Below, one piece after another: positions 1 to 64,000 of a stretch of DNA of 64,000 nucleotides (within the stretch, counting starts at the first letter, position 1; each line of letters starts with the position of its first letter). Under the pieces are notes generated by a model. That model did no database searches. It saw nothing but the letters and a program-made list of their open reading frames with translations, and was not told where the DNA came from. The translations under genes were made by a program, and so were the position numbers. Origin of the DNA: a virus; the IMG/VR virus record IMGVR_UViG_3300021405_000010, positions 13,712-77,711 of that record; one strand, 5' to 3'.

Positions 1-830
1 CCGGCATCGCCGTGGACGTAGTTGTTGTAGATTCGGAGGTTAGTGACTTTCGAGCCGGGCTGGGCCGCCCAGATGTACATCCCGTTGTGATGGTTGTTAT
101 TGGGCGGGTCATCCCAGATCGTCCCCGGCATCGAGATGTCGTTGTCGTGGATCTTGAAATTGTCGATGACAGCATTGGCACCGCCCGAGCCAGAGCCAAT
201 CCCCCAGTTGACGTCACTGATCGTGTTGTGATCCAGCTCGATGTTGGAGGAGGCCGGGGTGATTGAATAGGTGTAAAAGATACCCGCACCCGCGCTGGCC
301 AGGACGCAATCATGCACATGGAAATTGCTCCCGTAGGACAGACTCACCGCCGTCCCGGCGCTGTTGGCCGTATCGGCTACCGTGGTCTTCTTGTACATGT
401 TGGTGATCTTGAGATTCTTGACCTCGAGATTATTCTGCTGCGAGACCGCGATCCCGTGCGAGCTGACTCCGCTGGTCGTATTCTGGCCGGTCGCCGTGAT
501 CAGGCCGTTCTGGCCCCCGTCGATCACCACAAAGGAGCCGCCCACTGTGATGGCGGCCTTGTTCCAGTGATCGGCGGTCATGTTGGCTCCAGGCTCAAAA
601 AGCAAGGTAACGGGGCTCGAGCTGGATCCCGATCCGTTGATCGTGATGCTGGAGGTGATGGTGCCCACCAAGTGATTGACAGTGCCAGCTGTCCACTGAG
701 CGCCGGAGACGGCTTTGCAGTTGCTGGCGCTGGATCCCGAACCATTCCCAGTCGCAGACTGGGCCAGATAGACATCAGCCGCGATCAAGCGGCTGGCAAA
801 GAGGAGTAAGCAGAGAAGGGGTAATCTCAT
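1..830 (-). CDS. Signal-peptide-bearing right-handed beta-helix protein (runs off window start); paralog of N-terminal domain of 25097..28564
   Basis: Not in ORF track. Manual translation from ATG 830: MRLPLLCLLLFASRLIAADVYLAQSATGNGSG...SMPGTIWDDPPNNNHHNGMYIWA...IYNNYVHGDAG; aligns with VYIAQTQQGTGSG...TMPGTIWDDPQDQNHHNGIYIWA...IYNNYIHGDPG. Confidence 0.85.
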   Translation of the reverse strand, partial: MRLPLLCLLLFASRLIAADVYLAQSATGNGSGSSASNCKAVSGAQWTAGTVNHLVGTITSSITINGSGSSSSPVTLLFEPGANMTADHWNKAAITVGGSFVVIDGGQNGLITATGQNTTSGVSSHGIAVSQQNNLEVKNLKITNMYKKTTVADTANSAGTAVSLSYGSNFHVHDCVLASAGAGIFYTYSITPASSNIELDHNTISDVNWGIGSGSGGANAVIDNFKIHDNDISMPGTIWDDPPNNNHHNGMYIWAAQPGSKVTNLRIYNNYVHGDA

Positions 831-869
831 TTTATGAGGTAGAGCAGATTCTCCTGGCGTTGGCCACTC

Positions 870-1208
870 TCATTTCTGCCACCACGCCTTGAAGCTGTTG
901 ATCTCATCGATCGAGGGGTAAGCGCCGGTAAAGAGGAAAGCCCGGTCGTCGATGTAGAGCCATGCCGGGGGCTTCGTGTTGGTGATCTGGACCACCATAG
1001 AGACTTCCGGCGGGGCATGAACTTGCAGCCATTCGTGAACCAGTTGCTCCGGCCTCGTCGTAAAGATGACTACCGCGAACCCGTGATCGAGGCATTCGTT
1101 CAGGAAGTCGATCGCGCCGGGAAGCGGCGGATCCAAGGGTGCCATCTCGCCCTTCCAGCCGGTGTAGGCTGAAAGGACTCCATCAAAATCAATTGCCAGC
1201 GTCTTCAT
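870..1208 (-). CDS. HAD-superfamily phosphatase-like phage protein
   Basis: Motif I IDFDGV, FTTR, K, YIDDRA. Confidence 0.8.
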   Translation of the reverse strand: MKTLAIDFDGVLSAYTGWKGEMAPLDPPLPGAIDFLNECLDHGFAVVIFTTRPEQLVHEWLQVHAPPEVSMVVQITNTKPPAWLYIDDRAFLFTGAYPSIDEINSFKAWWQK

Positions 1209-1211
1209 AAA

Positions 1212-1574
1212 TCAGAATGGTTTCGCCGGGCCCTCACTGCTGCACTTGCAGCGGCCCTCGGGGTTCCGGCTGGTGATCGGGACCTTCTTCCCGCAGTCCT
1301 CGCACTCACGCATCAGATTGCGCGCATTGGCCCAGGTGGCCCCGCAGTGGCTGCACTGGCCGTAGTAATGCCACTCATCCCCTGAGAAAGTCGGGGGGAC
1401 GTTTTTGGTGATCCCGCAGGCCGGGCAGTCAAAGGAGAGGATCCGGGCCGGTATACAGAGCTTCAGGCGTCTCTCTGCTCGTTCGTCCGCTTTAAAAGCA
1501 TGCTTTTTCCAGCCGTCCAGGTTCGGAGCCGCCGCCTGCGGCTCCCACCCTTCCAGGTCAAAGTCCTCACTCAT
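1212..1574 (-). CDS. Zinc-ribbon protein
   Basis: CPACG, CSHCG, CEDCG, CKC pairs. Confidence 0.65.
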   Translation of the reverse strand: MSEDFDLEGWEPQAAAPNLDGWKKHAFKADERAERRLKLCIPARILSFDCPACGITKNVPPTFSGDEWHYYGQCSHCGATWANARNLMRECEDCGKKVPITSRNPEGRCKCSSEGPAKPF

Positions 1575-2029
1575 AGCTTGGCGTTCAGGAATTTGACGAA
1601 TGACGTTACAAGCTTGGGCTTATCCATTGCCTCGCACCATTGCCTGAAGTCCCAGGCCGCCTTGTGGACATCGACTTTCTTGTAGGCCGGGTTCTGGGCC
1701 AGGGCCTCCAGGATCTCGTTGGTCATCAGCTCGCCCGGCTTGGGCTTGAGCGGGGCCTTCTGGCTGGGGAACCAGCCTGCCCGGGCCCACAGGCGCACTG
1801 CTGCGGTCCAGCTGTGGATCTTGGTGCCCCTGGCCGTCTTAAAGCCCGAGACCAGCCATGTGTCGTAGAGGTACTCGGCATCGCTGTCTGGGAGCCCCAG
1901 CCGGGCTGTCTCGGCCCTGATCTCGGAAAGGGGTGGCATCCCCCGGGGCCTGTCTTCTGCCTTGGTCTCAAACTCGGTCAGGCCATCCAACGGGCGCTGG
2001 CCTAGGTGCTTCTCTTCTTTTCTTGTCAT
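1571..2029 (-). CDS. Phage replication initiator/replisome-organizer C-terminal-like domain protein
   Basis: PPLSEI...DAEYLYDTWLVSGFK...IHSWTAAVRLW resembles the conserved C-terminal helical domain of phage replication proteins; replication context. Confidence 0.55.
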   Translation of the reverse strand: MTRKEEKHLGQRPLDGLTEFETKAEDRPRGMPPLSEIRAETARLGLPDSDAEYLYDTWLVSGFKTARGTKIHSWTAAVRLWARAGWFPSQKAPLKPKPGELMTNEILEALAQNPAYKKVDVHKAAWDFRQWCEAMDKPKLVTSFVKFLNAKL

Positions 2030-2327
2030 ACGTCTTTTCTTAGATCCTTATCTGTCAGGAGGAATCCTCGCTTCGCTCGGAATATGTCAGGACACTGTCC
2101 TGATTAGGAAACAATAACCCCCCTACCCCCCTTGGAACTACAGAGAGGTAGCAGGGCTATTGTTTCCCAACAAGACAGACCGTCCTGCATACGGAAATTC
2201 ACGAGTACAACCCGAAACTTCCCCGTGATAAAGGACCTTCATGAAAACAAAAAGGGCTGGGCAGGTCAAACAAAGAAATCCTTTATCAGGGGAAATTTCC
2301 AAGAGGTGACCAGCCAGCCTGATTCAT

Positions 2328-2798
2328 TTATTCGCTTTTTGGTTTAAAAGTCAAGCTCTGGACCAGCTTGATCGCTTCGTCGGCGGAGTAGACGATGAAG
2401 TAAGGGATCCCCTGATTCTCCAGCCGCTCTTTAAAATCCTTCTGGACTTCGGTCAGGGGGTTGGGGGCGCGCTTGAATTCGATCCAGAAGGTGATCGTCT
2501 CGGCACCCACCACAAAGTCGGGGCACCCCAGGCTGGCCTTGGTCTTGTGCGCGGTCGAGTGCCAGACGAAGGGGTAGAGGTGGAGCAGGCACCAGTTGGC
2601 GAACTGGCGTTGCTCCTCTCTTTCAAGCTTGTCCGTTACCGGCGGCGGGTGCGGATCAGTCTCGAAGCTGGGGCGTACTTCGGGCCCGTATCTTTTTTGG
2701 TCTTCTTGGCTCATGCCTCCGAGGATTTCGGGGCTTAGTTGGTCTCGTCTCCAGCCCATGATCGATATTGATGTCATGCGCTTGCTTTGGCAAGGCAT
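2328..2798 (-). CDS. VRR-NUC (PD-(D/E)xK) nuclease
   Basis: GCPDFVV...WIEFKR...LTEVQK...YFIVYSADEA; start uncertain. Confidence 0.85.
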   Translation of the reverse strand: MPCQSKRMTSISIMGWRRDQLSPEILGGMSQEDQKRYGPEVRPSFETDPHPPPVTDKLEREEQRQFANWCLLHLYPFVWHSTAHKTKASLGCPDFVVGAETITFWIEFKRAPNPLTEVQKDFKERLENQGIPYFIVYSADEAIKLVQSLTFKPKSE

Positions 2799-2961
2799 CG
2801 CGGATCTGCCTGATCCTGGTGGCCAGGATCTCGTAGTTCTCCAGCTGGCGTTGAAACGCCAGCTTGGCCTCGGTATGGGCGGCGTTCAGGGTCAGCTGGA
2901 GGTGCCAAAGGAGCGCCTCCGGGTCCTGAGCCTGGGTGATCTTCTGGTCAATCTTCCTCAT
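2656..2961 (-). CDS. Hypothetical coiled-coil protein
   Basis: ATGA-coupled to upstream micro-ORF; 3' end overlaps VRR-NUC ORF. Confidence 0.5.
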   Translation of the reverse strand: MRKIDQKITQAQDPEALLWHLQLTLNAAHTEAKLAFQRQLENYEILATRIRQIRDALPKQAHDINIDHGLETRPTKPRNPRRHEPRRPKKIRARSTPQLRD

Positions 2962-3020
2962 GCCGTTTTTATGATGTAGATGACCAGCACAACAAAGATG
3001 GCGAAGGCGACAAGATTCAT
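2958..3020 (-). CDS. 20-aa single-TM micro-protein MNLVAFAIFVVLVIYIIKTA
   Basis: Manual translation; ATGA overlaps with both flanking genes. Confidence 0.6.
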   Translation of the reverse strand: MNLVAFAIFVVLVIYIIKTA

Positions 3021-4579
3021 GCCGCCCTCCTGGCCCGGGCCTGCTCCCGGGTCAACGCCCAGACATCATCGCCCTCCAGCCCTGCCAGATCACGAATTTC
3101 AGCCAGCTTTTTATAACGGCGCTTACCGATCGCCTGCATGACTTTCCGGGCCTGGGCCTCGGTCTGGACGCTGTCCGGATCGATTCCGGCATTTGAGAGC
3201 AGGGTTTTAGTGAAATTACTCGGGCGCGCACGCTTCTCCCAGGCGTAGACCGGCTGCCAGTTGACGAGTTCGTGATCGTGGATCGCCGCCGCGAAGTAGT
3301 CCGCCCGGACCATTCCGGCCCGAAAGCGAGCCGCAGCTTCAAGCTTGCGTCTAATTGCCTCCTCTCGTTGAAGCTGGATATCAAGCTGCATCTGGCGCAA
3401 GGAATAGCTTTGCTTGTCCTTGGTGGCCTTCTCCATCTCCTCGGCCATCTCCTGGTCCGCCGCGATCAGGAATGCCGGGGAAACCAGATCCATCTCGGAG
3501 CTGAGCCACAGAGGGTCGATAATGATGCTGTGGGGCTTGCTGGAGGCCGCAATCGCCCGGAGCCTGCCTTCTATGGTCCCGATGCCGTCGATCGTTCCTG
3601 GGGCCGTCCTGGTCGATCTGCCCACGATCTGGGTGTAGAGCACTTTGCTCTTGGTGGGCCGCAGGTTTAAGGTCGCGTCACAGATCGGCGCGTCGATACC
3701 GGTATGGAGTAAATTCGAGTTGCTTAAGAGGGTAATCCGGCCTTCCCGGAAGGCCTGGAGTTTCGCGTCCCGCAGAGGGTCTTCACCGTCCACATGAACG
3801 GCATTGATGCCCTCCGCGACACATGCCTCGACGAACTTCTGCGAGCTGGCCACCAGGGGCAGGAAGGCCAGGATATGACGGTCGTTAAACCGGGCTTTGA
3901 TCTCCTTGGCGATCTCCCGGAAATAGGGCGCAATGGCATCGGCGGCATCATTAACATCGAAGTCTTTGCCCTCCGGCGTCCGGCGGATTCGTACGTTCGC
4001 CAGACTGACTGCAGTCGAGAGCTTCTCGACGTGATCCGGATCCACCAAATAACCTTCGTCCACAAGGTCAAAGAGATCTTTCCGGTAAGCTTCGACCTCA
4101 AAGATCTCGGAGAGAGCTTTGCCGTCCGCCCGGAAAGGCGTGGCTGTGATGCCGCAGACCTTCGCCGCATCAAAGTGAGTAAAAATCCGTTTCCAGGATT
4201 CGGCCAGAGCCCCGTGTGCTTCATCGGCAAAGATGTATTGGAAGTGATCTTTAGGGAACCGCTCCAGCCGGGCCTTGCGGGTTAAGGTTTGCACCGAACC
4301 AACCACCACCTGGGCGCTTAAGGGCGCTTTGGACTCGGCCTTCTCCAGGGCGGCAATAAAGCCCTGGTCCCGGAAAGCGCCCAAAGGCTGGGTGCAGAGT
4401 TCGTTGCGGTTAGCTAAAAATAACACGCGGCCAGTCTGAACCAGGATCCTGGTCGTCCCAGCCGCAATCAGGGTTTTGCCACCACCCGTGGCAATCGTGG
4501 TAATGCACGTTTTGTGCTTGGTCCACGTAGAGAGGATCGCCTTGGAGGCGTCTTGTTGGTAATCTCGGAATTCTTTCAT
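3017..4579 (-). CDS. Superfamily 2 DEAH helicase (ResIII/Irc3-like)
   Basis: Walker A ATGGGKT, DEAH, TATP, TGIDAP, QIVGRSTR. Confidence 0.93.
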   Translation of the reverse strand: MKEFRDYQQDASKAILSTWTKHKTCITTIATGGGKTLIAAGTTRILVQTGRVLFLANRNELCTQPLGAFRDQGFIAALEKAESKAPLSAQVVVGSVQTLTRKARLERFPKDHFQYIFADEAHGALAESWKRIFTHFDAAKVCGITATPFRADGKALSEIFEVEAYRKDLFDLVDEGYLVDPDHVEKLSTAVSLANVRIRRTPEGKDFDVNDAADAIAPYFREIAKEIKARFNDRHILAFLPLVASSQKFVEACVAEGINAVHVDGEDPLRDAKLQAFREGRITLLSNSNLLHTGIDAPICDATLNLRPTKSKVLYTQIVGRSTRTAPGTIDGIGTIEGRLRAIAASSKPHSIIIDPLWLSSEMDLVSPAFLIAADQEMAEEMEKATKDKQSYSLRQMQLDIQLQREEAIRRKLEAAARFRAGMVRADYFAAAIHDHELVNWQPVYAWEKRARPSNFTKTLLSNAGIDPDSVQTEAQARKVMQAIGKRRYKKLAEIRDLAGLEGDDVWALTREQARARRAA

Positions 4580-4627
4580 ACGACAGCCCTACTCTCGCCC
4601 TGGTTAATACTTTGTCAATTAGGAAAG

Positions 4628-4792
4628 TCACTTTTTCAACTTTTCCTTGCGCCAGCGTTTCTTGGCCGCCGCCTTCATCGGGCCGTGCCCCCGGGCCTTG
4701 GACTCCCCACTGGCCTTGCCCATCAGGGTGGCCCCCATCTTTTTTAACCACGCATCCTCGAGGATCTCGTTACAGAACGGGCATCGTGCCAT
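4628..4792 (-). CDS. Small basic protein with CxxC (54 aa)
   Basis: Manual translation MARCPFCNEILEDAWLKKMGATLMGKASGESKARG...AAAKKRWRKEKLKK. Confidence 0.6.
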   Translation of the reverse strand: MARCPFCNEILEDAWLKKMGATLMGKASGESKARGHGPMKAAAKKRWRKEKLKK

Positions 4793-4803
4793 TGGCGCTC
4801 CTT

Positions 4804-5097
4804 TTATTCGATGTCGATCTCAACCTCGGCGTTATTGGGCTTGATGATGGAGCCTTTCAGTTCTTCCAGGTCCACCCGGAAGCCCCGCCGCTCCTGGTCG
4901 CCGTTCCCCACCTCCAGGCCGGTCTTTTTCCAGAACCGCAGGACCGAATAGTTCGGCACCCGGACGATCAGCTGGCTGTCCCGCCAGCCGATCACCTCGC
5001 CCTCATAGGTCTCATTGCGCGGGGGTTCGGGCACCTTGTCGTACCAGTAAACCGCGACGTGCAAGGGGTGACCGATCTCCAGCTTCTGCTTATCCAT
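4804..5097 (-). CDS. Hypothetical protein
   Basis: ORF with TATAAC box just upstream. Confidence 0.6.
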   Translation of the reverse strand: MDKQKLEIGHPLHVAVYWYDKVPEPPRNETYEGEVIGWRDSQLIVRVPNYSVLRFWKKTGLEVGNGDQERRGFRVDLEELKGSIIKPNNAEVEIDIE

Positions 5098-5116
5098 ATA
5101 ACGTTATACTCAGGGG

Positions 5117-5182
5117 TATGCCCAACGTTGCACTGTCGGCAATTTGCCGAAAATTCGGCTGATTTTGAGGCACTTGCGTAAG
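5117..5182 (-). repeat. 66-bp dispersed repeat copy A
   Basis: Reverse complement cttacgcaagtgcctcaaaatcagccgaattttcggcaaattgccgacagtgcaacgttgggcata matches copies at 17685, 40296, 63901. Confidence 0.95.
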
Positions 5183-5227
5183 GAAAAAGGGCAAATCTAA
5201 CGTTATACCAGGATTACGCATATAACG

Positions 5228-6112
5228 TTATTTCGGGGTCAGCTCGATGACGATCCTGGCCCGGTTCTCGTAGTTGATGGCGGCACTGCCCCCGCGCGCG
5301 CTAGCGATCAGGATCAGCTCATGGACATCGGTACTGTCCTCGATCGCTTTATTTTCAAACGCCACGGCTTTGTTTAAGGGCCAGTTCTTGTCGATGACGT
5401 AATAGGTCAGGTTGCGCATCATCTGGTCGTCGTACTCCGCCCAGTTGCGGATCTCGCGCTCGGTCATCGCTCGAGTGCCCTCCTCGATCGCCTGGGCGAT
5501 CTGGGCCCCGCAGATTTTGCGGATCCGGTTGAGCGCGGCCTCGCCCTTCTCGGTCAGGACCAGGACGCCCTCCTGGGCTGGTGATTTCTTCCTGGCCGGT
5601 GGGCCCTGGCCATTCTCCTGGTCACCCATCTCAATCTCCACTTGGCCGCCCTCCTGGGCTTGGGCCTGGGCCGCGACCGGCTGGGCCGCCTCGGCCTGCT
5701 CGACGGCGTGCTTGACGTCTTCAGTGGTCAGGATTTTATCCTGGCCCTCGGCCCGGATAACGAGGTTATTCCAGACCGTGGCCCGAAGCTCGGGCTCCAG
5801 GCGCGACAGCTCCGCCGCCTGACTTTCATTGGCTGGCAGGGCCAGCCCCGCATCCTGGAGCTGCTGAACCGTCTGACTGACGGCAATAATCCGCCGGTAG
5901 GTCCGCAGGTCGATCTGGAGAAACTCGGTGATGTATTCGCTGAAATCCGCCGTTTTCTCGGTGTATAATTCGTCCCGGTAAATCTTGTGCAGTTCCTTGG
6001 CGATCAAACAGGTAGCTTCCAGGCCCCTGCGAAACGCCGTCCTGATCTTAATTTCGCAATCCTCCAGCTGGGTCTTGCGAGCCGTGTCCGCCGATAAAGC
6101 TCGTGTGGTCAT
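5228..6112 (-). CDS. Putative DNA-binding protein (LxxIxxxxLY...F.EY...LPANESQA family); paralog of 46532..47149
   Basis: ELHKIYRDELYTEKTADFSEYITE vs ALREIRDDKLYLVYAETFKEYCEQ. Confidence 0.6.
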   Translation of the reverse strand: MTTRALSADTARKTQLEDCEIKIRTAFRRGLEATCLIAKELHKIYRDELYTEKTADFSEYITEFLQIDLRTYRRIIAVSQTVQQLQDAGLALPANESQAAELSRLEPELRATVWNNLVIRAEGQDKILTTEDVKHAVEQAEAAQPVAAQAQAQEGGQVEIEMGDQENGQGPPARKKSPAQEGVLVLTEKGEAALNRIRKICGAQIAQAIEEGTRAMTEREIRNWAEYDDQMMRNLTYYVIDKNWPLNKAVAFENKAIEDSTDVHELILIASARGGSAAINYENRARIVIELTPK

Positions 6113-6140
6113 CCCGCAACGTTAGTGAAAGCTCAGGCAT

Positions 6141-7298
6141 TTACCAAGGCTTCTCCATTTTGCTGAAAGCGATGGCCGATTCAAACGCTTCCGCGTCGGA
6201 TTTCTGGGCGGAATTGACATTGTCCCAGACGGCCCTCACCTTGGGTAACCACTGGGACTCGATCGCCTGGAGTTCCGCGACCGAGAGGTCTCCCACGGTG
6301 CGGCCAACGAACTTGGGGTTTTTAAGCCCGGCGATGACGTGAAAGGCCCAGGGCTTGGCACTCTCCGCCGGGGGGCCGCCAGAAGCTTCGGCGGAAGCTT
6401 CTGGCGGGGGTTGTGCCGGTGGAATCTCACCCATGTCCAGGTCATCGGGCTCTTGGGGGGCCGGGGCCGATGCCGGGGCTGGAGGAGCGGCGGCGACAGG
6501 TTTGGGCGGTTCGGCACCAGCTGACATTTGTCCGCTGGTATCTGAGTAAGGACGGCCTTCCTTATCTTTTGGCTCAGCCGGAGCGGCGGCTTCGGCTGGA
6601 GTGGGCTTCTTGCCGGGCTTGGACTCGACGACCTTGATCCCCTTGGCGGCGGCCTGCTTTAAAAGCTCTTCTTCCTTGGCCCGGTTCTTAGTGATCTTCT
6701 CCTCGTCGTTGTACTGGTCAGCTTCCGAAACCCCGCCCTGGAGTTCCTCGGTGATGTAGAGGTTGCTGCACTGGTCCGGGAAGGCCCCTCTGAGCGCCTG
6801 GGCTTTCGCGCACTTACCCAGCATGAAATCCGGCAGGCGCTCCCAGAAATCGCTCACCTCCCAGCGGTTGGTGGCCTTGTTATAGGCCTGACCGCAGTAC
6901 CCGGCCCACCGGGCGATCCCCACCTCCGGGTGGGTGCGCTCCTTGTGGAAAACGACACACTTGGCCGCCATGGGAAATTCATCCTCCAGCCACTCATCGC
7001 GCCAGACGCCGTCTTTCCCGGCCCAGGTGATCACTGACCCGTCGTAGTGGCCGGTGCGCGCGGCGATGGCCGTCAGGCCGATTACGCTGGTCACCGGCAC
7101 CAGGGTGGGGACCTTATTGCCCTGCCGGTCCTTGTTGTAGCGCCTCGTGGCATAGATCTGCTTGGAAAAGGGATCCAGTAAAGTGCGCTGGCAGAGCCTG
7201 ACAAAACTCTCCTGCTCATCCTCGGTGTAGCCCGAAAGCAGGGTGCGTTTAAGGACGGCGATTTCTTCGTCTGAGAGGAATGGGTTGTTGTCGTTCAT
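6141..7298 (-). CDS. bet: Phage recombination protein Bet (RecT/Redbeta-family single-strand annealing protein)
   Basis: CQRTLLDPFSKQIY, AARTGHYDG, WERLPDFMLGKCAKAQALRGAFPD, LYITEEL. Confidence 0.9.
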   Translation of the reverse strand: MNDNNPFLSDEEIAVLKRTLLSGYTEDEQESFVRLCQRTLLDPFSKQIYATRRYNKDRQGNKVPTLVPVTSVIGLTAIAARTGHYDGSVITWAGKDGVWRDEWLEDEFPMAAKCVVFHKERTHPEVGIARWAGYCGQAYNKATNRWEVSDFWERLPDFMLGKCAKAQALRGAFPDQCSNLYITEELQGGVSEADQYNDEEKITKNRAKEEELLKQAAAKGIKVVESKPGKKPTPAEAAAPAEPKDKEGRPYSDTSGQMSAGAEPPKPVAAAPPAPASAPAPQEPDDLDMGEIPPAQPPPEASAEASGGPPAESAKPWAFHVIAGLKNPKFVGRTVGDLSVAELQAIESQWLPKVRAVWDNVNSAQKSDAEAFESAIAFSKMEKPW

Positions 7299-8128
7299 TG
7301 GATTCTTGAAGCTGCTTTGACGCTCACATTGAGTCGCTTGGTGATTTTGATGCCGGGCAAGGTAGGCTCTGCCTCGGGGTTAGATTCCAGCTGGCTTCTG
7401 ACATTGTCCTGGCAGGCGCGGATGTCCAGCTCCCAGCGTAGCAAACGGTAGTGACCGGCCTGACAGACGGTCTGGACGCTGACCAACTCGAAGTCGTATT
7501 TGTGGTCAACCCGTCCGCCGGGGACAAGGCCCCTGGGCGCTTCGGCTGGCTGGCCCAGCTCTTCCACGTCCCGAGCCAGCTCCCTGGCCAGCTGCTGCTG
7601 CAAAAGCTGGTTCTCGCGCTTCGCGGCTTCTCCCTGCAAGAGGGCGCGAGCAACCTCGTCCTGGGCCTCGCGCAGCGCCTTCTGGGCCCGATCCCTCTCA
7701 GCCTCGGCTTCTCGGACCTTGCGATCGGCCTCGGCCTGGGCCAGCCGCTGACGTTCGGCTTCCTGGCGCTCTTTGGCTTTCTTGGCCGCCTCCAGCTTCG
7801 TCACGTACCCGTTTAAAAGCGCCAGGACTCGATTCTGCTCCTTTTCGACGGGCCCGGCTATCTCTTTGGCCAAATTGTTGATTGCCGCGCCCACAGCGTC
7901 AAATGGGAGCTTGGCGTGCTTCTTGGCGGCTGCGATCTCGTCCAGCATCGCTTTTAACTGCCCAGCCGCCGTGCGCGCGGCGGAAAAGGTGAGGTCGTCC
8001 TTGACCTCGGTAACGGCGCTCGTGGAGGCCACGATCGCCCTGGCCCTGGTGCGGTCATCGGGGTTGACGCGCACCTCCATGCCGGAAGCGGTGATGATTT
8101 CTTCACCAAAGAATGGCTGGATCTCCAT
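7295..8128 (-). CDS. Coiled-coil recombination-module protein
   Basis: Long coiled coil, C-terminal LPGIKI..V motif, coupled to bet. Confidence 0.6.
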   Translation of the reverse strand: MEIQPFFGEEIITASGMEVRVNPDDRTRARAIVASTSAVTEVKDDLTFSAARTAAGQLKAMLDEIAAAKKHAKLPFDAVGAAINNLAKEIAGPVEKEQNRVLALLNGYVTKLEAAKKAKERQEAERQRLAQAEADRKVREAEAERDRAQKALREAQDEVARALLQGEAAKRENQLLQQQLARELARDVEELGQPAEAPRGLVPGGRVDHKYDFELVSVQTVCQAGHYRLLRWELDIRACQDNVRSQLESNPEAEPTLPGIKITKRLNVSVKAASRIQ

Positions 8129-8131
8129 GGA

Positions 8132-8485
8132 TTATCGGGTGGGCAGAACTTGGTCCACCATGTGCTTCAGCTCTTCCCAGTAGAAGTCGGTCGCCACTTC
8201 CAGCCGCTCGGCATTTTCCATGATGGTCTGCCGCATGTAGGGGAAGTAATCCGCGAGGTTGGCCCGGGCGTGCCGGGTGGCTCGCAAGAGGACGAGGTGC
8301 ATCCGCTGGGCTTCTTTCAAGCGAAAGTATCCGCCGCCCAGGATGTTTTTCATCTTGGCCCGGTCGGGCCCCACGGCGACAGCCTTGATGTGGTCCGCCA
8401 TGGGAATCATCGCGGCACTCAAACCACTGACCTCCTCCGGGGAATGCTTATAGAAGATGTGAGCGTCGATTTTCGTTTGTATCAT
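8132..8485 (-). CDS. Hypothetical protein
   Basis: Fits operon; GAGG upstream. Confidence 0.6.
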   Translation of the reverse strand: MIQTKIDAHIFYKHSPEEVSGLSAAMIPMADHIKAVAVGPDRAKMKNILGGGYFRLKEAQRMHLVLLRATRHARANLADYFPYMRQTIMENAERLEVATDFYWEELKHMVDQVLPTR

Positions 8486-8548
8486 TTTCGCACCTCGTGG
8501 TCCAATAAGATGGGTATAACTATCAGGAACTACTCACATGCTCAACGT

Positions 8549-8875
8549 TTAAATTCGATAATCTTTGTCGATGACAAAACCCAGCTCCCGGGCCGCTCGG
8601 CCATGGCTCTCGATCCAGTCGTGGCACCATCGGCAGACCGGCATCCAGTAGCGTTGATCCAGGAGGAGAGCGCCTTCGCAGCCCATCTTGTGATGAACGT
8701 CAAAGGTCGGGCGGATAGTCATCGACGCTGGCCATAACGTGATACAGCACAGGCACCAGGGGTTCTGCCGCTTAAAGACCCTGACGTCGCGGCTGTACTG
8801 GGCCCTCTGCCTCGCGCGCCTGGGGGTAACTCTCCGGATCGGCTTGGACCTCCGGATCGGCTTGGACCGTTTCAT
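8549..8875 (-). CDS. HNH endonuclease-like protein
   Basis: CLCC...DVHHKMG...VCRWCHDWIESH; start revised to MKRSKPIRR. Confidence 0.75.
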   Translation of the reverse strand: MKRSKPIRRSKPIRRVTPRRARQRAQYSRDVRVFKRQNPWCLCCITLWPASMTIRPTFDVHHKMGCEGALLLDQRYWMPVCRWCHDWIESHGRAARELGFVIDKDYRI

Positions 8876-9020
8876 TGATTGAGACCGGCTCCCAGTCGCC
8901 TTCAAAAGTATAGCCTTCGTCGATGACGTGCTGGATGTGATCCAGGGCCACCTGTTCACTAGTCCACGGGCCGATCGGTTCCGCGTCAACCGTAAAGACG
9001 ACAGTGATCTTGTGGGTCAT
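8772..9020 (-). CDS. Hypothetical acidic protein overlapping HNH 5' end
   Basis: ATGA-coupled to upstream gene. Confidence 0.5.
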   Translation of the reverse strand: MTHKITVVFTVDAEPIGPWTSEQVALDHIQHVIDEGYTFEGDWEPVSINETVQADPEVQADPESYPQAREAEGPVQPRRQGL

Positions 9021-9385
9021 ACCAGGACGACTGAAGGATGGGGCAGCGGCTCATCAAGTGGAAGCCAAATATGCAGGCACCATTCGCAGTCGTTGATATA
9101 ATCATCCTTGGCCGGGAAGAACTGAACACACCAGTCCTCATCGGCAAAGAAGAGATCCTTGGCCCTGGTCATGATCTCCCAGCTGGGTATCTTTTTGTAC
9201 TGGGCGTTACTGATCGAGAGATGCTTCCAGCCCAGCCCGTCGCTAATCCGGATCAGGAACAGATCCCCATCCAGGGGGACCAGGAAAGAGCCGTTCCAGC
9301 CGTCTACATCTTCGGTGGCCAGTACACCTTTCCTGATCCGCCAGCGGTTGGCCTTGATCAGTTTCTCAAGAGCTGTGCCCGGCAT
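9017..9385 (-). CDS. Conserved phage protein (DUF7694-like)
   Basis: GWKHLSIS...PSWEIM...KDLFF...VQFFP..DYIN..CLHIW. Confidence 0.75.
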   Translation of the reverse strand: MPGTALEKLIKANRWRIRKGVLATEDVDGWNGSFLVPLDGDLFLIRISDGLGWKHLSISNAQYKKIPSWEIMTRAKDLFFADEDWCVQFFPAKDDYINDCEWCLHIWLPLDEPLPHPSVVLV

Positions 9386-9788
9386 AATGCTCCTGCACCA
9401 CTTTGGTCACGCCTTCTTTAAGAGAATCTTCCCACTCCCGCTGTTTGGGGGTGAGCCGCTCGCGCCGGGCCCGTTCCTTGGCGAGGCGCTTGGCCTCCCT
9501 GGACAGGCTCCCAGCCGCGATCAGGGTGGGCACCTTCTTGCGCTTGACCAGGGTGTAGTACTCGGTGCGCTGGATCATGGCAAGGTACTGGGTGCGGGTG
9601 GGCGGCGGATAACGGTCCAGGTGCGCCTGGAGGAATTCTCCGAAGTGTTTACTGCCAGATCCGGCGCGCAACCGCTCGATTGTATCGTGCCGGAGCACGC
9701 AGGTAATTTGCCCAAAGTGCGCCTTATCGGGCTTTGGGGGCCTTCCGTGGTGAGTGTCGTTGTTGATTTTTTTTGATTTGGTCGGCAT
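9366..9788 (-). CDS. Hypothetical basic protein, possible DNA binder
   Basis: GRPPK AT-hook-like plus RHH-like segment; start revised. Confidence 0.55.
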   Translation of the reverse strand: MPTKSKKINNDTHHGRPPKPDKAHFGQITCVLRHDTIERLRAGSGSKHFGEFLQAHLDRYPPPTRTQYLAMIQRTEYYTLVKRKKVPTLIAAGSLSREAKRLAKERARRERLTPKQREWEDSLKEGVTKVVQEHYAGHSS

Positions 9789-9905
9789 AAAAAAGTCGGG
9801 TGTAAAATGTGCGCAAAGCGGTGGGATCAATTATCTCTCCAGACTGGCCATTGGCCAGCAGGAAACTTATCCCGCTGGCTCGTGCGCCTTCAAGCGAGCG
9901 CCAGT

Positions 9906-10412
9906 CTAGCGCGCCGTGGCGGACGTAGTTGCCCATTCGACTGACTCCAGGACTTCCAGCAGTTTCTCGATGGTCTCGTGGCCGTTGATCCGGATCGAGT
10001 TGGTGTACTCGGAATTAAACGGGTCATGATAGCTGCGGCCAGTGGCCGGTGCGGCGAGGCCGGTGATCTCGTAGAGCTTGGCTTGGAGCCGCGCCTGGAC
10101 GGCCTCCTCGTGGGCCTGGGTCTCTTTGCGGATCCTGTCCGCCTCTTCCTGCTTGGCCTTCAGCTCGGCGTGCTCCTGGTAGGGACTGATCACGGCCTCG
10201 GGGCTAACTGAGCGGGTGCGATCCTCGTCGGTGCCCGGCATGTCGCCTTCCGCGATTATTCCGATGATCGTGTTGGTGGTATCGCCCGGGCTGCCCTTCT
10301 TCTGGGTGCGGCGTGTCACGCTCTGGATCTCTGTCACCTTGAACCGGACGGTGCCGTGGTTGGGCGTGTTAACGGCGTAGAGGTCGCCAATGACGATCTT
10401 GGATGTTTGCAT
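9906..10412 (-). CDS. Hypothetical early protein
   Basis: ORF in operon. Confidence 0.65.
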   Translation of the reverse strand: MQTSKIVIGDLYAVNTPNHGTVRFKVTEIQSVTRRTQKKGSPGDTTNTIIGIIAEGDMPGTDEDRTRSVSPEAVISPYQEHAELKAKQEEADRIRKETQAHEEAVQARLQAKLYEITGLAAPATGRSYHDPFNSEYTNSIRINGHETIEKLLEVLESVEWATTSATAR

Positions 10413-10615
10413 TAGGCGACTGCTCCCGGTTGCTGCAACAGTGCGGCGATGTTGTATTCGGCTTTGGCTATCCTGCGGGTAGCTTCCACTCGTGCTTCAG
10501 GACATTTCGTACACCCGTATTGATCACGGTTAGCGTCGATGATGGCGATCCGGGCGGTTTCTTCCGCGATGATGCGGATATTCTTGGCAATTGCTTTGGC
10601 GAATTTAGCTTGCAT
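10412..10615 (-). CDS. Hypothetical protein
   Basis: TAATG-coupled. Confidence 0.55.
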   Translation of the reverse strand: MQAKFAKAIAKNIRIIAEETARIAIIDANRDQYGCTKCPEARVEATRRIAKAEYNIAALLQQPGAVA

Positions 10616-10651
10616 AAAAAAAGGTTAGCCGGAGGGATAGAACCTCCGGCT
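10616..10651 (-). terminator. Intrinsic terminator-like hairpin
   Basis: agccggagg/cctccggct stem (10627-10651) followed on - strand by aaccttttttt. Confidence 0.6.
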
Positions 10652-10668
10652 GGTGTAAAGCATGCTTT

Positions 10669-11469
10669 TTAGTTTTTGCTGAACAGCTCAGCGCACTCCC
10701 AGAGCTGGGTGTTGATCCGCGCTGACTCGGTGATCGACTTGATCGCCCGGGCCTTGCGTGCGCTCGACCACTCGGTGCCGTTCTGGACCAGCCGGTAGAT
10801 CGGGTAGCCGCCCCGCAGGAGCCACTCCTGGGCCCGGTTAAACACGCGCCAGAGGTCAGCGCCGTCATCCTCGTACCGCTGGCTGGCGAGGATGTCCTCG
10901 ATCGCTACAGTGCCGTCTGGCTCGTCGCCGTGCCGGATCTGGATGGCTTGGCGGACGAACTCGGTGGCGGCGGCTGGGGACATCTCGGTCTCCTTGAACT
11001 TGCGGATATGGGTGGCGATCTGGTCCACGTTCTCGCGGTAGGACTGAGCGACCAGGACGATCTCCTCGATCGTCTTATTGCCCCGGTGCGGGATCGTGAC
11101 GGATTGGACCAAGCCCTCGGGCACTCGCATGCCATTCTTGCAGATCAGGCGTTCCAGCCCGGCCTGCATCCGGAAGGCTCCAGAGCCATCGTGGGCGTTG
11201 CCCAGGTAGAACTGGGGTTTGACATCCCCCACGTTCTTCATCTGGATCGCCGGATCGCTCAAGGTGATCTCGTGCCGGGCGAAGAGCGGATTGCGTGACC
11301 GGCTGTAGGATTGTTTGGCATCGACGACTGCCCAGTTGTCCTTGACCAGGACTTCGAGCACGTCGCGGGTGGAGATGAAGTTGTACGACTCGGAAGTCGT
11401 AATAATGTTGCGCGCGGTCGCTAAAGCGGCTGGCGCGCGTCGGAGTAGGTTGGTATCTAGAACTTGCAT
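10669..11469 (-). CDS. DUF932/DUF945 family protein
   Basis: YNFISTRDVL...NAHDGSGAFRMQAGLERLICKNG...DLWRVFNRAQE...INTQLW. Confidence 0.88.
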   Translation of the reverse strand: MQVLDTNLLRRAPAALATARNIITTSESYNFISTRDVLEVLVKDNWAVVDAKQSYSRSRNPLFARHEITLSDPAIQMKNVGDVKPQFYLGNAHDGSGAFRMQAGLERLICKNGMRVPEGLVQSVTIPHRGNKTIEEIVLVAQSYRENVDQIATHIRKFKETEMSPAAATEFVRQAIQIRHGDEPDGTVAIEDILASQRYEDDGADLWRVFNRAQEWLLRGGYPIYRLVQNGTEWSSARKARAIKSITESARINTQLWECAELFSKN

Positions 11470-11475
11470 ACGGGT

Positions 11476-11504
11476 ATTCTCAATTAGGAAATGATGTTTG
11501 TCAA
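11476..11504 (-). promoter_or_regulatory. sigma70-like, probably leaderless promoter with CCTAATT operator in spacer
   Basis: TTGACA-17-GAGAAT, 6 nt before ATG. Confidence 0.65.
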
Positions 11505-11852
11505 GTGGGAAAGTTTATTGCCGTTTGCTGGCTTCGTATTCGGCTATTTCGGCGGCAATGCCGAGAGTCGGGGCCGAGCCAAGCGGATCCGGCCACCAGG
11601 GAGTGGCAGGCCCGATGCGCCAGAGGTCATGATAATAAAACTTCCCATCCATCTGGGAGACGCCCATTCCGATGCGCTCAAAGAGCCAGCGGGGGATCTG
11701 TCGCTTCCCCGGCTTTCTCGCAACGCGGCTCCGCTCTCTCTTGGCCTTGGTTTTCCCCGATATCTTGACTGTCGGGATTTTGGCGATCAGGGCGCTCAAC
11801 TGTACGCCGTTGATCCTCGACTCTTTTCCATTCTGGATTCATAAGTATGTTT

Positions 11853-12380
11853 TTACGCGAAGACCAGGATAACGCCCTCGGTCTCAAGGGTGATCACTAT
11901 CTTGATTTTTCGGTTGGCTCGGATCTCTTCAATCACGTCCCGGTGCCGGATCCGGTTGCAGATCCTGGCAATGAAAACACCGCCCGGCTCCAGGTAGGGC
12001 TCCAGGCGTTTGAGCAGGGCTGGAACGCTCCTGGCGTAGTAGATCGATTCCCGGAAGAGGATCACGTCGTATTTGCGCGTCGGCAGGTAGCCATCCATGT
12101 CCGCAACCTGGAACTGGTGTTGAGGATTTCTGGCCATGGCTTTAGCAATAGCCTCTTTGGCGAAGTCCACTCCGGTGTAGGTGGTGAACGCCATCTCGGC
12201 AGGCGTGCGGCCCGAGCCGCATCCGATCTCCAGGACTGAGCCAGGGTATCTCTGGAGCACTGGATAGATAGGGTCACCCTTGGTCTCCTGGTCCCAGGCG
12301 TCAGTCTTAAACTCCTGGTTCCAGGCGGTGGCCTTGGCCCCCAATGTTTTCAGTATTCTGCTGATCAACTTCATAAGCAT
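11853..12380 (-). CDS. Class I SAM-dependent methyltransferase
   Basis: VLEIGCGSG, YTGVDF, FQVADM, YDVILFRESIYY, LEPGGVF. Confidence 0.88.
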   Translation of the reverse strand: MLMKLISRILKTLGAKATAWNQEFKTDAWDQETKGDPIYPVLQRYPGSVLEIGCGSGRTPAEMAFTTYTGVDFAKEAIAKAMARNPQHQFQVADMDGYLPTRKYDVILFRESIYYARSVPALLKRLEPYLEPGGVFIARICNRIRHRDVIEEIRANRKIKIVITLETEGVILVFA

Positions 12381-12385
12381 GCTTT

Positions 12386-12583
12386 TTACAGGCTCCTCCA
12401 ATTCCTCTTGCACCGTTGGAGCCAGTTCTCCCGGGCGATGGCAGCGCGCTCAGCGTCTTCCTGGTCTTCCCTGGCGCGTTGCGCGGGGCCTAGACCCTGT
12501 CGCCGGATCTGTTCCAGCAGTTCGTTAGTCTCCTCCTGCTGTGCGCGAATGCTCCGCAGTTGGAAAAATTCAATCAGGCTCAT
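12386..12583 (-). CDS. Hypothetical protein; shares QxETNxLL...PAQxARE motif with 47140..47337
   Basis: Visual alignment. Confidence 0.55.
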   Translation of the reverse strand: MSLIEFFQLRSIRAQQEETNELLEQIRRQGLGPAQRAREDQEDAERAAIARENWLQRCKRNWRSL

Positions 12584-12586
12584 AAA

Positions 12587-12766
12587 TCAGGTATTTTGAT
12601 CGTAGCTGCGTTCGTCCTCGTAATCGACCTGGGAGTCGAGCTGCATCCAGGCTTCTTTGAGGGCATGGCTGATGTTGGGGTACTGGCCTTCTTGGTCGTC
12701 GATCAGGTCGATCGCCTCTTGGACCAGCTGGGCCGCGCGTTCAAGGCGTTCAAAGTTGGTGATCAT
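12587..12766 (-). CDS. Hypothetical acidic protein (59 aa)
   Basis: Manual translation MITNFERLERAAQLVQEAIDLIDDQEG...; ATGA-coupled. Confidence 0.6.
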   Translation of the reverse strand: MITNFERLERAAQLVQEAIDLIDDQEGQYPNISHALKEAWMQLDSQVDYEDERSYDQNT

Positions 12767-12843
12767 AGGTTGACGATGTCGTCAAAGATTTGCTTGATCG
12801 CCCGGTAGGCGATGTAGAAGAAGAGGAGGACGAGAATAGACAT
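12763..12843 (-). CDS. 26-aa TM micro-protein MSILVLLFFYIAYRAIKQIFDDIVNL
   Basis: Manual translation; directly after TTTACC-17-TATAAT. Confidence 0.55.
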   Translation of the reverse strand: MSILVLLFFYIAYRAIKQIFDDIVNL

Positions 12844-12848
12844 ATGAT

Positions 12849-12877
12849 ATTATACGGTTGTTTCCTGATTAGGTAAA
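12849..12877 (-). promoter_or_regulatory. sigma70-like leaderless promoter with CCTGATTAGG operator
   Basis: TTTACC-17-TATAAT, 5 nt before ATG. Confidence 0.7.
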
Positions 12878-13062
12878 GCGATGTGTTTAGTCTCCCGGTG
12901 ATTCTTCTGGCGGCAGGCGTCAGAGCAGAACCACCGATCGATCCGCGAGCCCGGCGGTAAGGGGCCATTGCACTGCAGGCATTCTCGTGGGTTCTCGGTC
13001 TCAAATTCGGCGCGTTTAGCCGCGCGCCATCGGCGTTTGTATTCGGCCCGGCGGCGAGCCAT
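12850..13062 (-). CDS. Zinc-finger protein
   Basis: CLQC...FCSDACRQK. Confidence 0.65.
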   Translation of the reverse strand: MARRRAEYKRRWRAAKRAEFETENPRECLQCNGPLPPGSRIDRWFCSDACRQKNHRETKHIALPNQETTV

Positions 13063-13066
13063 TACT

Positions 13067-13315
13067 TTAGTCCGCTTGGTAGTTGAAGTAGAAGCGCGGC
13101 ATGTGCTGGAATTCCAAGCTGCCCTTCTGGCCGGTCACCTTGTCTCTGACAACCACGTAGGGAGCCATAAAGCCGATCACCTCATACTGAGAGGCGCGCA
13201 GCTCGTCGGTGCTCCATACTTGGCCGTAGAGGGCTTCCAGCTCGGCCCGTGGGCCAGCTTCACTGTTCAGCTCGGCTTGGCGAGCACGTCGGATTGATTC
13301 GGTTTCGTCTTGCAT
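13067..13315 (-). CDS. Hypothetical phage protein
   Basis: GFMAPYVVVR...KGSLEFQHMPRFYF; cgtATG start. Confidence 0.7.
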   Translation of the reverse strand: MQDETESIRRARQAELNSEAGPRAELEALYGQVWSTDELRASQYEVIGFMAPYVVVRDKVTGQKGSLEFQHMPRFYFNYQAD

Positions 13316-13329
13316 ACGTTCCTTTTGGT

Positions 13330-13647
13330 TTACTTGGTTTTGGCCCACTGATCGAGGGCATCGCAGCAGGTGCGAAGCTGCGATCCGCGCCCGTACTTGG
13401 CCTGATACTTCACACCCAGGTGATCACAGATCTGCATGGCCAGATCATGGGCATCGGCTCCCCTGGCGCTTTTGGCACCGTCATGGAGAGTCAGGCCCTT
13501 GGGTTCATTCGGGCTGGCGTAGGCGATGTAGGTGACAGGCGTGAGCCCGAAAGGCTCGGCCAGCTTTTGCGCGCCTTCCTCAGAGAGGAAAGCGTGGTCG
13601 TATTGGCGAAGCTCGTCGATCGCCTTGGTGAGTTTGTCGTTTGGCAT
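13330..13647 (-). CDS. Hypothetical protein
   Basis: ORF in operon. Confidence 0.65.
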   Translation of the reverse strand: MPNDKLTKAIDELRQYDHAFLSEEGAQKLAEPFGLTPVTYIAYASPNEPKGLTLHDGAKSARGADAHDLAMQICDHLGVKYQAKYGRGSQLRTCCDALDQWAKTK

Positions 13648-13726
13648 TTGGTTGGTTTGGCGGCTGGGTTGAAGTCGCGCCTAGCAGCCCCGCTGGCGTG
13701 CCTGTGGGGCTGCTGTGGCGCGTTTG

Positions 13727-13999
13727 TCAGGCATTCTTGAGGATTGTCCTGACGTGAACCGGCTTGATGACTCCTGGGCCGCCGTAGGCCTCCGCGAGGT
13801 AGTCAAGGGTGCGCGGCATGAAATGATTGGAATAGACGGCTGTGGTGAGCGGCCTGATCGCCTTATAGTGGACTCGGTCCTGGGCGTTGAGGGCCGCCAC
13901 CATTGTATAGTGACGGCTGATGACGGCTCCCAGCCATCCGGGCCCACGCGGAGCGTAGTCAGGGTTGATCAGGATGTAGTAGGTTTTCATGGAAGGCAT
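13727..13999 (-). CDS. Hypothetical protein
   Basis: ORF in operon. Confidence 0.55.
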   Translation of the reverse strand: MPSMKTYYILINPDYAPRGPGWLGAVISRHYTMVAALNAQDRVHYKAIRPLTTAVYSNHFMPRTLDYLAEAYGGPGVIKPVHVRTILKNA

Positions 14000-14043
14000 G
14001 CTTTTGGTTGTGGGGCCCGGTTGCCCGGGCCCGTGTTACGGCT

Positions 14044-14487
14044 CTACAGGTCCAGCCCCATCAGCTCGCGGCAATATTGGCCCAGGCCGGAGTCAATCGA
14101 CTCAGGGACAGTCAGCGTGCGGCCACAGCGTCCACAGCGGCCTTCATGGCGGATCACCAGCTGAGCCGGGATTGCATCGCCATGGTCGAAGTTCCAGAAG
14201 TAGTTGAAGGCCTTCCAGCTGGGGGCATCGATGCTGACTCGTGAGTTCTTGGTCAGCATGAAACGGCCATCGCGGATCAGGCCCAGGTAGCGGAAATCGT
14301 TCTCGTTGTCGGGCCCGGAGAGGAGGTTGACGAAGTGGACCGTGTCGCGGCCTTCCTCGGATTTCTCGCGCACCTTGAAGGTGAAATGCGCGCCGGTTTT
14401 CAGGCTCTCCAGCGTGATGGTGGCGTTGCCTGCCAGCGTGAACGTCTTGGCGTCAGCGATGCTGGCGAAGTGGTGGTTGACTTGCAT
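14044..14487 (-). CDS. DUF6011 domain protein
   Basis: CGRCGRTLTVPESIDSGLGQYC. Confidence 0.85.
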   Translation of the reverse strand: MQVNHHFASIADAKTFTLAGNATITLESLKTGAHFTFKVREKSEEGRDTVHFVNLLSGPDNENDFRYLGLIRDGRFMLTKNSRVSIDAPSWKAFNYFWNFDHGDAIPAQLVIRHEGRCGRCGRTLTVPESIDSGLGQYCRELMGLDL

Positions 14488-14537
14488 ACGATTTTGGGGT
14501 GGGTTTGGGGCCCCCTCGGAGAGCCCCGGTTAAAAGT

Positions 14538-14771
14538 TTAGGAGTGAAAACCGGCGGCGTTCAGCGCGCTATTGGTGCGGAGCAGGAAGGTCGCGGCGGA
14601 CTTGAGATTCTTGCGGGATTGCTCCAGCCAGTACCGCCGGTCAGCGTTCAGCTCGTGGGCGATCGCGACATTGAGCAGATGCACCATGCCGTCCAGGGCT
14701 TCCTGGGCGGTGGTGTTGGGGGTTTGCCAGTCAGTGACTAGGCTTTCGTAGTTGGAAACAGGAACTTGCAT
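14538..14771 (-). CDS. Hypothetical protein
   Basis: cgtATG start below operator/promoter. Confidence 0.6.
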   Translation of the reverse strand: MQVPVSNYESLVTDWQTPNTTAQEALDGMVHLLNVAIAHELNADRRYWLEQSRKNLKSAATFLLRTNSALNAAGFHS

Positions 14772-14810
14772 ACGGGTATATAACGACACTTTCCTAATTA
14801 GGTAAAGCGA

Positions 14811-14996
14811 TTATTTGTGATGGAGCAAAGATATTTGATGGGTGGCCTTGGAGATGGCGACAATGGCCAGCTCGAAGGCTTTCAGGCCAGCGTCCTCTTC
14901 CCCCATCAGAAAACAGTCACGAGCAGTCTGGGCCCGATCGATTAGCACCACCAGGGCCGCGTCAAGCATCTCGGGATCAAATTGATCAGCTTTCAT
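14811..14996 (-). CDS. Hypothetical protein
   Basis: ATGA-coupled to acyltransferase. Confidence 0.55.
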   Translation of the reverse strand: MKADQFDPEMLDAALVVLIDRAQTARDCFLMGEEDAGLKAFELAIVAISKATHQISLLHHK

Positions 14997-15928
14997 TTGC
15001 CGCCCCCGCTGAGCCGTTTACCCAAGCTAATCCCAGGCCGCTCGACCAGGGCGTAAAGCACAAGCGAGAGGCCGTAAACGACCGGCACACAGATCACCAA
15101 AGTAAGACCGGCTCTCTCAATCGTGGACCAGTTGCGCGGGATAACCCTAGTAATCAGGGCCAGCACCGGGTAATGGATCAGGTAGGTTGAGTAACTGATC
15201 TCACCCAGACGCACGAGCCAGGGCGCATAGTGGTACATCGTGGTAGGCCGGTTCTTGGTCGAGAAGAGATAGATCAGCGCCCCGGCCAAAAAGAAAAAGA
15301 ACTTCTGCGGCAAAAAGCCGCCGGAGCCCAGCCAGTAGATACTGACGCGCGAGGCCACCGGAGCCATCAGGAAAACGGCGCTGGGGACGCCAACAAGTAA
15401 GGCACCTTTTAAGCCCGTTCTGGACAGCCACCAGATGAGTAGCGGTGCGACGAGGTAGAGCTGGAATTCGAGACTGATACTCCAGGCTGGGACCAGGAAG
15501 GCGTACTGGCTCATCGGCAGCCAGATAGTGGGGATAAGGCCATGGAGCAACACCGCATGAGCCGCCAAGTGCCACCAGAAGAAATGGTTCTCACTCTGTT
15601 CAATCAGGGGGTTAGTGGGCGACTGGATCGCGCCCACGGTCAAGGGGCGAACGGCCAGTGAGATGAGCAGACAGACCAGGAAGACGGGAAAGAGCCGCAT
15701 GAAGCGGCGGAAGATAAAGACGCCGTAGCTCTCGCGCTTGGTCAGGATCAATTGCGTGATGACAAAGCCTGAGAGGATGATAAAGCCCTCGACAGCTGAC
15801 TCGCCAATTCTCCTCTGGGTTTCGCCCTGGATTCCACTGACCCAGGCGACGTGGACCATGACGACGGCCCAGGCCAGGATGCCTCGCAGGACATCGAGGG
15901 TGTAATTGCGGTTGGATTGATTTTGCAT
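14993..15928 (-). CDS. Acyltransferase family 3 (OafA-like membrane O-acyltransferase)
   Basis: LDVLRG, FIILSGFVI, RRFMRLFP, AWSISLEFQLY, GEISYSTYLIHYP, VERP. Confidence 0.92.
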   Translation of the reverse strand: MQNQSNRNYTLDVLRGILAWAVVMVHVAWVSGIQGETQRRIGESAVEGFIILSGFVITQLILTKRESYGVFIFRRFMRLFPVFLVCLLISLAVRPLTVGAIQSPTNPLIEQSENHFFWWHLAAHAVLLHGLIPTIWLPMSQYAFLVPAWSISLEFQLYLVAPLLIWWLSRTGLKGALLVGVPSAVFLMAPVASRVSIYWLGSGGFLPQKFFFFLAGALIYLFSTKNRPTTMYHYAPWLVRLGEISYSTYLIHYPVLALITRVIPRNWSTIERAGLTLVICVPVVYGLSLVLYALVERPGISLGKRLSGGGK

Positions 15929-16136
15929 GTTGTTAAACGTTGAGCATGAGTGACTTATATTGTTTATAATTTCTAACAAAAACGGCCCTTTTTCGCCCGG
16001 CCACAAAGGCCCCTAATCGCCTCGCTGGCGCGTCGGAGCAACGTTGTGATAGATTGGACGTCTTTTATGCCCAACGTTTGTACGGGGCTCCTGGAGCGTT
16101 TAAAGGCCATATCGACTTTTAGCAAATTTGGGCAGT

Positions 16137-16232
16137 TTAGCCCCACCATTTGGTCCAGAGAATGACGCCCACGAGCGGCCCCAGGAGCAGCAGCAGCAGG
16201 GGCACCACGGCGTGAAGGAATTGGCTCATCAT
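16137..16232 (-). CDS. Small TM protein (31 aa)
   Basis: MMSQFLHAVVPLLLLLLGPLVGVILWTKWWG; ATGA-coupled. Confidence 0.5.
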   Translation of the reverse strand: MMSQFLHAVVPLLLLLLGPLVGVILWTKWWG

Positions 16233-16402
16233 AGCGGCCCAGTGGCCCAGGTTAAAAAATAGACTGCCCCCAGGATCAGGAAGCCCCACAGGATCGGCCA
16301 GCGGAGCCACCACATGACTTGGAGCATGCAGCCCAGGACCAGAGCAACACCGGCCAGGAACAAGCCAGAAAGCAGAAAGGTAAGCAGGTCGGGGTGGTTC
16401 AT
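16229..16402 (-). CDS. Two-TM membrane protein
   Basis: Hydrophobic; ATGA-coupled. Confidence 0.6.
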   Translation of the reverse strand: MNHPDLLTFLLSGLFLAGVALVLGCMLQVMWWLRWPILWGFLILGAVYFLTWATGPL

Positions 16403-16683
16403 TTGTAGCCGCCCTCCTGGCCGAAGCACCGCTTGCAGCGATGCACTCTATATTTAGGCAGCTCGGCGTGTTCACTCTGGTAAGCGCCCATCTTGCGGCC
16501 TGTGCATTTGGCGACGTAGTAGACCCAGGCGATCAGGTGCGAGCGTTCGTAGCGCACCTCCTTGCGCACGCCCAGGTGATAAACGCCCCGGTCAGAGTAG
16601 AGGAAGGCGGTGGCCGGTTTGGCGTCTTCACGCGCATGCTTGGCCAGCTTCTCCGGCGTGACGGTTTCCAGTGGCTCGTTCAT
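16399..16683 (-). CDS. Hypothetical protein
   Basis: ATGA-coupled. Confidence 0.6.
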   Translation of the reverse strand: MNEPLETVTPEKLAKHAREDAKPATAFLYSDRGVYHLGVRKEVRYERSHLIAWVYYVAKCTGRKMGAYQSEHAELPKYRVHRCKRCFGQEGGYK

Positions 16684-16886
16684 CGCTTGATGCTCCGAAG
16701 CTCGTTGTACTTGTCCCGGGCAGCTTCCCAGGAGCGGAAATGGACGCCGGTATTGTAATAGCCGATGAAGTAGATCTCTTTATCGGTGTAAAGCCGCTGG
16801 AGGCTCTTATAGGAACAGGAAGCGATCACGCCAGCCTCGGGGGCTGGCGTGTAGTCATTCGGAATTTGTTTCTTGAACATTGGCAT
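16680..16886 (-). CDS. Hypothetical protein
   Basis: cgtATG start. Confidence 0.6.
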   Translation of the reverse strand: MPMFKKQIPNDYTPAPEAGVIASCSYKSLQRLYTDKEIYFIGYYNTGVHFRSWEAARDKYNELRSIKR

Positions 16887-16901
16887 ACGATTTGAAGCGA
16901 G

Positions 16902-17174
16902 TTACTTATCCTCCATCCGCGCCCGGTAGATCATGCAGGCCGGGCCTATGATCTCGGTGACGATCTCGCGGTAGAGTGCCTGGGCGGCGGAACGCTGGCC
17001 GTTCCAGTCGTTGGCCGGGCCGTACTCGCCCAGCTCGCACAGGGCGACCCAGGCGGCCTGATCCTGCAGCGTACCGGCCCACATGCAGTTGGCAAAGAGG
17101 CCGATCGAGTATTCCTTATCGGCCAGGAGCGAGGCGGCGGTTTTGTGAGGCTCGATTGTGTAGGTGGTGGTCAT
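16902..17174 (-). CDS. Hypothetical protein
   Basis: ORF in operon. Confidence 0.6.
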   Translation of the reverse strand: MTTTYTIEPHKTAASLLADKEYSIGLFANCMWAGTLQDQAAWVALCELGEYGPANDWNGQRSAAQALYREIVTEIIGPACMIYRARMEDK

Positions 17175-17176
17175 GA

Positions 17177-17437
17177 TTAGCGAACCTCCATGCGACCTTT
17201 GTACGGCTCGGGGTTGGTTTTGCTGAGTTTGAGGTTCTCAGGGCTGGCGTGATACTCAGCCGGGGTGATGCGCTGCAGCTGGTCCCAGCTGTATTCGCTG
17301 GCCCAATCGACGCCGTAGGTGGTGCGCCAAGTGCCGGTATCGCGGTCGTCGTTATGGTAGATGCCACCCAGGCGGCCAACGAGGCCGCTCTCGATGATGC
17401 GGATGTAACAGTTGATTCGGAGTGATTTGTTTTGCAT
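17177..17437 (-). CDS. Hypothetical protein
   Basis: cgtATG start. Confidence 0.6.
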   Translation of the reverse strand: MQNKSLRINCYIRIIESGLVGRLGGIYHNDDRDTGTWRTTYGVDWASEYSWDQLQRITPAEYHASPENLKLSKTNPEPYKGRMEVR

Positions 17438-17447
17438 ACGGAGTTGG

Positions 17448-17576
17448 TTACTTGCGGTTCAGCCAAGCCAGAGCGAGCGAGCGGCTGTCAAAGCGGCCAC
17501 TCAAAGGGGTTTGATGTGAGCCGCGAACGACATACCATCCGCCGAGCAATTTGTTGTAAACGACTTTAGCTTTCAT
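17448..17576 (-). CDS. 42-aa first gene of early operon
   Basis: Manual translation MKAKVVYNKLLGGWYVVRGSHQTPLSGRFDSRSLALAWLNRK. Confidence 0.6.
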   Translation of the reverse strand: MKAKVVYNKLLGGWYVVRGSHQTPLSGRFDSRSLALAWLNRK

Positions 17577-17584
17577 GTACGCTC

Positions 17585-17628
17585 AGATTATATGACGTTA
17601 TACACCTTGTCAAATCCTAATTAGGAAA
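17585..17628 (-). promoter_or_regulatory. Early sigma70-like promoter with TATAACGTCATA and CCTAATTAGG operators
   Basis: TTGACA(17608-17613)-17-TAATCT(17585-17590). Confidence 0.75.
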
Positions 17629-17684
17629 GTCGATAAAATGCCTGTGAAAATGTGGGCATATGACGTTATAAACACGCCCTCCAA

Positions 17685-17750
17685 CTTACGCAAGTGCCTG
17701 CAAATCAGCCGAATTTTCGGCAAATTGCCGAAGTGCCAACGTTGAGCATA
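17685..17750 (+). repeat. 66-bp dispersed repeat copy B
   Basis: cttacgcaagtgcctgcaaatcagccgaattttcggcaaattgccgaagtgccaacgttgagcata. Confidence 0.95.
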
Positions 17751-17757
17751 AAGGTGG

Positions 17758-18180
17758 CTATGATGCCAGTTTATACACCCTCATCATTTGAGGTATAACG
17801 TTATCAATCGCGATCCTGGTGCGCCAGGGCTCAAACATTAAAGCGTGGGCCAAGCGTTCCAGGGGAATCGCGCAATCAAGCATCGCGCCCTGGTCATCCA
17901 GGCCAGTGATAATGCCGTACCCGGCCAAAGGATGGCCGCCGTTGGCCGATTCCATGACCCAGTAGGGATAGACGAAAGGCTGCCTCAAAAGCCCCTCCTC
18001 GTCGACCCAGGCGACGTGGGCTACGCCGTGGGCCATGACGTTTAAGCTTGTCATCTGGACAAACTCACAGTCGAGTAAGAGGCCCAAGCTGAGCCGGTCG
18101 TTGCGGTCCACCCGGATGGGGTAGATTTCCAGCTGGAAGGGATCGATCAGGATGGCCTTGATCTGCGAGGCGTTTTTCAT
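17758..18180 (-). CDS. DUF3846-like protein
   Basis: IKAILIDP...WVDEEGLL...LAGYGIITGLDDQG. Confidence 0.65.
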   Translation of the reverse strand: MKNASQIKAILIDPFQLEIYPIRVDRNDRLSLGLLLDCEFVQMTSLNVMAHGVAHVAWVDEEGLLRQPFVYPYWVMESANGGHPLAGYGIITGLDDQGAMLDCAIPLERLAHALMFEPWRTRIAIDNVIPQMMRVYKLAS

Positions 18181-18197
18181 TTACTTCTACTCTCGGA

Positions 18198-18797
18198 ATG
18201 GATGACTTGAGTGACAATGACTGGGATCGGCTGGAGAATGCCGTACCTAAGCCAAAACACAAACGCAAAGCGCAAAACAAGCCAGCGCCTATGCACGATG
18301 CTGATAAGCGCACTCCACTCGATCCACAAGCCCCGGCCCCGCGTTTAAACGGTGTTCTGGCACACAGAGGCCAGGAACCCACAGAACGAGCTGTGTCAGC
18401 CTGGAACGCGCGTGTGCAGGGTATGCCCATGGTCGACATCGCCCACGAACTGGGTGTTTCCATTGAGTTAGCCAAGGAACTGATCAAGGAAGTCCACACG
18501 GCTATAAGGGACGACCTTAAAGACACTTTGGATCTCAACCGCCAATTAGACCTGGAACGGGTCGACGGGCTCTTAAACACCTTTTATCCGGTAGCGCGAG
18601 CCGGTGACACAGACTCGGCCACAATTGTGATCCGCGCGCTGCAGCACCGAGCGAAATTGACCGGCATCGAGCCCCTGCCCGATCCTGGGCGCTCGCACCC
18701 GACAAACGTGCTCGTCTGGATCCAGAACCAGATGGGCGGAATCAATAAACTGGTTGACTCTCTGCCACTGGAATTGCCACCATCTGCCCCATCGTGA
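18198..18797 (+). CDS. HTH protein, terminase small subunit-like
   Basis: HTH DIAHELGVS then LERVDGLL..YPVARAGD..SA....RAKLTGIE. Confidence 0.65.
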   Translation: MDDLSDNDWDRLENAVPKPKHKRKAQNKPAPMHDADKRTPLDPQAPAPRLNGVLAHRGQEPTERAVSAWNARVQGMPMVDIAHELGVSIELAKELIKEVHTAIRDDLKDTLDLNRQLDLERVDGLLNTFYPVARAGDTDSATIVIRALQHRAKLTGIEPLPDPGRSHPTNVLVWIQNQMGGINKLVDSLPLELPPSAPS

Positions 18798-19009
18798 GTG
18801 AGGAAAACACACAGCTCGTAGAGAAGATCACCTCGATGATCAAACGGCGAGCGCCATTCATCAGCTGGGTGATTACGCGGGAAGAAGTGGAGAATCCAAC
18901 CTGTGAGGCGCATGAGCTGGGAAAAGAGATCGAGCGCATTCTGAAACTGCGTGTGCCCTTCGAGTTTACCTTGAGTGCTTCGGAGCTGGAGCGAGTAACA
19001 AAACCGTGA
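18794..19009 (+). CDS. Hypothetical protein
   Basis: GTGA-coupled. Confidence 0.55.
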   Translation: MSEENTQLVEKITSMIKRRAPFISWVITREEVENPTCEAHELGKEIERILKLRVPFEFTLSASELERVTKP

Positions 19010-19215
19010 GCGACGAAAAAGAAATGGGCTTGCATATCTTAAGGGGTAAGCGAATCGAGGAATTCTCTATCGAGGACTTGAACCATTTGCGCACCCAGAT
19101 CGAGAATGAATTGCCGCAAGAATTGCCCGATGAGATGAATGACCTAAGCTCCGCAGATCACAAGCGTTTACTGGAACTGGATTTAATCGATGAGGAACTC
19201 GAGAGACGCAGTTAA
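19006..19215 (+). CDS. Hypothetical acidic protein
   Basis: GTGA-coupled. Confidence 0.55.
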   Translation: MSDEKEMGLHILRGKRIEEFSIEDLNHLRTQIENELPQELPDEMNDLSSADHKRLLELDLIDEELERRS

Positions 19216-19392
19216 GGGAGAGATACTCAAGGTGATCAGGACCGAAGCCTTTCAAGCGGTGACTTTTTACGATGAAGCTCAGAAGCGCCAGCTGGTTTTG
19301 TTGTACAGTTTAGGTGAGGACGGAATCATTCGGGAGTACAACGGCCAGGACGGCTGGAGGGCGTACCCCGTTCAAGTTAAGGAAGAGCTAAA

Positions 19393-19656
19393 ATGACTGA
19401 CCAAACGATGTTTGATCCGAAAGAACGTGAGCACGTCAAGCCGGATATCGACCTGGATGTGCTCTTCACCTATCACGCGCCCAAGGGTGATCAGGCGGAC
19501 AGATACCAGGAGATTCGCGCGGCGGCCAAAACCTTTGCCCAATTGATCTGTGACGAGAGCCCGGCCTCTCGCGAACGCTCTCACGCGATCAATAAGATTC
19601 AGGAGGCCGTGATGTGGGCCAACGCGGGAATAGCGAGGAACGAAAGCCATGAGTAA
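19393..19656 (+). CDS. Acb2/Tad1-hairpin-like (DUF7681) putative nucleotide-signal sponge
   Basis: FTYHAP..Q..RY..IR...P.SRERS.AI.KIQEAVMWANAGIARNE. Confidence 0.75.
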   Translation: MTDQTMFDPKEREHVKPDIDLDVLFTYHAPKGDQADRYQEIRAAAKTFAQLICDESPASRERSHAINKIQEAVMWANAGIARNESHE

Positions 19657-19924
19657 CCACGAGATCCCCAAAGAGCCGATGCTTGAAACTGACCCGGAGG
19701 TGAGCGCCAAACGAACGGCTGAGATGCAAGCCCTGGCCCAGCCGTATAACCCGCCACCATTCAAGGGTAACCTGACGATCATCTGGGAGTCAGAGAAACA
19801 GCAGCTCTTAGGCCGCCAGGAGTACTTGGAAAAGCGCATCTATGATTGTGAGGAACGTTTGAGAGTCCTGGAGGCCTGGGCCCTGCAGTTGAAACGAGAG
19901 CCCACGTTCTTTACCAAGGTATAA
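19649..19924 (+). CDS. Hypothetical coiled-coil protein
   Basis: Overlap-coupled. Confidence 0.55.
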   Translation: MSNHEIPKEPMLETDPEVSAKRTAEMQALAQPYNPPPFKGNLTIIWESEKQQLLGRQEYLEKRIYDCEERLRVLEAWALQLKREPTFFTKV

Positions 19925-19928
19925 CGTT

Positions 19929-20081
19929 ATGCTACCCGATGGCCTTTATCAAGTGACGACTCGCTATCTGTGCGCCGGATTCATCGTGGAGCGAGGCAAG
20001 GTGACGCGATGCGCTCCGATCCTCAAGCGCGCCCTGGCGTTCTACGCACGGCGCGCGATCCGTATCCGAATGGTGTTTTAA
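19929..20081 (+). CDS. Small phage protein (50 aa)
   Basis: Manual translation MLPDGLYQVTTRYLCAGFIVERGKVTRCAPILKR... Confidence 0.6.
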   Translation: MLPDGLYQVTTRYLCAGFIVERGKVTRCAPILKRALAFYARRAIRIRMVF

Positions 20082-20696
20082 TCCCGTCAAGCGTCCCGCC
20101 AGGGACCACCCCAAATGCCAGTCGGCACACTCCACATGCACTGCCCAGCCTGCGGGAGACCATTCAGCCGCTTCAGGTCACGAGCGAAGCGAGTGAACTT
20201 CTGCAGCCGCAAGTGTTACGCTCTGACTCTGCGGAACCTGCTCGCAGCGTATTATGATGACAAGTCGCGGCAGTCTGTATCCGAAGCTGCTTGATCTTCG
20301 TTCGGTGGCCGGGCCCGGCGCGCGCTGACGTCAGTCAGCTCCCGCAGCGCCAGCCGCTGACCCTCGATGGCTAGGGTCGCACGGCGGATGTCATCCATCC
20401 ATGGTATAACGTTAGGACTATTCGACTGTGGTGTGGAACACATACGCAAGTGCCTCAGAATCAACGTTTCCTATTTTATACTACGCTGATTGTATGATGT
20501 TATCCCAGGGAAGCCCTGGCCATGCGTTACGCCCTGGTCCCAGGGAGAGGGCCACCCTCCCTGCATTAAACGCGCCGTGCGCGACCCCGGGGTATTGCCT
20601 CCTTGCGGGTCCCATCTGAGCATTGCGCCACCCACTCAAGTCCTCTGTTCACTTTTTCTTGCACCCCTCATTCTAACGTCATAACCTGCCAAGGCA

Positions 20697-21152
20697 ATGA
20701 CAAACGCGGAGCGGCAGGCGGCCTGGAGGAAGAGGCACCCATTCACGGCGAAGGCCGGGGTGAGGGAAAGAATGCGCCGTCTACGGGATACCGGGAAAGA
20801 GCCCGATGTGCGTAACGTGCGTAACGAAACCCCGAATGTGCGTAACGTGTCCGTGACGCCCTGGAATGGACAGGAGACGTACTACACGGACTCGATGGAT
20901 GACGTCGAGGGTGATCCGAAGGTCATGGAAGCTCACAGGTCCAGATTGACGTTACGGACGGGGGTGGGTGGATGGAGGTCGATGGAACCAAAACCAGAGG
21001 TGGTCGTACCTGACGTTATACAAGAGAGCCCCCAGGACCGGCGGAAGCGGTTCGACCAGCTCAAAGCCGGTTTAGGTAAAAAAATCGTTCGGGCTGCGCC
21101 CGAAACAAATCCCATCGCTACTGATTCGGGGATTGAAGTTCCCTGGGAATGA
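20697..21152 (+). CDS. Basic N-terminal (TNAERQ..WR) protein with internal CGTAAC repeats
   Basis: MTNAERQAAWRKR; ends GIEVPWE. Confidence 0.6.
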   Translation: MTNAERQAAWRKRHPFTAKAGVRERMRRLRDTGKEPDVRNVRNETPNVRNVSVTPWNGQETYYTDSMDDVEGDPKVMEAHRSRLTLRTGVGGWRSMEPKPEVVVPDVIQESPQDRRKRFDQLKAGLGKKIVRAAPETNPIATDSGIEVPWE

Positions 21153-21168
21153 CGTTATAAGGACAAAC

Positions 21169-21360
21169 ATGAGTGATCCCTACCGCAAGGTGACAGTCTG
21201 TGACTCCTGTCTCCAGGCCAGTTGCTGGCAGGGGGCTTTTTACTGCGACCGGTACATGGAATCCGGGACAGTCGATCTCCCCTTGTGGGCGTTAGAAACC
21301 CTTGCCCTGGAGGCCCCCTCCTATTGGGAGGAAAATACCCCATGCCCAGAAAACCATTAA
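21169..21360 (+). CDS. Small Cys-rich phage protein
   Basis: VTVCDSCLQASCWQGAFYC. Confidence 0.65.
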   Translation: MSDPYRKVTVCDSCLQASCWQGAFYCDRYMESGTVDLPLWALETLALEAPSYWEENTPCPENH

Positions 21361-21485
21361 AGACCGTCGAGGAACTCAGGGCCGGAAATAGGGAACGGCA
21401 GAAACGCTATCAGGCCCGGCTCCGGGCCAAGCGTGAAAAGGAACGCCAAAAAGAATCGGTCGAAATCGAAATGGAAAGCGTATGA
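21342..21485 (+). CDS. Small basic protein
   Basis: NRERQKRYQARLR; ATGA-coupled downstream. Confidence 0.55.
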   Translation: MPRKPLKTVEELRAGNRERQKRYQARLRAKREKERQKESVEIEMESV

Positions 21486-22024
21486 CAAAAGAGGAAATCC
21501 CCCGCCGCTTTACTCTGGAGGGCCTGTCCCTCGGATTCTGGTTTGATCCCTTTGACCGGCTGATCCAGATCCCCGCCGGGTGGGACAAAAGCTGGATCGG
21601 TAAATCCCTCGGGGAAGTGACGAGCTGGGCCCAAGAGAATAATTGCCTTCTGGCTGAGGACAATCGCTTGGCAGATTCAAGCTTTGACCCGCGCGCCAAG
21701 GCCCGGGATACCGATCCCCCTACCGCCAAAAACGCGGCTTTCCAGAACCTGCCCACGAAAAACACCCAGAGGTGGATCATCCTGAAGGTTCATTTTAATC
21801 ACCCTTTGGGCCTGACCAATCACGAGTTGGAGGCTCTCATCAATCGCGACCGCATCGTGATCATCAATGACAGCCTGACCACCCGGGTTAGCGAACTAGA
21901 GCAAGGCGGCTGGCTCTTGAACACCGGCTTAAAAAGGATGGGCAATAACGGGATCGAAATCGCCGTCTGGCGCATCACGGCCAAGGGCCTTGCCGAATTT
22001 GGGATCGAGGTCCCGTGGGATTAA
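21482..22024 (+). CDS. Winged-helix domain protein
   Basis: ARDTDPPT...GLTNHEL...RVSELEQGGWL...VWRITAKG; ends GIEVPWD. Confidence 0.7.
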   Translation: MTKEEIPRRFTLEGLSLGFWFDPFDRLIQIPAGWDKSWIGKSLGEVTSWAQENNCLLAEDNRLADSSFDPRAKARDTDPPTAKNAAFQNLPTKNTQRWIILKVHFNHPLGLTNHELEALINRDRIVIINDSLTTRVSELEQGGWLLNTGLKRMGNNGIEIAVWRITAKGLAEFGIEVPWD

Positions 22025-22045
22025 AAAGAGTCGAAAGAAAAACGT

Positions 22046-22231
22046 ATGCAAAAAGACAAACCCAAAGTGACCAGAAAACAGAGAGAGAAGGAATTAATCA
22101 GGCTGCAGGAGTCAATCGACCACTGGGCGTCTAAGGAGAAAAGGGCCGCTCTGAAAAGAGAGGAGCTGGAAGAGCGCCTGGAAGCCCAGATAAGAGCGGC
22201 CAAAGAGGAGGAGGCTCCAGAAGCGGCATGA
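22046..22231 (+). CDS. Coiled-coil protein
   Basis: cgtATG start. Confidence 0.6.
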   Translation: MQKDKPKVTRKQREKELIRLQESIDHWASKEKRAALKREELEERLEAQIRAAKEEEAPEAA

Positions 22232-22494
22232 CCAACTTTAAGATGAAGGGGATCCTTTCCAAATCCCACGCGGAGATTATCCGGGGGGCCTGGAATGGCT
22301 TGGGCGAAGAGGGGCAGCGGCTGATCAATTCCTCGATCCTGGAGGCCTTAAAGGATATCCACCCGGGTGAGGAAAAACCCCGTTACTCCGAGATCGTTAA
22401 GGCCGCCTGGAGCTTAGGCTTTGATTACGCGATGTACGCCGTTGAACAGGGGGTCTTAATCAAGGCCGGGCCGATCAGGCCGGAAGAGAATTAG
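22228..22494 (+). CDS. Hypothetical protein
   Basis: ATGA-coupled. Confidence 0.6.
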   Translation: MTNFKMKGILSKSHAEIIRGAWNGLGEEGQRLINSSILEALKDIHPGEEKPRYSEIVKAAWSLGFDYAMYAVEQGVLIKAGPIRPEEN

Positions 22495-22495
22495 G

Positions 22496-22963
22496 GTGGC
22501 CACCTTCTGCCAGATCTGCCGCCACCCCAGTGATGAACCGCCGGGGCACGAGCCTGGGTGCCCGGTCTTAACAGGGGAACCCGTGCGAGGGTACGACGCC
22601 TTTGGGCCGATAGAGATCAATCAGCAGGACCTCTCACCCCTAAACCAGATGCAGCAGGCCCAAGGGGGCATGATGGCCGCTGGGGCCGCCTATGAGCCAG
22701 AGCATCCCTTCCCCGGAAGTGCCGCTGACTTCTACGAACGTAACCAGAAGCTGATAGAAGAGAACGCCCGGTTGAAGTCGGACCTGGAGAAGCACAAGGC
22801 CGCCTTAGAGGACATCGACGACCATGGCCGGGCGCTTCACTTTATCGAGGCTCTCCGGGCCGCCGATAAACGCTTAAGTCAGCTGACCCAGGAACTAATC
22901 ACGGTCAAAGCGGAGCGCGACCGGCTGAAAAACGCTGACGGCGGAGAAAGAATGATCTTTTGA
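22496..22963 (+). CDS. Zn-finger plus coiled-coil protein
   Basis: CQIC...HEPGCP. Confidence 0.6.
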   Translation: MATFCQICRHPSDEPPGHEPGCPVLTGEPVRGYDAFGPIEINQQDLSPLNQMQQAQGGMMAAGAAYEPEHPFPGSAADFYERNQKLIEENARLKSDLEKHKAALEDIDDHGRALHFIEALRAADKRLSQLTQELITVKAERDRLKNADGGERMIF

Positions 22964-23101
22964 GCAGGGCTCTCTTAGCGATCGGGGTCTTAGCTCTAAG
23001 CGGGTGTGCGAGCTTGGCGATGGTCGCCTCTCATCCCCTGACTCACCAGTTAGTCCACCATGCCGTCCAGCACATCGCTAAACACTACGCCAAATGAACC
23101 T

Positions 23102-23272
23102 ATGACGATCGCTGAATTCAGGGAGCTGGCCGAGTCGGGGAAATACCCCGATGACACGATCCTCTACGCCTTTGACGGGGATGAAGGCGAAAGCCGTCCG
23201 GTCACCGGACTTCTCTACTTCGAGTGTTCTATTCACGGACCCACCCTCGAATTCCAGACGGACATCCCATGA
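23102..23272 (+). CDS. Hypothetical protein
   Basis: MTIAEFREL start; coupled. Confidence 0.5.
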   Translation: MTIAEFRELAESGKYPDDTILYAFDGDEGESRPVTGLLYFECSIHGPTLEFQTDIP

Positions 23273-23694
23273 CCGAGACTGAACTCTATGAGATCTACGC
23301 GAAGTGGACCGGGGAGTTACACTTCTGGTGCGTCCGGGAGCTGGACCGCCACATCGATGTAGAGTTTTTCCCTAGCGCGTACGAGTTCAAACTTTACTCC
23401 GGCTACGCGGAAGAATATTCCACTTCTTCAGGGATCCCGGGGTTGCAGAGGCCCCCGGGAGAGAGAACTGAAACCGTCCGGCTCCTGCGGCCCGAACAGA
23501 GCCCAACCCAAAAGCAACTGGAAACCCTCTTTAAAGATATTTGTCTGGCCGCCGCGCGGGTCTTAGACGTTCGGGTCGGGAGGGCCCGGCTGGAGGACCG
23601 AAAGCAAGATTCATGGACGGAAGAACAGACCAGACTAGAAGTGAGGGCCTGGAAGACTCTTGGCCTGCCAGAGGATGGAACCCGTGGGGAGTAG
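23269..23694 (+). CDS. Hypothetical protein
   Basis: ATGA-coupled. Confidence 0.55.
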   Translation: MTETELYEIYAKWTGELHFWCVRELDRHIDVEFFPSAYEFKLYSGYAEEYSTSSGIPGLQRPPGERTETVRLLRPEQSPTQKQLETLFKDICLAAARVLDVRVGRARLEDRKQDSWTEEQTRLEVRAWKTLGLPEDGTRGE

Positions 23695-24076
23695 TCCTGG
23701 TTTTCAGCTTCCTTCAGATCGTGATCCTGGCCGTTGAATGGTATTATCTGGGGGCCTATTTCCTGGGGCGGTAAAAGAGGATGAGTATCAGGATCCAGCA
23801 CAACGGGGTGTGGAAGGAAACGTGGCGGGACCCTTACGCGCGAGTCCCCTCACTTACCCCGCCAGCCGTCCCGCCCCGGCATTGGAGACCGAATAATCGG
23901 CGTTGTCGTACCAGGGGTTCCTGGAAGTCATGGGTCCGGCGGTGCTTGGGCCTTGACAAACCTTGAAGCTGGTCCTGGGAACCACCGGGCAGGCCCGTAG
24001 CTGGAAGGGCTGGCAGCCCCGCACGGCCTTCCCAATTGGATTCCGGGCTCTGAACCCTGGCCGGTAGGCATCAACG

Positions 24077-24110
24077 CACCCCCGGGGCGCTAATGAACGC
24101 CCCGGGGGTG
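24077..24110. terminator. Perfect 13-bp GC hairpin at convergent junction
   Basis: cacccccggggcg-ctaatgaa-cgccccgggggtg; no U tract. Confidence 0.45.
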
Positions 24111-24224
24111 GATAGGCCGAGGGCGGCGGACCCTGGCAGGGGTCTTTCGGCCAGCCGGAGAAGTTCCGACAGCCCGAATACGGACTCTTGAACAAGACCG
24201 ATTGCAAAAGCTCCATGTGGAACT

Positions 24225-24479
24225 TTACTCTTCCTTGGCGGTCGCGCTGGCCCCGGTACGCGGCTGGGGCGTCTTAGCCTCTTCGGGCTCTGGCTCCTCC
24301 AGGTGCACCTTGGCGTCGGGATAATTGTGGAGGCTGGCGCTTGAGGCCTGGACGATGTTGCCCTCTTCTGCCTCGGCCTCTTCCCGGGCCACCTTCTCTT
24401 CCTGGTCGGCCTTGGCTTGCTGGGCGGCTTCTTCCTCGGAAACTCCGGGGACCTCTGATTGCTTTTTGGTGATTGGCAT
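24225..24479 (-). CDS. Acidic low-complexity protein
   Basis: Start revised to MPITKKQSE. Confidence 0.6.
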   Translation of the reverse strand: MPITKKQSEVPGVSEEEAAQQAKADQEEKVAREEAEAEEGNIVQASSASLHNYPDAKVHLEEPEPEEAKTPQPRTGASATAKEE

Positions 24480-24660
24480 AACAATGGAAGAGTTCGCGCG
24501 CCGAGCCTTACCTGGAGACAGGCTCCCCTCCCGCACCCACGGGAGGGGATTAATGGGATGTTATTCGTGTAACCGTGTCAACTTTGAGGCCGGTGTTAGC
24601 GGCCCTGGGGCTGTTGGCCCCATATCCACTGTCATTCCAGACGAAAGGATCCTATGGCAA

Positions 24661-24819
24661 CTAGATGACGTGCATCAAGATCAGAATGATCACGATGATA
24701 AAAATCAGGCCGATTCCGCCCACCGGCCCGTAGCCCCAGTTGGCCGAATACCCCCAGCGGGGCAGCGCCCCGATTAAAAAGAGGATCAGGAGAATGATCA
24801 GAATGGTTGAGACGCTCAT
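24661..24819 (-). CDS. DUF3309 family small membrane protein
   Basis: Manual translation MSVSTILIILLILFLIGALPRWGYSANWGYGPVGGIGLIFIIVIILILMHVI. Confidence 0.85.
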   Translation of the reverse strand: MSVSTILIILLILFLIGALPRWGYSANWGYGPVGGIGLIFIIVIILILMHVI

Positions 24820-24825
24820 ACTGTT

Positions 24826-25089
24826 TTATTCCTTTCTCGTGTCCGAGCCTTTGCCGTTGCGGGTTTCCACGTAGCGGTCCACCGTGCGCAGGCCTGCGAG
24901 GCCAAAGACCAGGGCGGTAATCGACTGGTAGAAATTGCCGAGGAACTTGTACTCCTTGATGTGCTGCTCGAATTCGGTCCAGCCGAATTCGCGGGAGGCC
25001 AGCGCCATCGCAAAAATAGTCAAGGGCAGGGTCAAAAAGGTCAGCACCGTGCCCCAGCACAAAAGCACTTTCCATCGCGGTTCACTCAT
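24826..25089 (-). CDS. Putative holin (2 TM, charged C-terminus)
   Basis: Two hydrophobic segments, FGLAGLRTVDR, at end of tail module. Confidence 0.55.
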   Translation of the reverse strand: MSEPRWKVLLCWGTVLTFLTLPLTIFAMALASREFGWTEFEQHIKEYKFLGNFYQSITALVFGLAGLRTVDRYVETRNGKGSDTRKE

Positions 25090-25096
25090 ACACTCT

Positions 25097-28000
25097 TTAT
25101 AAAGGCCAAGTCTGCATCGCCGCCCAGAGATCCGTTTTCTGGACCGGCGGAGGGACAAATGCGGTCCCTCCCTGTTCGCCTCCCGGGTACAAATTGGCGT
25201 AGGGCGGCATCACCCAGGGGCCTTCTTCCCGCTCGGCTTCCCGGTAGGCGATTCTGGCCGGAACCTGGATCTGGGTCTGCTGGTTTGACCCCGAATAAGA
25301 GGGGACAATCAGGGGAGCGTGGAAGTGGTCATTCTCCCAGCCCAGGGCCGTGACGGTCGAAGTGCTCGTGACTGAGAACGGGAAATCCTGGACCGGCAGA
25401 CTCCAGAGGAGCCGGGTGACAGTGGAAGTGCTGGCAACCGTAAACCCAAATCCGGCCCGTTGAACCTCCAGGCCCAGGGCGGTGACAGTCGAGGTACTGG
25501 CAACCGTGAGCGCGAAATGCCGTGCGACCTCGTAACCCAGGGCGGTGACGGTCGAATTGCTGTGCACCGAGACCGGGAAATGAAGGAGGAGGGTCTGATG
25601 AAACGCTAAGGCCGTGACGCTCGAGGTCGAGGCGACGGTGAAGGGGAAGCGTTTAGCGGTCTCAAACCCTAAGGCCGTGACGCTTGAAGTAGAGGCGACT
25701 GAGAAGGGGAACCGGCGTTGCACCCTTAAGCCCAAAGCCGTCACGGTGGAAGTACTGGCGATCGCGAAGGGAAAGCGCCGTCCGGTCTCAAACCCAAGCT
25801 TGGTCACCGTGGAAACACTGGCCACCGTAAAGGGGAAATGTTTCCCGATCGTCTGCTGCCACAGGGCGGTGACGGTCGAAGTAGAGGCGACCGTTAAGGG
25901 GAAATGCTGGGCCGCTCCGGCGGTTTCAAAGTTGAGGGCCGTGACGGTGGAGGTGCTCTGCACCGTGAACGGGAAATGGCGCGCGGTTTCGTAGCCGAGG
26001 CGGGTGACGGTCGAGGTCGACGTTACCGTGAACGGGAAGTTCTGCACCGTGGGCCCCACCAGGGTGGCGTAGATCGAGATCTGGTAAGGGCCGCCAGCGG
26101 TGCCGGAGGTGTAGGGATTAATCAGGGTCCCGGTATAAGGGACGCTGGTGTCAAAGAGGGCATTACCAACCGGGGTATCGTAATAACCGGCGAAGGGATT
26201 CTGGGCCTGCTGGGCCAGCCAGTAATTGCCCGGCGCTAAGGTGGGCCCGTTGGCAATCGGCACCGTGATTAACCCGGTCGAGGAAGTGGGGGTGACCGCC
26301 GTCGAGGCGAGGAGCGCCCCAGGGACATTGCCTGCGTCGGCGTAGACCCCGAGCAAGAGATTGTTCGGGGTGGCGTCGGCGCTGAAAATCGAGATCGAGC
26401 GCAAAATCCCGGCCTGGGTCAGGGTGACCTGGGAGGCCCCGATCCCGGGCTGGCTGGCCACATTAGCCCCCGGGCTGGTTGGCCCCATGGTGAAAGTCGC
26501 CACATTGGCCCCGTGGAACGAGAGGGCCGTCACCGTGGATGTGCTGGCCACCGTCAAGGGGAAATGCTGGACCACGATCGGCGCGAAGGTGGCGTAGACG
26601 CTAAAGAGATACTGCCCCGAAGCGGTGCCGCTGGTCGGGAAGGTCGAGGGAAGGGTCCCCGTCCAGGACTGGCCGTTATTAAATAGCCCTACCGCGCCCG
26701 AGGGTTGATCGTAGTATCCGCCTACCGCGCCCTGGACCTGGAACCCCAGGTAATAGGTCCCGGCGGCCAGGACTGGCCCGTTGGCGATCGGGAGGGTGTT
26801 CGTGCCAACCGTCGAAACCCCTACGGCGGTCGAGGCGAGTAAGTTTTTGTTAGTGGTCGAGTCGTAGATCCCCAGGATGTAACTAACCCCGGCGGTGCTC
26901 CAGAACATCGACATCGAGCTGATCTTGCCCGGCTGGGTCAGGGTGACCTGGGTAGCGCCGATCCCCGTGTAGGTCCCGGTCTGTGATCCGGGGCTAGTCG
27001 GGCCCACCGTGAATCCAGCCGCGCTGGACCCGTGGAAGTTGAGAGCGGTGACGGTCGAGGTGCTGGCCACCGTGAAGGGGAAATGCCGGATGATCGTCGC
27101 CCCGTGGAACGTCAGGGCGGTGACCGTCGAGGTGCTCGCGACCTGAATCGGGAAAGTCGGGACCACCGCCGCGTACTGGAACCCGCCAGCGTCCCAGGCC
27201 GTCGTCCCGCCGGGCCGCAGAACCCCGTTAAAGTCGCTCGTAAAGACGCTAGATTTATTGAGGGCGGCATTACGCGCACCGCTGGAGCTGATGATCCGGA
27301 AATTCTGGGCGCTCGAGGTGCTGGCGTCAGTGGTCCCGTTAACAAACGTGGAGAGCGTCGTGTCCACGTTATGATCCATGGTCAGGGTGGCAACACCACC
27401 GACATTGTAATTGTCGGTCGCCATATTGGCGAAGATGTTGTTCTGGATCGTCCCTTTGGAATTCGCGACAGAGCCAGTGTAACTGCGGGTCCCAAACCCT
27501 TGCACGTCAATCGAGGCTAGGGTGTTATTGTAGATAAAGAACCCGTCCAGAGAACAAAAGATGTTCCCGCCCGTGGGGTTGTTAGTCCCGGTGGCGACAA
27601 TGACGTTGTTGTAGACTAGGACCCCATTTAAGCCTTGAGCCAGCTTCCCGGTCGCGCCCGGGGTTCCATTGGCGGACAAATAGATAAACGAGGTGGTGTT
27701 CGCACCCGGGTCGCCGTGGATGTAGTTATTGTAGATCTGGAGGCCCGTGATCGTGGAGCCGTCGTGCTCGGCCCAGATATAGATCCCGTTATGATGGTTC
27801 TGATCCTGGGGATCGTCCCAGATCGTCCCGGGCATCGTGATATCGTTGCCGTAGATCTGGTAGTTGCTAAAGATGCTCGTCCCATCAATGTCGCCCGACT
27901 GGATGCACCAGTTGGCGTCTTTAAGCGTGTTGTTGTAGATCTGGCAGCCGGAAAAGTTGCCGGTGTCGCGCACGGTGGTGATGCACGCCCCGGCAGAGGT

Positions 28001-28564
28001 GACGACATTGTTGTGGATTAAGGTGTTATTGCGCTGCCGGTAGATATTGATTCCCGCTCCGGCATTGTTAACCAGATCGGCTTGAGTCTGCTTTTTATAG
28101 ATGTTAAGGATCGTCAGGTTCCTGACCTCGATCCCGTTGCCGTAACTAAACTGGACGCCGTCCGAATAGAGCCCCGAGGCAGTGTTCTGGTTAGTCGCAT
28201 TGATCTGGCCGTTGGTTCCCCCATCCACCGTGATGTAGTCAACGACGTAGCCGTTAATCGCCGCTCCCAGGCCCACCGCACCCGTGGAGGGATTTAGGGG
28301 CCAGCTGGCCGCGCTCATCACGGCATTGGGCTCGAAAAAGATGGTGACCGGGTTCCCGGAAGCACCCGAGCCCTGGACGGTCAGGGGCGTAGAGATGGTC
28401 CCGCACAAATGGACGGTCGTCCCGGGCCCGATCTGGATGCCGGTCGGGGTGCCGCTCGTCCAGTTGGAGCCGGTATTGAAGTAGGTTACCGCCTTGGCAT
28501 CGGCAGCATCCAGGCCGCTGCCGGTCCCCTGCTGGGTCTGGGCGATGTAGACGGCGTTAGGCAC
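25097..28564 (-). CDS. Large tail/receptor-binding protein: beta-helix (pectin-lyase-like) domain, two beta-sandwich domains, 14 FPFTVASTSTVTAL repeats
   Basis: Asn-ladder IYNN repeats; AWDAGGFQY; repeats counted in translation. Confidence 0.75.
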   Translation of the reverse strand: MPNAVYIAQTQQGTGSGLDAADAKAVTYFNTGSNWTSGTPTGIQIGPGTTVHLCGTISTPLTVQGSGASGNPVTIFFEPNAVMSAASWPLNPSTGAVGLGAAINGYVVDYITVDGGTNGQINATNQNTASGLYSDGVQFSYGNGIEVRNLTILNIYKKQTQADLVNNAGAGINIYRQRNNTLIHNNVVTSAGACITTVRDTGNFSGCQIYNNTLKDANWCIQSGDIDGTSIFSNYQIYGNDITMPGTIWDDPQDQNHHNGIYIWAEHDGSTITGLQIYNNYIHGDPGANTTSFIYLSANGTPGATGKLAQGLNGVLVYNNVIVATGTNNPTGGNIFCSLDGFFIYNNTLASIDVQGFGTRSYTGSVANSKGTIQNNIFANMATDNYNVGGVATLTMDHNVDTTLSTFVNGTTDASTSSAQNFRIISSSGARNAALNKSSVFTSDFNGVLRPGGTTAWDAGGFQYAAVVPTFPIQVASTSTVTALTFHGATIIRHFPFTVASTSTVTALNFHGSSAAGFTVGPTSPGSQTGTYTGIGATQVTLTQPGKISSMSMFWSTAGVSYILGIYDSTTNKNLLASTAVGVSTVGTNTLPIANGPVLAAGTYYLGFQVQGAVGGYYDQPSGAVGLFNNGQSWTGTLPSTFPTSGTASGQYLFSVYATFAPIVVQHFPLTVASTSTVTALSFHGANVATFTMGPTSPGANVASQPGIGASQVTLTQAGILRSISIFSADATPNNLLLGVYADAGNVPGALLASTAVTPTSSTGLITVPIANGPTLAPGNYWLAQQAQNPFAGYYDTPVGNALFDTSVPYTGTLINPYTSGTAGGPYQISIYATLVGPTVQNFPFTVTSTSTVTRLGYETARHFPFTVQSTSTVTALNFETAGAAQHFPLTVASTSTVTALWQQTIGKHFPFTVASVSTVTKLGFETGRRFPFAIASTSTVTALGLRVQRRFPFSVASTSSVTALGFETAKRFPFTVASTSSVTALAFHQTLLLHFPVSVHSNSTVTALGYEVARHFALTVASTSTVTALGLEVQRAGFGFTVASTSTVTRLLWSLPVQDFPFSVTSTSTVTALGWENDHFHAPLIVPSYSGSNQQTQIQVPARIAYREAEREEGPWVMPPYANLYPGGEQGGTAFVPPPVQKTDLWAAMQTWPL

Positions 28565-28577
28565 ACCCTAGGACTCT

Positions 28578-29003
28578 TTAATCGATGCGGAAACTGAAGT
28601 CGGCAGCGTTAAACGTGATGTTGTTCCCGTTGGCGATCGACTGCTGGCTGCCTGCCGGGATGTCGTTGAGCAGGATCAGGTTCCCGCCGCTAGACGCATC
28701 ACGCAGGCCGGTCGCGACAATCGGGCCCAGGGACCCCGTCGCAGTGAACCAGGAGAGCGGGAAGCTCGCCCCGGAGCACACCTTGGCCCGGTTGGCCGCT
28801 GCGGCAAAGAAGGCGGCGGAATTAGTGATCGCCAGCCGCACGTAACCGGCTCCGGTGACTTCCACGCCCCCGGAATCCGCGAGGCCGGGGCTGGTCGTAA
28901 ACATGCAGACGTACCATGTCCCGGGAATAGTTGGGGTGACGAGTTTTCCAAACCACTGGTCTTCCAGCAGATGGACGAAGTAGGTGGCTAGTTCTTGGGG
29001 CAT
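28578..29003 (-). CDS. Minor tail/fibre protein (Gp80-like)
   Basis: YVCMFTTSP..SGGVEVTGAGYVR...GLRDASSGGNLI; start revised to MPQEL. Confidence 0.75.
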   Translation of the reverse strand: MPQELATYFVHLLEDQWFGKLVTPTIPGTWYVCMFTTSPGLADSGGVEVTGAGYVRLAITNSAAFFAAAANRAKVCSGASFPLSWFTATGSLGPIVATGLRDASSGGNLILLNDIPAGSQQSIANGNNITFNAADFSFRID

Positions 29004-29010
29004 AATTTTT

Positions 29011-29808
29011 TTATCCGAATAGGGTGGCGTAACCGACAAACTGAAAAGCTCCATTACCGGCACTGGAAAAGCTTGCGGGAAGGGCCCCGGTCCAGGTCGT
29101 TCCATTGTTCCAGGCCCCCAGTCCCACTCCGTTATTGTAGGTGCCGTTGATGGGGGCTTGATTCTGCCAAGCAACCCAGTAGGTCCCGGCTGGAATGGTG
29201 GGGCCGTTCGCCACCGGCACAGTCTGCAAGCCAGCGTTGATGGTGGGTACGACTGCGGTCGAAGTGCCAGCGATCAGGGTTCCGGGGAGGTTTGCGGCAT
29301 CGGTATAGAGCCCCATGATCAGATTGATCCCGGAAGTGCCGCTGGTTAGATAGGTAGAGAACGATTTCAGGACCCCGCTTTTTGGGTTAACAACCTGAAC
29401 CCCGGTTATTCCGCTGAAACTTCCGTTGCTGGTTCCTTGCGCGGTAGGTCCAACATTGAAGTTGGACCCAGGAGGAGCAACGGGCCCGATCGAACCGGCC
29501 AGCTTCGCTTCCAGGGAAAACTCCGTATCGCTGGGATTAACCGCGCCTGCCAGCGCCTGGACCTGTTTTGCCAGCAGAGAAAACACTGTGTCATTCGAGC
29601 TAACTGTGCCGCCCAGGGCCTGCAGCTCTTTTACGAGCAGGGAAAAGACCGTGTCGTTTGAATTGATCGTGCCGCCGAGGGCCTGGACCTGTTTTACCAG
29701 CAGAGAGAATGCCGTGTCGGTGGAAGTCGCTGTGCCGCCCAGGGCCTGCAGCTGCTTCACCATGAGCCAGAATACTGAGTCGCCTATCGCTGCTGGTTGA
29801 GCACTCAT
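29011..29808 (-). CDS. Virion protein with five 21-aa helical repeats and a beta-sandwich shared with 25097..28564
   Basis: DTxFSLLVKQVQALGG repeats; PVANGPTIPAGTYW domain. Confidence 0.7.
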   Translation of the reverse strand: MSAQPAAIGDSVFWLMVKQLQALGGTATSTDTAFSLLVKQVQALGGTINSNDTVFSLLVKELQALGGTVSSNDTVFSLLAKQVQALAGAVNPSDTEFSLEAKLAGSIGPVAPPGSNFNVGPTAQGTSNGSFSGITGVQVVNPKSGVLKSFSTYLTSGTSGINLIMGLYTDAANLPGTLIAGTSTAVVPTINAGLQTVPVANGPTIPAGTYWVAWQNQAPINGTYNNGVGLGAWNNGTTWTGALPASFSSAGNGAFQFVGYATLFG

Positions 29809-29809
29809 T

Positions 29810-30301
29810 TCAAGTCCACTTGCCGTAGGTCAGGTTGACCGATTTACCGGCATTGGGGCCGCTTGACTGGCTAACCACCAGATCCCCTCCGTTAACGACC
29901 TGCAGACTGATCTGGCTCGCGGAATCGGGCGATTTCATCGAGACTGGCGGTGCCGTAGCTTCCACCCAGCCAGCATCCTGCCGGGCATAAGGCGTCCCGT
30001 CACTGGGCGCGTCAGCGGTGATTACCCCAGGCGCTCCGGGCGCACCAGCTGTCCCGGGATCTCCCTGGTCGCCCTTGGGCCCCGTTGCTCCGGGCTCGCC
30101 CTGTGGTCCCTGTTCACCCGCTGGCCCGGGCTCGCCCTGTGGTCCTTCAGGTCCCGCTGGTCCCGCAGCGGAATCGCTCGAAAGGTCGGCAATCCTGAAC
30201 CGGCCTCCGGTCTGCAGCTCACGGGCGTACAGGCATCCGTCACTGCCGATGTACCAGCTCAACTGGGCTGGCGCTCCTCCGAGATCTTGTGGAATTGGCA
30301 T
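29810..30301 (-). CDS. Collagen-like fibre protein
   Basis: GXY repeats; [16 protein letters not shown] motif. Confidence 0.8.
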
Positions 30302-30307
30302 AAGTTT

Positions 30308-32122
30308 TTACCAGCCGGTGTCTGCTGTGAAATGCCATTGGTAATTGGCGTTGCTGGCATTTTGAGTTGTCGTAGAAAAACCACCAAATCCTCGCACCCC
30401 AACTACCTGTGCGGCGGCAATGGCCCGACTGGTGGTTGCCGTGGCATCATAGAGAGCGTTAATTGCCCCGGTGTTACCGTTGTAGCCTGTCATCGTCGGT
30501 GTTTTCGCCATTATTTTTGGAAACGAAATCGGCAAAATTGGGTTAGCACCTCCTACGATAAGATGATAGATCATCCCTGGACTGCTAACCGTACCGGGAG
30601 CAACATTGTAGTCATAGCTTTTGCAGTAATACCGCAGACACTCGTCGAGATTCTGGGAGAACGGCCTGTCGATAAAGGGTGAACAAACCGGCCCAGGTTC
30701 ATGCTGAGCGGCATAAAACCCCCACGAATTACCAACGGTAGCTAGCGAGTTTAAATTATTCGCAACTCTTTGATCGCCGGTCACCCACTGGTTAGGAGTT
30801 GCCGTGTTGTAAGTAGAGCCTGCCCCAAAGCAAAAGCCCAAAATGTATCCGGTTGTTCCCGGCTGATTGGCGAAGGCCATGCTGCTCGGCCAAACGGGGA
30901 TATTTGGGAAAGTGAAGACGGTCAGCGTGTTGGCCACCGGAGCAACAGGGATGACGTAAGAATTCGCTCTCCCGGAATCCTGCAAATAAATGCAAAATGG
31001 AACGCCTGCCCCACTAATCATGGTGACCGAGAGCGAGGTCGCTCCTCCGCTGATCGGGCGGTACATCGGCCCTTCGATATACTGCTCAACGCAATAATAA
31101 TCTCCTGCAGCCAAGCTCGCTTGAGCCGTCGAAACCGACATTTGCAACGAATTGCGGGTGAAAACGTAGGTCGTTCCAGGAATGCTCGCTTTCGTATTGG
31201 ACTGGGACCCATTGACCACTGCGGTTAACCCCGCCGATCTGACCGCAAACCATCGATCAAGAATACGTCCAGCCGTTCCGAGAGGATTAGCCGCAAACAG
31301 AGCTGTCTGGGTTACTTCAAAATTCGGGTTCCCCACGGCGTTGACGGTATTCAGCCGAAGAGTCCAGATAGAAGATCGCGGCACCAGAACCTGGGAATCT
31401 GAACCAAGGATGGCGATATTACCCACATCGGTACTGACAGCAGTAGGACCAGGGGTCCCTTGAGGTCCAGTGGGTCCAGCAGGTCCTTGCGATCCGGTTG
31501 CGCCGGGAGTGCCTTGCGGTCCACTGGAGCCTGCAGGTCCTTGTGGTCCTGCAGCGCCGGTATTGCCTTGTGGCCCTTGTGGACCGGTCGCGCCGGGCGT
31601 TCCCTGTGGTCCGCTGGCACCCGTATTGCCCGTGGGTCCTGCGGGTCCTGCGGGTCCGGGGACTGTACTGGCCGCTCCCTGTGGTCCAGGAGGTCCCTCT
31701 GGCCCTTGTGGCCCCTGAATCTGGCCGATATCCACCCATGCGGTGCCGTTCCAGACCCAGGCGTGTCCGGTATCCAGTGCAGTGTAGCAATCGTTAGGCG
31801 AATTGCCGCTCGCAGGAAGACTGGCGGCGGTTGGCACCGTGCCTTTCATGTTGAGACCAGTCCCGGCTGGTCCCTGTGGCCCCTGGGCCCCTGGTGGCCC
31901 TTGAATACCTTGGGGACCGGTGCCTCCCTGTGGTCCGGCTAGTCCCTGCGGCCCCTCCGGCCCAACTGCTCCCTGTGGCCCCTGGATGGAGAATTTCTCG
32001 ATATCCTCGTAGATCGTGAACAGGCAGTTAGTCTGCAGTTCGTGCGCGTAAAGGTTCTCGTCCTGGCCGATGTACCACGTCAGCTGGGCAGGACCGCCGA
32101 TCACGTCTACTGGGAGCGGCAT
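30308..32122 (-). CDS. Collagen-like tail fibre with C-terminal NPNFEV...TADTGW domain
   Basis: GXY tracts; start revised to MPLPVDV by paralogy with 29810..30301. Confidence 0.8.
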
Positions 32123-32123
32123 A

Positions 32124-32357
32124 TCAAGGGATTTTGCTGTAGCCAGTGGCCGCGCCTGGGAGCGTGCATTTCGCTGGCGGAACAGTGTTTGAGATGGGGT
32201 TAGCAGCGTTGATCCGGGCCACCTGATCCTGGCCGTTGTAGCGGACCGGGATCCCGCTATTGGCCGGGTTAACGTAGGGGCCAGGGCCATCTTCCCAGGC
32301 TATCGTGGTGGGTGGGCCTTTGGGGAAGGTGACCGGCATGAAGGGGTTATTATTCAT
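32124..32357 (-). CDS. Small Pro-rich protein ending YSKIP
   Basis: ATGA-coupled. Confidence 0.6.
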
Positions 32358-32494
32358 GGCAGTTTAGAAAGCGTTGGATTGGCTATCTTTGGGCCTGATT
32401 CTAACAGGGTTGACGGAGCGCCTCCGCTCGGCGGCGGCCAGACCGGGAAGGGCGGCAACCCTGGCTGGCCGCCCGGTGGATGGAGAACAATCAT
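32354..32494 (-). CDS. 46-aa Pro-rich peptide ending LSKLP; paralog of 32491..32823
   Basis: Manual translation [46 protein letters not shown]; ATGA on both sides. Confidence 0.7.
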   Translation of the reverse strand: MIVLHPPGGQPGLPPFPVWPPPSGGAPSTLLESGPKIANPTLSKLP

Positions 32495-32823
32495 GGCAGT
32501 TTAGATAGGGATGGCGAGGCCTTATCCGGCAGCACGCAAAACTTCGAGTGCGGCCACGCAGGCAGTTGCTGCTGCTGGTTCTGGCCGGTGGCTCCGGATG
32601 GCATCTTGGTAGGAAAGAAGGTCGCCTTCCAAACGCCCCCGGGCGGATAAGGATTGGCCGTCGAGATATTGGCCGTTTGCCCTCCTCCATAAGGGAAGGG
32701 GTTAGTGATCGGCCCCAGTTCCGGGGCCGTAACCGGCGCGCCACCAGAGGGCGGGGGCCACGTCGGGAAGGGTGGCAGGCCGGGTTGGCCAGCCAATGCT
32801 CCAATTTGTGGGTTATCGCTCAT
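32491..32823 (-). CDS. Pro-rich protein ending LSKLP
   Basis: GQPGLPPFPTWPPPSGGAP. Confidence 0.65.
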   Translation of the reverse strand: MSDNPQIGALAGQPGLPPFPTWPPPSGGAPVTAPELGPITNPFPYGGGQTANISTANPYPPGGVWKATFFPTKMPSGATGQNQQQQLPAWPHSKFCVLPDKASPSLSKLP

Positions 32824-32826
32824 AAA

Positions 32827-35394
32827 TTACCATCCAGTGTCGGCGGTGTAGTGGAATTCGCATCGTCCGACTGCTTGAGCTGCGGAAAATCCAATGCTGC
32901 TTACCGCCAGCGCATTGGACCCATAACTGAGAATGGCGACGGGTGAGCCGTTAATATTGGCAGTAGCGGCAGCACCGCTGGACGGACTATAGATCGTCGC
33001 CGTTGGATTCACCGCCAAAGGTCTGGGGTAGGGCGCATAGCCGTAAAAGGCCGCCAAGCTGGTCGGACTGATGAAGGCCGGGCCGCCAGAGATCACCGTT
33101 CCAGCCTTGGTCCCGTAGATATACGATTTGGCGAAATAGCGCAAACACTCGTGGTAGTTCTGGTCGAATGGCTTATCAATCGGCATTGAACAGACCGGTC
33201 CCGGTTCCCATTGGATGAATCCGATGTCGAAGCTCGAGGTGGTGATGGGGCTTGAGGCAAAATTGTCCTGGCCATGCGCCCCAAAAAAGTTGCCGGTCAC
33301 CCAGGTGTCGTTCGCGCCCGTGGTGAGGGTTGTGCCTGCGGCTAAACAGATCCTCAACAACTGTCCCGCCGCTCCGGGAGCGGTCGACCAGTTGCCTCCT
33401 CCTAAAGAAGTGGGAGACGGAATATTCGGGAACTGGAAAAGCGTCCAGGCATTAGCCGTATTAATCGTGAAAAGCTTGGAGAGGCATTGGGTGGGCGGAT
33501 TGTCAGAGATGACAAGGCCAAGCTGGATCGGAGCAACGCTCGAGCGCACGAGGATCGAGATCGAAGAAACATCAAGGAAGATCTCCCTGAACTGCGGTCC
33601 CTCCAGGTACTGGCCGATCGTCAGGTTATCGCTCGCTCCCAAGGTTGATTGAGCCGTGGTCAACTGGACGCGCGGGGTAGCTCGAGAGATCAGGTAGCTA
33701 GTGCCAGGGAGAGTGGCCAGTTGCCCGGGGGCTTGCCCTATCTTGATGGCCATGGTGCCAACTTTAGTCTGCCACCACCGATCCTGCCAAAGGAGGCCGG
33801 TGGCGGGACTAGTCAGCGTTGTGCCAACGTTCCTTTGATCCACCTCGAAGTTGGGGTTGCCGATGGCGTTGTAGCTCCGCAGGCGCACGTTCCAGATTGC
33901 AGAAACCGGGACACTGATCAGGCTGTCTGAACCCAGGACTGCGAGGTTACCTGCATCGGTGCTAACTCCTGAAGTTCCGGCAGGCCCCTGGGGCCCGGCT
34001 GGACCTTGCGCTCCTGGTGCTCCGGTAGTTCCCTGCGGCCCAGTAGGCCCCTGCGGCCCAGTGGGGCCGGTCGCGCCCGTATCGCCCCTGGGGACGGTGA
34101 AGTTAAAAACCGCCGCAGAAGTGGTGCCGGAATTTGTGACGCTGGCAAAGGATCCCGCAGCGCCGGTAACCGTGGACCCAACGGCGACAGTGGCCGCCGC
34201 TCCGCTTGCGCCCGTATTTCCCTGCACCCCTTGCGCCCCTTGAGGACCCGTAGCTCCCGTAGGTCCGGCTGCTCCGGTGTTACCAATCGGACCCTGGGCA
34301 CCGGCTGGACCCACTGCTCCCTGTGGCCCCTGGGCTCCGGCGATCCCTTGCGGCACCGTAAAATTTAAGACGGCGGCTGAACTGGACCCGCTGTTTGCAA
34401 CCGCTGCGTTGGAACCTGCCGCGCCCGTAGTGGTGGTGCCCACGGCGACCGTAGCGGCACTCCCCGCCGGTCCTGTGGATCCGGCAGGCCCAGTGGGGCC
34501 GGTGGGTCCTTGAATCGGCCCGATATCAACCCAGGCGGGGCCCGGTGTGCTCCAGACCCAGCCGTGGCCGGTATTAGCCGCGATCCACAGATCACCCAAA
34601 GTGTTGCCGGTAGCCGGGAGATTAGCCGAGGTCGGGACTGTGCCTTTGATGACCACGCTCGTGCCATCGTTGCCCTTGGGCCCCGTTGGCCCTGTCGCGC
34701 CCGTAGGTCCGGTGGACCCGGCGGCTCCGGTTGGCCCCTGGTTACCTTGCGGCCCCTGGTTGCCGATCGGGCCTTGCACCCCCTGATTACCCTGGGCTCC
34801 GATTGGTCCCTGGGGTCCGGCGGGACCGGTGGCACCAGCCGGGCCGGTTGGCCCCTGGAATGGGCCCAGGTCAAGCCAGGAACCCGTCCAGACATAGGCG
34901 TGCCCATCGGAGAGGGAGACCCATAGATCGTTGATCGCGTTGCCGCTGCCCGGAAGGTTAGCCGGAGTAGCGACGGTGCCCTTGACGGTAAGGGGCAGCC
35001 CCGGTGGTCCTGCAATACCCGCTGGCCCGGTTGGCCCCGCTGGGCCGGTGCCGCCCGGAGGGCCGGGTAGACTGGTCGTCGTCACCTTGCCCGGCTTAAT
35101 CCCGGTTCCCGGCGGCTGATTAAGACTGGTCCCAAGGTTCTGGACCGTCATCCGGTTCAGGGCGTCGGTCGAAACAACCGTGTAATAGCCGCCATTCTCG
35201 ATCACCACCGTCATCCCGGCGACGAACCCTTGAGCGTTGGCCACCACCAGGGTGACATTACCCAAAACCGGCGGCTGCACCCACGGATCCAGGACGGTTG
35301 TAAAAACGTAGACGAAGGTGATCCCGTCGTAGTCCGGCGGATCCTGCGGCCTGACTCCGGGGATCCGAGGCGCGATGGTGTATTCCTGGTACAT
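32827..35394 (-). CDS. Collagen-like tail fibre (855 aa)
   Basis: Long GXY tracts, KGTV..LP..W..GH.WVW..DxG modules, C-terminal TADTGW domain. Confidence 0.85.
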
Positions 35395-37023
35395 TTACGC
35401 TTTGATGATGAAGTTCACGGCCTTGTAGGGTGGTAGGGTACTAAATGGTGTGCCGCTGCCGATGCTACTGGTTGTGCCAGCGCCTGCGGCACCTGTGGTC
35501 AGATCCCTGTCCGCTCCGGCGGTAGTTGACGCTAAGCTTCGATCAGATGCCCCCGTGCCTCCGGCTGGCAGGGTAGCGGCGGAAACGGTGATGGGACCGA
35601 TACCGGCGGCGGCTGTCCCGTCCGCTGTGGGTCCGCCTGAGTTTATCAGGTTGCCAGGAGCCCCGCTTCCCGATGCTGCCCCGCTTCGGCTAAAGACGGT
35701 GTGTGAGTGGGTCCCGGCGCTGGCACCGTGGGCGTGATTAAACTGGCCCGTGGGAATAGGGTGGGTGTGATCGACCCCGGTAAAGGCGTGTAAGTGATTG
35801 ACCCCTGGGTGAGTGTGGTTACCCACGGTGTGAGTGTGAGCGGCCATTTCCGCGAGCGCCAAGGTATGAGTGGCCGCACCGCCTGCGGAAACCAGGGGAT
35901 AAGTGGCATTTGCCCCGATCGGGAAAGACCCTCGCATGTCGGGGAGATTAAAGGTCGAGCTGCCGTCTCCAGCTCCCCAGGAAGTTGAGAGAATCGCGAA
36001 GAGCGCCGGAAACTGGGTCCGGGACACTGCGGAGCCGTCACAGGTGAGCCAGCCGCCTGGGGGTGTCACGGCTGGCCACATCGCCATCGTGCCGGTCATG
36101 GCGACTCCCTGAAGTCCTTGTGCTCCCTGAATTCCCTGTGGGCCCTGTGGGCCTTGCGGCCCTTGAGGGCCGGTCCCGGAGATCGTGTTGCCAACCGGGA
36201 TAACCGTTCCCGGCGGCTGGCCGCCCGGGTAATTCTGGTTGACCAGGGTCAGTGTATCGGCAACCGGGTCAGTCGCCTGGACACTGAAATACTCCCCGCC
36301 TTCCACGTAGACGATCTGGCCAGCGGCAAATGAGCTGGCATCCTCGACAAAGGCGATGCCGGTAGTGACCGGGATCGAGAACTGCTGTTTAAGGGTCGTA
36401 TAAACGCTGGTGCCGCTGACTCCCTGCGGCCCCGGCGGCCCAGCTGGCCCGGCTGGACCCTGCGGCCCCAAAGGGCCTCGCGCGTTGGCCGGGCTGATCA
36501 TTGTCCCGGCCCCGATCATCGTCCCGGGGGCGGCGTTATTGGGGTCGCCGGAGTTGACCAGATTGACGGTGTTGGCGCTCGGAGGCGACCCGATCACCGT
36601 GAAGGTTCCCGCACCCGGAATGTAGACTAAAAGCCCTGGGGTCATCCAGGAAGTGTCGCTGACGCTGGTCAGCACCGGCACCGAGCTGCTCGGATCCGGG
36701 ACCCGGAAAACGAGCGAGAGATAACTGAAAGAGGTGCGCCCCGGCGGCCCTTGTGGTCCCGGCGAGCCGTTACGTCCTTGAGGGCCGAGCTGCCCCTGGG
36801 GCCCGGGCAGGCCTACTCCGGGAGGGCCCTGGGGCCCTGGGCCGCCGCGCAGGGTGTCGATAAACAACCACTGGGCTAGAGCACCGGGAGGGGCCGATGG
36901 TTGTTTGGCGATCCAGTAGCCGCCGTCATCCAGTGTATACGCCGAATCATTCGGAAAGACCGAGCTGTTGTCGATCGCCGGAAGCTGGCTGTAACTTGGG
37001 AATTGACCTAGGAAGTGTGACAA
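35395..37023 (-). CDS. Collagen tail fibre with phage tail-collar domain
   Basis: GWLTCDGSAVSRTQFPALFAIL..WGAGDGSSTFNLPDMRG; PPYKAVNFIIKA. Confidence 0.88.
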   Translation of the reverse strand: MSHFLGQFPSYSQLPAIDNSSVFPNDSAYTLDDGGYWIAKQPSAPPGALAQWLFIDTLRGGPGPQGPPGVGLPGPQGQLGPQGRNGSPGPQGPPGRTSFSYLSLVFRVPDPSSSVPVLTSVSDTSWMTPGLLVYIPGAGTFTVIGSPPSANTVNLVNSGDPNNAAPGTMIGAGTMISPANARGPLGPQGPAGPAGPPGPQGVSGTSVYTTLKQQFSIPVTTGIAFVEDASSFAAGQIVYVEGGEYFSVQATDPVADTLTLVNQNYPGGQPPGTVIPVGNTISGTGPQGPQGPQGPQGIQGAQGLQGVAMTGTMAMWPAVTPPGGWLTCDGSAVSRTQFPALFAILSTSWGAGDGSSTFNLPDMRGSFPIGANATYPLVSAGGAATHTLALAEMAAHTHTVGNHTHPGVNHLHAFTGVDHTHPIPTGQFNHAHGASAGTHSHTVFSRSGAASGSGAPGNLINSGGPTADGTAAAGIGPITVSAATLPAGGTGASDRSLASTTAGADRDLTTGAAGAGTTSSIGSGTPFSTLPPYKAVNFIIKA

Positions 37024-37104
37024 GCCGTGGATTCCCCACGGAGAAACCAGACGCTCTTCAAGTCCGTGAAATTAACTCGCCTCCAACCAAGTGAACAGCT
37101 AAAA

Positions 37105-37368
37105 ATGCACATCGATCTGGAACTCAAATATCCGCTCCACCTGAAGCGTTTCCTGAAAGAAGAACGGATCGCCATCGTCGACTCGGCTGGAACCCCGGTC
37201 GCCCAGGCGGTCAACTACGTGCACGCTTACGAAATTGTCAGGCTGGCCAATTGCGCCTATAACCTCGTAAGCGACCTTTCACAGAAGAAGCCATATGAGA
37301 ACCCTGCAAAGCCTCCTGACGATCCTGGACGGCCAGAAGCTGGCCCCGGGATACCTGACCCCGCCTAA
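37105..37368 (+). CDS. Hypothetical protein
   Basis: Start revised to MHIDLEL. Confidence 0.5.
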   Translation: MHIDLELKYPLHLKRFLKEERIAIVDSAGTPVAQAVNYVHAYEIVRLANCAYNLVSDLSQKKPYENPAKPPDDPGRPEAGPGIPDPA

Positions 37369-37588
37369 ACCGACAGCCCTCGAATGCGCGATTGACCTTA
37401 AACGGCAGCTCGACACGGTCACGATCAACGGCGGAGCTTACCAGCCTCAAGGGACCCTGCTCTTCGCGGAAGCCTGGGTTGGCAGCTTGAGGGCCGGGGT
37501 AGACGCCATCTGGCTTAATGACGTGGACGGCAATCTCGACCTGAGTCACGGCAAGGGACCCGCCTACATTTTCCAGCAGCCGGTATGA
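37295..37588 (+). CDS. Hypothetical protein
   Basis: ATGA-coupled downstream. Confidence 0.55.
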   Translation: MRTLQSLLTILDGQKLAPGYLTPPKPTALECAIDLKRQLDTVTINGGAYQPQGTLLFAEAWVGSLRAGVDAIWLNDVDGNLDLSHGKGPAYIFQQPV

Positions 37589-37770
37589 GGTGGGATGAAA
37601 TCCTGATTGCGGTTTTCGTCTACCTTTCTTTGTCCGTGTCAATGATTTTTATCGCAGTTGGCGGCTACTTCATGACATGGTGCGCTTACGAGATTTATGC
37701 CGCTCACCAAAAAGGGAAAAAAGATCAAAGCCGCTATGGAGAAGACCTACGGTTCTCAGAAGAAGGCTGA
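37585..37770 (+). CDS. Membrane protein
   Basis: Hydrophobic N-terminus. Confidence 0.5.
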   Translation: MRWDEILIAVFVYLSLSVSMIFIAVGGYFMTWCAYEIYAAHQKGKKDQSRYGEDLRFSEEG

Positions 37771-37840
37771 ACAGGTCCTCTACGCCTCCAAGAACGCTGG
37801 CAAGATCAGTGGCATCGACAAGGCAAAGAAGAAAAAGTGA
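37697..37840 (+). CDS. Small Lys-rich phage protein (MPLTKKGKKI...YASKNAG type)
   Basis: Manual translation, 47 aa. Confidence 0.7.
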   Translation: MPLTKKGKKIKAAMEKTYGSQKKAEQVLYASKNAGKISGIDKAKKKK

Positions 37841-37844
37841 TTTT

Positions 37845-38015
37845 ATGGCCAAGAAAAAGGCACCTCCCGCAAAGAAAACGGCTCCTCAGAAACCGATGGC
37901 CAAGGGTAAGCCGATGAAGAAGGTCGCCAAGGGCAAGCCCAAATCGAAGTTGCCAACTCTGGGCGGAGGGTTGATGGGGCTGGGCGGGACCGGCGCTTCG
38001 GGCATGATCCCGTAA
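37845..38015 (+). CDS. Histone-like Lys/Ala/Pro-rich small protein
   Basis: MAKKKAPPAKK...; start revised. Confidence 0.65.
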   Translation: MAKKKAPPAKKTAPQKPMAKGKPMKKVAKGKPKSKLPTLGGGLMGLGGTGASGMIP

Positions 38016-38241
38016 GCTCAAAACGTCCCATCGGGAGATCTGATGAGGTCCGGGGATAACTGCAGTAAGACCGGGTGCCAATAAGCAGGGGCACCGATGG
38101 GAGGTTCTGAGCTTGTTTTTATCACGCCGAAATAATGGCAATGATAAACCTATGCCTCGGGGGACGCCCCGGGCTCTGTGCGTGGCCCCCGGGCACGGTC
38201 AGGCAGAGTAGAGCCGAGAAGGCGAATCTGACCGGGGGCAT
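38016..38241 (+). ncRNA. Candidate structured RNA (multibranch plus possible pseudoknot)
   Basis: Nested complementary stems across the intergenic gap; no family recognised. Confidence 0.4.
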
Positions 38242-38247
38242 CTGATT

Positions 38248-38490
38248 ATGGAATGGGTTCTTCTTGCACTGTTCTTGGGCTACTCCGGCCAATGCGCCCA
38301 CGAGAAACGGCAGCGCAAATGGGAACGGGAAGAACGCCGCTTCCAGCGGTGGCAGGAACAGGAGCTGAAAGAGTTCGTCGCTTCCTTGGAAGGTCTCTCC
38401 GAGGAGGAAAAAGCGGAACGCTGGAAAGCGCGTGGAGTCGCAATTCGTGCGGCCATTGTGTGCGCGGCAGCCGCCGCTTGCATCTTCTAA
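38248..38490 (+). CDS. Membrane-associated coiled-coil protein
   Basis: Hydrophobic ends with charged middle. Confidence 0.55.
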   Translation: MEWVLLALFLGYSGQCAHEKRQRKWEREERRFQRWQEQELKEFVASLEGLSEEEKAERWKARGVAIRAAIVCAAAAACIF

Positions 38491-38548
38491 AAAGCGTTGG
38501 GCATAACCACTTGACCCACAACAGCCCACAGGTCTATGGTGGGCGATT

Positions 38549-38740
38549 GTGCCAAGTTTAACGAACATCACGTTCCCCGATGAACTGTCTCCCGCTTTGC
38601 GCGAAGCGGTTGAGCACTACGGCTTTGAGAGTCTGGCCGCGTACTTCCGAATCTGCGGCCACGTCCTTCTTCAGCACCGCAAGCGGGACGAGTCCCTGAC
38701 TCTTCCGCTCACCTTTTTATGCAAGCCAAAACAAAAGTAA
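38549..38740 (+). CDS. Ribbon-helix-helix-like DNA-binding protein
   Basis: TNITFPDELSPAL...GFESLAAYFR. Confidence 0.55.
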   Translation: MPSLTNITFPDELSPALREAVEHYGFESLAAYFRICGHVLLQHRKRDESLTLPLTFLCKPKQK

Positions 38741-39234
38741 GAGACCGCAAATTCATGGGCATCCCGGTGCGTGAGGCACGGGCCGCGATGCACGTCCAAC
38801 CCAATAAAGATGACATCAAAGGTGCCACCAAAGAGGACCCCGAAAACTGTGCCTACGCGCGCTGCCTGAAACGGACACTGGACTGTCAGAATGTCTTTGT
38901 TTTCAGGTCAGTCGCCTATGTGGAAACCCTGGACGAACAGGGCAACCGGCTGATGGAACGCTACATGGTCAGAAAGCACGCCAAGGACTACCTCTTGAAG
39001 TTCGACGGGGGTGAAAGGGTTGGGCCCGGAGGCTTTGTCTTCCATGTGCCCCAACACGCCAAAACGCTTGATTACAAGATATCAGACTACCAAAGGCGAA
39101 AGAAGGCCGGTAAACCAACCAGCGGCCCCAAGAACACCGGGGCAAGGTTAGCTAAGCCCAAGTCCTACAATCTCAGGGACGGTAAAGGAGCCGTCCATTT
39201 CATCACCGCTGAACTGATCAGGGTCCACCGATGA
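38719..39234 (+). CDS. Hypothetical protein
   Basis: ORF in operon. Confidence 0.65.
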   Translation: MQAKTKVRDRKFMGIPVREARAAMHVQPNKDDIKGATKEDPENCAYARCLKRTLDCQNVFVFRSVAYVETLDEQGNRLMERYMVRKHAKDYLLKFDGGERVGPGGFVFHVPQHAKTLDYKISDYQRRKKAGKPTSGPKNTGARLAKPKSYNLRDGKGAVHFITAELIRVHR

Positions 39235-39345
39235 GTGAACCCAACTATTTCGGCCAGCTGATCGGCATTCTTCACGTTGAGGAATTACTCCGCTTGCAAA
39301 AGCGATGCCGGATGCAGAAGAAAGTCGTCCTGGCGGCGATCCTGA

Positions 39346-39696
39346 ATGATGAAATCGAGGAGCGGGAGGGTATGGCTAGTGATGGAAAAGCATGACGCAT
39401 TTAGCCAGCTCAACTCCGAAGACCAGAAGGCGGCAATCGATGTGGCGGTTGCCGCTGTCCTGATCGGCCTGCGGATCCCCTCTACGGGAAAACCCCTCTA
39501 CGACTGGATGGCGACCGAATTCTCCAGCACCCGCACCCTGCCGCCCAACGTCGTTAAATACGCTCTGCGGAGCCTGGGGCAGGCCCTCTTCCGGCAGAAC
39601 TGGACCCTGGTGATCGAGAAGGATAAAGACGGCATCATCACCAAATTCACGCCGGAATGGAAGGAGGGAGACGATGGCGACCAAATCCTACAATAG
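39346..39696 (+). CDS. Hypothetical protein
   Basis: Start uncertain. Confidence 0.55.
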   Translation: MMKSRSGRVWLVMEKHDAFSQLNSEDQKAAIDVAVAAVLIGLRIPSTGKPLYDWMATEFSSTRTLPPNVVKYALRSLGQALFRQNWTLVIEKDKDGIITKFTPEWKEGDDGDQILQ

Positions 39697-39973
39697 CCGC
39701 GACATGCCGGTGATGGCCAAGCAGTGCTCGACCTGTGTGTTTGCCAAAAAGGAGGACGGTAAATGGTTAAACCCGGAGCTGGCCGAGATGGTGGAGGAGC
39801 GGATGCTCAGGGTCTCCCAGATCTGCCATCACCCGGCGCTCAAGGGTAAAAAGCAGACTCACCTTTGCCGAGGCACCCGCGACCGGCAGATCGAGTACTT
39901 CTACCGGATCGGGTTCCTGCCGGAGTGCACCGATGAAGCTTGGCAGGCCAAGCGGAAGGAGCTGGGTTGTTGA
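39674..39973 (+). CDS. Cys/His metal-binding protein
   Basis: CSTCVF...ICHH...LCRG. Confidence 0.7.
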   Translation: MATKSYNSRDMPVMAKQCSTCVFAKKEDGKWLNPELAEMVEERMLRVSQICHHPALKGKKQTHLCRGTRDRQIEYFYRIGFLPECTDEAWQAKRKELGC

Positions 39974-40131
39974 AGGACTGGACCACCCGCGACTGGACCA
40001 GCGTCATCTGCGGCTGGATCGGCGGGATGATTGCCGTCGAGGTCATCCCGGAGAGCGGGTACAAGCTGGTCCTGGTCTTTTTCGCCGGGTTCTGCGTAGC
40101 CTGGGCCATACGCGGCCTGATCCCGCGCTAA
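39940..40131 (+). CDS. Two-TM membrane protein
   Basis: Hydrophobic; start uncertain. Confidence 0.5.
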   Translation: MAGQAEGAGLLKDWTTRDWTSVICGWIGGMIAVEVIPESGYKLVLVFFAGFCVAWAIRGLIPR

Positions 40132-40295
40132 ACGAAGAAGCCGTCCAGGATTCCGAGGCCCTGGACGGCAAGTCGTATGCAAGTCAAATAAACAAACCGT
40201 AGTTGTTCCCGATAGGAACTAAACAGATTCACTCATTATACCCGGTTGAAAGACTCGCATTCGGTAGAGGGAAAATCAAGAAAAGAGTGTTTTTG

Positions 40296-40361
40296 CTTAC
40301 GCAAGTGCCTCAAAATCAGCGTTTTTTTCGGCAAATTGCCGAACCTGCAACGTTGAGCATG
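40296..40361 (+). repeat. 66-bp dispersed repeat copy C
   Basis: cttacgcaagtgcctcaaaatcagcgtttttttcggcaaattgccgaacctgcaacgttgagcatg. Confidence 0.95.
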
Positions 40362-40376
40362 CCCACGGGTATAACG

Positions 40377-40907
40377 TTATGGATCGACCCAGCCAACGGT
40401 CGAACTGCCAGCCGTGACCGGAGCCAGGACCCAGCAGTGTCCGTCATTCATGGTGTACCACATATCGCCCAGGTTGGCCCCGTAGGTAGGCAGGCTGCCA
40501 GCCCCCGATAGCTCACCCATGTAGCGGGTGGTGAGGATCCGGCCATCGGGCATCGTGTCGTTCTCATAAGTGCCGATCGGGCGGATATGGAGCAGCTTGG
40601 CTCGAGGTGCCGATGCCGTGGCCGGTATCGGCAGCGCCCGGCGCACAGGCACAGGATCTGGCAAGGGCGGAGCGGGTGTGGGATTAACCAGGATCGCGCC
40701 TGGGTATGGCGCTGGGCTCGCTGCCGGAGTCCGGGGCTTAAAGGAGGACATAATCCCCATCACGGTGAGCCCCAGGAGGACGCCCGTGGATAGATAACCC
40801 AGGAACGCCACGAACTCCGGCTTCTGCGGCTTTTTGGACTTCGGGCGGACCTGGAAACGCTCCTCTTTGGGGAGCGTGGTTTCAAAACGATCTGAATAGA
40901 TTTGCAT
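40377..40907 (-). CDS. Single-TM protein with Pro linker and tail-fibre-like module
   Basis: TM FLGYLSTGVLLGLTVMGIM; YMGEL...LP..GDMWY..DGHCWV...WVDP. Confidence 0.7.
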   Translation of the reverse strand: MQIYSDRFETTLPKEERFQVRPKSKKPQKPEFVAFLGYLSTGVLLGLTVMGIMSSFKPRTPAASPAPYPGAILVNPTPAPPLPDPVPVRRALPIPATASAPRAKLLHIRPIGTYENDTMPDGRILTTRYMGELSGAGSLPTYGANLGDMWYTMNDGHCWVLAPVTAGSSTVGWVDP

Positions 40908-40915
40908 ACGTTGCC

Positions 40916-40944
40916 ATCCTACCCCGGCAACGTTGGGCATGCAA
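40916..40944 (-). promoter_or_regulatory. sigma70-like promoter with ATGCCCAACGTT operator
   Basis: TTGCAT-17-TAGGAT, 8 nt before ATG. Confidence 0.6.
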
Positions 40945-40946
40945 CT

Positions 40947-41429
40947 TTATTGCGGCCACTGGGTGGCCGGGTCCGATTCGTCCCCCTCGCCCTCGGGCGG
41001 CGGCTGGGCCGGAGGAGCTGTCTGAGATGGCGCTGGGGCGTTGCCAGGACCTCCCACAGCGCCTTTCTGGGCCGGGAAGGGTATGGTAGCTCCTTGAGGC
41101 CCGGTGGGGGCTGCTGGGGCGTTTATGGGAGCCTGGGTGCTTTGAGCCTGCTGGGCCTCTGCGGCACCCTGGGTGTCGGCCTGTTTCTGGATAGCGCCCC
41201 GCTGTTTAATCGCGGCAGTATCGATGTCGCTGGGCCCCAGGCCCTCGCTGCCGCCGGTCTGCGCGGCTTGCATCTTACCGGCGCTGGCCTCGCGCGCGGC
41301 CTGGAGCTTGTCCAGCTCCTTTTCCACCTCGGCGCTGAAATCGGTGCCGCCCAGCTGAGCGGCTCCATGGCGCTTCATCTGCTCCATCTCTTCGTCACTG
41401 AACTGATCTGGGATCGATTGTTTTGGCAT
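40947..41429 (-). CDS. Low-complexity Ala/Gln/Pro-rich protein
   Basis: Own promoter upstream. Confidence 0.65.
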   Translation of the reverse strand: MPKQSIPDQFSDEEMEQMKRHGAAQLGGTDFSAEVEKELDKLQAAREASAGKMQAAQTGGSEGLGPSDIDTAAIKQRGAIQKQADTQGAAEAQQAQSTQAPINAPAAPTGPQGATIPFPAQKGAVGGPGNAPAPSQTAPPAQPPPEGEGDESDPATQWPQ

Positions 41430-41434
41430 ATGAC

Positions 41435-41464
41435 ATTATAGCTCAACGTTGGGCATAAGATCAA
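41435..41464 (-). promoter_or_regulatory. sigma70-like leaderless promoter with palindromic operator
   Basis: TTGATC-18-TATAAT; spacer ATGCCCAACGTTGAGC. Confidence 0.65.
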
Positions 41465-44400
41465 GCCGCTTCCTCTAATCCGGGCGCGGCGGGAGCTTCC
41501 AGGTGCTCGCGGGAGAGGCCGTGCTTACCCAGAAACTCGTCGGCATACCGCTTGAGGTATTTATCGATCTTCTCCTCGCTCTCGCCGCCGGTCCTCTTCT
41601 TGGCCAGGGTGGTGCGGAGGGCGTCGAGCTTGTCGTCGCGCGCTTTCTCGTCCTGGTAGTGCTGCTGGAGTTCTTTAGAGGTCATCGCCTTACCCTCGGT
41701 CGGGAAGGCTTTATCCCAGGTCTCGTCAAAGCTCCCTTTTTCGGCTCCCTGGCCGCCGGTCCAGCCCTGCTTTTCCCAGTGATGCTTTTCCGCGTACCAG
41801 AGGATAGCCTGGAGATCGTCGGGGTTAATCCCGATCTTGTCCGCCGCGTGTTTCATCGCGTCCTGGCTGAAGGCGAAGTCGAGGCTATTAACTCCCGGCT
41901 CGGCTGCTGACTGCGGTCGCCAGCCTTTCTTTTCGCCAGCGTGCTCGTGACCCAGCCGGTGCAAGTGCCGGGCCGCCCAGACGTCGATCGTGGCTGCGAG
42001 CGTCCTACCGGTCAGGTTCCCGGCGAAATTGGGAGTCTTGGGTGCGCCCACCTCGTCGAGCCACTTCCCGGCCAGGACTTTTAAGACCTGTTCCGAATTG
42101 GAGTTGTACTTGGCCCCGTTCTGCTTCTTGGGAATGATGTCATGGTGGTCGATCCAGCGCGCCATCGCTGCCGCGTCAGTCTTTGGTGCCTCCTCGCCTT
42201 CTTTTAAGATCCCCTGCTCGCGCATCTTCTGGTTGAGGGCCTCGTAACCCCCATCCTGCATCGCGGAATAGGCTTCCTTGTACTTCTCGACGTGCCGGTC
42301 GAACTTCCCGGCCTTGTGCTGCTCAAAAGCGTCCAGGGCCTGGATAAAGTTATCCCTGACCGGCGTCTTGGCCGAGGTGGCTCCCAGGAGCTGGGCGAAT
42401 AACTCGTGATCCTCGCTGGCCTTACCCTCTTCACCGGCCCCGAAGACCTTGGCCATCTTGTCCCGCATCCGGCTGTACCAGCCCTTCCCGGCGGCGATAT
42501 CGGGCTGATCCTTGATTGCCTGATAGCTCTCGTGGATCTTGTCGCCCATCGTCTTAACCGCGCTGGCTTTTCGCATCGCGGAGAGCCTCCGGCGCTCGGT
42601 CTGGTTCAGGTGCTTGTGCTCGTCCTCGCCTAGTGTGTCCTCGTGCTTGTCCGCTCCTTCCAGCTGGCCAAGAGCCTTCTTTTTCTTCTGCAGGAAGGGG
42701 AGGTTCGCGACGTCGTAATCGGTCTTTTCCCAGACCGGGTTCAGGCCCGGATCGTGCTGCACGCCGCCAGCCTCGTTGCGCTGGACTTTAAGCGGGATCG
42801 CGGATGGATGAGCGTTCTGGCGTCCGATCGAGGCGGCCACCCGCTTCTCCAGATACGACTGCCGCTCGGCCTCGTTCTTGGGATCCTTCATCCACGCCTT
42901 GTCAGCGGCCCCGGCGGGTTTAGTCAGCTTCTCTTCAGCTTCCGGCTCGGGTGCCGGAGCTGGTTTGGCCGCTTTGGGTTTCTTGACCACGGTTGGTAAC
43001 GGCTCATCGGGACCCGGAGGTGCAGCCGGTGGTTCTTCAGGAGCCACCTCTGGCTTTACCACAGGCTCTGGGGGCGCTTTTGGCACCGGTTTTGGCTTAG
43101 GAGCCTTGGGAACCGGCGTGGGCGCGGCTACGGGCGTTTCTGGCGTATCGGGCTCACTTTCGGGCTCTGCGGCAGGCTGTGGTGCTGGTGTGGCCGCCGC
43201 TGGCTTGGACGGCTTGGAGGGCAGCGGCACCTCGGCGGCTTTTTTGCGGTAGTCGTCCACGTTCAGCTTCCCACCCACCCACTGCTTGCGCAGGTTGTCA
43301 CGCATCTGCGTATGCTCTTCGGGCGTGAGGGATTCTGGATCATCCTCGTAAGGTGTAATCAGGCCGCCCGAGCCGCCAATAAAGCGGTAATCACCTGGAT
43401 CTTCACCCAGGTCTTTTAACCGGCCCCGGGCTTCCAGCTCGGTAATCCGGTGCTCGGAGAAGTCGCGCTCAATCTCGTTAATCGTTTTATTGTCCAAGAA
43501 GGTGTGGTGGAGGCTGGCGGCGATCGGGATATCGGGTCGCCCCCGCTCGCTCGTCCTGGCAATCGACTTGGTCAGCTCCTGGAACTCTTTCCCGGGCCGG
43601 ATCGTCTCGGGCATGTGCTCTTCGCCAGGGTGGATCTCGTGGATCAGGCCGGTCTTAAAACTCCTGATACTGGGCTCAAGGACCCGCTCGCGCCAGCCGG
43701 GCTCGTGCTCCTCGATATCGTGCCGCATCCGGTTGGTCTCGCCCTTCTCAGTGATCAGGCTTCCGTTGATCCTGGCCAGCTCCCGGATCGCCTTGGCGTC
43801 CCCGTGTTTGGCGAAAGCGGCGGTGTTGTTAATCACCGTCCCGATGAAGTCCGCTTCCTTCCTGCTGAGCTTGTAGGGCACATGCTCCCGGTCGGGCTCA
43901 TTGGGATGCTCTGCGGTGCCGGTCACGTAACCCCGGCCCGTCGCGGTATGACCGGCCAGCAAGTTGTGGTAATAGCCTTCCAGGTCGTTGTAGAACTTGG
44001 CTCCCAGCTTCTGGTAAGGGGTTTTACGCCCCATGGCGGCCAGCTTGTCGTTGGTGTGCTGGAAGTTGTTAGCCAGGATATTAGTCGAGATCCCCTGGAT
44101 GTAGCTGTCGTGCGATTCCCCTTTTTTGCCGGGGAGCTTAATCCCCACGCTCAGCGGAATCATGCTGTGGCCCACCAGCTGCCCTTCGGTTGTCCCCATC
44201 AGGCGCGCTTCGGGGCTGTGCTCGTCGTACTGGATCTTACGCGTATCGCGGGTGGGGAACTTGGCCGCTTCCTTGGGCGCGGAGATGTAGCTGATGTGCA
44301 TCGGGCTCTTATCCGCGATCGCCGTCTCGGCTTGGCCCAGGAGCTGGCGCTGTCGTCCCTGCCTGCCATGGGGCAGTCCTTGCAGGAGGTCGTTGTGAAG

Positions 44401-46530
44401 CACGTCCCCTTCGACAAAATGCTCGCCCTTGATGTAGCCATCGGCCTGTTTTTTGACCCTGGGGTCATCCGGCGAGAGCCCTGCGGCGTGCGCTTTTAAA
44501 GCCTGCGGCAACGTCATGCCTGCGAAGGCATCGGGCCCCTGCGGGTTCGGGTCGCCATGGGTGCTGCCTGCCGGGCGGCCCGTGAATTCGGTTGGCTCGG
44601 GCTGTGCCTTGGGCCTGGGAGGCGGCTGATCCTTGGGCGGTGGCGCTGGCTTGGGTGGTGCCTGGGCGGCTTGAGGCTGCCGGGTCGGTGCCTGCTGGGA
44701 AGGCGTAACCGTAACCGGAACCTTCGCGCTGGGCGCGGGAGGAGGTGGCGCTTGCTGAGCGGGTGGCCCTGCAAGCTGCGGCTGGGGGCGTCCTGGTGCC
44801 GCCGGAGGGGCTTTAGCGCCCGGGGTGATCTTGGGATATTTCCCGGGCATCAGTTGCTTCGCGGAGACGGGCGTAAAGGGAACCTTGGCCAGCTGGATGG
44901 TTTGACCGCTTGGCGCTGGCGGTGCCGTCGTTTGGAGCGGCCCAAGGCCCTTGCCGGGCGCTACATTCTGACTGCTTTGAGCGAAATTGACGGCTTCTTG
45001 ACGGGTAAAGCCCCGCTTCATCATCGCCGCGACCAGGGGATTTTCCGGCTCTGGGGCCGCGCCCTCTTGCGGCTGCCGCTGGCCGCCGCCGCGCAATACA
45101 GAGGCGAGCGCACCTCCGACTAAACCACTAAGATCTGCTCCTCCGCCTGATGGCGCTGGAGGGCCTTCGTTTGAGATGTGACCTCCGCCGCCGCCGGAGA
45201 TTGGCGGGGGTGGTGTTGGCGGAGGAGCTGCGGAGCCGCCGCTTCCCGTGGGTATTGAGAATAGCGGCTGGCCTGCCAGTGCTCCTCCCGGGGATGGGGA
45301 TACTGGTGTTGTCGGGCCGCCGCCTTTCGGTGCTCCGCCTGACTGGCCACCGCCGCCGCTAGAAACAAGGTCCTTGCCGCTGCCTCCGGCGGCAACCTTT
45401 TGGGCACCGGCAATATATTGCCCTGCCTCATTAGGACGCCTGATTGAGCCGAAGGTTTCCCCCATGTTGGCTACGCTGCCTTTGTTAGCTAAAAAATGTT
45501 CAACGGACCTGACGAAGGCATCCGCCGAGGCTTGTGGATTAAATTGATCGCTGCCGTTGGTATAGGCCGTTTGACCTTGCCCAAATTGGAAAAGACCCGC
45601 TGAACCTCCAGGATCGGCGGCGTTATAGGATCTGGTATTAAGATCAGATTCCTGTTTGGCAACGGCTAGGCCAAAGGCAGCCCATTCGGCGGCGGATCCG
45701 GTTTTTATCCCCCACCTTGCGCCATCGGGAGGCACATAGTTAACAAGGGGCGAATGAGAAAACTTGCCCAGAAGATAGCTGTACAAGGCTACGGGATCGA
45801 CGGCATTGTTCTTTCCGGCCTGAAGCGTATTTACTGGCGCTGGCGGCTTCTGTGGTTGCGCGGGTTGCGGGGAGGGTTGAAGCGCGGCTGACTTGGGCGC
45901 TGGCGTCTTTCCAGTCACCGTTGTCGGCTGCTGGCCATTAACGATGGCTTGAGCTTCGCCCGGGCTTTTGCCTTGGGTGATCAGAGCGTTGACCTGAGTC
46001 TGTGGATCCGGTTGATCCTCGGCGATCGTCGGGTAAGTGGTGGGCTGCGGCTGGGGTGGTGCCTGTGGCTGCTGGAACTGAGATGGTAGTTGCGATTGCG
46101 GCGGCTGCTCTTTGATTACCGGATCTGGAGGCTGCCACTGAGATTGGGTTGCAGGCTGCTCTTTGATCAATGGATCTGGCGGCGTCCATCCCTTTGCAGT
46201 GTCGGCCTTGGCGGCGGGTTCTTTAATTAAAGGGTCTGGCGGTTTCCATCCTTGTCCGTTCTGCGAGGGAGCCGGATCAACGATCTGTCCTGATCCTACC
46301 CGTTGTTGGGGGTTTTCTTGGAGGGCGGCAGTCTGGGCAGGAGTTAGCTGGGGTCCAGCCGTGGAGGCTTCGGGAGCGGCGGCTGCCGGAGCGATGAATC
46401 CCTGCTTGGGATCCAGTCCTACGTCTTGAGCGTTTTCCGGTGTTAAGACGTTCGGGAGACCAGCGTATTGACCAGCCTGCTGCAAAGCTGCACCAATCTG
46501 TTCCTTCGTAGGAGGGGCAGCGGCGGCCAT
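41461..46530 (-). CDS. Giant internal virion/ejection (polyvalent) protein with lysozyme/SLT-like and C-terminal HhH-glycosylase-like (DUF7178-type) domains
   Basis: AKQES...GLFQF; WY...LGATS...KTPNFAGNL...TIDVWAAR...LQAILW; start revised to MAAAAPP. Confidence 0.75.
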   Translation of the reverse strand: MAAAAPPTKEQIGAALQQAGQYAGLPNVLTPENAQDVGLDPKQGFIAPAAAAPEASTAGPQLTPAQTAALQENPQQRVGSGQIVDPAPSQNGQGWKPPDPLIKEPAAKADTAKGWTPPDPLIKEQPATQSQWQPPDPVIKEQPPQSQLPSQFQQPQAPPQPQPTTYPTIAEDQPDPQTQVNALITQGKSPGEAQAIVNGQQPTTVTGKTPAPKSAALQPSPQPAQPQKPPAPVNTLQAGKNNAVDPVALYSYLLGKFSHSPLVNYVPPDGARWGIKTGSAAEWAAFGLAVAKQESDLNTRSYNAADPGGSAGLFQFGQGQTAYTNGSDQFNPQASADAFVRSVEHFLANKGSVANMGETFGSIRRPNEAGQYIAGAQKVAAGGSGKDLVSSGGGGQSGGAPKGGGPTTPVSPSPGGALAGQPLFSIPTGSGGSAAPPPTPPPPISGGGGGHISNEGPPAPSGGGADLSGLVGGALASVLRGGGQRQPQEGAAPEPENPLVAAMMKRGFTRQEAVNFAQSSQNVAPGKGLGPLQTTAPPAPSGQTIQLAKVPFTPVSAKQLMPGKYPKITPGAKAPPAAPGRPQPQLAGPPAQQAPPPPAPSAKVPVTVTPSQQAPTRQPQAAQAPPKPAPPPKDQPPPRPKAQPEPTEFTGRPAGSTHGDPNPQGPDAFAGMTLPQALKAHAAGLSPDDPRVKKQADGYIKGEHFVEGDVLHNDLLQGLPHGRQGRQRQLLGQAETAIADKSPMHISYISAPKEAAKFPTRDTRKIQYDEHSPEARLMGTTEGQLVGHSMIPLSVGIKLPGKKGESHDSYIQGISTNILANNFQHTNDKLAAMGRKTPYQKLGAKFYNDLEGYYHNLLAGHTATGRGYVTGTAEHPNEPDREHVPYKLSRKEADFIGTVINNTAAFAKHGDAKAIRELARINGSLITEKGETNRMRHDIEEHEPGWRERVLEPSIRSFKTGLIHEIHPGEEHMPETIRPGKEFQELTKSIARTSERGRPDIPIAASLHHTFLDNKTINEIERDFSEHRITELEARGRLKDLGEDPGDYRFIGGSGGLITPYEDDPESLTPEEHTQMRDNLRKQWVGGKLNVDDYRKKAAEVPLPSKPSKPAAATPAPQPAAEPESEPDTPETPVAAPTPVPKAPKPKPVPKAPPEPVVKPEVAPEEPPAAPPGPDEPLPTVVKKPKAAKPAPAPEPEAEEKLTKPAGAADKAWMKDPKNEAERQSYLEKRVAASIGRQNAHPSAIPLKVQRNEAGGVQHDPGLNPVWEKTDYDVANLPFLQKKKKALGQLEGADKHEDTLGEDEHKHLNQTERRRLSAMRKASAVKTMGDKIHESYQAIKDQPDIAAGKGWYSRMRDKMAKVFGAGEEGKASEDHELFAQLLGATSAKTPVRDNFIQALDAFEQHKAGKFDRHVEKYKEAYSAMQDGGYEALNQKMREQGILKEGEEAPKTDAAAMARWIDHHDIIPKKQNGAKYNSNSEQVLKVLAGKWLDEVGAPKTPNFAGNLTGRTLAATIDVWAARHLHRLGHEHAGEKKGWRPQSAAEPGVNSLDFAFSQDAMKHAADKIGINPDDLQAILWYAEKHHWEKQGWTGGQGAEKGSFDETWDKAFPTEGKAMTSKELQQHYQDEKARDDKLDALRTTLAKKRTGGESEEKIDKYLKRYADEFLGKHGLSREHLEAPAAPGLEEAA

Positions 46531-46531
46531 T

Positions 46532-47149
46532 TTACAACCCCCAATCCTCCAGCATTCGCTCCACCGCTTCCAAGAGACCTTCTTCGTCCTTGTTCTGGGC
46601 CGCACGCAATTTGGTCATGGCTTGAGACCAGCGTTTCGTGCGTTCGTCCTCTTCAGGCACTTCGATTATAGGCATCTCGATTTCCTTTGGTTTTGGCGAC
46701 TTGGGAGTTCTGGCCAGCTTGCGTAAATCCTTGACGTACTTTTTACCTTGATGTGAAGTGAATTTGCCCGTGACTGGACTTAAGTCCTTCTCCGACAGGA
46801 TGGGTTTGTCTATTCCTGTGGACGTTTTCTGCAGCTCTTTGTGGATTTCGAGCATTTTAAGTTGCTCGTAAACAGCGTTTACGCTTCGACTCAGGCGCTG
46901 CTCGCAATACTCTTTGAAGGTCTCGGCGTAAACGAGGTACAGCTTGTCGTCGCGGATCTCTCTAAGCGCCTCGGCGGCCTTGAAGAAGTTCTGATTGATC
47001 TGGCTTTCCAGTTCTTCCAGCCGATTCCTTGGTTGAGACTTGCTTACACCGTAATCGCCAAATAGATTCTTTTTGGATATCAACATGGCCCCATCGTAGG
47101 AAAACCTGCGGTGGGGCTCAATCGTTTTCAGGGTGGTCGTCATTGGCAA
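46532..47149 (-). CDS. Putative DNA-binding protein (moron), paralog of 5228..6112
   Basis: ALREIRDDKLY...TFKEYCEQRL. Confidence 0.65.
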   Translation of the reverse strand: MPMTTTLKTIEPHRRFSYDGAMLISKKNLFGDYGVSKSQPRNRLEELESQINQNFFKAAEALREIRDDKLYLVYAETFKEYCEQRLSRSVNAVYEQLKMLEIHKELQKTSTGIDKPILSEKDLSPVTGKFTSHQGKKYVKDLRKLARTPKSPKPKEIEMPIIEVPEEDERTKRWSQAMTKLRAAQNKDEEGLLEAVERMLEDWGL

Positions 47150-47337
47150 AACAGGAGATAAGACAGCAGGATCACGAGAAGAAGAACGATGACCGTCACG
47201 AGAATTGCGATCTGTTGTTGTTCTTCAGTTCTTCTCTGGGTGTTCTCTCTGGCGAGTTGAGCCGGTGTCATTCGCAGGAGACGGTTGGTTTCGTCCTGCT
47301 TGTCCACGATGGCCCACAAGATGAGGAAGGTGATCAT
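47140..47337 (-). CDS. Small membrane protein (moron)
   Basis: C-terminal TM; promoter TTTATA-17-TATGCT 6 nt upstream. Confidence 0.6.
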   Translation of the reverse strand: MITFLILWAIVDKQDETNRLLRMTPAQLARENTQRRTEEQQQIAILVTVIVLLLVILLSYLLFCQ

Positions 47338-47375
47338 ACGTTGAGCATACGGACGATTTCTCAATTTATAAAGTA

Positions 47376-49124
47376 TTACTTCTGCGGCTTTTGATGGAGT
47401 CCCCCGTTTTGGTCACGGTAGTAAGCGCCGGGCCCTAACGCATCATATCCAGCTTGGTCGGTAATCACTCTTTCCGGTGTCGGAGAGGCGCTCGCTGGGG
47501 CCGGGGTCGGAGTCGGAGTCGGGGTCGGAGTCGGAGTCGCGCCGGAGGTCGCTGGAAGTTGTCTTCGCATTTGCTCCAGCTGCTCATTCATTTGCGCTAT
47601 CCTAGCGTTGGCGTCTGAGACGCTCGTAAAGTTTGAACGCTGCAAGTTGTGATCTTTGTAATCATTGCGCGGATCAGGAAGCTGCTGCCCGTTATCCAAT
47701 CTCGACATGTTCGCTGCATGCCGGGGATCAACGCGCTGCCACTGCTCCTGTGCTCCGTTAACCAAGTTTTTGTAGCGAGCGTCAACGGATTTCTGCAAGC
47801 TGCTCAGAGCCTTTAATCTGGTTCCTGCATCCTGCCCCGAAAAGGCGTCCGAAAGGACATTGGATGACGGTATATTTGCTAACTCTAGATTGAGCGCCGA
47901 TCCGTGGATGTTGGGAGTTTCCTGCCCTCCGCCTTGGCCGGGATCTAAGATTGCTAGTGCCGGATTAGACTTCAGTAATTTCTGTGCATGGTCAACTTCT
48001 TGGTCCAAGGCTTTGATGGCCGCAGCGGTGTCTCTATCCATTCCGCCTGCCTCACCCAGAATTGCACCTGTACTACTTCCAACTCGCTGCAGAGCCCCCT
48101 GCTCATTCCAAGGCCTATGTGATTCTAACGATACCGCTGCATTCTCTGCTGCGGCCCTCATTCTATCCGTTGTGCTTAAGTTTGAGTACCCAGCCTTATC
48201 CAATGTTTGGTTGAGGTCCGCAATCCGCTGAAGGCTATTGTGTAACTCCTCCGATGTATCAAGGGTTAGGTTGGTGCCCTGATCTATAGGACTCCTAGCC
48301 ATGTTGTTATTGTACCAAGCCTGCTTCGCCCATGGTTTCAACTGCTCATTGGACATGTGAGCAATCTCATCTCGCGATGGTCCCTGGCCAGTTTGGGTCC
48401 AGTAGTCTGAGACATATTGCCGCATCTGGGATTCTGGCAGCTCATAGGTGTCGTACCCGGTCGAACCCAAATACCAGCGTTGCTGTTTAAAGTAGTCTCC
48501 GGCCTTTGGGGGCAGCACCGTGTAAACGCGCCCGTAGCTGGGCGAAGTGACATCATCGTTGCGGTAATAAGTGTACGGGCCTGCAGTGCCGGGCACTATC
48601 TGATCGCCCTTATAAGGGCCGGTAGGCTTCGGCATCGATTTGGCCTGGGTCTGGACCGCATCTTGATCCGCTGGAGCAACCGTGGTGTTAGAAGGTAGTG
48701 GTGCCGGTGGCTGGGCTGGCTGTCCCCCGGGTGCGGTTTGAGCAGTGAGCTGATCTGGGGTTAAGCCGCCTTTGGATGCGACGTTAGTATAAGCCGAAAG
48801 CGGAACCCCGTTGACATCCGTTATCCCTGGAGCCGCTGGTGGGCCTGCTGGCGCTGGAATGCCTTGTGGAGCGCCTGCGCCCGTGCCGGAGGGCATCGCG
48901 CCCGGCGCTGGCGGTGGGCCGCCCTGGGCGATCTGGGGTGCGGTTTGATCCGGCGGTGCCGCGACAGGCTGCGGGGCTCCTGCCCCAGTGCCGGATGGCA
49001 TGCCTCCGCTCAGCTGATCGCTTTTACTTAAAACAGCGGAGGTGTTCTGGGCCGCCACCATAGGGCCAGCTCCCTTCTGGATCATCTGGGAGATAGGAAC
49101 GGTGTTAATCCCTCCGCCCTTCAT
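47376..49124 (-). CDS. Putative internal virion/ejection protein
   Basis: Pro/Gly-rich N-terminus, helical C-terminus; position. Confidence 0.6.
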   Translation of the reverse strand: MKGGGINTVPISQMIQKGAGPMVAAQNTSAVLSKSDQLSGGMPSGTGAGAPQPVAAPPDQTAPQIAQGGPPPAPGAMPSGTGAGAPQGIPAPAGPPAAPGITDVNGVPLSAYTNVASKGGLTPDQLTAQTAPGGQPAQPPAPLPSNTTVAPADQDAVQTQAKSMPKPTGPYKGDQIVPGTAGPYTYYRNDDVTSPSYGRVYTVLPPKAGDYFKQQRWYLGSTGYDTYELPESQMRQYVSDYWTQTGQGPSRDEIAHMSNEQLKPWAKQAWYNNNMARSPIDQGTNLTLDTSEELHNSLQRIADLNQTLDKAGYSNLSTTDRMRAAAENAAVSLESHRPWNEQGALQRVGSSTGAILGEAGGMDRDTAAAIKALDQEVDHAQKLLKSNPALAILDPGQGGGQETPNIHGSALNLELANIPSSNVLSDAFSGQDAGTRLKALSSLQKSVDARYKNLVNGAQEQWQRVDPRHAANMSRLDNGQQLPDPRNDYKDHNLQRSNFTSVSDANARIAQMNEQLEQMRRQLPATSGATPTPTPTPTPTPAPASASPTPERVITDQAGYDALGPGAYYRDQNGGLHQKPQK

Positions 49125-49142
49125 ATGGAAGGCGTAGGCCGG

Positions 49143-50105
49143 TTACCCGTTGGGGCCGCCATTCGGCAAATAGGTGGCGTCCTGGGCCAGGGTGGTCTGG
49201 GTCTTCATCCAGGCCAGGGCATCCTGGCTGGACATCACCGGATGGGCGTTCTGGGCCTGCCACTGAGCCATGGCCGCCTGATCAGTTTGTGTGGCAGCGG
49301 CTGGAGTCTGAGCTTGTGCTGGCGGCCCTGTTGGCGCTGCCGGTGCCGGTGCTCCTCTCGAAGCGAATACGCTGGGCGCGTCTGTCTTCAGGGGCTCGAC
49401 GTTACCCGTGGCGGGGTTAACATACGTCATGCCTGCCGGGGTGCCCTCCTGGGCCGCGTCTGAGCCGCCCAGACCGGCAGCTTGACGCTCCTGCATCATC
49501 CGGCGAAGAAGAAAATCGTTATCGGTGCTGGCCGATTTACCCAGCTCCCCCGTGGAGGGCGGCCCCTTCGGCTGCTGGGGTTGTGAAGACCCACCGGCAT
49601 TTTTTTCCTCTAACCCTCCATAGGCACTACTCGGCGGATTCTGCTGATTCCCGGCGGACGGGTTATTAACCGGGGGAGGCCCTCCCTTATTGTCGCCGCC
49701 GGGGCCTGCGCCTATCTTGGGGCCAACACTCGCTGCCTCCATGAAGCGTGCCGCCATCGTCGGATCAGCAATAGACGCCGGAGCGCCCATGCTTGCGCCC
49801 TGCGGTCCTGTTTGGGTCAGCATGTGGCCCATTGGGCCCAGCGACTTCATGTAGGCGATCTGATCCTGGGCTTGCTTGTATTGGGCCTGTTGGTAGTCCT
49901 GCTGCGCGGCAAACGCCGGATTGAGGCGCGAATTCTGGAGCATGCTCCCAACTTGACTAGCCGCACTCAGCGCCGTCTGACCCACTTGGGCCCAGAGTGC
50001 CCCCGCCCCTGTCGGCACATTGATTGGTTGCGGATGGTATTCGGTGGGCTGGTAACCCGTGGCCTGAATACTGGCTGGCTGGAACTGGGTAGCGGGATCG
50101 GCCAT
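49143..50105 (-). CDS. Putative internal virion protein
   Basis: Gln/Ala/Gly-rich; position. Confidence 0.6.
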   Translation of the reverse strand: MADPATQFQPASIQATGYQPTEYHPQPINVPTGAGALWAQVGQTALSAASQVGSMLQNSRLNPAFAAQQDYQQAQYKQAQDQIAYMKSLGPMGHMLTQTGPQGASMGAPASIADPTMAARFMEAASVGPKIGAGPGGDNKGGPPPVNNPSAGNQQNPPSSAYGGLEEKNAGGSSQPQQPKGPPSTGELGKSASTDNDFLLRRMMQERQAAGLGGSDAAQEGTPAGMTYVNPATGNVEPLKTDAPSVFASRGAPAPAAPTGPPAQAQTPAAATQTDQAAMAQWQAQNAHPVMSSQDALAWMKTQTTLAQDATYLPNGGPNG

Positions 50106-50108
50106 AAA

Positions 50109-51692
50109 TTAGCTTTGGTAAGGGTTGTAGCCGTACTGCGCCGTGAGCATTGGGTTCTGCTTCTTCTTCTGCTGGTCCACGTCGTCCTGGGTAAATTGGG
50201 CAGCGGGTGCGGACGGGGCGCTGGGGGCGTGAAATTCCTGCGGCTCCGTCTTCCAGCTTCCGATCGATTTGGCATAGGTATTCATGGCGGACTGGAGCCC
50301 GGAGAAGAGGCCGCTCGCAACGCCTCCAACCCCGGCGGCTGCACTTGCTCCTCCTACACCAGCGCCGGTTGCGCCTGCCGTGGATTGCTGGCCGGTATAC
50401 TGCCAGTCGGGGTCGGGATCGCTCGGGACGTCGTAAGCCGGAGCGACAGACGGAGTCTGAGCTGGCCAGCCGCCAGCCGGTGTGGCGCTCGATGGGCTGC
50501 CGCCATACATCGCCTGGAGCTGCTGCGCGCTGGGCCCGGTATAGCCTCCTGGGGCCGCTGGGGCCTCGCTGGATGGCTGCTGGCTCGTGCCTTCGCCCGT
50601 GCCTGTGTTCTGCAGCGATTGGGCCGCCGCCGAGGCCACCGCCAGCCGCTTTCTGCGGACTTCCGGAGCTTCGTCACTGGAGTCATTCTCCGGCACAAAG
50701 CCGCCTTCCTGCATCCTGATTGGCGTCTGGCCGCCAAACATCTGTGCGGCCTGTTGTTTGGGGATCACGTATTCGCCGGGAGTTAAGAGGGCTGGAACCG
50801 TGTCCTGGTTCCCGCGCCCGGGCACTAGGCCGCCAGCGGCCATCGTCTTAACCCCTGCGGCGTTTGGCTGAATGGTGCTTGGCGGCTGGTTAACCCCGGC
50901 GGTGTACTGTCCGATGGTCGATGCCAATTGGCTGTGGAAGTCGGCAATCTGGGTGTGAGTCGCGGTATTTGGGTCGCCGCCGTAATGGGCGAAGAGAGCC
51001 TTGCCAGCCTCCGCCAGGGCGTTGGTATGGGCCGCTACGTCAATTCCCGGAGCGGCTGGCGCGGTAGCAAATGGCGTGGCCGGACGGGCCACCGAAGGCG
51101 CGTTGGCAGGCGTCACCGGGGTCGGCGTACCACCAGCTGTCGGCGGCGGCGTAGCAAAAGGTGAAGCAGAGCTGGCTACTCCTCCAAATACGCTGGGAAC
51201 GTTTGGGGTTGGACCAGTGGGAACCTCCGAGGCGCTGACCGGAGAAGGCACCTTACTGACTCCGCCTTTGGCGCTATTGATCTGGCCCGGGGTGGGATTA
51301 TAGACGGGGAAAGCGCCCTGGGCTCCGCTAAAACCGGCTGCGCCTAATGCCTGCGCCCCTAAGTTGGTCGCGGCGTTTATCGGATCCTGGCTCACCCCGC
51401 CCGGAGTCGAGGAAGGAGGTTGGCCAGCCTGACTGCCGCTTTGGCCGAGACCTCCCACAGCTTGCATTAACTGCAGCTGCTGGATCGTGTTACTCAGGTC
51501 GCGACCCGCAGGCTGGCCGCCGGTCGTCATTCCGTAGCTGGTTGTTGTCGGCGCGCTGCCGCCGGTCATGGGAGTGGCGGCAAAGGCGGCGGCCAGCTGG
51601 GCCGTGCTTAATCCCAGCGAACTGGCTAAGGCCTGACCCGTCTCCTGGTCATAGCCGTACTGCTGTAAGGGGTTACCGCTGTCAGTTGCCAT
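50109..51692 (-). CDS. Putative internal virion protein with tape-measure-type GGxV...DTVPALLTPGEYV motif
   Basis: AAGGLVPGRGNQDTVPALLTPGEYVIP; start revised to MATDSGN. Confidence 0.65.
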   Translation of the reverse strand: MATDSGNPLQQYGYDQETGQALASSLGLSTAQLAAAFAATPMTGGSAPTTTSYGMTTGGQPAGRDLSNTIQQLQLMQAVGGLGQSGSQAGQPPSSTPGGVSQDPINAATNLGAQALGAAGFSGAQGAFPVYNPTPGQINSAKGGVSKVPSPVSASEVPTGPTPNVPSVFGGVASSASPFATPPPTAGGTPTPVTPANAPSVARPATPFATAPAAPGIDVAAHTNALAEAGKALFAHYGGDPNTATHTQIADFHSQLASTIGQYTAGVNQPPSTIQPNAAGVKTMAAGGLVPGRGNQDTVPALLTPGEYVIPKQQAAQMFGGQTPIRMQEGGFVPENDSSDEAPEVRRKRLAVASAAAQSLQNTGTGEGTSQQPSSEAPAAPGGYTGPSAQQLQAMYGGSPSSATPAGGWPAQTPSVAPAYDVPSDPDPDWQYTGQQSTAGATGAGVGGASAAAGVGGVASGLFSGLQSAMNTYAKSIGSWKTEPQEFHAPSAPSAPAAQFTQDDVDQQKKKQNPMLTAQYGYNPYQS

Positions 51693-53043
51693 CTTGCTCC
51701 TTCCCGGCTGTGATGCGCGCAATGGCCACTCCCAGCTCGGTTAAATTGCTAAACCCTGTCTCCAGGAGGTATTCTTCATTGTTGCACTTGAGTTCCAGGC
51801 CCTCTTTTTCAAAGTGTTGGGCCAGAAGCGCGAAAGCCGGGGTTTCCAGGTTCACTCCCAGCCAGTCGTCCACCCCGCTCTTCTTGATCCGTTTTTCGGA
51901 CTCCACGGCCTGGACGGCCCAGTAATCAAAAGCCTGATGAGTCCGCAGATAGTCGATGATCGCCTGGGTGTTCCTGCGGTACATCTTGGCCACCGTGTTG
52001 CTGTGCTGGAGCTTGCGGATCCGGGCGTTCTGGATCATCAGCCGGTCGTACTCGTGGCGGCTCCAGCCGTTGGCCGAAAGGAAATTGGCGAAGTCTTCAG
52101 CAGTTTCGATGCCGCTACGTTGCTGGAAGCGAACATTCTCGCGCTCAATCTCGGGAATCGAAACGCTCACACAGAGCTGGTCGCAGAGCATCAAGGCCAG
52201 CTCCTGATTGGCCGAATCCCAGCAGATCCGCTCCCATTCCGGATTGTGAAGGAGGACGTAGGCGTCGATGTGCTGCTGGGGGATTTCAAAGCCGTTAATG
52301 GGTATGCGCCGATCCCGCTCATAAAGGGCCGTAAAGAAGCGCGAAAGGTTCTCTGGAGTAGGCTTTCGCAATGGCGCTGACTCGTACATCAAGTGGTCCT
52401 GCAGAGCCGTAACGGCGTCCATCTGTTTCTGCGGAATGCAGGGCATCGGGATATCGGGACAGATTCCACCCCAGGTTTTCTCGCAGTCTTTCTGGGTCCG
52501 CTCCATGTAGAAGACCTTGCGCATCACTTCGAGGAATTCCCGCGCCTGCCTGCCCAGCTCCGGGTCGCCGGAGTACGCCTCGTAGTGCTCGACCCCGGCC
52601 CGGATATCGGCCAAAGGAACGCTCTGAGGGTAATAGAGCGGTCCATCGGGCCCTTCCCGGCTGGCGTAGTTTAAGGCCACTTCACTGTCGTCCTCGGTCA
52701 CTGAATCCCTGTACCAGTGATAGATCTTGCCAATCCCGATCATCCCAAGGAAGTCCAGCTCTGCCGCGCGTAAAGCCCCCATGGAAGCCGCGCCATAGAC
52801 GGCTTTAACGCCCGGGTACTGGAGGGCGTAGACCAGCTCCTTGTGCCAGACAGAGAGGTTCTGGCGGAACTCGCCATCGATCAGAATGATCCGGTCAGGC
52901 GAGAGATTAACCACGTCGGTCACGATGTCGCCCTGCTTGGCCGGTGGCCGGAAAATCCCCGCTGGCAGAATCTCGCGCGCCTTACTAAGGGGAAGTGAGG
53001 GCCCCAGGTAAACCAGCACCTTTTCATTTACAGGGTCTTCCAT
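51682..53043 (-). CDS. tfuA: TfuA-like protein with C-terminal extension
   Basis: YLGPSL, PPAKQGD, IDGEF...VWHKE, GAASMGALRAAEL..GMIGIG, DDSEVAL. Confidence 0.93.
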   Translation of the reverse strand: MEDPVNEKVLVYLGPSLPLSKAREILPAGIFRPPAKQGDIVTDVVNLSPDRIILIDGEFRQNLSVWHKELVYALQYPGVKAVYGAASMGALRAAELDFLGMIGIGKIYHWYRDSVTEDDSEVALNYASREGPDGPLYYPQSVPLADIRAGVEHYEAYSGDPELGRQAREFLEVMRKVFYMERTQKDCEKTWGGICPDIPMPCIPQKQMDAVTALQDHLMYESAPLRKPTPENLSRFFTALYERDRRIPINGFEIPQQHIDAYVLLHNPEWERICWDSANQELALMLCDQLCVSVSIPEIERENVRFQQRSGIETAEDFANFLSANGWSRHEYDRLMIQNARIRKLQHSNTVAKMYRRNTQAIIDYLRTHQAFDYWAVQAVESEKRIKKSGVDDWLGVNLETPAFALLAQHFEKEGLELKCNNEEYLLETGFSNLTELGVAIARITAGKEQDGN

Positions 53044-54278
53044 TCTTCCCCCTTTTCTTCATCCGGTTGCGCTTTCGCTTGCTCGGCCAGCTCATCAAAC
53101 CGCCGCCGGGCGTAGCTCAAACAGCGTAAACCGGGGGTCCAGTGATCGAATCTGAACGGCTCGCACTGGGGGCTGATCACCCGGACCACATGGACCTTGC
53201 CGTCCAGAAAAGAGCCCATTTCTTTGACGTAGACGTCACTGACCCCGAATTGCCGGATCAGCTTGAGCAGGTAGCGCAATTCGGTCCTGACATCCGGGAA
53301 ATCCAGGACCCGGTATTCGGAGAGGGGGCTACCCATCGGCAGCTCCTGGAACATCTCGTGGAGCTTGTGCTGATCCATTCTCTTCATGAGAAGGAATTGC
53401 CGTCGAAATAAGTCGTCGCGCGCGCCGGAGATGTAGCAGCACCGGGCCTGGGCGGCCTCGGTGATGGCGCGGAGCGCGGCTATTTCGGCGTTCAGGTGGC
53501 TCCCATAACCTCCAAAGGTTCCGGCGCATGTCCCGCCCAGATCCAGGATGATGGCCGAGAAAGTGGGAATCTTGTAGTCGTTAGTGATATCAAAAAGGTG
53601 CAGCTTCAGGTTGGCGCTCTCGATCTTGCGGATACAGGATTCGAGCCTGTCTGAGACGGCGACCAGGGGCGAGCGGGTGAGCAGGAGGCCGCTATCCAGG
53701 AGGAACTGGTTTAAGGTCCAGGCATCGCGCTCAAGCACCTCGTAGAGCCCGGAAAGAATCGCGTCCTCAATGGAGCCGCCGGTCGCCACCCCGTTAGAGC
53801 CCATCTGGACGTACATCAGGGACTGCTGCGGGATCCGGGTGACCAGCCAGACCAGATCGGAGGGGATTAGTAGTTTTCTCCCGTTTTGGATGTTGGTGAC
53901 CCATTCCCAGGCCAGCGGAGTCAGGTCGTTCACCACACTGGAGCGGGTGGGAAAACATTCATCCAGTGGGAGGTGGGTATCTGGGGCCAGATCAATGGCG
54001 CGCGCGATCTGCCACTCGCCGTAAGGGTGTTCAGCCACCTCAAATTCAATCGCTTCCAGGATCGCCCCGGCTCGGGAGAAATCGCGCTCTAGCCCTTTCC
54101 CGGCGTGGATAGACACGGTTTCCGACAAAGCCCGGACACAGGTGTAAACAGGCAGCCATGCGTTGTCCAGGCCGGTCAGCTCCGCCACTCTGCTGATCCC
54201 GAATTGCTCCAGCAGCTCTTTACGTGTCAAAGAGTTGATGGCGTCGGCGGTCGCTTGGCGTAGTTCTTTGCGGGTCAT
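53028..54278 (-). CDS. ycaO: YcaO-family ATP-dependent enzyme (TfuA-associated, thioamide-forming type)
   Basis: GISRVAELTGLD, GKG, EAIE, SNGVATG, EVLERDA, GYGSH...RAITEAAQAR...ISGARDD; start revised to MTRKEL (ATGA overlap). Confidence 0.93.
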   Translation of the reverse strand: MTRKELRQATADAINSLTRKELLEQFGISRVAELTGLDNAWLPVYTCVRALSETVSIHAGKGLERDFSRAGAILEAIEFEVAEHPYGEWQIARAIDLAPDTHLPLDECFPTRSSVVNDLTPLAWEWVTNIQNGRKLLIPSDLVWLVTRIPQQSLMYVQMGSNGVATGGSIEDAILSGLYEVLERDAWTLNQFLLDSGLLLTRSPLVAVSDRLESCIRKIESANLKLHLFDITNDYKIPTFSAIILDLGGTCAGTFGGYGSHLNAEIAALRAITEAAQARCCYISGARDDLFRRQFLLMKRMDQHKLHEMFQELPMGSPLSEYRVLDFPDVRTELRYLLKLIRQFGVSDVYVKEMGSFLDGKVHVVRVISPQCEPFRFDHWTPGLRCLSYARRRFDELAEQAKAQPDEEKGEEWKTL

Positions 54279-55750
54279 GCCGTCAGAAGAGTGTTCAGGG
54301 TGAAAAGAGACCGTTCCCTGGTCCCAATTAGCCGTAACATCGCCGCCCGAATCAAGGCTTTCAGGGCTGGTCTGGCAGGGAGTGTCGCAGCGAAACTCTC
54401 GCCGTGCCGTAGGTAAGTACTTCGCAAAGAAGTGGGCGCGAAATTCAGCATCCATATCCGGAAAGCTTTCCATTGGTCGTCGGCGGTGCCCAGGCACTCG
54501 CGCGCCACCCAGCAACTGATCGCTGCCGCAGCGGCTGCCGCCGAGGCCACCGCACCCGCAGCTCCCACCCCAGCTGACATCATCCCGGCGGACTGCTGGG
54601 CGGCCAGCTGCTGCTGCTGGGACTGCATCTGGGCGCTGTTAAGGGCGATGCCATTCATGGTGGCATAGTTACTCTGCTGGAATGAATTATAGGCTCCGGC
54701 CTGCCCCAGCTCGGATTGCGCCATATTGGTGCCGCCAAGGCCAAAGGGTCTTTTCGCAAACATCGTGTTGGCGTTCTGCAAGCCGCCCAAGAGATTCATG
54801 GCCTGCCCCTGTTGGAGGCCGCCATAGATCTGGGCCATCTGGGCGGTATCCATCCCGTACTGTTCCTGCGCTTGCTGGGCGGTGTTTGAGAGCCCTCCAG
54901 CCGTCGCTGCGGTGTTGGCACCTAAACCGTAGGTCTGCGCGCCTCCGGCCAATTGTGCGCCACCCAGGCCTAATGTCTGGCCACCGGCTCCGATCGTGGA
55001 AGCGCCCAGGCCCTGGAGCTGGCCGCCCTGACCGGCAATCGAGGCGGCTTGACCGATGTCGCTCATGGCCTCCCCGCGCATCGCCTGACCGTACTGGAGC
55101 GTCGAGAGGCCCAGCTGGCGAGCGGCGGCGGATTGCCCCGCCATGCCCTGGCCCAGAGATGCGGCACCAAGGCTACCGGCAGCACTGGAGAGTCCGGCGC
55201 GCATCATCTGTTGCTGGGTCTGAGGATCGATCGGCTCGCCCAGGAGCTGCTGGCCTACGGCATACGGAGTAGCCGCCATGCCGGTCACCTGTTGGCCGGT
55301 GCGGTTGATCTGGCCGCCGATCTTATTCTGCTGCTGCCCCATCCCGATCAGGGGCTGGGCCAGCCCGGCCTGACTCGCGCCCAGGTTATAGATCGGCTGG
55401 GTAGCCTGGGCTGCGGTGGCCGCCGCACTCTGGATGTTGCCGATATCGGAGGTAGTACCTGCGGCGTTGCGGCCAGTGATGGTGTTGGCCAGCTGGCTCA
55501 TGATATCAGACTGGCCGGTCTGGCCTTGCGCCACCTGACCCACTTGCTGCCCCAGGTTGGCCTGATACTGCTGGTAAGCCTGCTGCAAGGCCGGATACCG
55601 GTTGGCGAAATCCTGATCGCTGAGAGCGTAGCTCTGGATGTCGCCCCCGATCGCCATCTGCTGCAGGCCCATGGCGGAGCTGTAGTCAAAGTTCGGGGGT
55701 GCTCCTTGAGCTTTAAACGATGGTGTGCCGCCTCCGCCGCCGCCGCCCAT
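54275..55750 (-). CDS. Gly/Ala/Gln-rich ejection/DNA-pilot-like protein with C-terminal CWVAR (CFI-box-CTERM-like) domain
   Basis: MGGGGGGG N-terminus; ...AAAAAAISCWVARECLG...W..FR.W.L...Y..HGE..A. Confidence 0.7.
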   Translation of the reverse strand: MGGGGGGGTPSFKAQGAPPNFDYSSAMGLQQMAIGGDIQSYALSDQDFANRYPALQQAYQQYQANLGQQVGQVAQGQTGQSDIMSQLANTITGRNAAGTTSDIGNIQSAAATAAQATQPIYNLGASQAGLAQPLIGMGQQQNKIGGQINRTGQQVTGMAATPYAVGQQLLGEPIDPQTQQQMMRAGLSSAAGSLGAASLGQGMAGQSAAARQLGLSTLQYGQAMRGEAMSDIGQAASIAGQGGQLQGLGASTIGAGGQTLGLGGAQLAGGAQTYGLGANTAATAGGLSNTAQQAQEQYGMDTAQMAQIYGGLQQGQAMNLLGGLQNANTMFAKRPFGLGGTNMAQSELGQAGAYNSFQQSNYATMNGIALNSAQMQSQQQQLAAQQSAGMMSAGVGAAGAVASAAAAAAAISCWVARECLGTADDQWKAFRIWMLNFAPTSLRSTYLRHGESFAATLPARPALKALIRAAMLRLIGTRERSLFTLNTLLTA

Positions 55751-55767
55751 ATTAGTATCCTGCCTTT

Positions 55768-56166
55768 CTAATAAGCGTCTTCATCGTAAATAAACGCTGT
55801 CTCGGTTGCTCGTTTCAGCCTGACGTGTTTAAGGACTCGCTTGCCGCCGGTCAGGGCCCGATCGCACAGCATGAAAATGGGATTGCCGCAGTGCCTTTTA
55901 ATCTCGGTGATTAAACTGCGGGTGATCTTTAAGTACTCGCGGATGTTCATCAGCTCGGGGTGCAGCGTCGTATAAATGCAGGTCTGGGGAATCGCCTGGA
56001 AGTATCCCCGCAAGGTGCCCTGATAGAACACGAGATAGATCGGATAGAACCTCTCCAGGGGGCCGCCTAAATCCGCCGCGATCGCCTCTACGTTGTAACG
56101 TTGCAGCTCCTTCTCGTTCTTGACGGTAACGAGCGAGATGTCCGATTTATCAGGTAAGTCTTGCAT
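55768..56166 (-). CDS. Putative assembly protein (positional analogue of podovirus T7 gp13/P22 gp14)
   Basis: Between tail and ejection genes; start revised to MQDLPDK. Confidence 0.5.
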   Translation of the reverse strand: MQDLPDKSDISLVTVKNEKELQRYNVEAIAADLGGPLERFYPIYLVFYQGTLRGYFQAIPQTCIYTTLHPELMNIREYLKITRSLITEIKRHCGNPIFMLCDRALTGGKRVLKHVRLKRATETAFIYDEDAY

Positions 56167-57442
56167 CGGCGGTAACGAAAGCGGCGAGACCGTCGCTCTT
56201 GGCGCTTGCTGGGGTGGTAATAGCAGCTCCAAAAGCAACGCCTTTTTGGGAAGCGGCTGGGGTTCCAAAAGCGGTGACATCTACACCAGTGGTCAGATTG
56301 CGAATTGTATTAATCGTGAAGGTGCTGGCCGAATAGAGGGTGACCGTGGGCACCTTAGCCATCCGGCGCGGGAACAGCATTGAGCCCATGGCAAATCCAG
56401 CCTGATGAGCATAGAGATTCAGCCCCCATGTACCGGCATTAGTCGTTTGATAGTTGAAGTTGGTGTAGTAGTAGCGGATCGCATCGTGCAGATCGGCCTC
56501 GAAAGAGTTGATCGTGGCGTAGCCGCACTGGGGTGAGGCTTCCAGCCGCACCGCCGTAATCTTCATCTGGTTGTTAGTGACAGAGCACATGTTGCTCTGG
56601 CCCGTCCCAGCCCCGAAGAACCCGGCATTCCATTTGGCCGTATTAGTGGTGGTCCACTGGCTCCCGCAGGCCATCGTCACTCCGACATACATCCCGGTCA
56701 CCCCCTCGCCATAGCTCCAGGTGCCGCTCGTTGGAATGGCCGGGATATTCTGGATCTTGATCCGGGTCCACGTATTAGCCGTGGGCATCGTGAAGGTGGC
56801 GCAATAGGACTCGTCCCGGGCTCCAGAAGCCAGATAGGCCGAATAGGTGCCCGGCTGATTAACCCAGCAAAGGAAAGACAGGCTTAAAATCTCGCCTTGA
56901 ATCGGAGCCAAGTCAGAGCCCTCGATCAGGTGCTCATGGGAGTAGAGGTCGGTCGTTCCCAGAGTCGGGGCCGTGGTGCCTACCGTGTATTTGATAGCCG
57001 CCGGGCAAGTGTCGTAATCAGCCCCGGCGAAGGGTCCTACGTCCGCCGCGATCGCCAAGACTCCGGCAGTAGTCATCCGGCACAGGCACATGTCGTAGGT
57101 CTTATTGACCCCGGCCACCAGCGCCGGGGCGGCCCCGGTCTGCTGGACCTGACAAGAGCCGTTCTTAACGTAGTTCCTGGCCGCGCGCGCCGTCAGGCTC
57201 TGAGGCAGGTACTGGCCGGTGACCGGATCCCAGAAGTACCAGACCCCGCCCATGGCGATCGGGCCCTGATCGGTCGAGGGAAGAGTAGAACCAGGGGGCA
57301 GGATCAGGCCCGTCAGGAACTGGCCTTCCACCGTGGCGGACATCAGGATGCAGGCCTGCTGGAAGGTTTCGTCCATGTCGCCGTCGAACCCCTCGGGGAA
57401 CGGCGCGATACTGATCTTTAACGGTAAGGATTGGTCTGCCAT
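56150..57442 (-). CDS. Tail fibre/spike protein, C-terminal domain paralogous to 30308 and 32827 fibres
   Basis: NYVKNGSCQVQQ...HLIEG...RYY...TADARL. Confidence 0.75.
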   Translation of the reverse strand: MADQSLPLKISIAPFPEGFDGDMDETFQQACILMSATVEGQFLTGLILPPGSTLPSTDQGPIAMGGVWYFWDPVTGQYLPQSLTARAARNYVKNGSCQVQQTGAAPALVAGVNKTYDMCLCRMTTAGVLAIAADVGPFAGADYDTCPAAIKYTVGTTAPTLGTTDLYSHEHLIEGSDLAPIQGEILSLSFLCWVNQPGTYSAYLASGARDESYCATFTMPTANTWTRIKIQNIPAIPTSGTWSYGEGVTGMYVGVTMACGSQWTTTNTAKWNAGFFGAGTGQSNMCSVTNNQMKITAVRLEASPQCGYATINSFEADLHDAIRYYYTNFNYQTTNAGTWGLNLYAHQAGFAMGSMLFPRRMAKVPTVTLYSASTFTINTIRNLTTGVDVTAFGTPAASQKGVAFGAAITTPASAKSDGLAAFVTADARLT

Positions 57443-57444
57443 TT

Positions 57445-57618
57445 TTACCAGTGATGGTTAGGACGGGAGAGGTTGAGCTGCTGGGGGCCGAAAGGGTTTA
57501 AGATAAAGACCGGGGAATCCATCAAAGAGTCGTAGAGAAGCTCTTTACTCCGGGAGGGGTAAATGGACGGCATCCCGGTCTGCAGATCCAGAACGACCGA
57601 AGTGATGGTGGTGCTCAT
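57445..57618 (-). CDS. Small structural-module protein (57 aa)
   Basis: Manual translation MSTTITSVVLDLQTGMPSIYPSR...; ATGA-coupled. Confidence 0.55.
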   Translation of the reverse strand: MSTTITSVVLDLQTGMPSIYPSRSKELLYDSLMDSPVFILNPFGPQQLNLSRPNHHW

Positions 57619-59441
57619 GCCGTGGCCTCCAGGACGATGTGCGGGGTGGTGGATTCATCGACCGGGCAAACCCCCTGGGGGCTCTGGAGCTGCCGGTCGT
57701 AGAAGAATTTGAGCTGGCGGATGCCTAAGCGGCCCTGCCACTGAACCATCAACTGGAACGCCTTATCGACTCCATCCATCCGCTGGATCTCGGTGCAGGC
57801 CGCGCCGTCCTCGCTTTCATGGATGATGAATTCGCTGGTCCGCATATGGCGCACCTGTTTGCGGTAGTTCTCAAACTGGGTGGTCTGGTTTTTGGCGACG
57901 TAGTAGAGCTTGGTCGCGATGGAAGGATTGCCCCACGGGCCCACATCGGCGCGCAACGTCGTCGAAAAAAGCGGCTGGTAGTTCCCGGCCAGCCCCGCGA
58001 CGTAGACCTGGATCGGGACCGTCCCCTTCAGGTTGACGATCATGAATTCCGCGAAAACGAACCGGTAATAGTCGTCGGTCTGGAGCAGGAAAGCCCGGGT
58101 CTCAAAGGAGCAGTGGATGTTAGCCTCCACGTCGCTCACCTGATTGGGCATGTAGTTTTCCCACAGGTGAATATTGGCCTGGAGGGGCAGGTCGGTTTCG
58201 GGCTGGGGCGAAGGCGAGTCGCCTTCATTGACGGCCAGAAAACCGGAGCTGTAACTCAGCTCGTAGTTGTGCTGGGTGCCGTTGATGATCGGGCTGGTGT
58301 ACTGGACCGGATAAGTGCCGCTCCAGATCCCAACCCAGCACATTCCTTGCTGGTTATTCAGCTTTTCCGCGACTCCCCCGTCCATGATCCAGGTGTGCCG
58401 GTTATTCAGGCAGCTGGCCGGGACAGAGACCATCAGGACGTTCTCCCAGACCCCCAGGGCGGCTCCGGTGACGTCGGGGGCCATCAGGTGCTTAGAACGC
58501 TGCATCTCGCCGTCTGCGGTCAAAATGACGGTGGTCAGGTTCTGGGTCAGGGCCCGGTCGTAGGAAATAATCCCCCGGGCGGTCAGGATCCAGAGCATCC
58601 CGTGCAGATAGACCATCCCCCAGGGGGCGATAAAGCCGATCTCCAGGTTGACGTCGGCCTGGAAATTAGGAGTGGTCGACCACTGGGTCCGGTCCTGGAT
58701 AAAGCTCTGAAGGGAGTGCAGGCTCGACTGGGTGCCCACCAGGATTCCCTGGACGGGCGAGGGGACCAAATTAACCACCGGCCTCGGGAACCGGAACCCG
58801 CTGGCTTCCGCGAGGTACGTGTTCTCGGTGAAGCTCTGGGGGTACAAGAGATCGGAAGCGAAGATCAGGTTATCGACCACCACCCAGAGCCGGTTATCCT
58901 GCCAGAGCATGGCGGTGCCGATCGGCAACGGGCTCGCCGGATTGCCGGTCACATAAGAAAGATCGGCTTTACCGCTCGAAAAATCGGTGGTGTCCCAGTA
59001 GCAGGGGGTGCTGGAGCCATCCTGCATTAGGACGATGTTCTTGGGCTGGGGCAAGAGAACGATGGCATTGTCCGGGCCGTAAACGATCGCCTGTTCGGCG
59101 TTGCAGAAGTAGATCCGAGGCGCATCGGCCAGGAAGCTGACGTTTGCCATCTGGGTCCAGCTCTTAAAGGGGTAGGGAGCCCAGTAGACTTTGCCGTCGA
59201 TGGCGATCAGCTTGTAGTTGCGGTCATCCATCGTCCGCACCCAGAAGGCCCCTTGGGCGTTATGGCCGCAGAAACTGGTTACCCGGCGCTTGGCTGGCCG
59301 GGTCTGGACGACGCCGCCACGGTTCACCACGTTAACGCCCCAGGCGTAGGTGCCAGCCAACAGATCAGTCGGGTAAAGGAGGCTATCCACCCCGCCCACA
59401 TACTGGCCGTCGATCACGAATTGAAACTGCTGGGCGCTCAT
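57615..59441 (-). CDS. Tail tubular/nozzle protein (P22 gp10/T7 gp12-like, beta-propeller)
   Basis: GGVDS...NVVNRGGVVQTRP N-terminus, RLWV...IFASD; size and position; start revised. Confidence 0.65.
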   Translation of the reverse strand: MSAQQFQFVIDGQYVGGVDSLLYPTDLLAGTYAWGVNVVNRGGVVQTRPAKRRVTSFCGHNAQGAFWVRTMDDRNYKLIAIDGKVYWAPYPFKSWTQMANVSFLADAPRIYFCNAEQAIVYGPDNAIVLLPQPKNIVLMQDGSSTPCYWDTTDFSSGKADLSYVTGNPASPLPIGTAMLWQDNRLWVVVDNLIFASDLLYPQSFTENTYLAEASGFRFPRPVVNLVPSPVQGILVGTQSSLHSLQSFIQDRTQWSTTPNFQADVNLEIGFIAPWGMVYLHGMLWILTARGIISYDRALTQNLTTVILTADGEMQRSKHLMAPDVTGAALGVWENVLMVSVPASCLNNRHTWIMDGGVAEKLNNQQGMCWVGIWSGTYPVQYTSPIINGTQHNYELSYSSGFLAVNEGDSPSPQPETDLPLQANIHLWENYMPNQVSDVEANIHCSFETRAFLLQTDDYYRFVFAEFMIVNLKGTVPIQVYVAGLAGNYQPLFSTTLRADVGPWGNPSIATKLYYVAKNQTTQFENYRKQVRHMRTSEFIIHESEDGAACTEIQRMDGVDKAFQLMVQWQGRLGIRQLKFFYDRQLQSPQGVCPVDESTTPHIVLEATA

Positions 59442-61300
59442 GGCATCGAGACAAAGGAAGAGCCCCAGGTGTCGGGATCGACCTGGATGCCCAGTTGTTC
59501 CTGGGGGTGGGTGGCGCGCCACTCCTTGTTGAGGAGATCCTTGGCGGCCATGAGGAGGACGTTGGCGGCGTTTGGATCGGTCATCGCGGTCTGGATGGCC
59601 CTCATCCCGTTTAGCATCGCGGAGCGGCTCCGCAGATGAATCGGGTCGGTCAGGCTGGTGATCTTAACCAGCCGCTTCTTGTACCGGAGCCGGATCGTGA
59701 CCGCCTGCTGGCCGATCTTGATTATCCGGAACATCGGCTCGGGGATATTCGGCCAGAAGGTCCCCAGGGCCTGCACATACTGGGTTCCATCGGTCGCGTA
59801 GAGCTGCAAGAAGCTCTGGGGAGAGCCGATGACGATCCGGTCAATCCGCTTAAAAGGGAGCTGCTGATCACTGATATCAAAGCTGCCTTGTTCACAAGTT
59901 ACTATGGCTCCAGGGTTTCCGTCTTTCCCGTAGATCGGTAAATCGTTCTGATCGATGCCGTAAGCCCTGACCGGCGTACCGTTATCCGTTACAGAAACCG
60001 GCGCGGCTACCAAGTAGGAAGGGCTCTGGAGTGGGAAAGCGCACGGCATCTCCCCTACTTCTTCCCAACCTCCGGAGGGTCTGTTACTACCCACCTGATC
60101 GGCGTAATCGTTATCCTGGCCCAGTCCATTCATGTGGAATTCGTGCCACTGATTCCGGAAGGTCCCGCGCGACTTATTCACATTGATGGCCAGGACCTGA
60201 TCGACATACTGGGGTAAGGTCACGTAGAAGCTGTCAAAGGTCTGGATATCGACGTAGCCAATCAGGGGATCCCAGTTGGAAAGATTGGCGAGCAATTCAA
60301 TCGCCTCGGTCATCCGGTCAAAGACCTTGGCTTGTCCGATCGGGCCAAAGATGTCACAGGCCGAATCGTAGAGGTCCCCGGCGATAACGGCATCGCGGGT
60401 ATTGATCGAGAGGTTTAAGGTCGGGCTCGTTTCAGCAGCTTGACTAACACGCTGGAAGAGATTTCTCGCGGCTTGGTCCTCATCCAAGAACCGGAGGGCG
60501 TTCTGCTCGGCGGTGGCTCCGTCGTCCCAGTTGAGGGTGTCGTAGGCCTTAATGGCGATGCAGCTGGTGATGACGGCTTGCCGGTTTGAGAGCGGGATGA
60601 TGTCGGTCGGTTGCGTGAGCTTGTAGGTCCGTCTTCGGGCGAGGATTTTGGCCGAGACCGCCGTTTGCGAGAGTTTGATCCATTCAAATTGCGGATAGAG
60701 CACCGCCGGGCCCCAGGTGGCAACGAGGGAGCTTTCGATGACGAAGGGCGCTGCGTAGAGCTGGAGGCTTCCTTTGGTGACTGGTTTACTGACTTCCAAT
60801 AACCCATAAATCTTTGGACCGGCGTAACCCACCAGCGCCTCAATCCAGGTAGTGGACCCGTCCTGGTTGATCGTGTTGAGCAAGACCACCGTCGAGGTGT
60901 CATTGGCATCGGTGGACATGATGATGAACTGGTTGCCAGAGAGCGGCCAGGGCTTCTGCAAGGGTTTCCAGCCCTTATCCTGCCACTGCCAGCCAGCTTC
61001 GGGATCCACCGTGCCGGGCCCGTTAAGACTGAACTCGAAGAACTGATTGCGAGAAAAGCTCGGCTGCTTGTTGAGATTAATCTTGATCGGCTTTTCGATG
61101 TGCGGCGGCAGGCAGATGTAATAGCCGTCAACGACCGGGATATCCACGTAGATAAGAAGCGGGTCCCAAAGGACGCCGGTCTTGGTGGGTTTATTAGCTA
61201 ATAGCTCCACCGCCCGGGTCAGGACGTCAAAAGTATAGTCCTCGTCACAGGTGCCTAAGACCCGTCCGACTTGGCTGATCACATCACTGACGACGATCAT
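59438..61300 (-). CDS. Head-tail adaptor-like protein with two internal homologous halves
   Basis: AVELLAN..WDPLLIYVDI vs AIELLAN..WDPLIGYVDI. Confidence 0.6.
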   Translation of the reverse strand: MIVVSDVISQVGRVLGTCDEDYTFDVLTRAVELLANKPTKTGVLWDPLLIYVDIPVVDGYYICLPPHIEKPIKINLNKQPSFSRNQFFEFSLNGPGTVDPEAGWQWQDKGWKPLQKPWPLSGNQFIIMSTDANDTSTVVLLNTINQDGSTTWIEALVGYAGPKIYGLLEVSKPVTKGSLQLYAAPFVIESSLVATWGPAVLYPQFEWIKLSQTAVSAKILARRRTYKLTQPTDIIPLSNRQAVITSCIAIKAYDTLNWDDGATAEQNALRFLDEDQAARNLFQRVSQAAETSPTLNLSINTRDAVIAGDLYDSACDIFGPIGQAKVFDRMTEAIELLANLSNWDPLIGYVDIQTFDSFYVTLPQYVDQVLAINVNKSRGTFRNQWHEFHMNGLGQDNDYADQVGSNRPSGGWEEVGEMPCAFPLQSPSYLVAAPVSVTDNGTPVRAYGIDQNDLPIYGKDGNPGAIVTCEQGSFDISDQQLPFKRIDRIVIGSPQSFLQLYATDGTQYVQALGTFWPNIPEPMFRIIKIGQQAVTIRLRYKKRLVKITSLTDPIHLRSRSAMLNGMRAIQTAMTDPNAANVLLMAAKDLLNKEWRATHPQEQLGIQVDPDTWGSSFVSMP

Positions 61301-61632
61301 TTGTCTTTGAAGTATTCGCTAAGGGCCTTGCGCGCTCCGCCGTCACTGTCGCCGTTCTTCTTCTTGGATTTGGCCGGTGGCGGGTCGATATGGGTGACCT
61401 CCATGGTCACACTGCAGGTGTGCTTCTTGCCGTCTTTACGCGTGTTCTCGTTGTGGGTCCGGTTGCGGATCTTGTAGTGGATCGTCAGGGTGCCGGAATC
61501 AGGCATTTCGGCCAGCCTTTTATCCTCGATATCGTCGATGTGCAGACAGGGATAGTGAGCCTCGTTCCTGAGATCGCCCGTGTCCGGCGCGGTCATGTCG
61601 CTCCACTTCTTACCCAGATCGATTTTACTCAT
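61297..61632 (-). CDS. Small virion-associated protein
   Basis: YPCLHI...SVTMEVTHI; start revised to MSKIDL. Confidence 0.55.
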   Translation of the reverse strand: MSKIDLGKKWSDMTAPDTGDLRNEAHYPCLHIDDIEDKRLAEMPDSGTLTIHYKIRNRTHNENTRKDGKKHTCSVTMEVTHIDPPPAKSKKKNGDSDGGARKALSEYFKDK

Positions 61633-62318
61633 AACGATTTCGCGACCTCTTTGAGGCGAGCTAGGCCGCCCCAGGCTTGGGTCATGGTGTTGGCGGTGTC
61701 CCACCAGACATTGGGTGGGACCCATTTGCCGATGGAGCCCGGGAAGAGCAGGTAAACGATTTGCTTGTTGCTGGTGCCTCCCTTTTTCGGATCCGGGTTA
61801 ACATTCAGGGCCGTGGCCATCCGGATCGAGATCTCGCCAATCTTATCCTTGGGGCCTACGTCAGCGAAAATGCCGTAACAGTTGTCGCCGGTCGCAAGGT
61901 TCAGGCACAGGCCGCAGTCGCCGGTCTTGGCTCCTGTGTAGTGCGTCCCTGGCATGACGAAGAAAGGGATCTCTTCTGAATTCACGTACCGGTACTGGCT
62001 GGACTCTGGGAAAGTGGGATTGATCAGAGCTGTGCCGCCCACGTACATCCCGGGCTTTGGTTCGTAGATCTTCTGGATGACAGGCATCCCTTTGGAGTCG
62101 GTGGGGCCGCCCCACCAATTGCCTCCTGGGGTGCCCCCATTGGCCGTGTAGTCGATGCCGGTGTTGTTCGGGCCGTAACAGCTGGGTGAGCCGTCCGCAT
62201 TGACCATTGCGCCTGCCTTGAAGACCCAGCTCTTCTGGCTGGTATCGATCGGTTCACCGGAGACCGAATAAATCGAGACTCCGGCTACCGAATCGATCTG
62301 GGTGAGTTTGTTAGGCAT
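61629..62318 (-). CDS. Glycoside hydrolase family 75 (chitosanase-like), candidate lysin
   Basis: NADGS, IPFFVMP, GDCG, ADVGP..KIGEISIRMA, YLLFPGS. Confidence 0.8.
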   Translation of the reverse strand: MPNKLTQIDSVAGVSIYSVSGEPIDTSQKSWVFKAGAMVNADGSPSCYGPNNTGIDYTANGGTPGGNWWGGPTDSKGMPVIQKIYEPKPGMYVGGTALINPTFPESSQYRYVNSEEIPFFVMPGTHYTGAKTGDCGLCLNLATGDNCYGIFADVGPKDKIGEISIRMATALNVNPDPKKGGTSNKQIVYLLFPGSIGKWVPPNVWWDTANTMTQAWGGLARLKEVAKSL

Positions 62319-62422
62319 AAAAATGAGGGACCGACACTCTAGGCGCTGGTTCTTGAATAGCGTCCTTTCTCTGTGGATTAGAATGTTGCCAGAGCATCGG
62401 CCCCTCCCGGTGGAAAGGTTTG

Positions 62423-62447
62423 GGAGGGCCCCTGTGAGGAGCCCTCC
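62423..62447 (-). terminator. Hairpin just downstream of capsid gene
   Basis: ggagggc/gccctcc stem. Confidence 0.5.
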
Positions 62448-62454
62448 ACTTCGA

Positions 62455-63696
62455 TTACATCGAGTAGCCGCTGGCGCTGCCGGGATAGCTCGGGCAGGTC
62501 AAGAAGTTAAAGGTCGGATTGCACCGCTTGTACATCACGGGGATAACGGCGTGGGGTCGCTCCGGGCGGTACGCTCGAATCATCTGGTAAATATGGTATC
62601 CATAATCACCATAGGTGTTACAGTCGTTATCGCGTATAACGGTGAACTCAAGCTCTCCTTGAGCGAACTGCGCTGGGAACTTCCAATCACCCACGCCTAA
62701 GTACTGCTCGGGGACTAACCTTCGGAAACTGTTGGCGAAGATGAGGAATCCAACTTCGTACTGGGCGTAGAGCCATGCCGGGTTGGTCCTGGCACCAAAT
62801 CCCGTCGTCACCTGAACCGCGATCTCGGGCTCGATGAATTGCGGGATCAGCTGGCCGTTTAGGACGGTGAAGGAGTTGAAGCGCAACGGCTGCTGGTCGA
62901 TGCCGAAGGCGATCCCGCGATATGGTCCCTCCCAGCTGTAACCCGTGATGGACTCATTCCCCAGCTCGTACCGGCCTGTGGTCAGGTATTGTAGGTCCTG
63001 ATGGACATTCAATTCGTCCCTGAAAACGTTCAGCTGGCTCTGACTTCCGATGAACTTGGCGACTGTACCTTTCTCAGACTCAAAGGACTCGCAGAGCAGG
63101 GTCTCATGGGCGAACACGAGCAGGTACTGCAGGAACGAAAAGGTGAGGTTGGCGTCCGGCGGCGTGCTGTCGTTTACAGGCACATCGATCATCTGGACGT
63201 CCCCATTGACCATCGCCTCAAACGTGCGGCCCTGGTTGATCTTGACCTTGATCCCAGAGTGGAGGAAGAGCTGGCTGCGCACGTCGCAGTTTGCCAGATA
63301 GAGCAGCTGCTTTTGCAAACTGTCTTGCACTGCGACGTATGAGTTCTGAAATGCGCTGCGCATCTGCTTCACACACACTTTTGGACCTCTGCCTCTTAAC
63401 GTGCCAAGGCGTGTGATGTATTCCGTTGTCCCAACTTGCGCAATCTGCCCGAAAGTCCCGCAAGAATCGGTGTCATTGATATACTCTGGCAGTACCAGGG
63501 ATTGCCCTAGAATTGGTCTCTCAACGACCACATTACGTTGCTGGTCGCTTATGGCGTTCTCGAATACGCCGCCATCGAGGGTGTCGTTGAAGGGGGCCCT
63601 GCGCATTATCATCGTGGTGATTTGTCCCACGAGCCGGTTGTTGTCCCTGTTCGCGAAATCGGTCGCTTGAACTGGGGTTACGATGCAGTCGCCAAT
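62455..63696 (-). CDS. Major capsid protein (probable ATT start; ORF track starts at GTG 63630)
   Basis: About 413 aa, first gene of late operon, followed by hairpin; open frame upstream of GTG; AAGGA before ATT. Confidence 0.7.
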   Translation of the reverse strand: MGDCIVTPVQATDFANRDNNRLVGQITTMIMRRAPFNDTLDGGVFENAISDQQRNVVVERPILGQSLVLPEYINDTDSCGTFGQIAQVGTTEYITRLGTLRGRGPKVCVKQMRSAFQNSYVAVQDSLQKQLLYLANCDVRSQLFLHSGIKVKINQGRTFEAMVNGDVQMIDVPVNDSTPPDANLTFSFLQYLLVFAHETLLCESFESEKGTVAKFIGSQSQLNVFRDELNVHQDLQYLTTGRYELGNESITGYSWEGPYRGIAFGIDQQPLRFNSFTVLNGQLIPQFIEPEIAVQVTTGFGARTNPAWLYAQYEVGFLIFANSFRRLVPEQYLGVGDWKFPAQFAQGELEFTVIRDNDCNTYGDYGYHIYQMIRAYRPERPHAVIPVMYKRCNPTFNFLTCPSYPGSASGYSM

Positions 63697-63836
63697 ATTG
63701 CTTGTATCCTTACGCCCGATAGCTTCGGGCAGAGCTTGAGTGGGTTTTAAACGAACGGTTTAAACACCCGAATCAACGCTCCGGTGGCGAGCTTTGGACC
63801 AGCAATCAAGCAGGCCGGTTCCTGAACTGCGTCTTG

Positions 63837-63866
63837 AGAGTACGCCTGATTTATTTCATCTAGCAA
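63837..63866 (-). promoter_or_regulatory. Putative capsid-gene promoter
   Basis: TTGCTA-18-TACTCT. Confidence 0.45.
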
Positions 63867-63900
63867 GAAAGAATTGTGCCAACTGATGACATGTCATAGG

Positions 63901-63966
63901 CATGCTCAACGTTGCACCTTCGGCAATTTGCCGAAAAATCGGCTGATTTCCAAGGGTTTACACGAG
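63901..63966 (-). repeat. 66-bp dispersed repeat copy D
   Basis: Reverse complement ctcgtgtaaacccttggaaatcagccgatttttcggcaaattgccgaaggtgcaacgttgagcatg. Confidence 0.9.
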
Positions 63967-64000
63967 CAAATTGGCCCTTACCAGCTCCCGGCCATGACTC

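Follow-up and report, generated by a model that had tools for sequence, protein, structure and literature searches.

A ycaO–tfuA pair in the virion-gene operon of uncultured soil phages and its possible protein substrate

Introduction

What does a gene pair of the thioamide-forming kind do inside the virion-gene operon of a phage? Few protein modifications are as rare as the backbone thioamide, and McrA and uL16 are the only whole-protein substrates known; the thioamide of uL16 was assigned to Escherichia coli YcaO only in 2026 (PMC13063428). Phages are not mentioned in a survey of thioamidated RiPPs (PMC8120280), our literature search found no paper describing a phage YcaO, and a search of 50,697 GenBank phage records gave no match for the YcaO, the locus DNA, the 635-aa gene or the 391-aa gene described below. 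These searches agree with a preliminary description of the locus, which knew of no described phage thioamidation system. Here we analysed the locus by computation within a 64,000-nucleotide stretch of viral DNA (the window), which belongs to a genome of 77.7 kb.

Organization of the ycaO–tfuA locus

Positions 50109–55750 of the window are filled by four genes, all on the minus strand, which are listed here in reading order.

54275–55750, minus strand: gene for a 491-aa protein (G+A+Q = 47%)
53028–54278, minus strand: ycaO, 416 aa, Pfam PF02624, intact
51682–53043, minus strand: tfuA, 453 aa, PF07812, intact
50109–51692, minus strand: gene for a 527-aa Gly/Ala/Pro-rich protein (G+A+Q = 38%) downstream of tfuA, the second substrate candidate

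ycaO and tfuA were confirmed to lie intact between two Gly/Ala/Gln-rich genes, and the chain of overlaps reported in the preliminary description was found on the DNA. Each of the three junctions has overlapping start and stop codons: the 491-aa gene and ycaO share an ATGA, ycaO and tfuA overlap by 16 nt with an AAGGGGG-type ribosome site upstream, and tfuA overlaps by 11 nt with the 527-aa gene, whose most plausible start is the ATG at 51692, preceded by GGAAGGAG. The ORF lister places the start of this last gene at the TTG at 51722. ycaO and tfuA are translationally coupled to their neighbours, and a scan of the minus strand from 49108 to the end of the window detected no sigma-70-like site. 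Since the genes overlap, there is no intergenic room at the pair for a separate precursor peptide or small ORF.

Sequence features of YcaO and TfuA

YcaO matched PF02624 over model positions 1–324 of 325 (E 6.8e-55; 187 bits against a cut-off of 25.7 bits), and tfuA is directly adjacent in the same orientation, as is characteristic of TfuA-associated YcaOs. All the motifs noted earlier were found, namely SNGVATG (residues 161–167), EVLERD (180–185), EAAQ (274–277), and ISGARDD (283–289). E75, E78, N162, G163, E180, E183, R184, D185, E274, Q277, R279, and G285–D289 are invariant in 15 close relatives, and the acidic and Arg motif columns are also invariant in 18 distant relatives. The conserved acidic and Arg motifs presumably correspond to the published ATP/Mg-binding residues. 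The nearest PDB sequence, Methanocaldococcus jannaschii MJ1094 (6PE3/6PEU; E 1.7e-27), aligns with them. The phage YcaO is predicted to be an ATP-dependent enzyme of the TfuA-associated kind. The dN/dS of ycaO is ca. 0.10–0.15, and both ycaO and tfuA are under purifying selection (pN 0.18–0.23 versus pS ca. 0.7–0.8); these values resemble those of the operon's 635-aa gene.

TfuA consists of two domains.

52489–53022, minus strand: N-terminal TfuA domain, residues 8–185, PF07812
51685–52380, minus strand: C-terminal helical domain of ca. 230 aa, residues 222–453, found by hhalign to bacterial long TfuAs

The N-terminal domain matched PF07812 over positions 1–119 of 119 (E 3e-29; 101.7 bits against a 30-bit cut-off), and the AlphaFold model of residues 1–220 resembled Methanosarcina acetivorans TfuA (6XP8; Foldseek E 2.6e-11, TM 0.76 on the target, 31% identity). 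The usual TfuA has ca. 200 aa, whereas the phage TfuA, at 453 aa, has a second, conserved domain fused to the C-terminus of the TfuA domain, which places it in the long-TfuA subfamily. This second domain is strongly conserved in 21 phage sequences, is alignable in phages at 31–35% identity, and shares homology with the corresponding domain of bacterial long TfuAs (440–448 aa; hhalign 96.4%, E 1.2e-9, 206 columns); a phage-specific extension is ruled out by this homology. It was detected only by hhalign and missed by plain HMM search: the HMM of the phage domain gave a single chance match, to an unrelated 610-aa protein, in 401 Pseudomonadota genomes. The TfuA protein search returned nothing beyond the phage family among the best 120 matches, and the AlphaFold model of the C-terminal half was of low confidence with no fold match. 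A protein atlas match for this domain scored 0.76 and is a lead only.

The top NCBIfam matches of the pair are both McrA-thioamidation models, TIGR03266 for YcaO (169 bits, cut-off 365 bits) and NF033432 for TfuA (134 bits, cut-off 235 bits). Because both proteins score below these equivalog cut-offs, their specificity differs; the pair lies outside the McrA-glycine thioamidation family and yet probably works like a member. The methanogen pair that forms the thioglycine of McrA (PMC5589413) has the same overlapping ycaO–tfuA order and a whole protein, not a leader-core peptide, as substrate, and it provides the best-scoring curated families and solved structures, but at scores far below the cut-offs. 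It has a short TfuA and acts on McrA, whereas the phage has a long TfuA and no McrA and carries its pair in a phage operon. E. coli YcaO likewise forms a thioamide on a folded protein, uL16, outside a RiPP pathway (PMC13063428). However, it works without TfuA, is distant from the phage enzyme (E 8.9e-4 to 4Q84), and carries a 150-residue TPR domain absent from the phage protein.

In three Pseudomonadota genomes (L096–L098), as in the phage, a YcaO of ca. 400 aa is immediately followed by a TfuA of 440–448 aa. One of these YcaOs shares 36% identity with the YcaO of a related phage (L035), while all three share just 28–31% with that of the window. The bacterial pairs are uncharacterised and occur in cellular, RiPP-like or other contexts of unknown kind, whereas the phage pair is in a virion-gene operon. 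One is accompanied by a ThiS-like gene, a ThiF-rhodanese gene, ABC transporters, and a Cys-rich small ORF, and the other two by an HEVGH protein together with a protein that has six pentapeptide repeats at its end. Because the C-terminal domain of the long TfuA is shared, the phage pair looks nearer to bacterial RiPP-like clusters than to the methanogen type. The methanogen and thioamitide systems with which the locus had first been compared are relevant, but the comparison was incomplete, as the long TfuA puts these bacterial clusters among the nearest families.

Other chemistry has to be weighed here. The YcaO might form an azoline or an amidine or catalyse another ATP-dependent backbone activation, with TfuA serving a purpose unrelated to sulfur, for example in binding the substrate. 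A single ATP-binding fold supports several different reactions across the YcaO superfamily, both phage proteins fall below the thioamidation equivalog cut-offs, and the C-terminal domain of TfuA has no known function. On the other hand, neither an E1-like nor a dehydrogenase-type azole partner was seen next to the pair, and, to our knowledge, every TfuA-associated YcaO characterised so far forms thioamides. We regard other chemistry as improbable.

Conservation of the pair among uncultured phages

The order of conserved protein, YcaO, and TfuA was retained in 20 of the 20 IMG/VR loci readable past ycaO, over a range of YcaO identity from 87% down to ca. 33%. A further 24 IMG/VR contigs, which come from many samples, carry this arrangement too, and the close family comprises more than 120 metagenomic protein clusters, many on contigs of 74–79 kb. 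The synteny across viral databases that had been suggested as a test was thus observed, with the arrangement conserved throughout a deeply branching phage clade. Together with the overlaps, the retained order supports the earlier view that the pair is part of the operon and not a moron. In a tree, 13 of the 14 viral YcaOs grouped in a single clade (local support 100%), separate from the named cellular YcaOs. Two more distant phages, which serve as outgroups, share the 620-aa and 635-aa genes and have no YcaO; this implies one or two gains of the pair, with retention thereafter.

The record is a soil metagenome assembly, and an assembly chimera had been raised as an alternative. The 24 other contigs, the related clusters, the intact frames, and the purifying selection refute both a chimera and decaying passenger genes, and we consider either scarcely credible.

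Genes surrounding the pair

The other genes of the minus strand considered here are as follows.

56150–63630, minus strand: upstream block of 391-, 229-, 142-, 620-, 635-, and 430-aa genes, conserved with the pair
55768–56166, minus strand: small gene, ca. 132 aa from an internal ATG, directly before the 491-aa gene
41461–49124, minus strand: 582-, 205-, and 1714-aa genes, a presumed internal-protein block of low complexity with no family
30308–37023, minus strand: three tail-fibre genes, Pfam Collagen and Phage Tail Collar, PHROG tail-fibre families to E 3e-53

That the minus strand is virion-structural is firm only from the three tail-fibre genes. The order of the upstream block is identical in nine close loci, and its 620-aa and 635-aa genes are conserved to 26–44% identity, but none of its six genes matched a family. 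The families of the 635-aa, 391-aa, and small genes gave no significant PDB-sequence profile match. The 391-aa protein is guessed to be the capsid; its AlphaFold model had a pLDDT of 29. The presumed terminase and portal were not recognised by Pfam and PHROGs, and the putative capsid, tube, and internal proteins matched no family.

The small gene, conserved in 14 loci, occupies the position of the T7 non-structural acetyltransferase-like protein A. Pfam and PDB profile searches returned nothing significant for it; in the protein atlas it fell among viral proteins, and the clusters at ranks 23 and 27 contained 47–49% GNAT members, a lead only. Matches of the 527-aa protein were confined to residues 283–338 (PHROG 35029, 2e-9; a tape-measure family, 2.9e-5), and its syntenic proteins are very divergent among the relatives. 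The 1714-aa protein has a C-terminal DUF7178 and a lysozyme-like E-S...GLFQ stretch that is sub-threshold (E 0.8). Large proteins are also found in the relatives at the position of the 582/205/1714-aa block.

This layout is similar to the gp13–gp16 internal virion operon of T7 (PMC4819975), with a small non-structural gene, a moderate protein, large low-complexity proteins, and a giant protein last, and both lie downstream of tail genes. However, the phage proteins have no sequence or profile match to a named internal virion protein, nozzle, or acetyltransferase, and no podovirus internal virion operon is known to contain modification enzymes such as YcaO–TfuA. The neighbours of the pair are putative DNA-ejection proteins, as judged from gene order and composition, the lysozyme-like motif of the 1714-aa protein, and the language-model GNAT lead. 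For the ejection cluster of the preliminary description, the gene order fits, but Pfam, PHROGs, and PDB profiles name none of the neighbours. Since the pair is inside a virion and probable ejection operon, the phage probably modifies one of its own proteins.

The 491-aa protein as a candidate substrate

The 491-aa protein is at the position of T7 internal virion protein B and has no Pfam, PHROG, or NCBIfam match. A homologue immediately precedes ycaO in every relative examined, and by this adjacency we infer it to be the leading substrate candidate. Its gene has a dN/dS of ca. 0.14, and the family carries variable Gly/Ala/Gln repeats. The following features were recognised.

54731–54751, minus strand: R-P-F-G-L-G-G motif, residues 334–340, from an alignment of 18 members
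54515–54589, minus strand: Ala/Gly/Ser/Val-rich hydrophobic tract, residues 388–412, in 18 of 18 members
54278–54514, minus strand: C-terminal CWVAR module (CWVARECLG...W..FR.W...), starting with Cys, residues 413–491

G337 and G340 are among just four columns invariant in the 18 members, and F331 and R334 are nearly invariant; the motif is a candidate modification site. The hydrophobic tract, which forms the extreme C-terminus of the homologue in two relatives (L031 and L034), may be a modification site or a membrane helix. Thioamitide cores are small-residue tracts, similar to this Ala-rich tract. The CWVAR module precedes ycaO in most relatives but is absent in three phages that have YcaO (L031, L034, and L036), and gp25 of the YcaO-less Puniceispirillum phage HMO-2011 also contains it (hhalign 99.4%, 78 columns). 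Because it is found without YcaO in HMO-2011 and is missing from three YcaO phages, the module is unlikely to be a recognition element. Comparison of the 491-aa family with the syntenic proteins of the outgroup phages (L066 and L067) by hhalign was not significant. A complex prediction of YcaO, TfuA, and residues 375–491 of the 491-aa protein, run without controls, scored 0.28 against a mark of 0.32.

Sulfur supply and RiPP-type genes

The report that ThiS and ThiF are lacking in the window was extended to the whole 77.7-kb genome, in which ThiS, ThiF, and rhodanese gave no match at E 0.1, with matches obtained in the control genomes; sulfur must therefore come from the host. The lack of a RiPP transporter and protease also held, as no protease, transporter, immunity, or tailoring gene was present among the ca. 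30 larger genes scanned by Pfam and PHROGs. Clusters of thioamitides and other thioamidated RiPPs (thioviridamide and thiovarsolins) have an adjacent YcaO–TfuA pair like the phage, but they combine it with a short leader precursor, a protease, a transporter, and tailoring enzymes, none of which is present among the phage neighbours scanned.

These data bear on the possibility that the pair makes a small thioamidated RiPP-like peptide, a toxin or signal cut from a low-complexity neighbour such as the repeats or the C-terminal tract of the 491-aa protein. The long-TfuA domain is shared with the RiPP-like bacterial clusters, including the one with its own sulfur-carrier genes, transporters, and Cys-rich ORF and the two adjoining pentapeptide-repeat proteins, and the variable repeats of the 491-aa family would suit such a source. 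However, the phage neighbours scanned offer no protease, transporter, or immunity gene, ycaO and tfuA lie within the late operon and overlap its genes, and the arrangement has been kept over very deep phage divergence, unlike typical accessory cargo. We consider such a peptide product quite unlikely.

Proposed function of the pair

That the pair thioamidates a phage protein of the tail/internal module, most likely the 491-aa protein, is in our estimate nearly an even proposition. An active YcaO and a long-form TfuA would be made together with the late virion proteins; YcaO would activate a backbone amide using ATP, and TfuA would provide sulfide from the host sulfur carrier, thiocarboxylated ThiS. 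The result would be at least one backbone thioamide in a protein of this module encoded by the phage, with the invariant F-G-L-x-G motif or the Ala/Gly-rich hydrophobic tract of the 491-aa protein as the most likely target. In this explanation, the chemistry is deduced from family membership; when the pair is expressed, which protein is its substrate, and whether the virion benefits are likewise matters of deduction. Protease resistance, altered membrane insertion, and escape from defence sensors, put forward in the preliminary description, would be hypothetical benefits. The wider proposal, that this large clade of uncultured soil phages thioamidates its own tail/ejection-module protein and that the C-terminal domain of the long TfuA recruits that protein, is put forward tentatively, at somewhat less than even likelihood.

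Modification of a phage protein is consistent with the action of thioamide-forming YcaOs on the whole proteins McrA (PMC5589413) and E. coli uL16 (PMC13063428), with the nearest solved YcaO sequence being the thioamide-forming MJ1094, and with a TfuA fold similar to 6XP8. Against it, adjacency is what singles out the substrate, CWVAR as the most striking feature of the 491-aa protein does not track YcaO, and long-TfuA relatives are in RiPP-like bacterial clusters, whose products are small peptides.

Alternatively, the pair may modify a host protein, late or after packaging and injection, for take-over or counter-defence. The pair lies among proteins that, by gene order, may be ejected into the cell, the known whole-protein substrates McrA (PMC5589413) and uL16 (PMC13063428) are both cellular, and no feature of the 491-aa protein tracks the pair perfectly. 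However, deep and tight adjacency with one phage protein family is typical of enzyme–substrate pairs, neither YcaO nor TfuA bears a mark of a virion component, and late co-expression would be odd for take-over functions. We think a host target unlikely.

That deeply diverged phages have retained the pair in a virion-gene operon implies that the modification is of importance to the particle or to infection. If a phage protein is thioamidated as proposed, thioamidation would extend to viruses, with the first viral thioamide and a third kind of YcaO whole-protein substrate after McrA and uL16. The long-TfuA domain would gain a functional handle, and new chemistry would join the short list of phage enzymes that modify their own structural proteins.

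Two further observations concern the source of these phages. Among sequencing runs, no RNA holder was listed, and one DNA holder was listed, probably the source soil sample. A contig of 315 kb bears a close YcaO (P0016) and is a possible prophage and host clue.

Locus structure and enzyme integrity

The source record, of which the window spans bases 13712–77711, is a 77,711-bp IMG/VR virus entry rated complete by CheckV, and a soil metagenome is the sole public DNA data set with its sequence. The ycaO-tfuA pair and its flanking genes are arranged as follows.

54275–55750, minus strand, 491-aa gene
53028–54278, minus strand, ycaO (416 aa; Pfam PF02624, E 6.8e-55, entire model)
51682–53043, minus strand, tfuA (453 aa; PF07812, E 3e-29, entire model)
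50109–51692, minus strand, 527-aa gene (counted from the ATG behind the GGAAGGAG site)

The preliminary description had placed an intact pair between two Gly/Ala/Gln-rich genes with overlaps at every junction. Both Pfam matches cover the entire models, and Gly, Ala, and Gln make up 47% of the 491-aa protein and 38% of the 527-aa protein, confirming this arrangement. The junction of the 491-aa gene with ycaO is an ATGA overlap, ycaO and tfuA overlap by 16 nt, and tfuA and the 527-aa gene by 11 nt, all as claimed. Since these genes overlap, there is no space for a small precursor gene. Gaps between ycaO and tfuA occur in three related loci (L021, L031, and L032), and the 400-bp gap of L032, a distant relative, holds a 101-aa ORF with CxxC-type cysteine pairs (L032:11229–11534, plus strand), which is not conserved in the window.

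The top curated families for YcaO and TfuA were two McrA-thioamidation models, both scoring well below the equivalog cut-offs, and the nearest solved YcaO by sequence was MJ1094 of M. jannaschii (E 1.7e-27). All the YcaO motifs quoted earlier were found in the window's sequence. The motif Glu, Arg, and Asp were invariant in 15 close relatives and 18 further relatives (33–45% mutual identity). The AlphaFold model of TfuA residues 1–220 superposed on TfuA of M. acetivorans (6XP8; Foldseek E 2.6e-11; TM 0.76 on the target). Compared with two relatives, ycaO and tfuA showed 0.18–0.23 non-synonymous differences per site, while synonymous sites were saturated at ca. 0.7–0.8; the operon's 635-aa gene showed the same substitution pattern. 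The enzymology proposed for the pair, conversion of backbone amides to thioamides, can be safely inferred.

Distribution of the pair among viral loci

A search of 5.8 billion proteins yielded more than 120 clusters with 62–87% identity, many on 74–79 kb contigs, and a related YcaO was encoded on 24 other IMG/VR contigs. The nine closest loci were collinear with the window from the 391-aa gene, which lies in the conserved same-strand block upstream of ycaO, through the giant protein. In second-tier loci, where YcaO is 33–41% and the products of the 620- and 635-aa genes of this block are 30–44% identical, a member of the 491-aa family precedes YcaO, and a TfuA of ca. 440–470 aa, alignable end to end, follows it. 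The synteny check suggested previously gave a positive result: tfuA adjoined ycaO in 20 of 20 loci, a count that takes in only loci readable past ycaO and includes one with a short TfuA. This last locus (L039:3464–5159) is on a viral contig with the same upstream family and YcaO, and its TfuA has only 188 aa. Two yet more distant phages have the 391-, 620-, and 635-aa genes in common with the window (24–40% identity). YcaO was absent from both when sought across the whole sequences, one of which is 96% complete.

The phage YcaO had no match in 50,697 GenBank phage records, and no description of such a phage system came up when the full-text literature was searched for either enzyme together with phages or viruses, in agreement with the earlier statement that no described phage thioamidation system was known to its author. 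Phages go unmentioned in a 2021 survey that mined genomes for thioamidated RiPP clusters (PMC8120280), and a 2026 paper on uL16 states that YcaO probably has further protein substrates still to be discovered (PMC13063428).

Relationship to bacterial long TfuAs

In a quick tree, 13 of the 14 viral YcaOs and 28 unlabelled metagenomic representatives formed one clade with full local support. The YcaO of the remaining phage, L035, fell in a small neighbouring clade closer to cellular sequences, and six named bacterial YcaOs formed a clade of their own. Because this is a midpoint-rooted FastTree with many rows of unlabelled origin, its support extends to one or two old acquisitions and nothing beyond.

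Residues 222–453 of TfuA were as conserved as the catalytic part and alignable across both phage tiers. When used as the query, this C-terminal extension retrieved phage-type proteins only, among the matches listed, and the match of the short TfuAs beside the nearest named bacterial YcaOs was limited to residues up to ca. 197. TfuA was detected in 16 of 401 Pseudomonadota genomes, with several copies in open frames of 456–463 aa. All three Pseudomonadota loci that we read (L096–L098) encode YcaO directly followed by a TfuA of 440–448 aa, and the phage and bacterial C-terminal domains matched in a profile-profile comparison (probability 96.4%, E 1.2e-9, 206 columns), which rules out a phage-specific extension. 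The L035 YcaO was 36% identical to one bacterial YcaO partnered with a long TfuA. The same gene order, the C-domain match, and this identity argue that the phage pair is a divergent member of the bacterial long-TfuA type.

The contexts of the bacterial long-TfuA clusters vary between the three loci. L098 contains a gene for a ThiS-like protein of 95 aa with AIAGG at its end (11865–12152, minus strand), a ThiF-rhodanese fusion gene (10733–11878, minus strand), a 64-aa ORF with a tail rich in Cys and Ser (17807–18001, minus strand), and ABC transporter genes; the locus resembles a RiPP cluster, as yet uncharacterised, that brings its own sulfur relay. In L096 and L097, the order is YcaO, long TfuA, a 458–462-aa protein with an HEVGH motif, and then a protein of 191 aa (L096:2755–3330, minus strand) or 281 aa (L097:6391–7236, plus strand). 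The latter two share the core RFARIYGF...YDKAD.T.RMD, have six pentapeptide repeats at the end, either (GAKVS)x6 or (GMSAR)x6, and may be protein-sized substrates with a repeated core.

Sulfur supply and accessory functions

The reported lack of ThiS and ThiF was borne out by a search of the phage genome, in which rhodanese was likewise not found; all three were present in nearly all control genomes. Judging from this gene content, sulfur must be supplied by the host. No protease or transporter was found among the ca. 30 larger genes scanned, also consistent with the earlier claim.

Probable virion context

Firm identities in the block are limited to three tail-fibre genes with collagen repeats, which lie farther downstream on the strand; the rest had no match in Pfam, PHROG, NCBIfam, or PDB-profile searches. 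The internal-virion-protein operon of podoviruses contains a small non-structural acetyltransferase-like gene, protein B, and large fast-evolving proteins, the last of which is often muralytic (Hardies et al., PMC4819975). The phage order compares with it as a small conserved gene, the 491-aa protein, YcaO and TfuA, low-complexity proteins, and a 1714-aa protein. The two outer genes are as follows.

55768–56166, minus strand, small conserved gene, always before the 491-aa family
41461–46605, minus strand, 1714-aa protein with long Pro/Ala/Gln-rich linkers

For the small gene, a protein atlas led to viral clusters, some with GNAT acetyltransferase domains; Pfam and PDB profile searches gave no support for this identity. 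If acetyltransferase-like, it would fit the position of T7 gp13. Near residue 320 of the 1714-aa protein, an E-S...GLFQ stretch shows a sub-threshold resemblance to lysozyme, and the C-terminus of this protein carries DUF7178 (E 1.8e-11). Since the layout fits the podovirus operon, a virion tail and internal-protein module is the best reading of the context. The virion setting in the preliminary description thus stands as a fair inference from synteny, not homology, and the preliminary interpretation as a whole has partial support, its substrates being candidates.

The 391-aa protein (62455–63630, minus strand) is 93–97% identical among relatives, compared with just 60–75% for the adjoining genes, despite saturation of its synonymous sites (pS 0.80). 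This protein had no family match and an AlphaFold pLDDT of 29; our guess is a capsid protein. Another product of the structural block, 229 aa long (61629–62318, minus strand), weakly matched the fungal-type chitosanase family GH75 (E 1.5e-5; 25.8 bits, just below the 27-bit cut-off).

Candidate substrates

The sole partner constantly found directly before ycaO is the 491-aa family, the leading substrate candidate. Its 18 members have in common the region Y-x-LSD-x-DF-x-x-RYP at the N-terminus, the stretch A-R-N-L-G, the motif R-x-[FY]-G-[LIVF]-x-G, both glycines of which belong to the set of just four invariant columns, and a terminal Ala/Gly/Ser/Val tract. We take the Ala tract to recall thioamitide cores, the resemblance being weak. 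The glycine motif also weakly resembles the F-F-G-F context of the McrA thioglycine (PMC5589413).

After the tract, most members end in a Cys-initiated module, CWVAR..YG....W..FR.W..AP, located as follows.

54278–54514, minus strand, module in the window
L041:12001–12177, module outside the window

The protein gp25 of Puniceispirillum phage HMO-2011, a marine SAR116 phage that has no YcaO, carries the same module (hhalign probability 99.4%), and three loci that do have YcaO lack it (L031, L034, and L036). The module is therefore unlikely to be a recognition element and appears to be a separate mobile domain that forms the end of virion-module proteins in podoviruses. The upstream protein of L039 has a degenerate module in which CTAGRGVKG replaces CWVAR..YG.

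The position of the downstream 527-aa protein family is also conserved, and this protein is a second substrate candidate.
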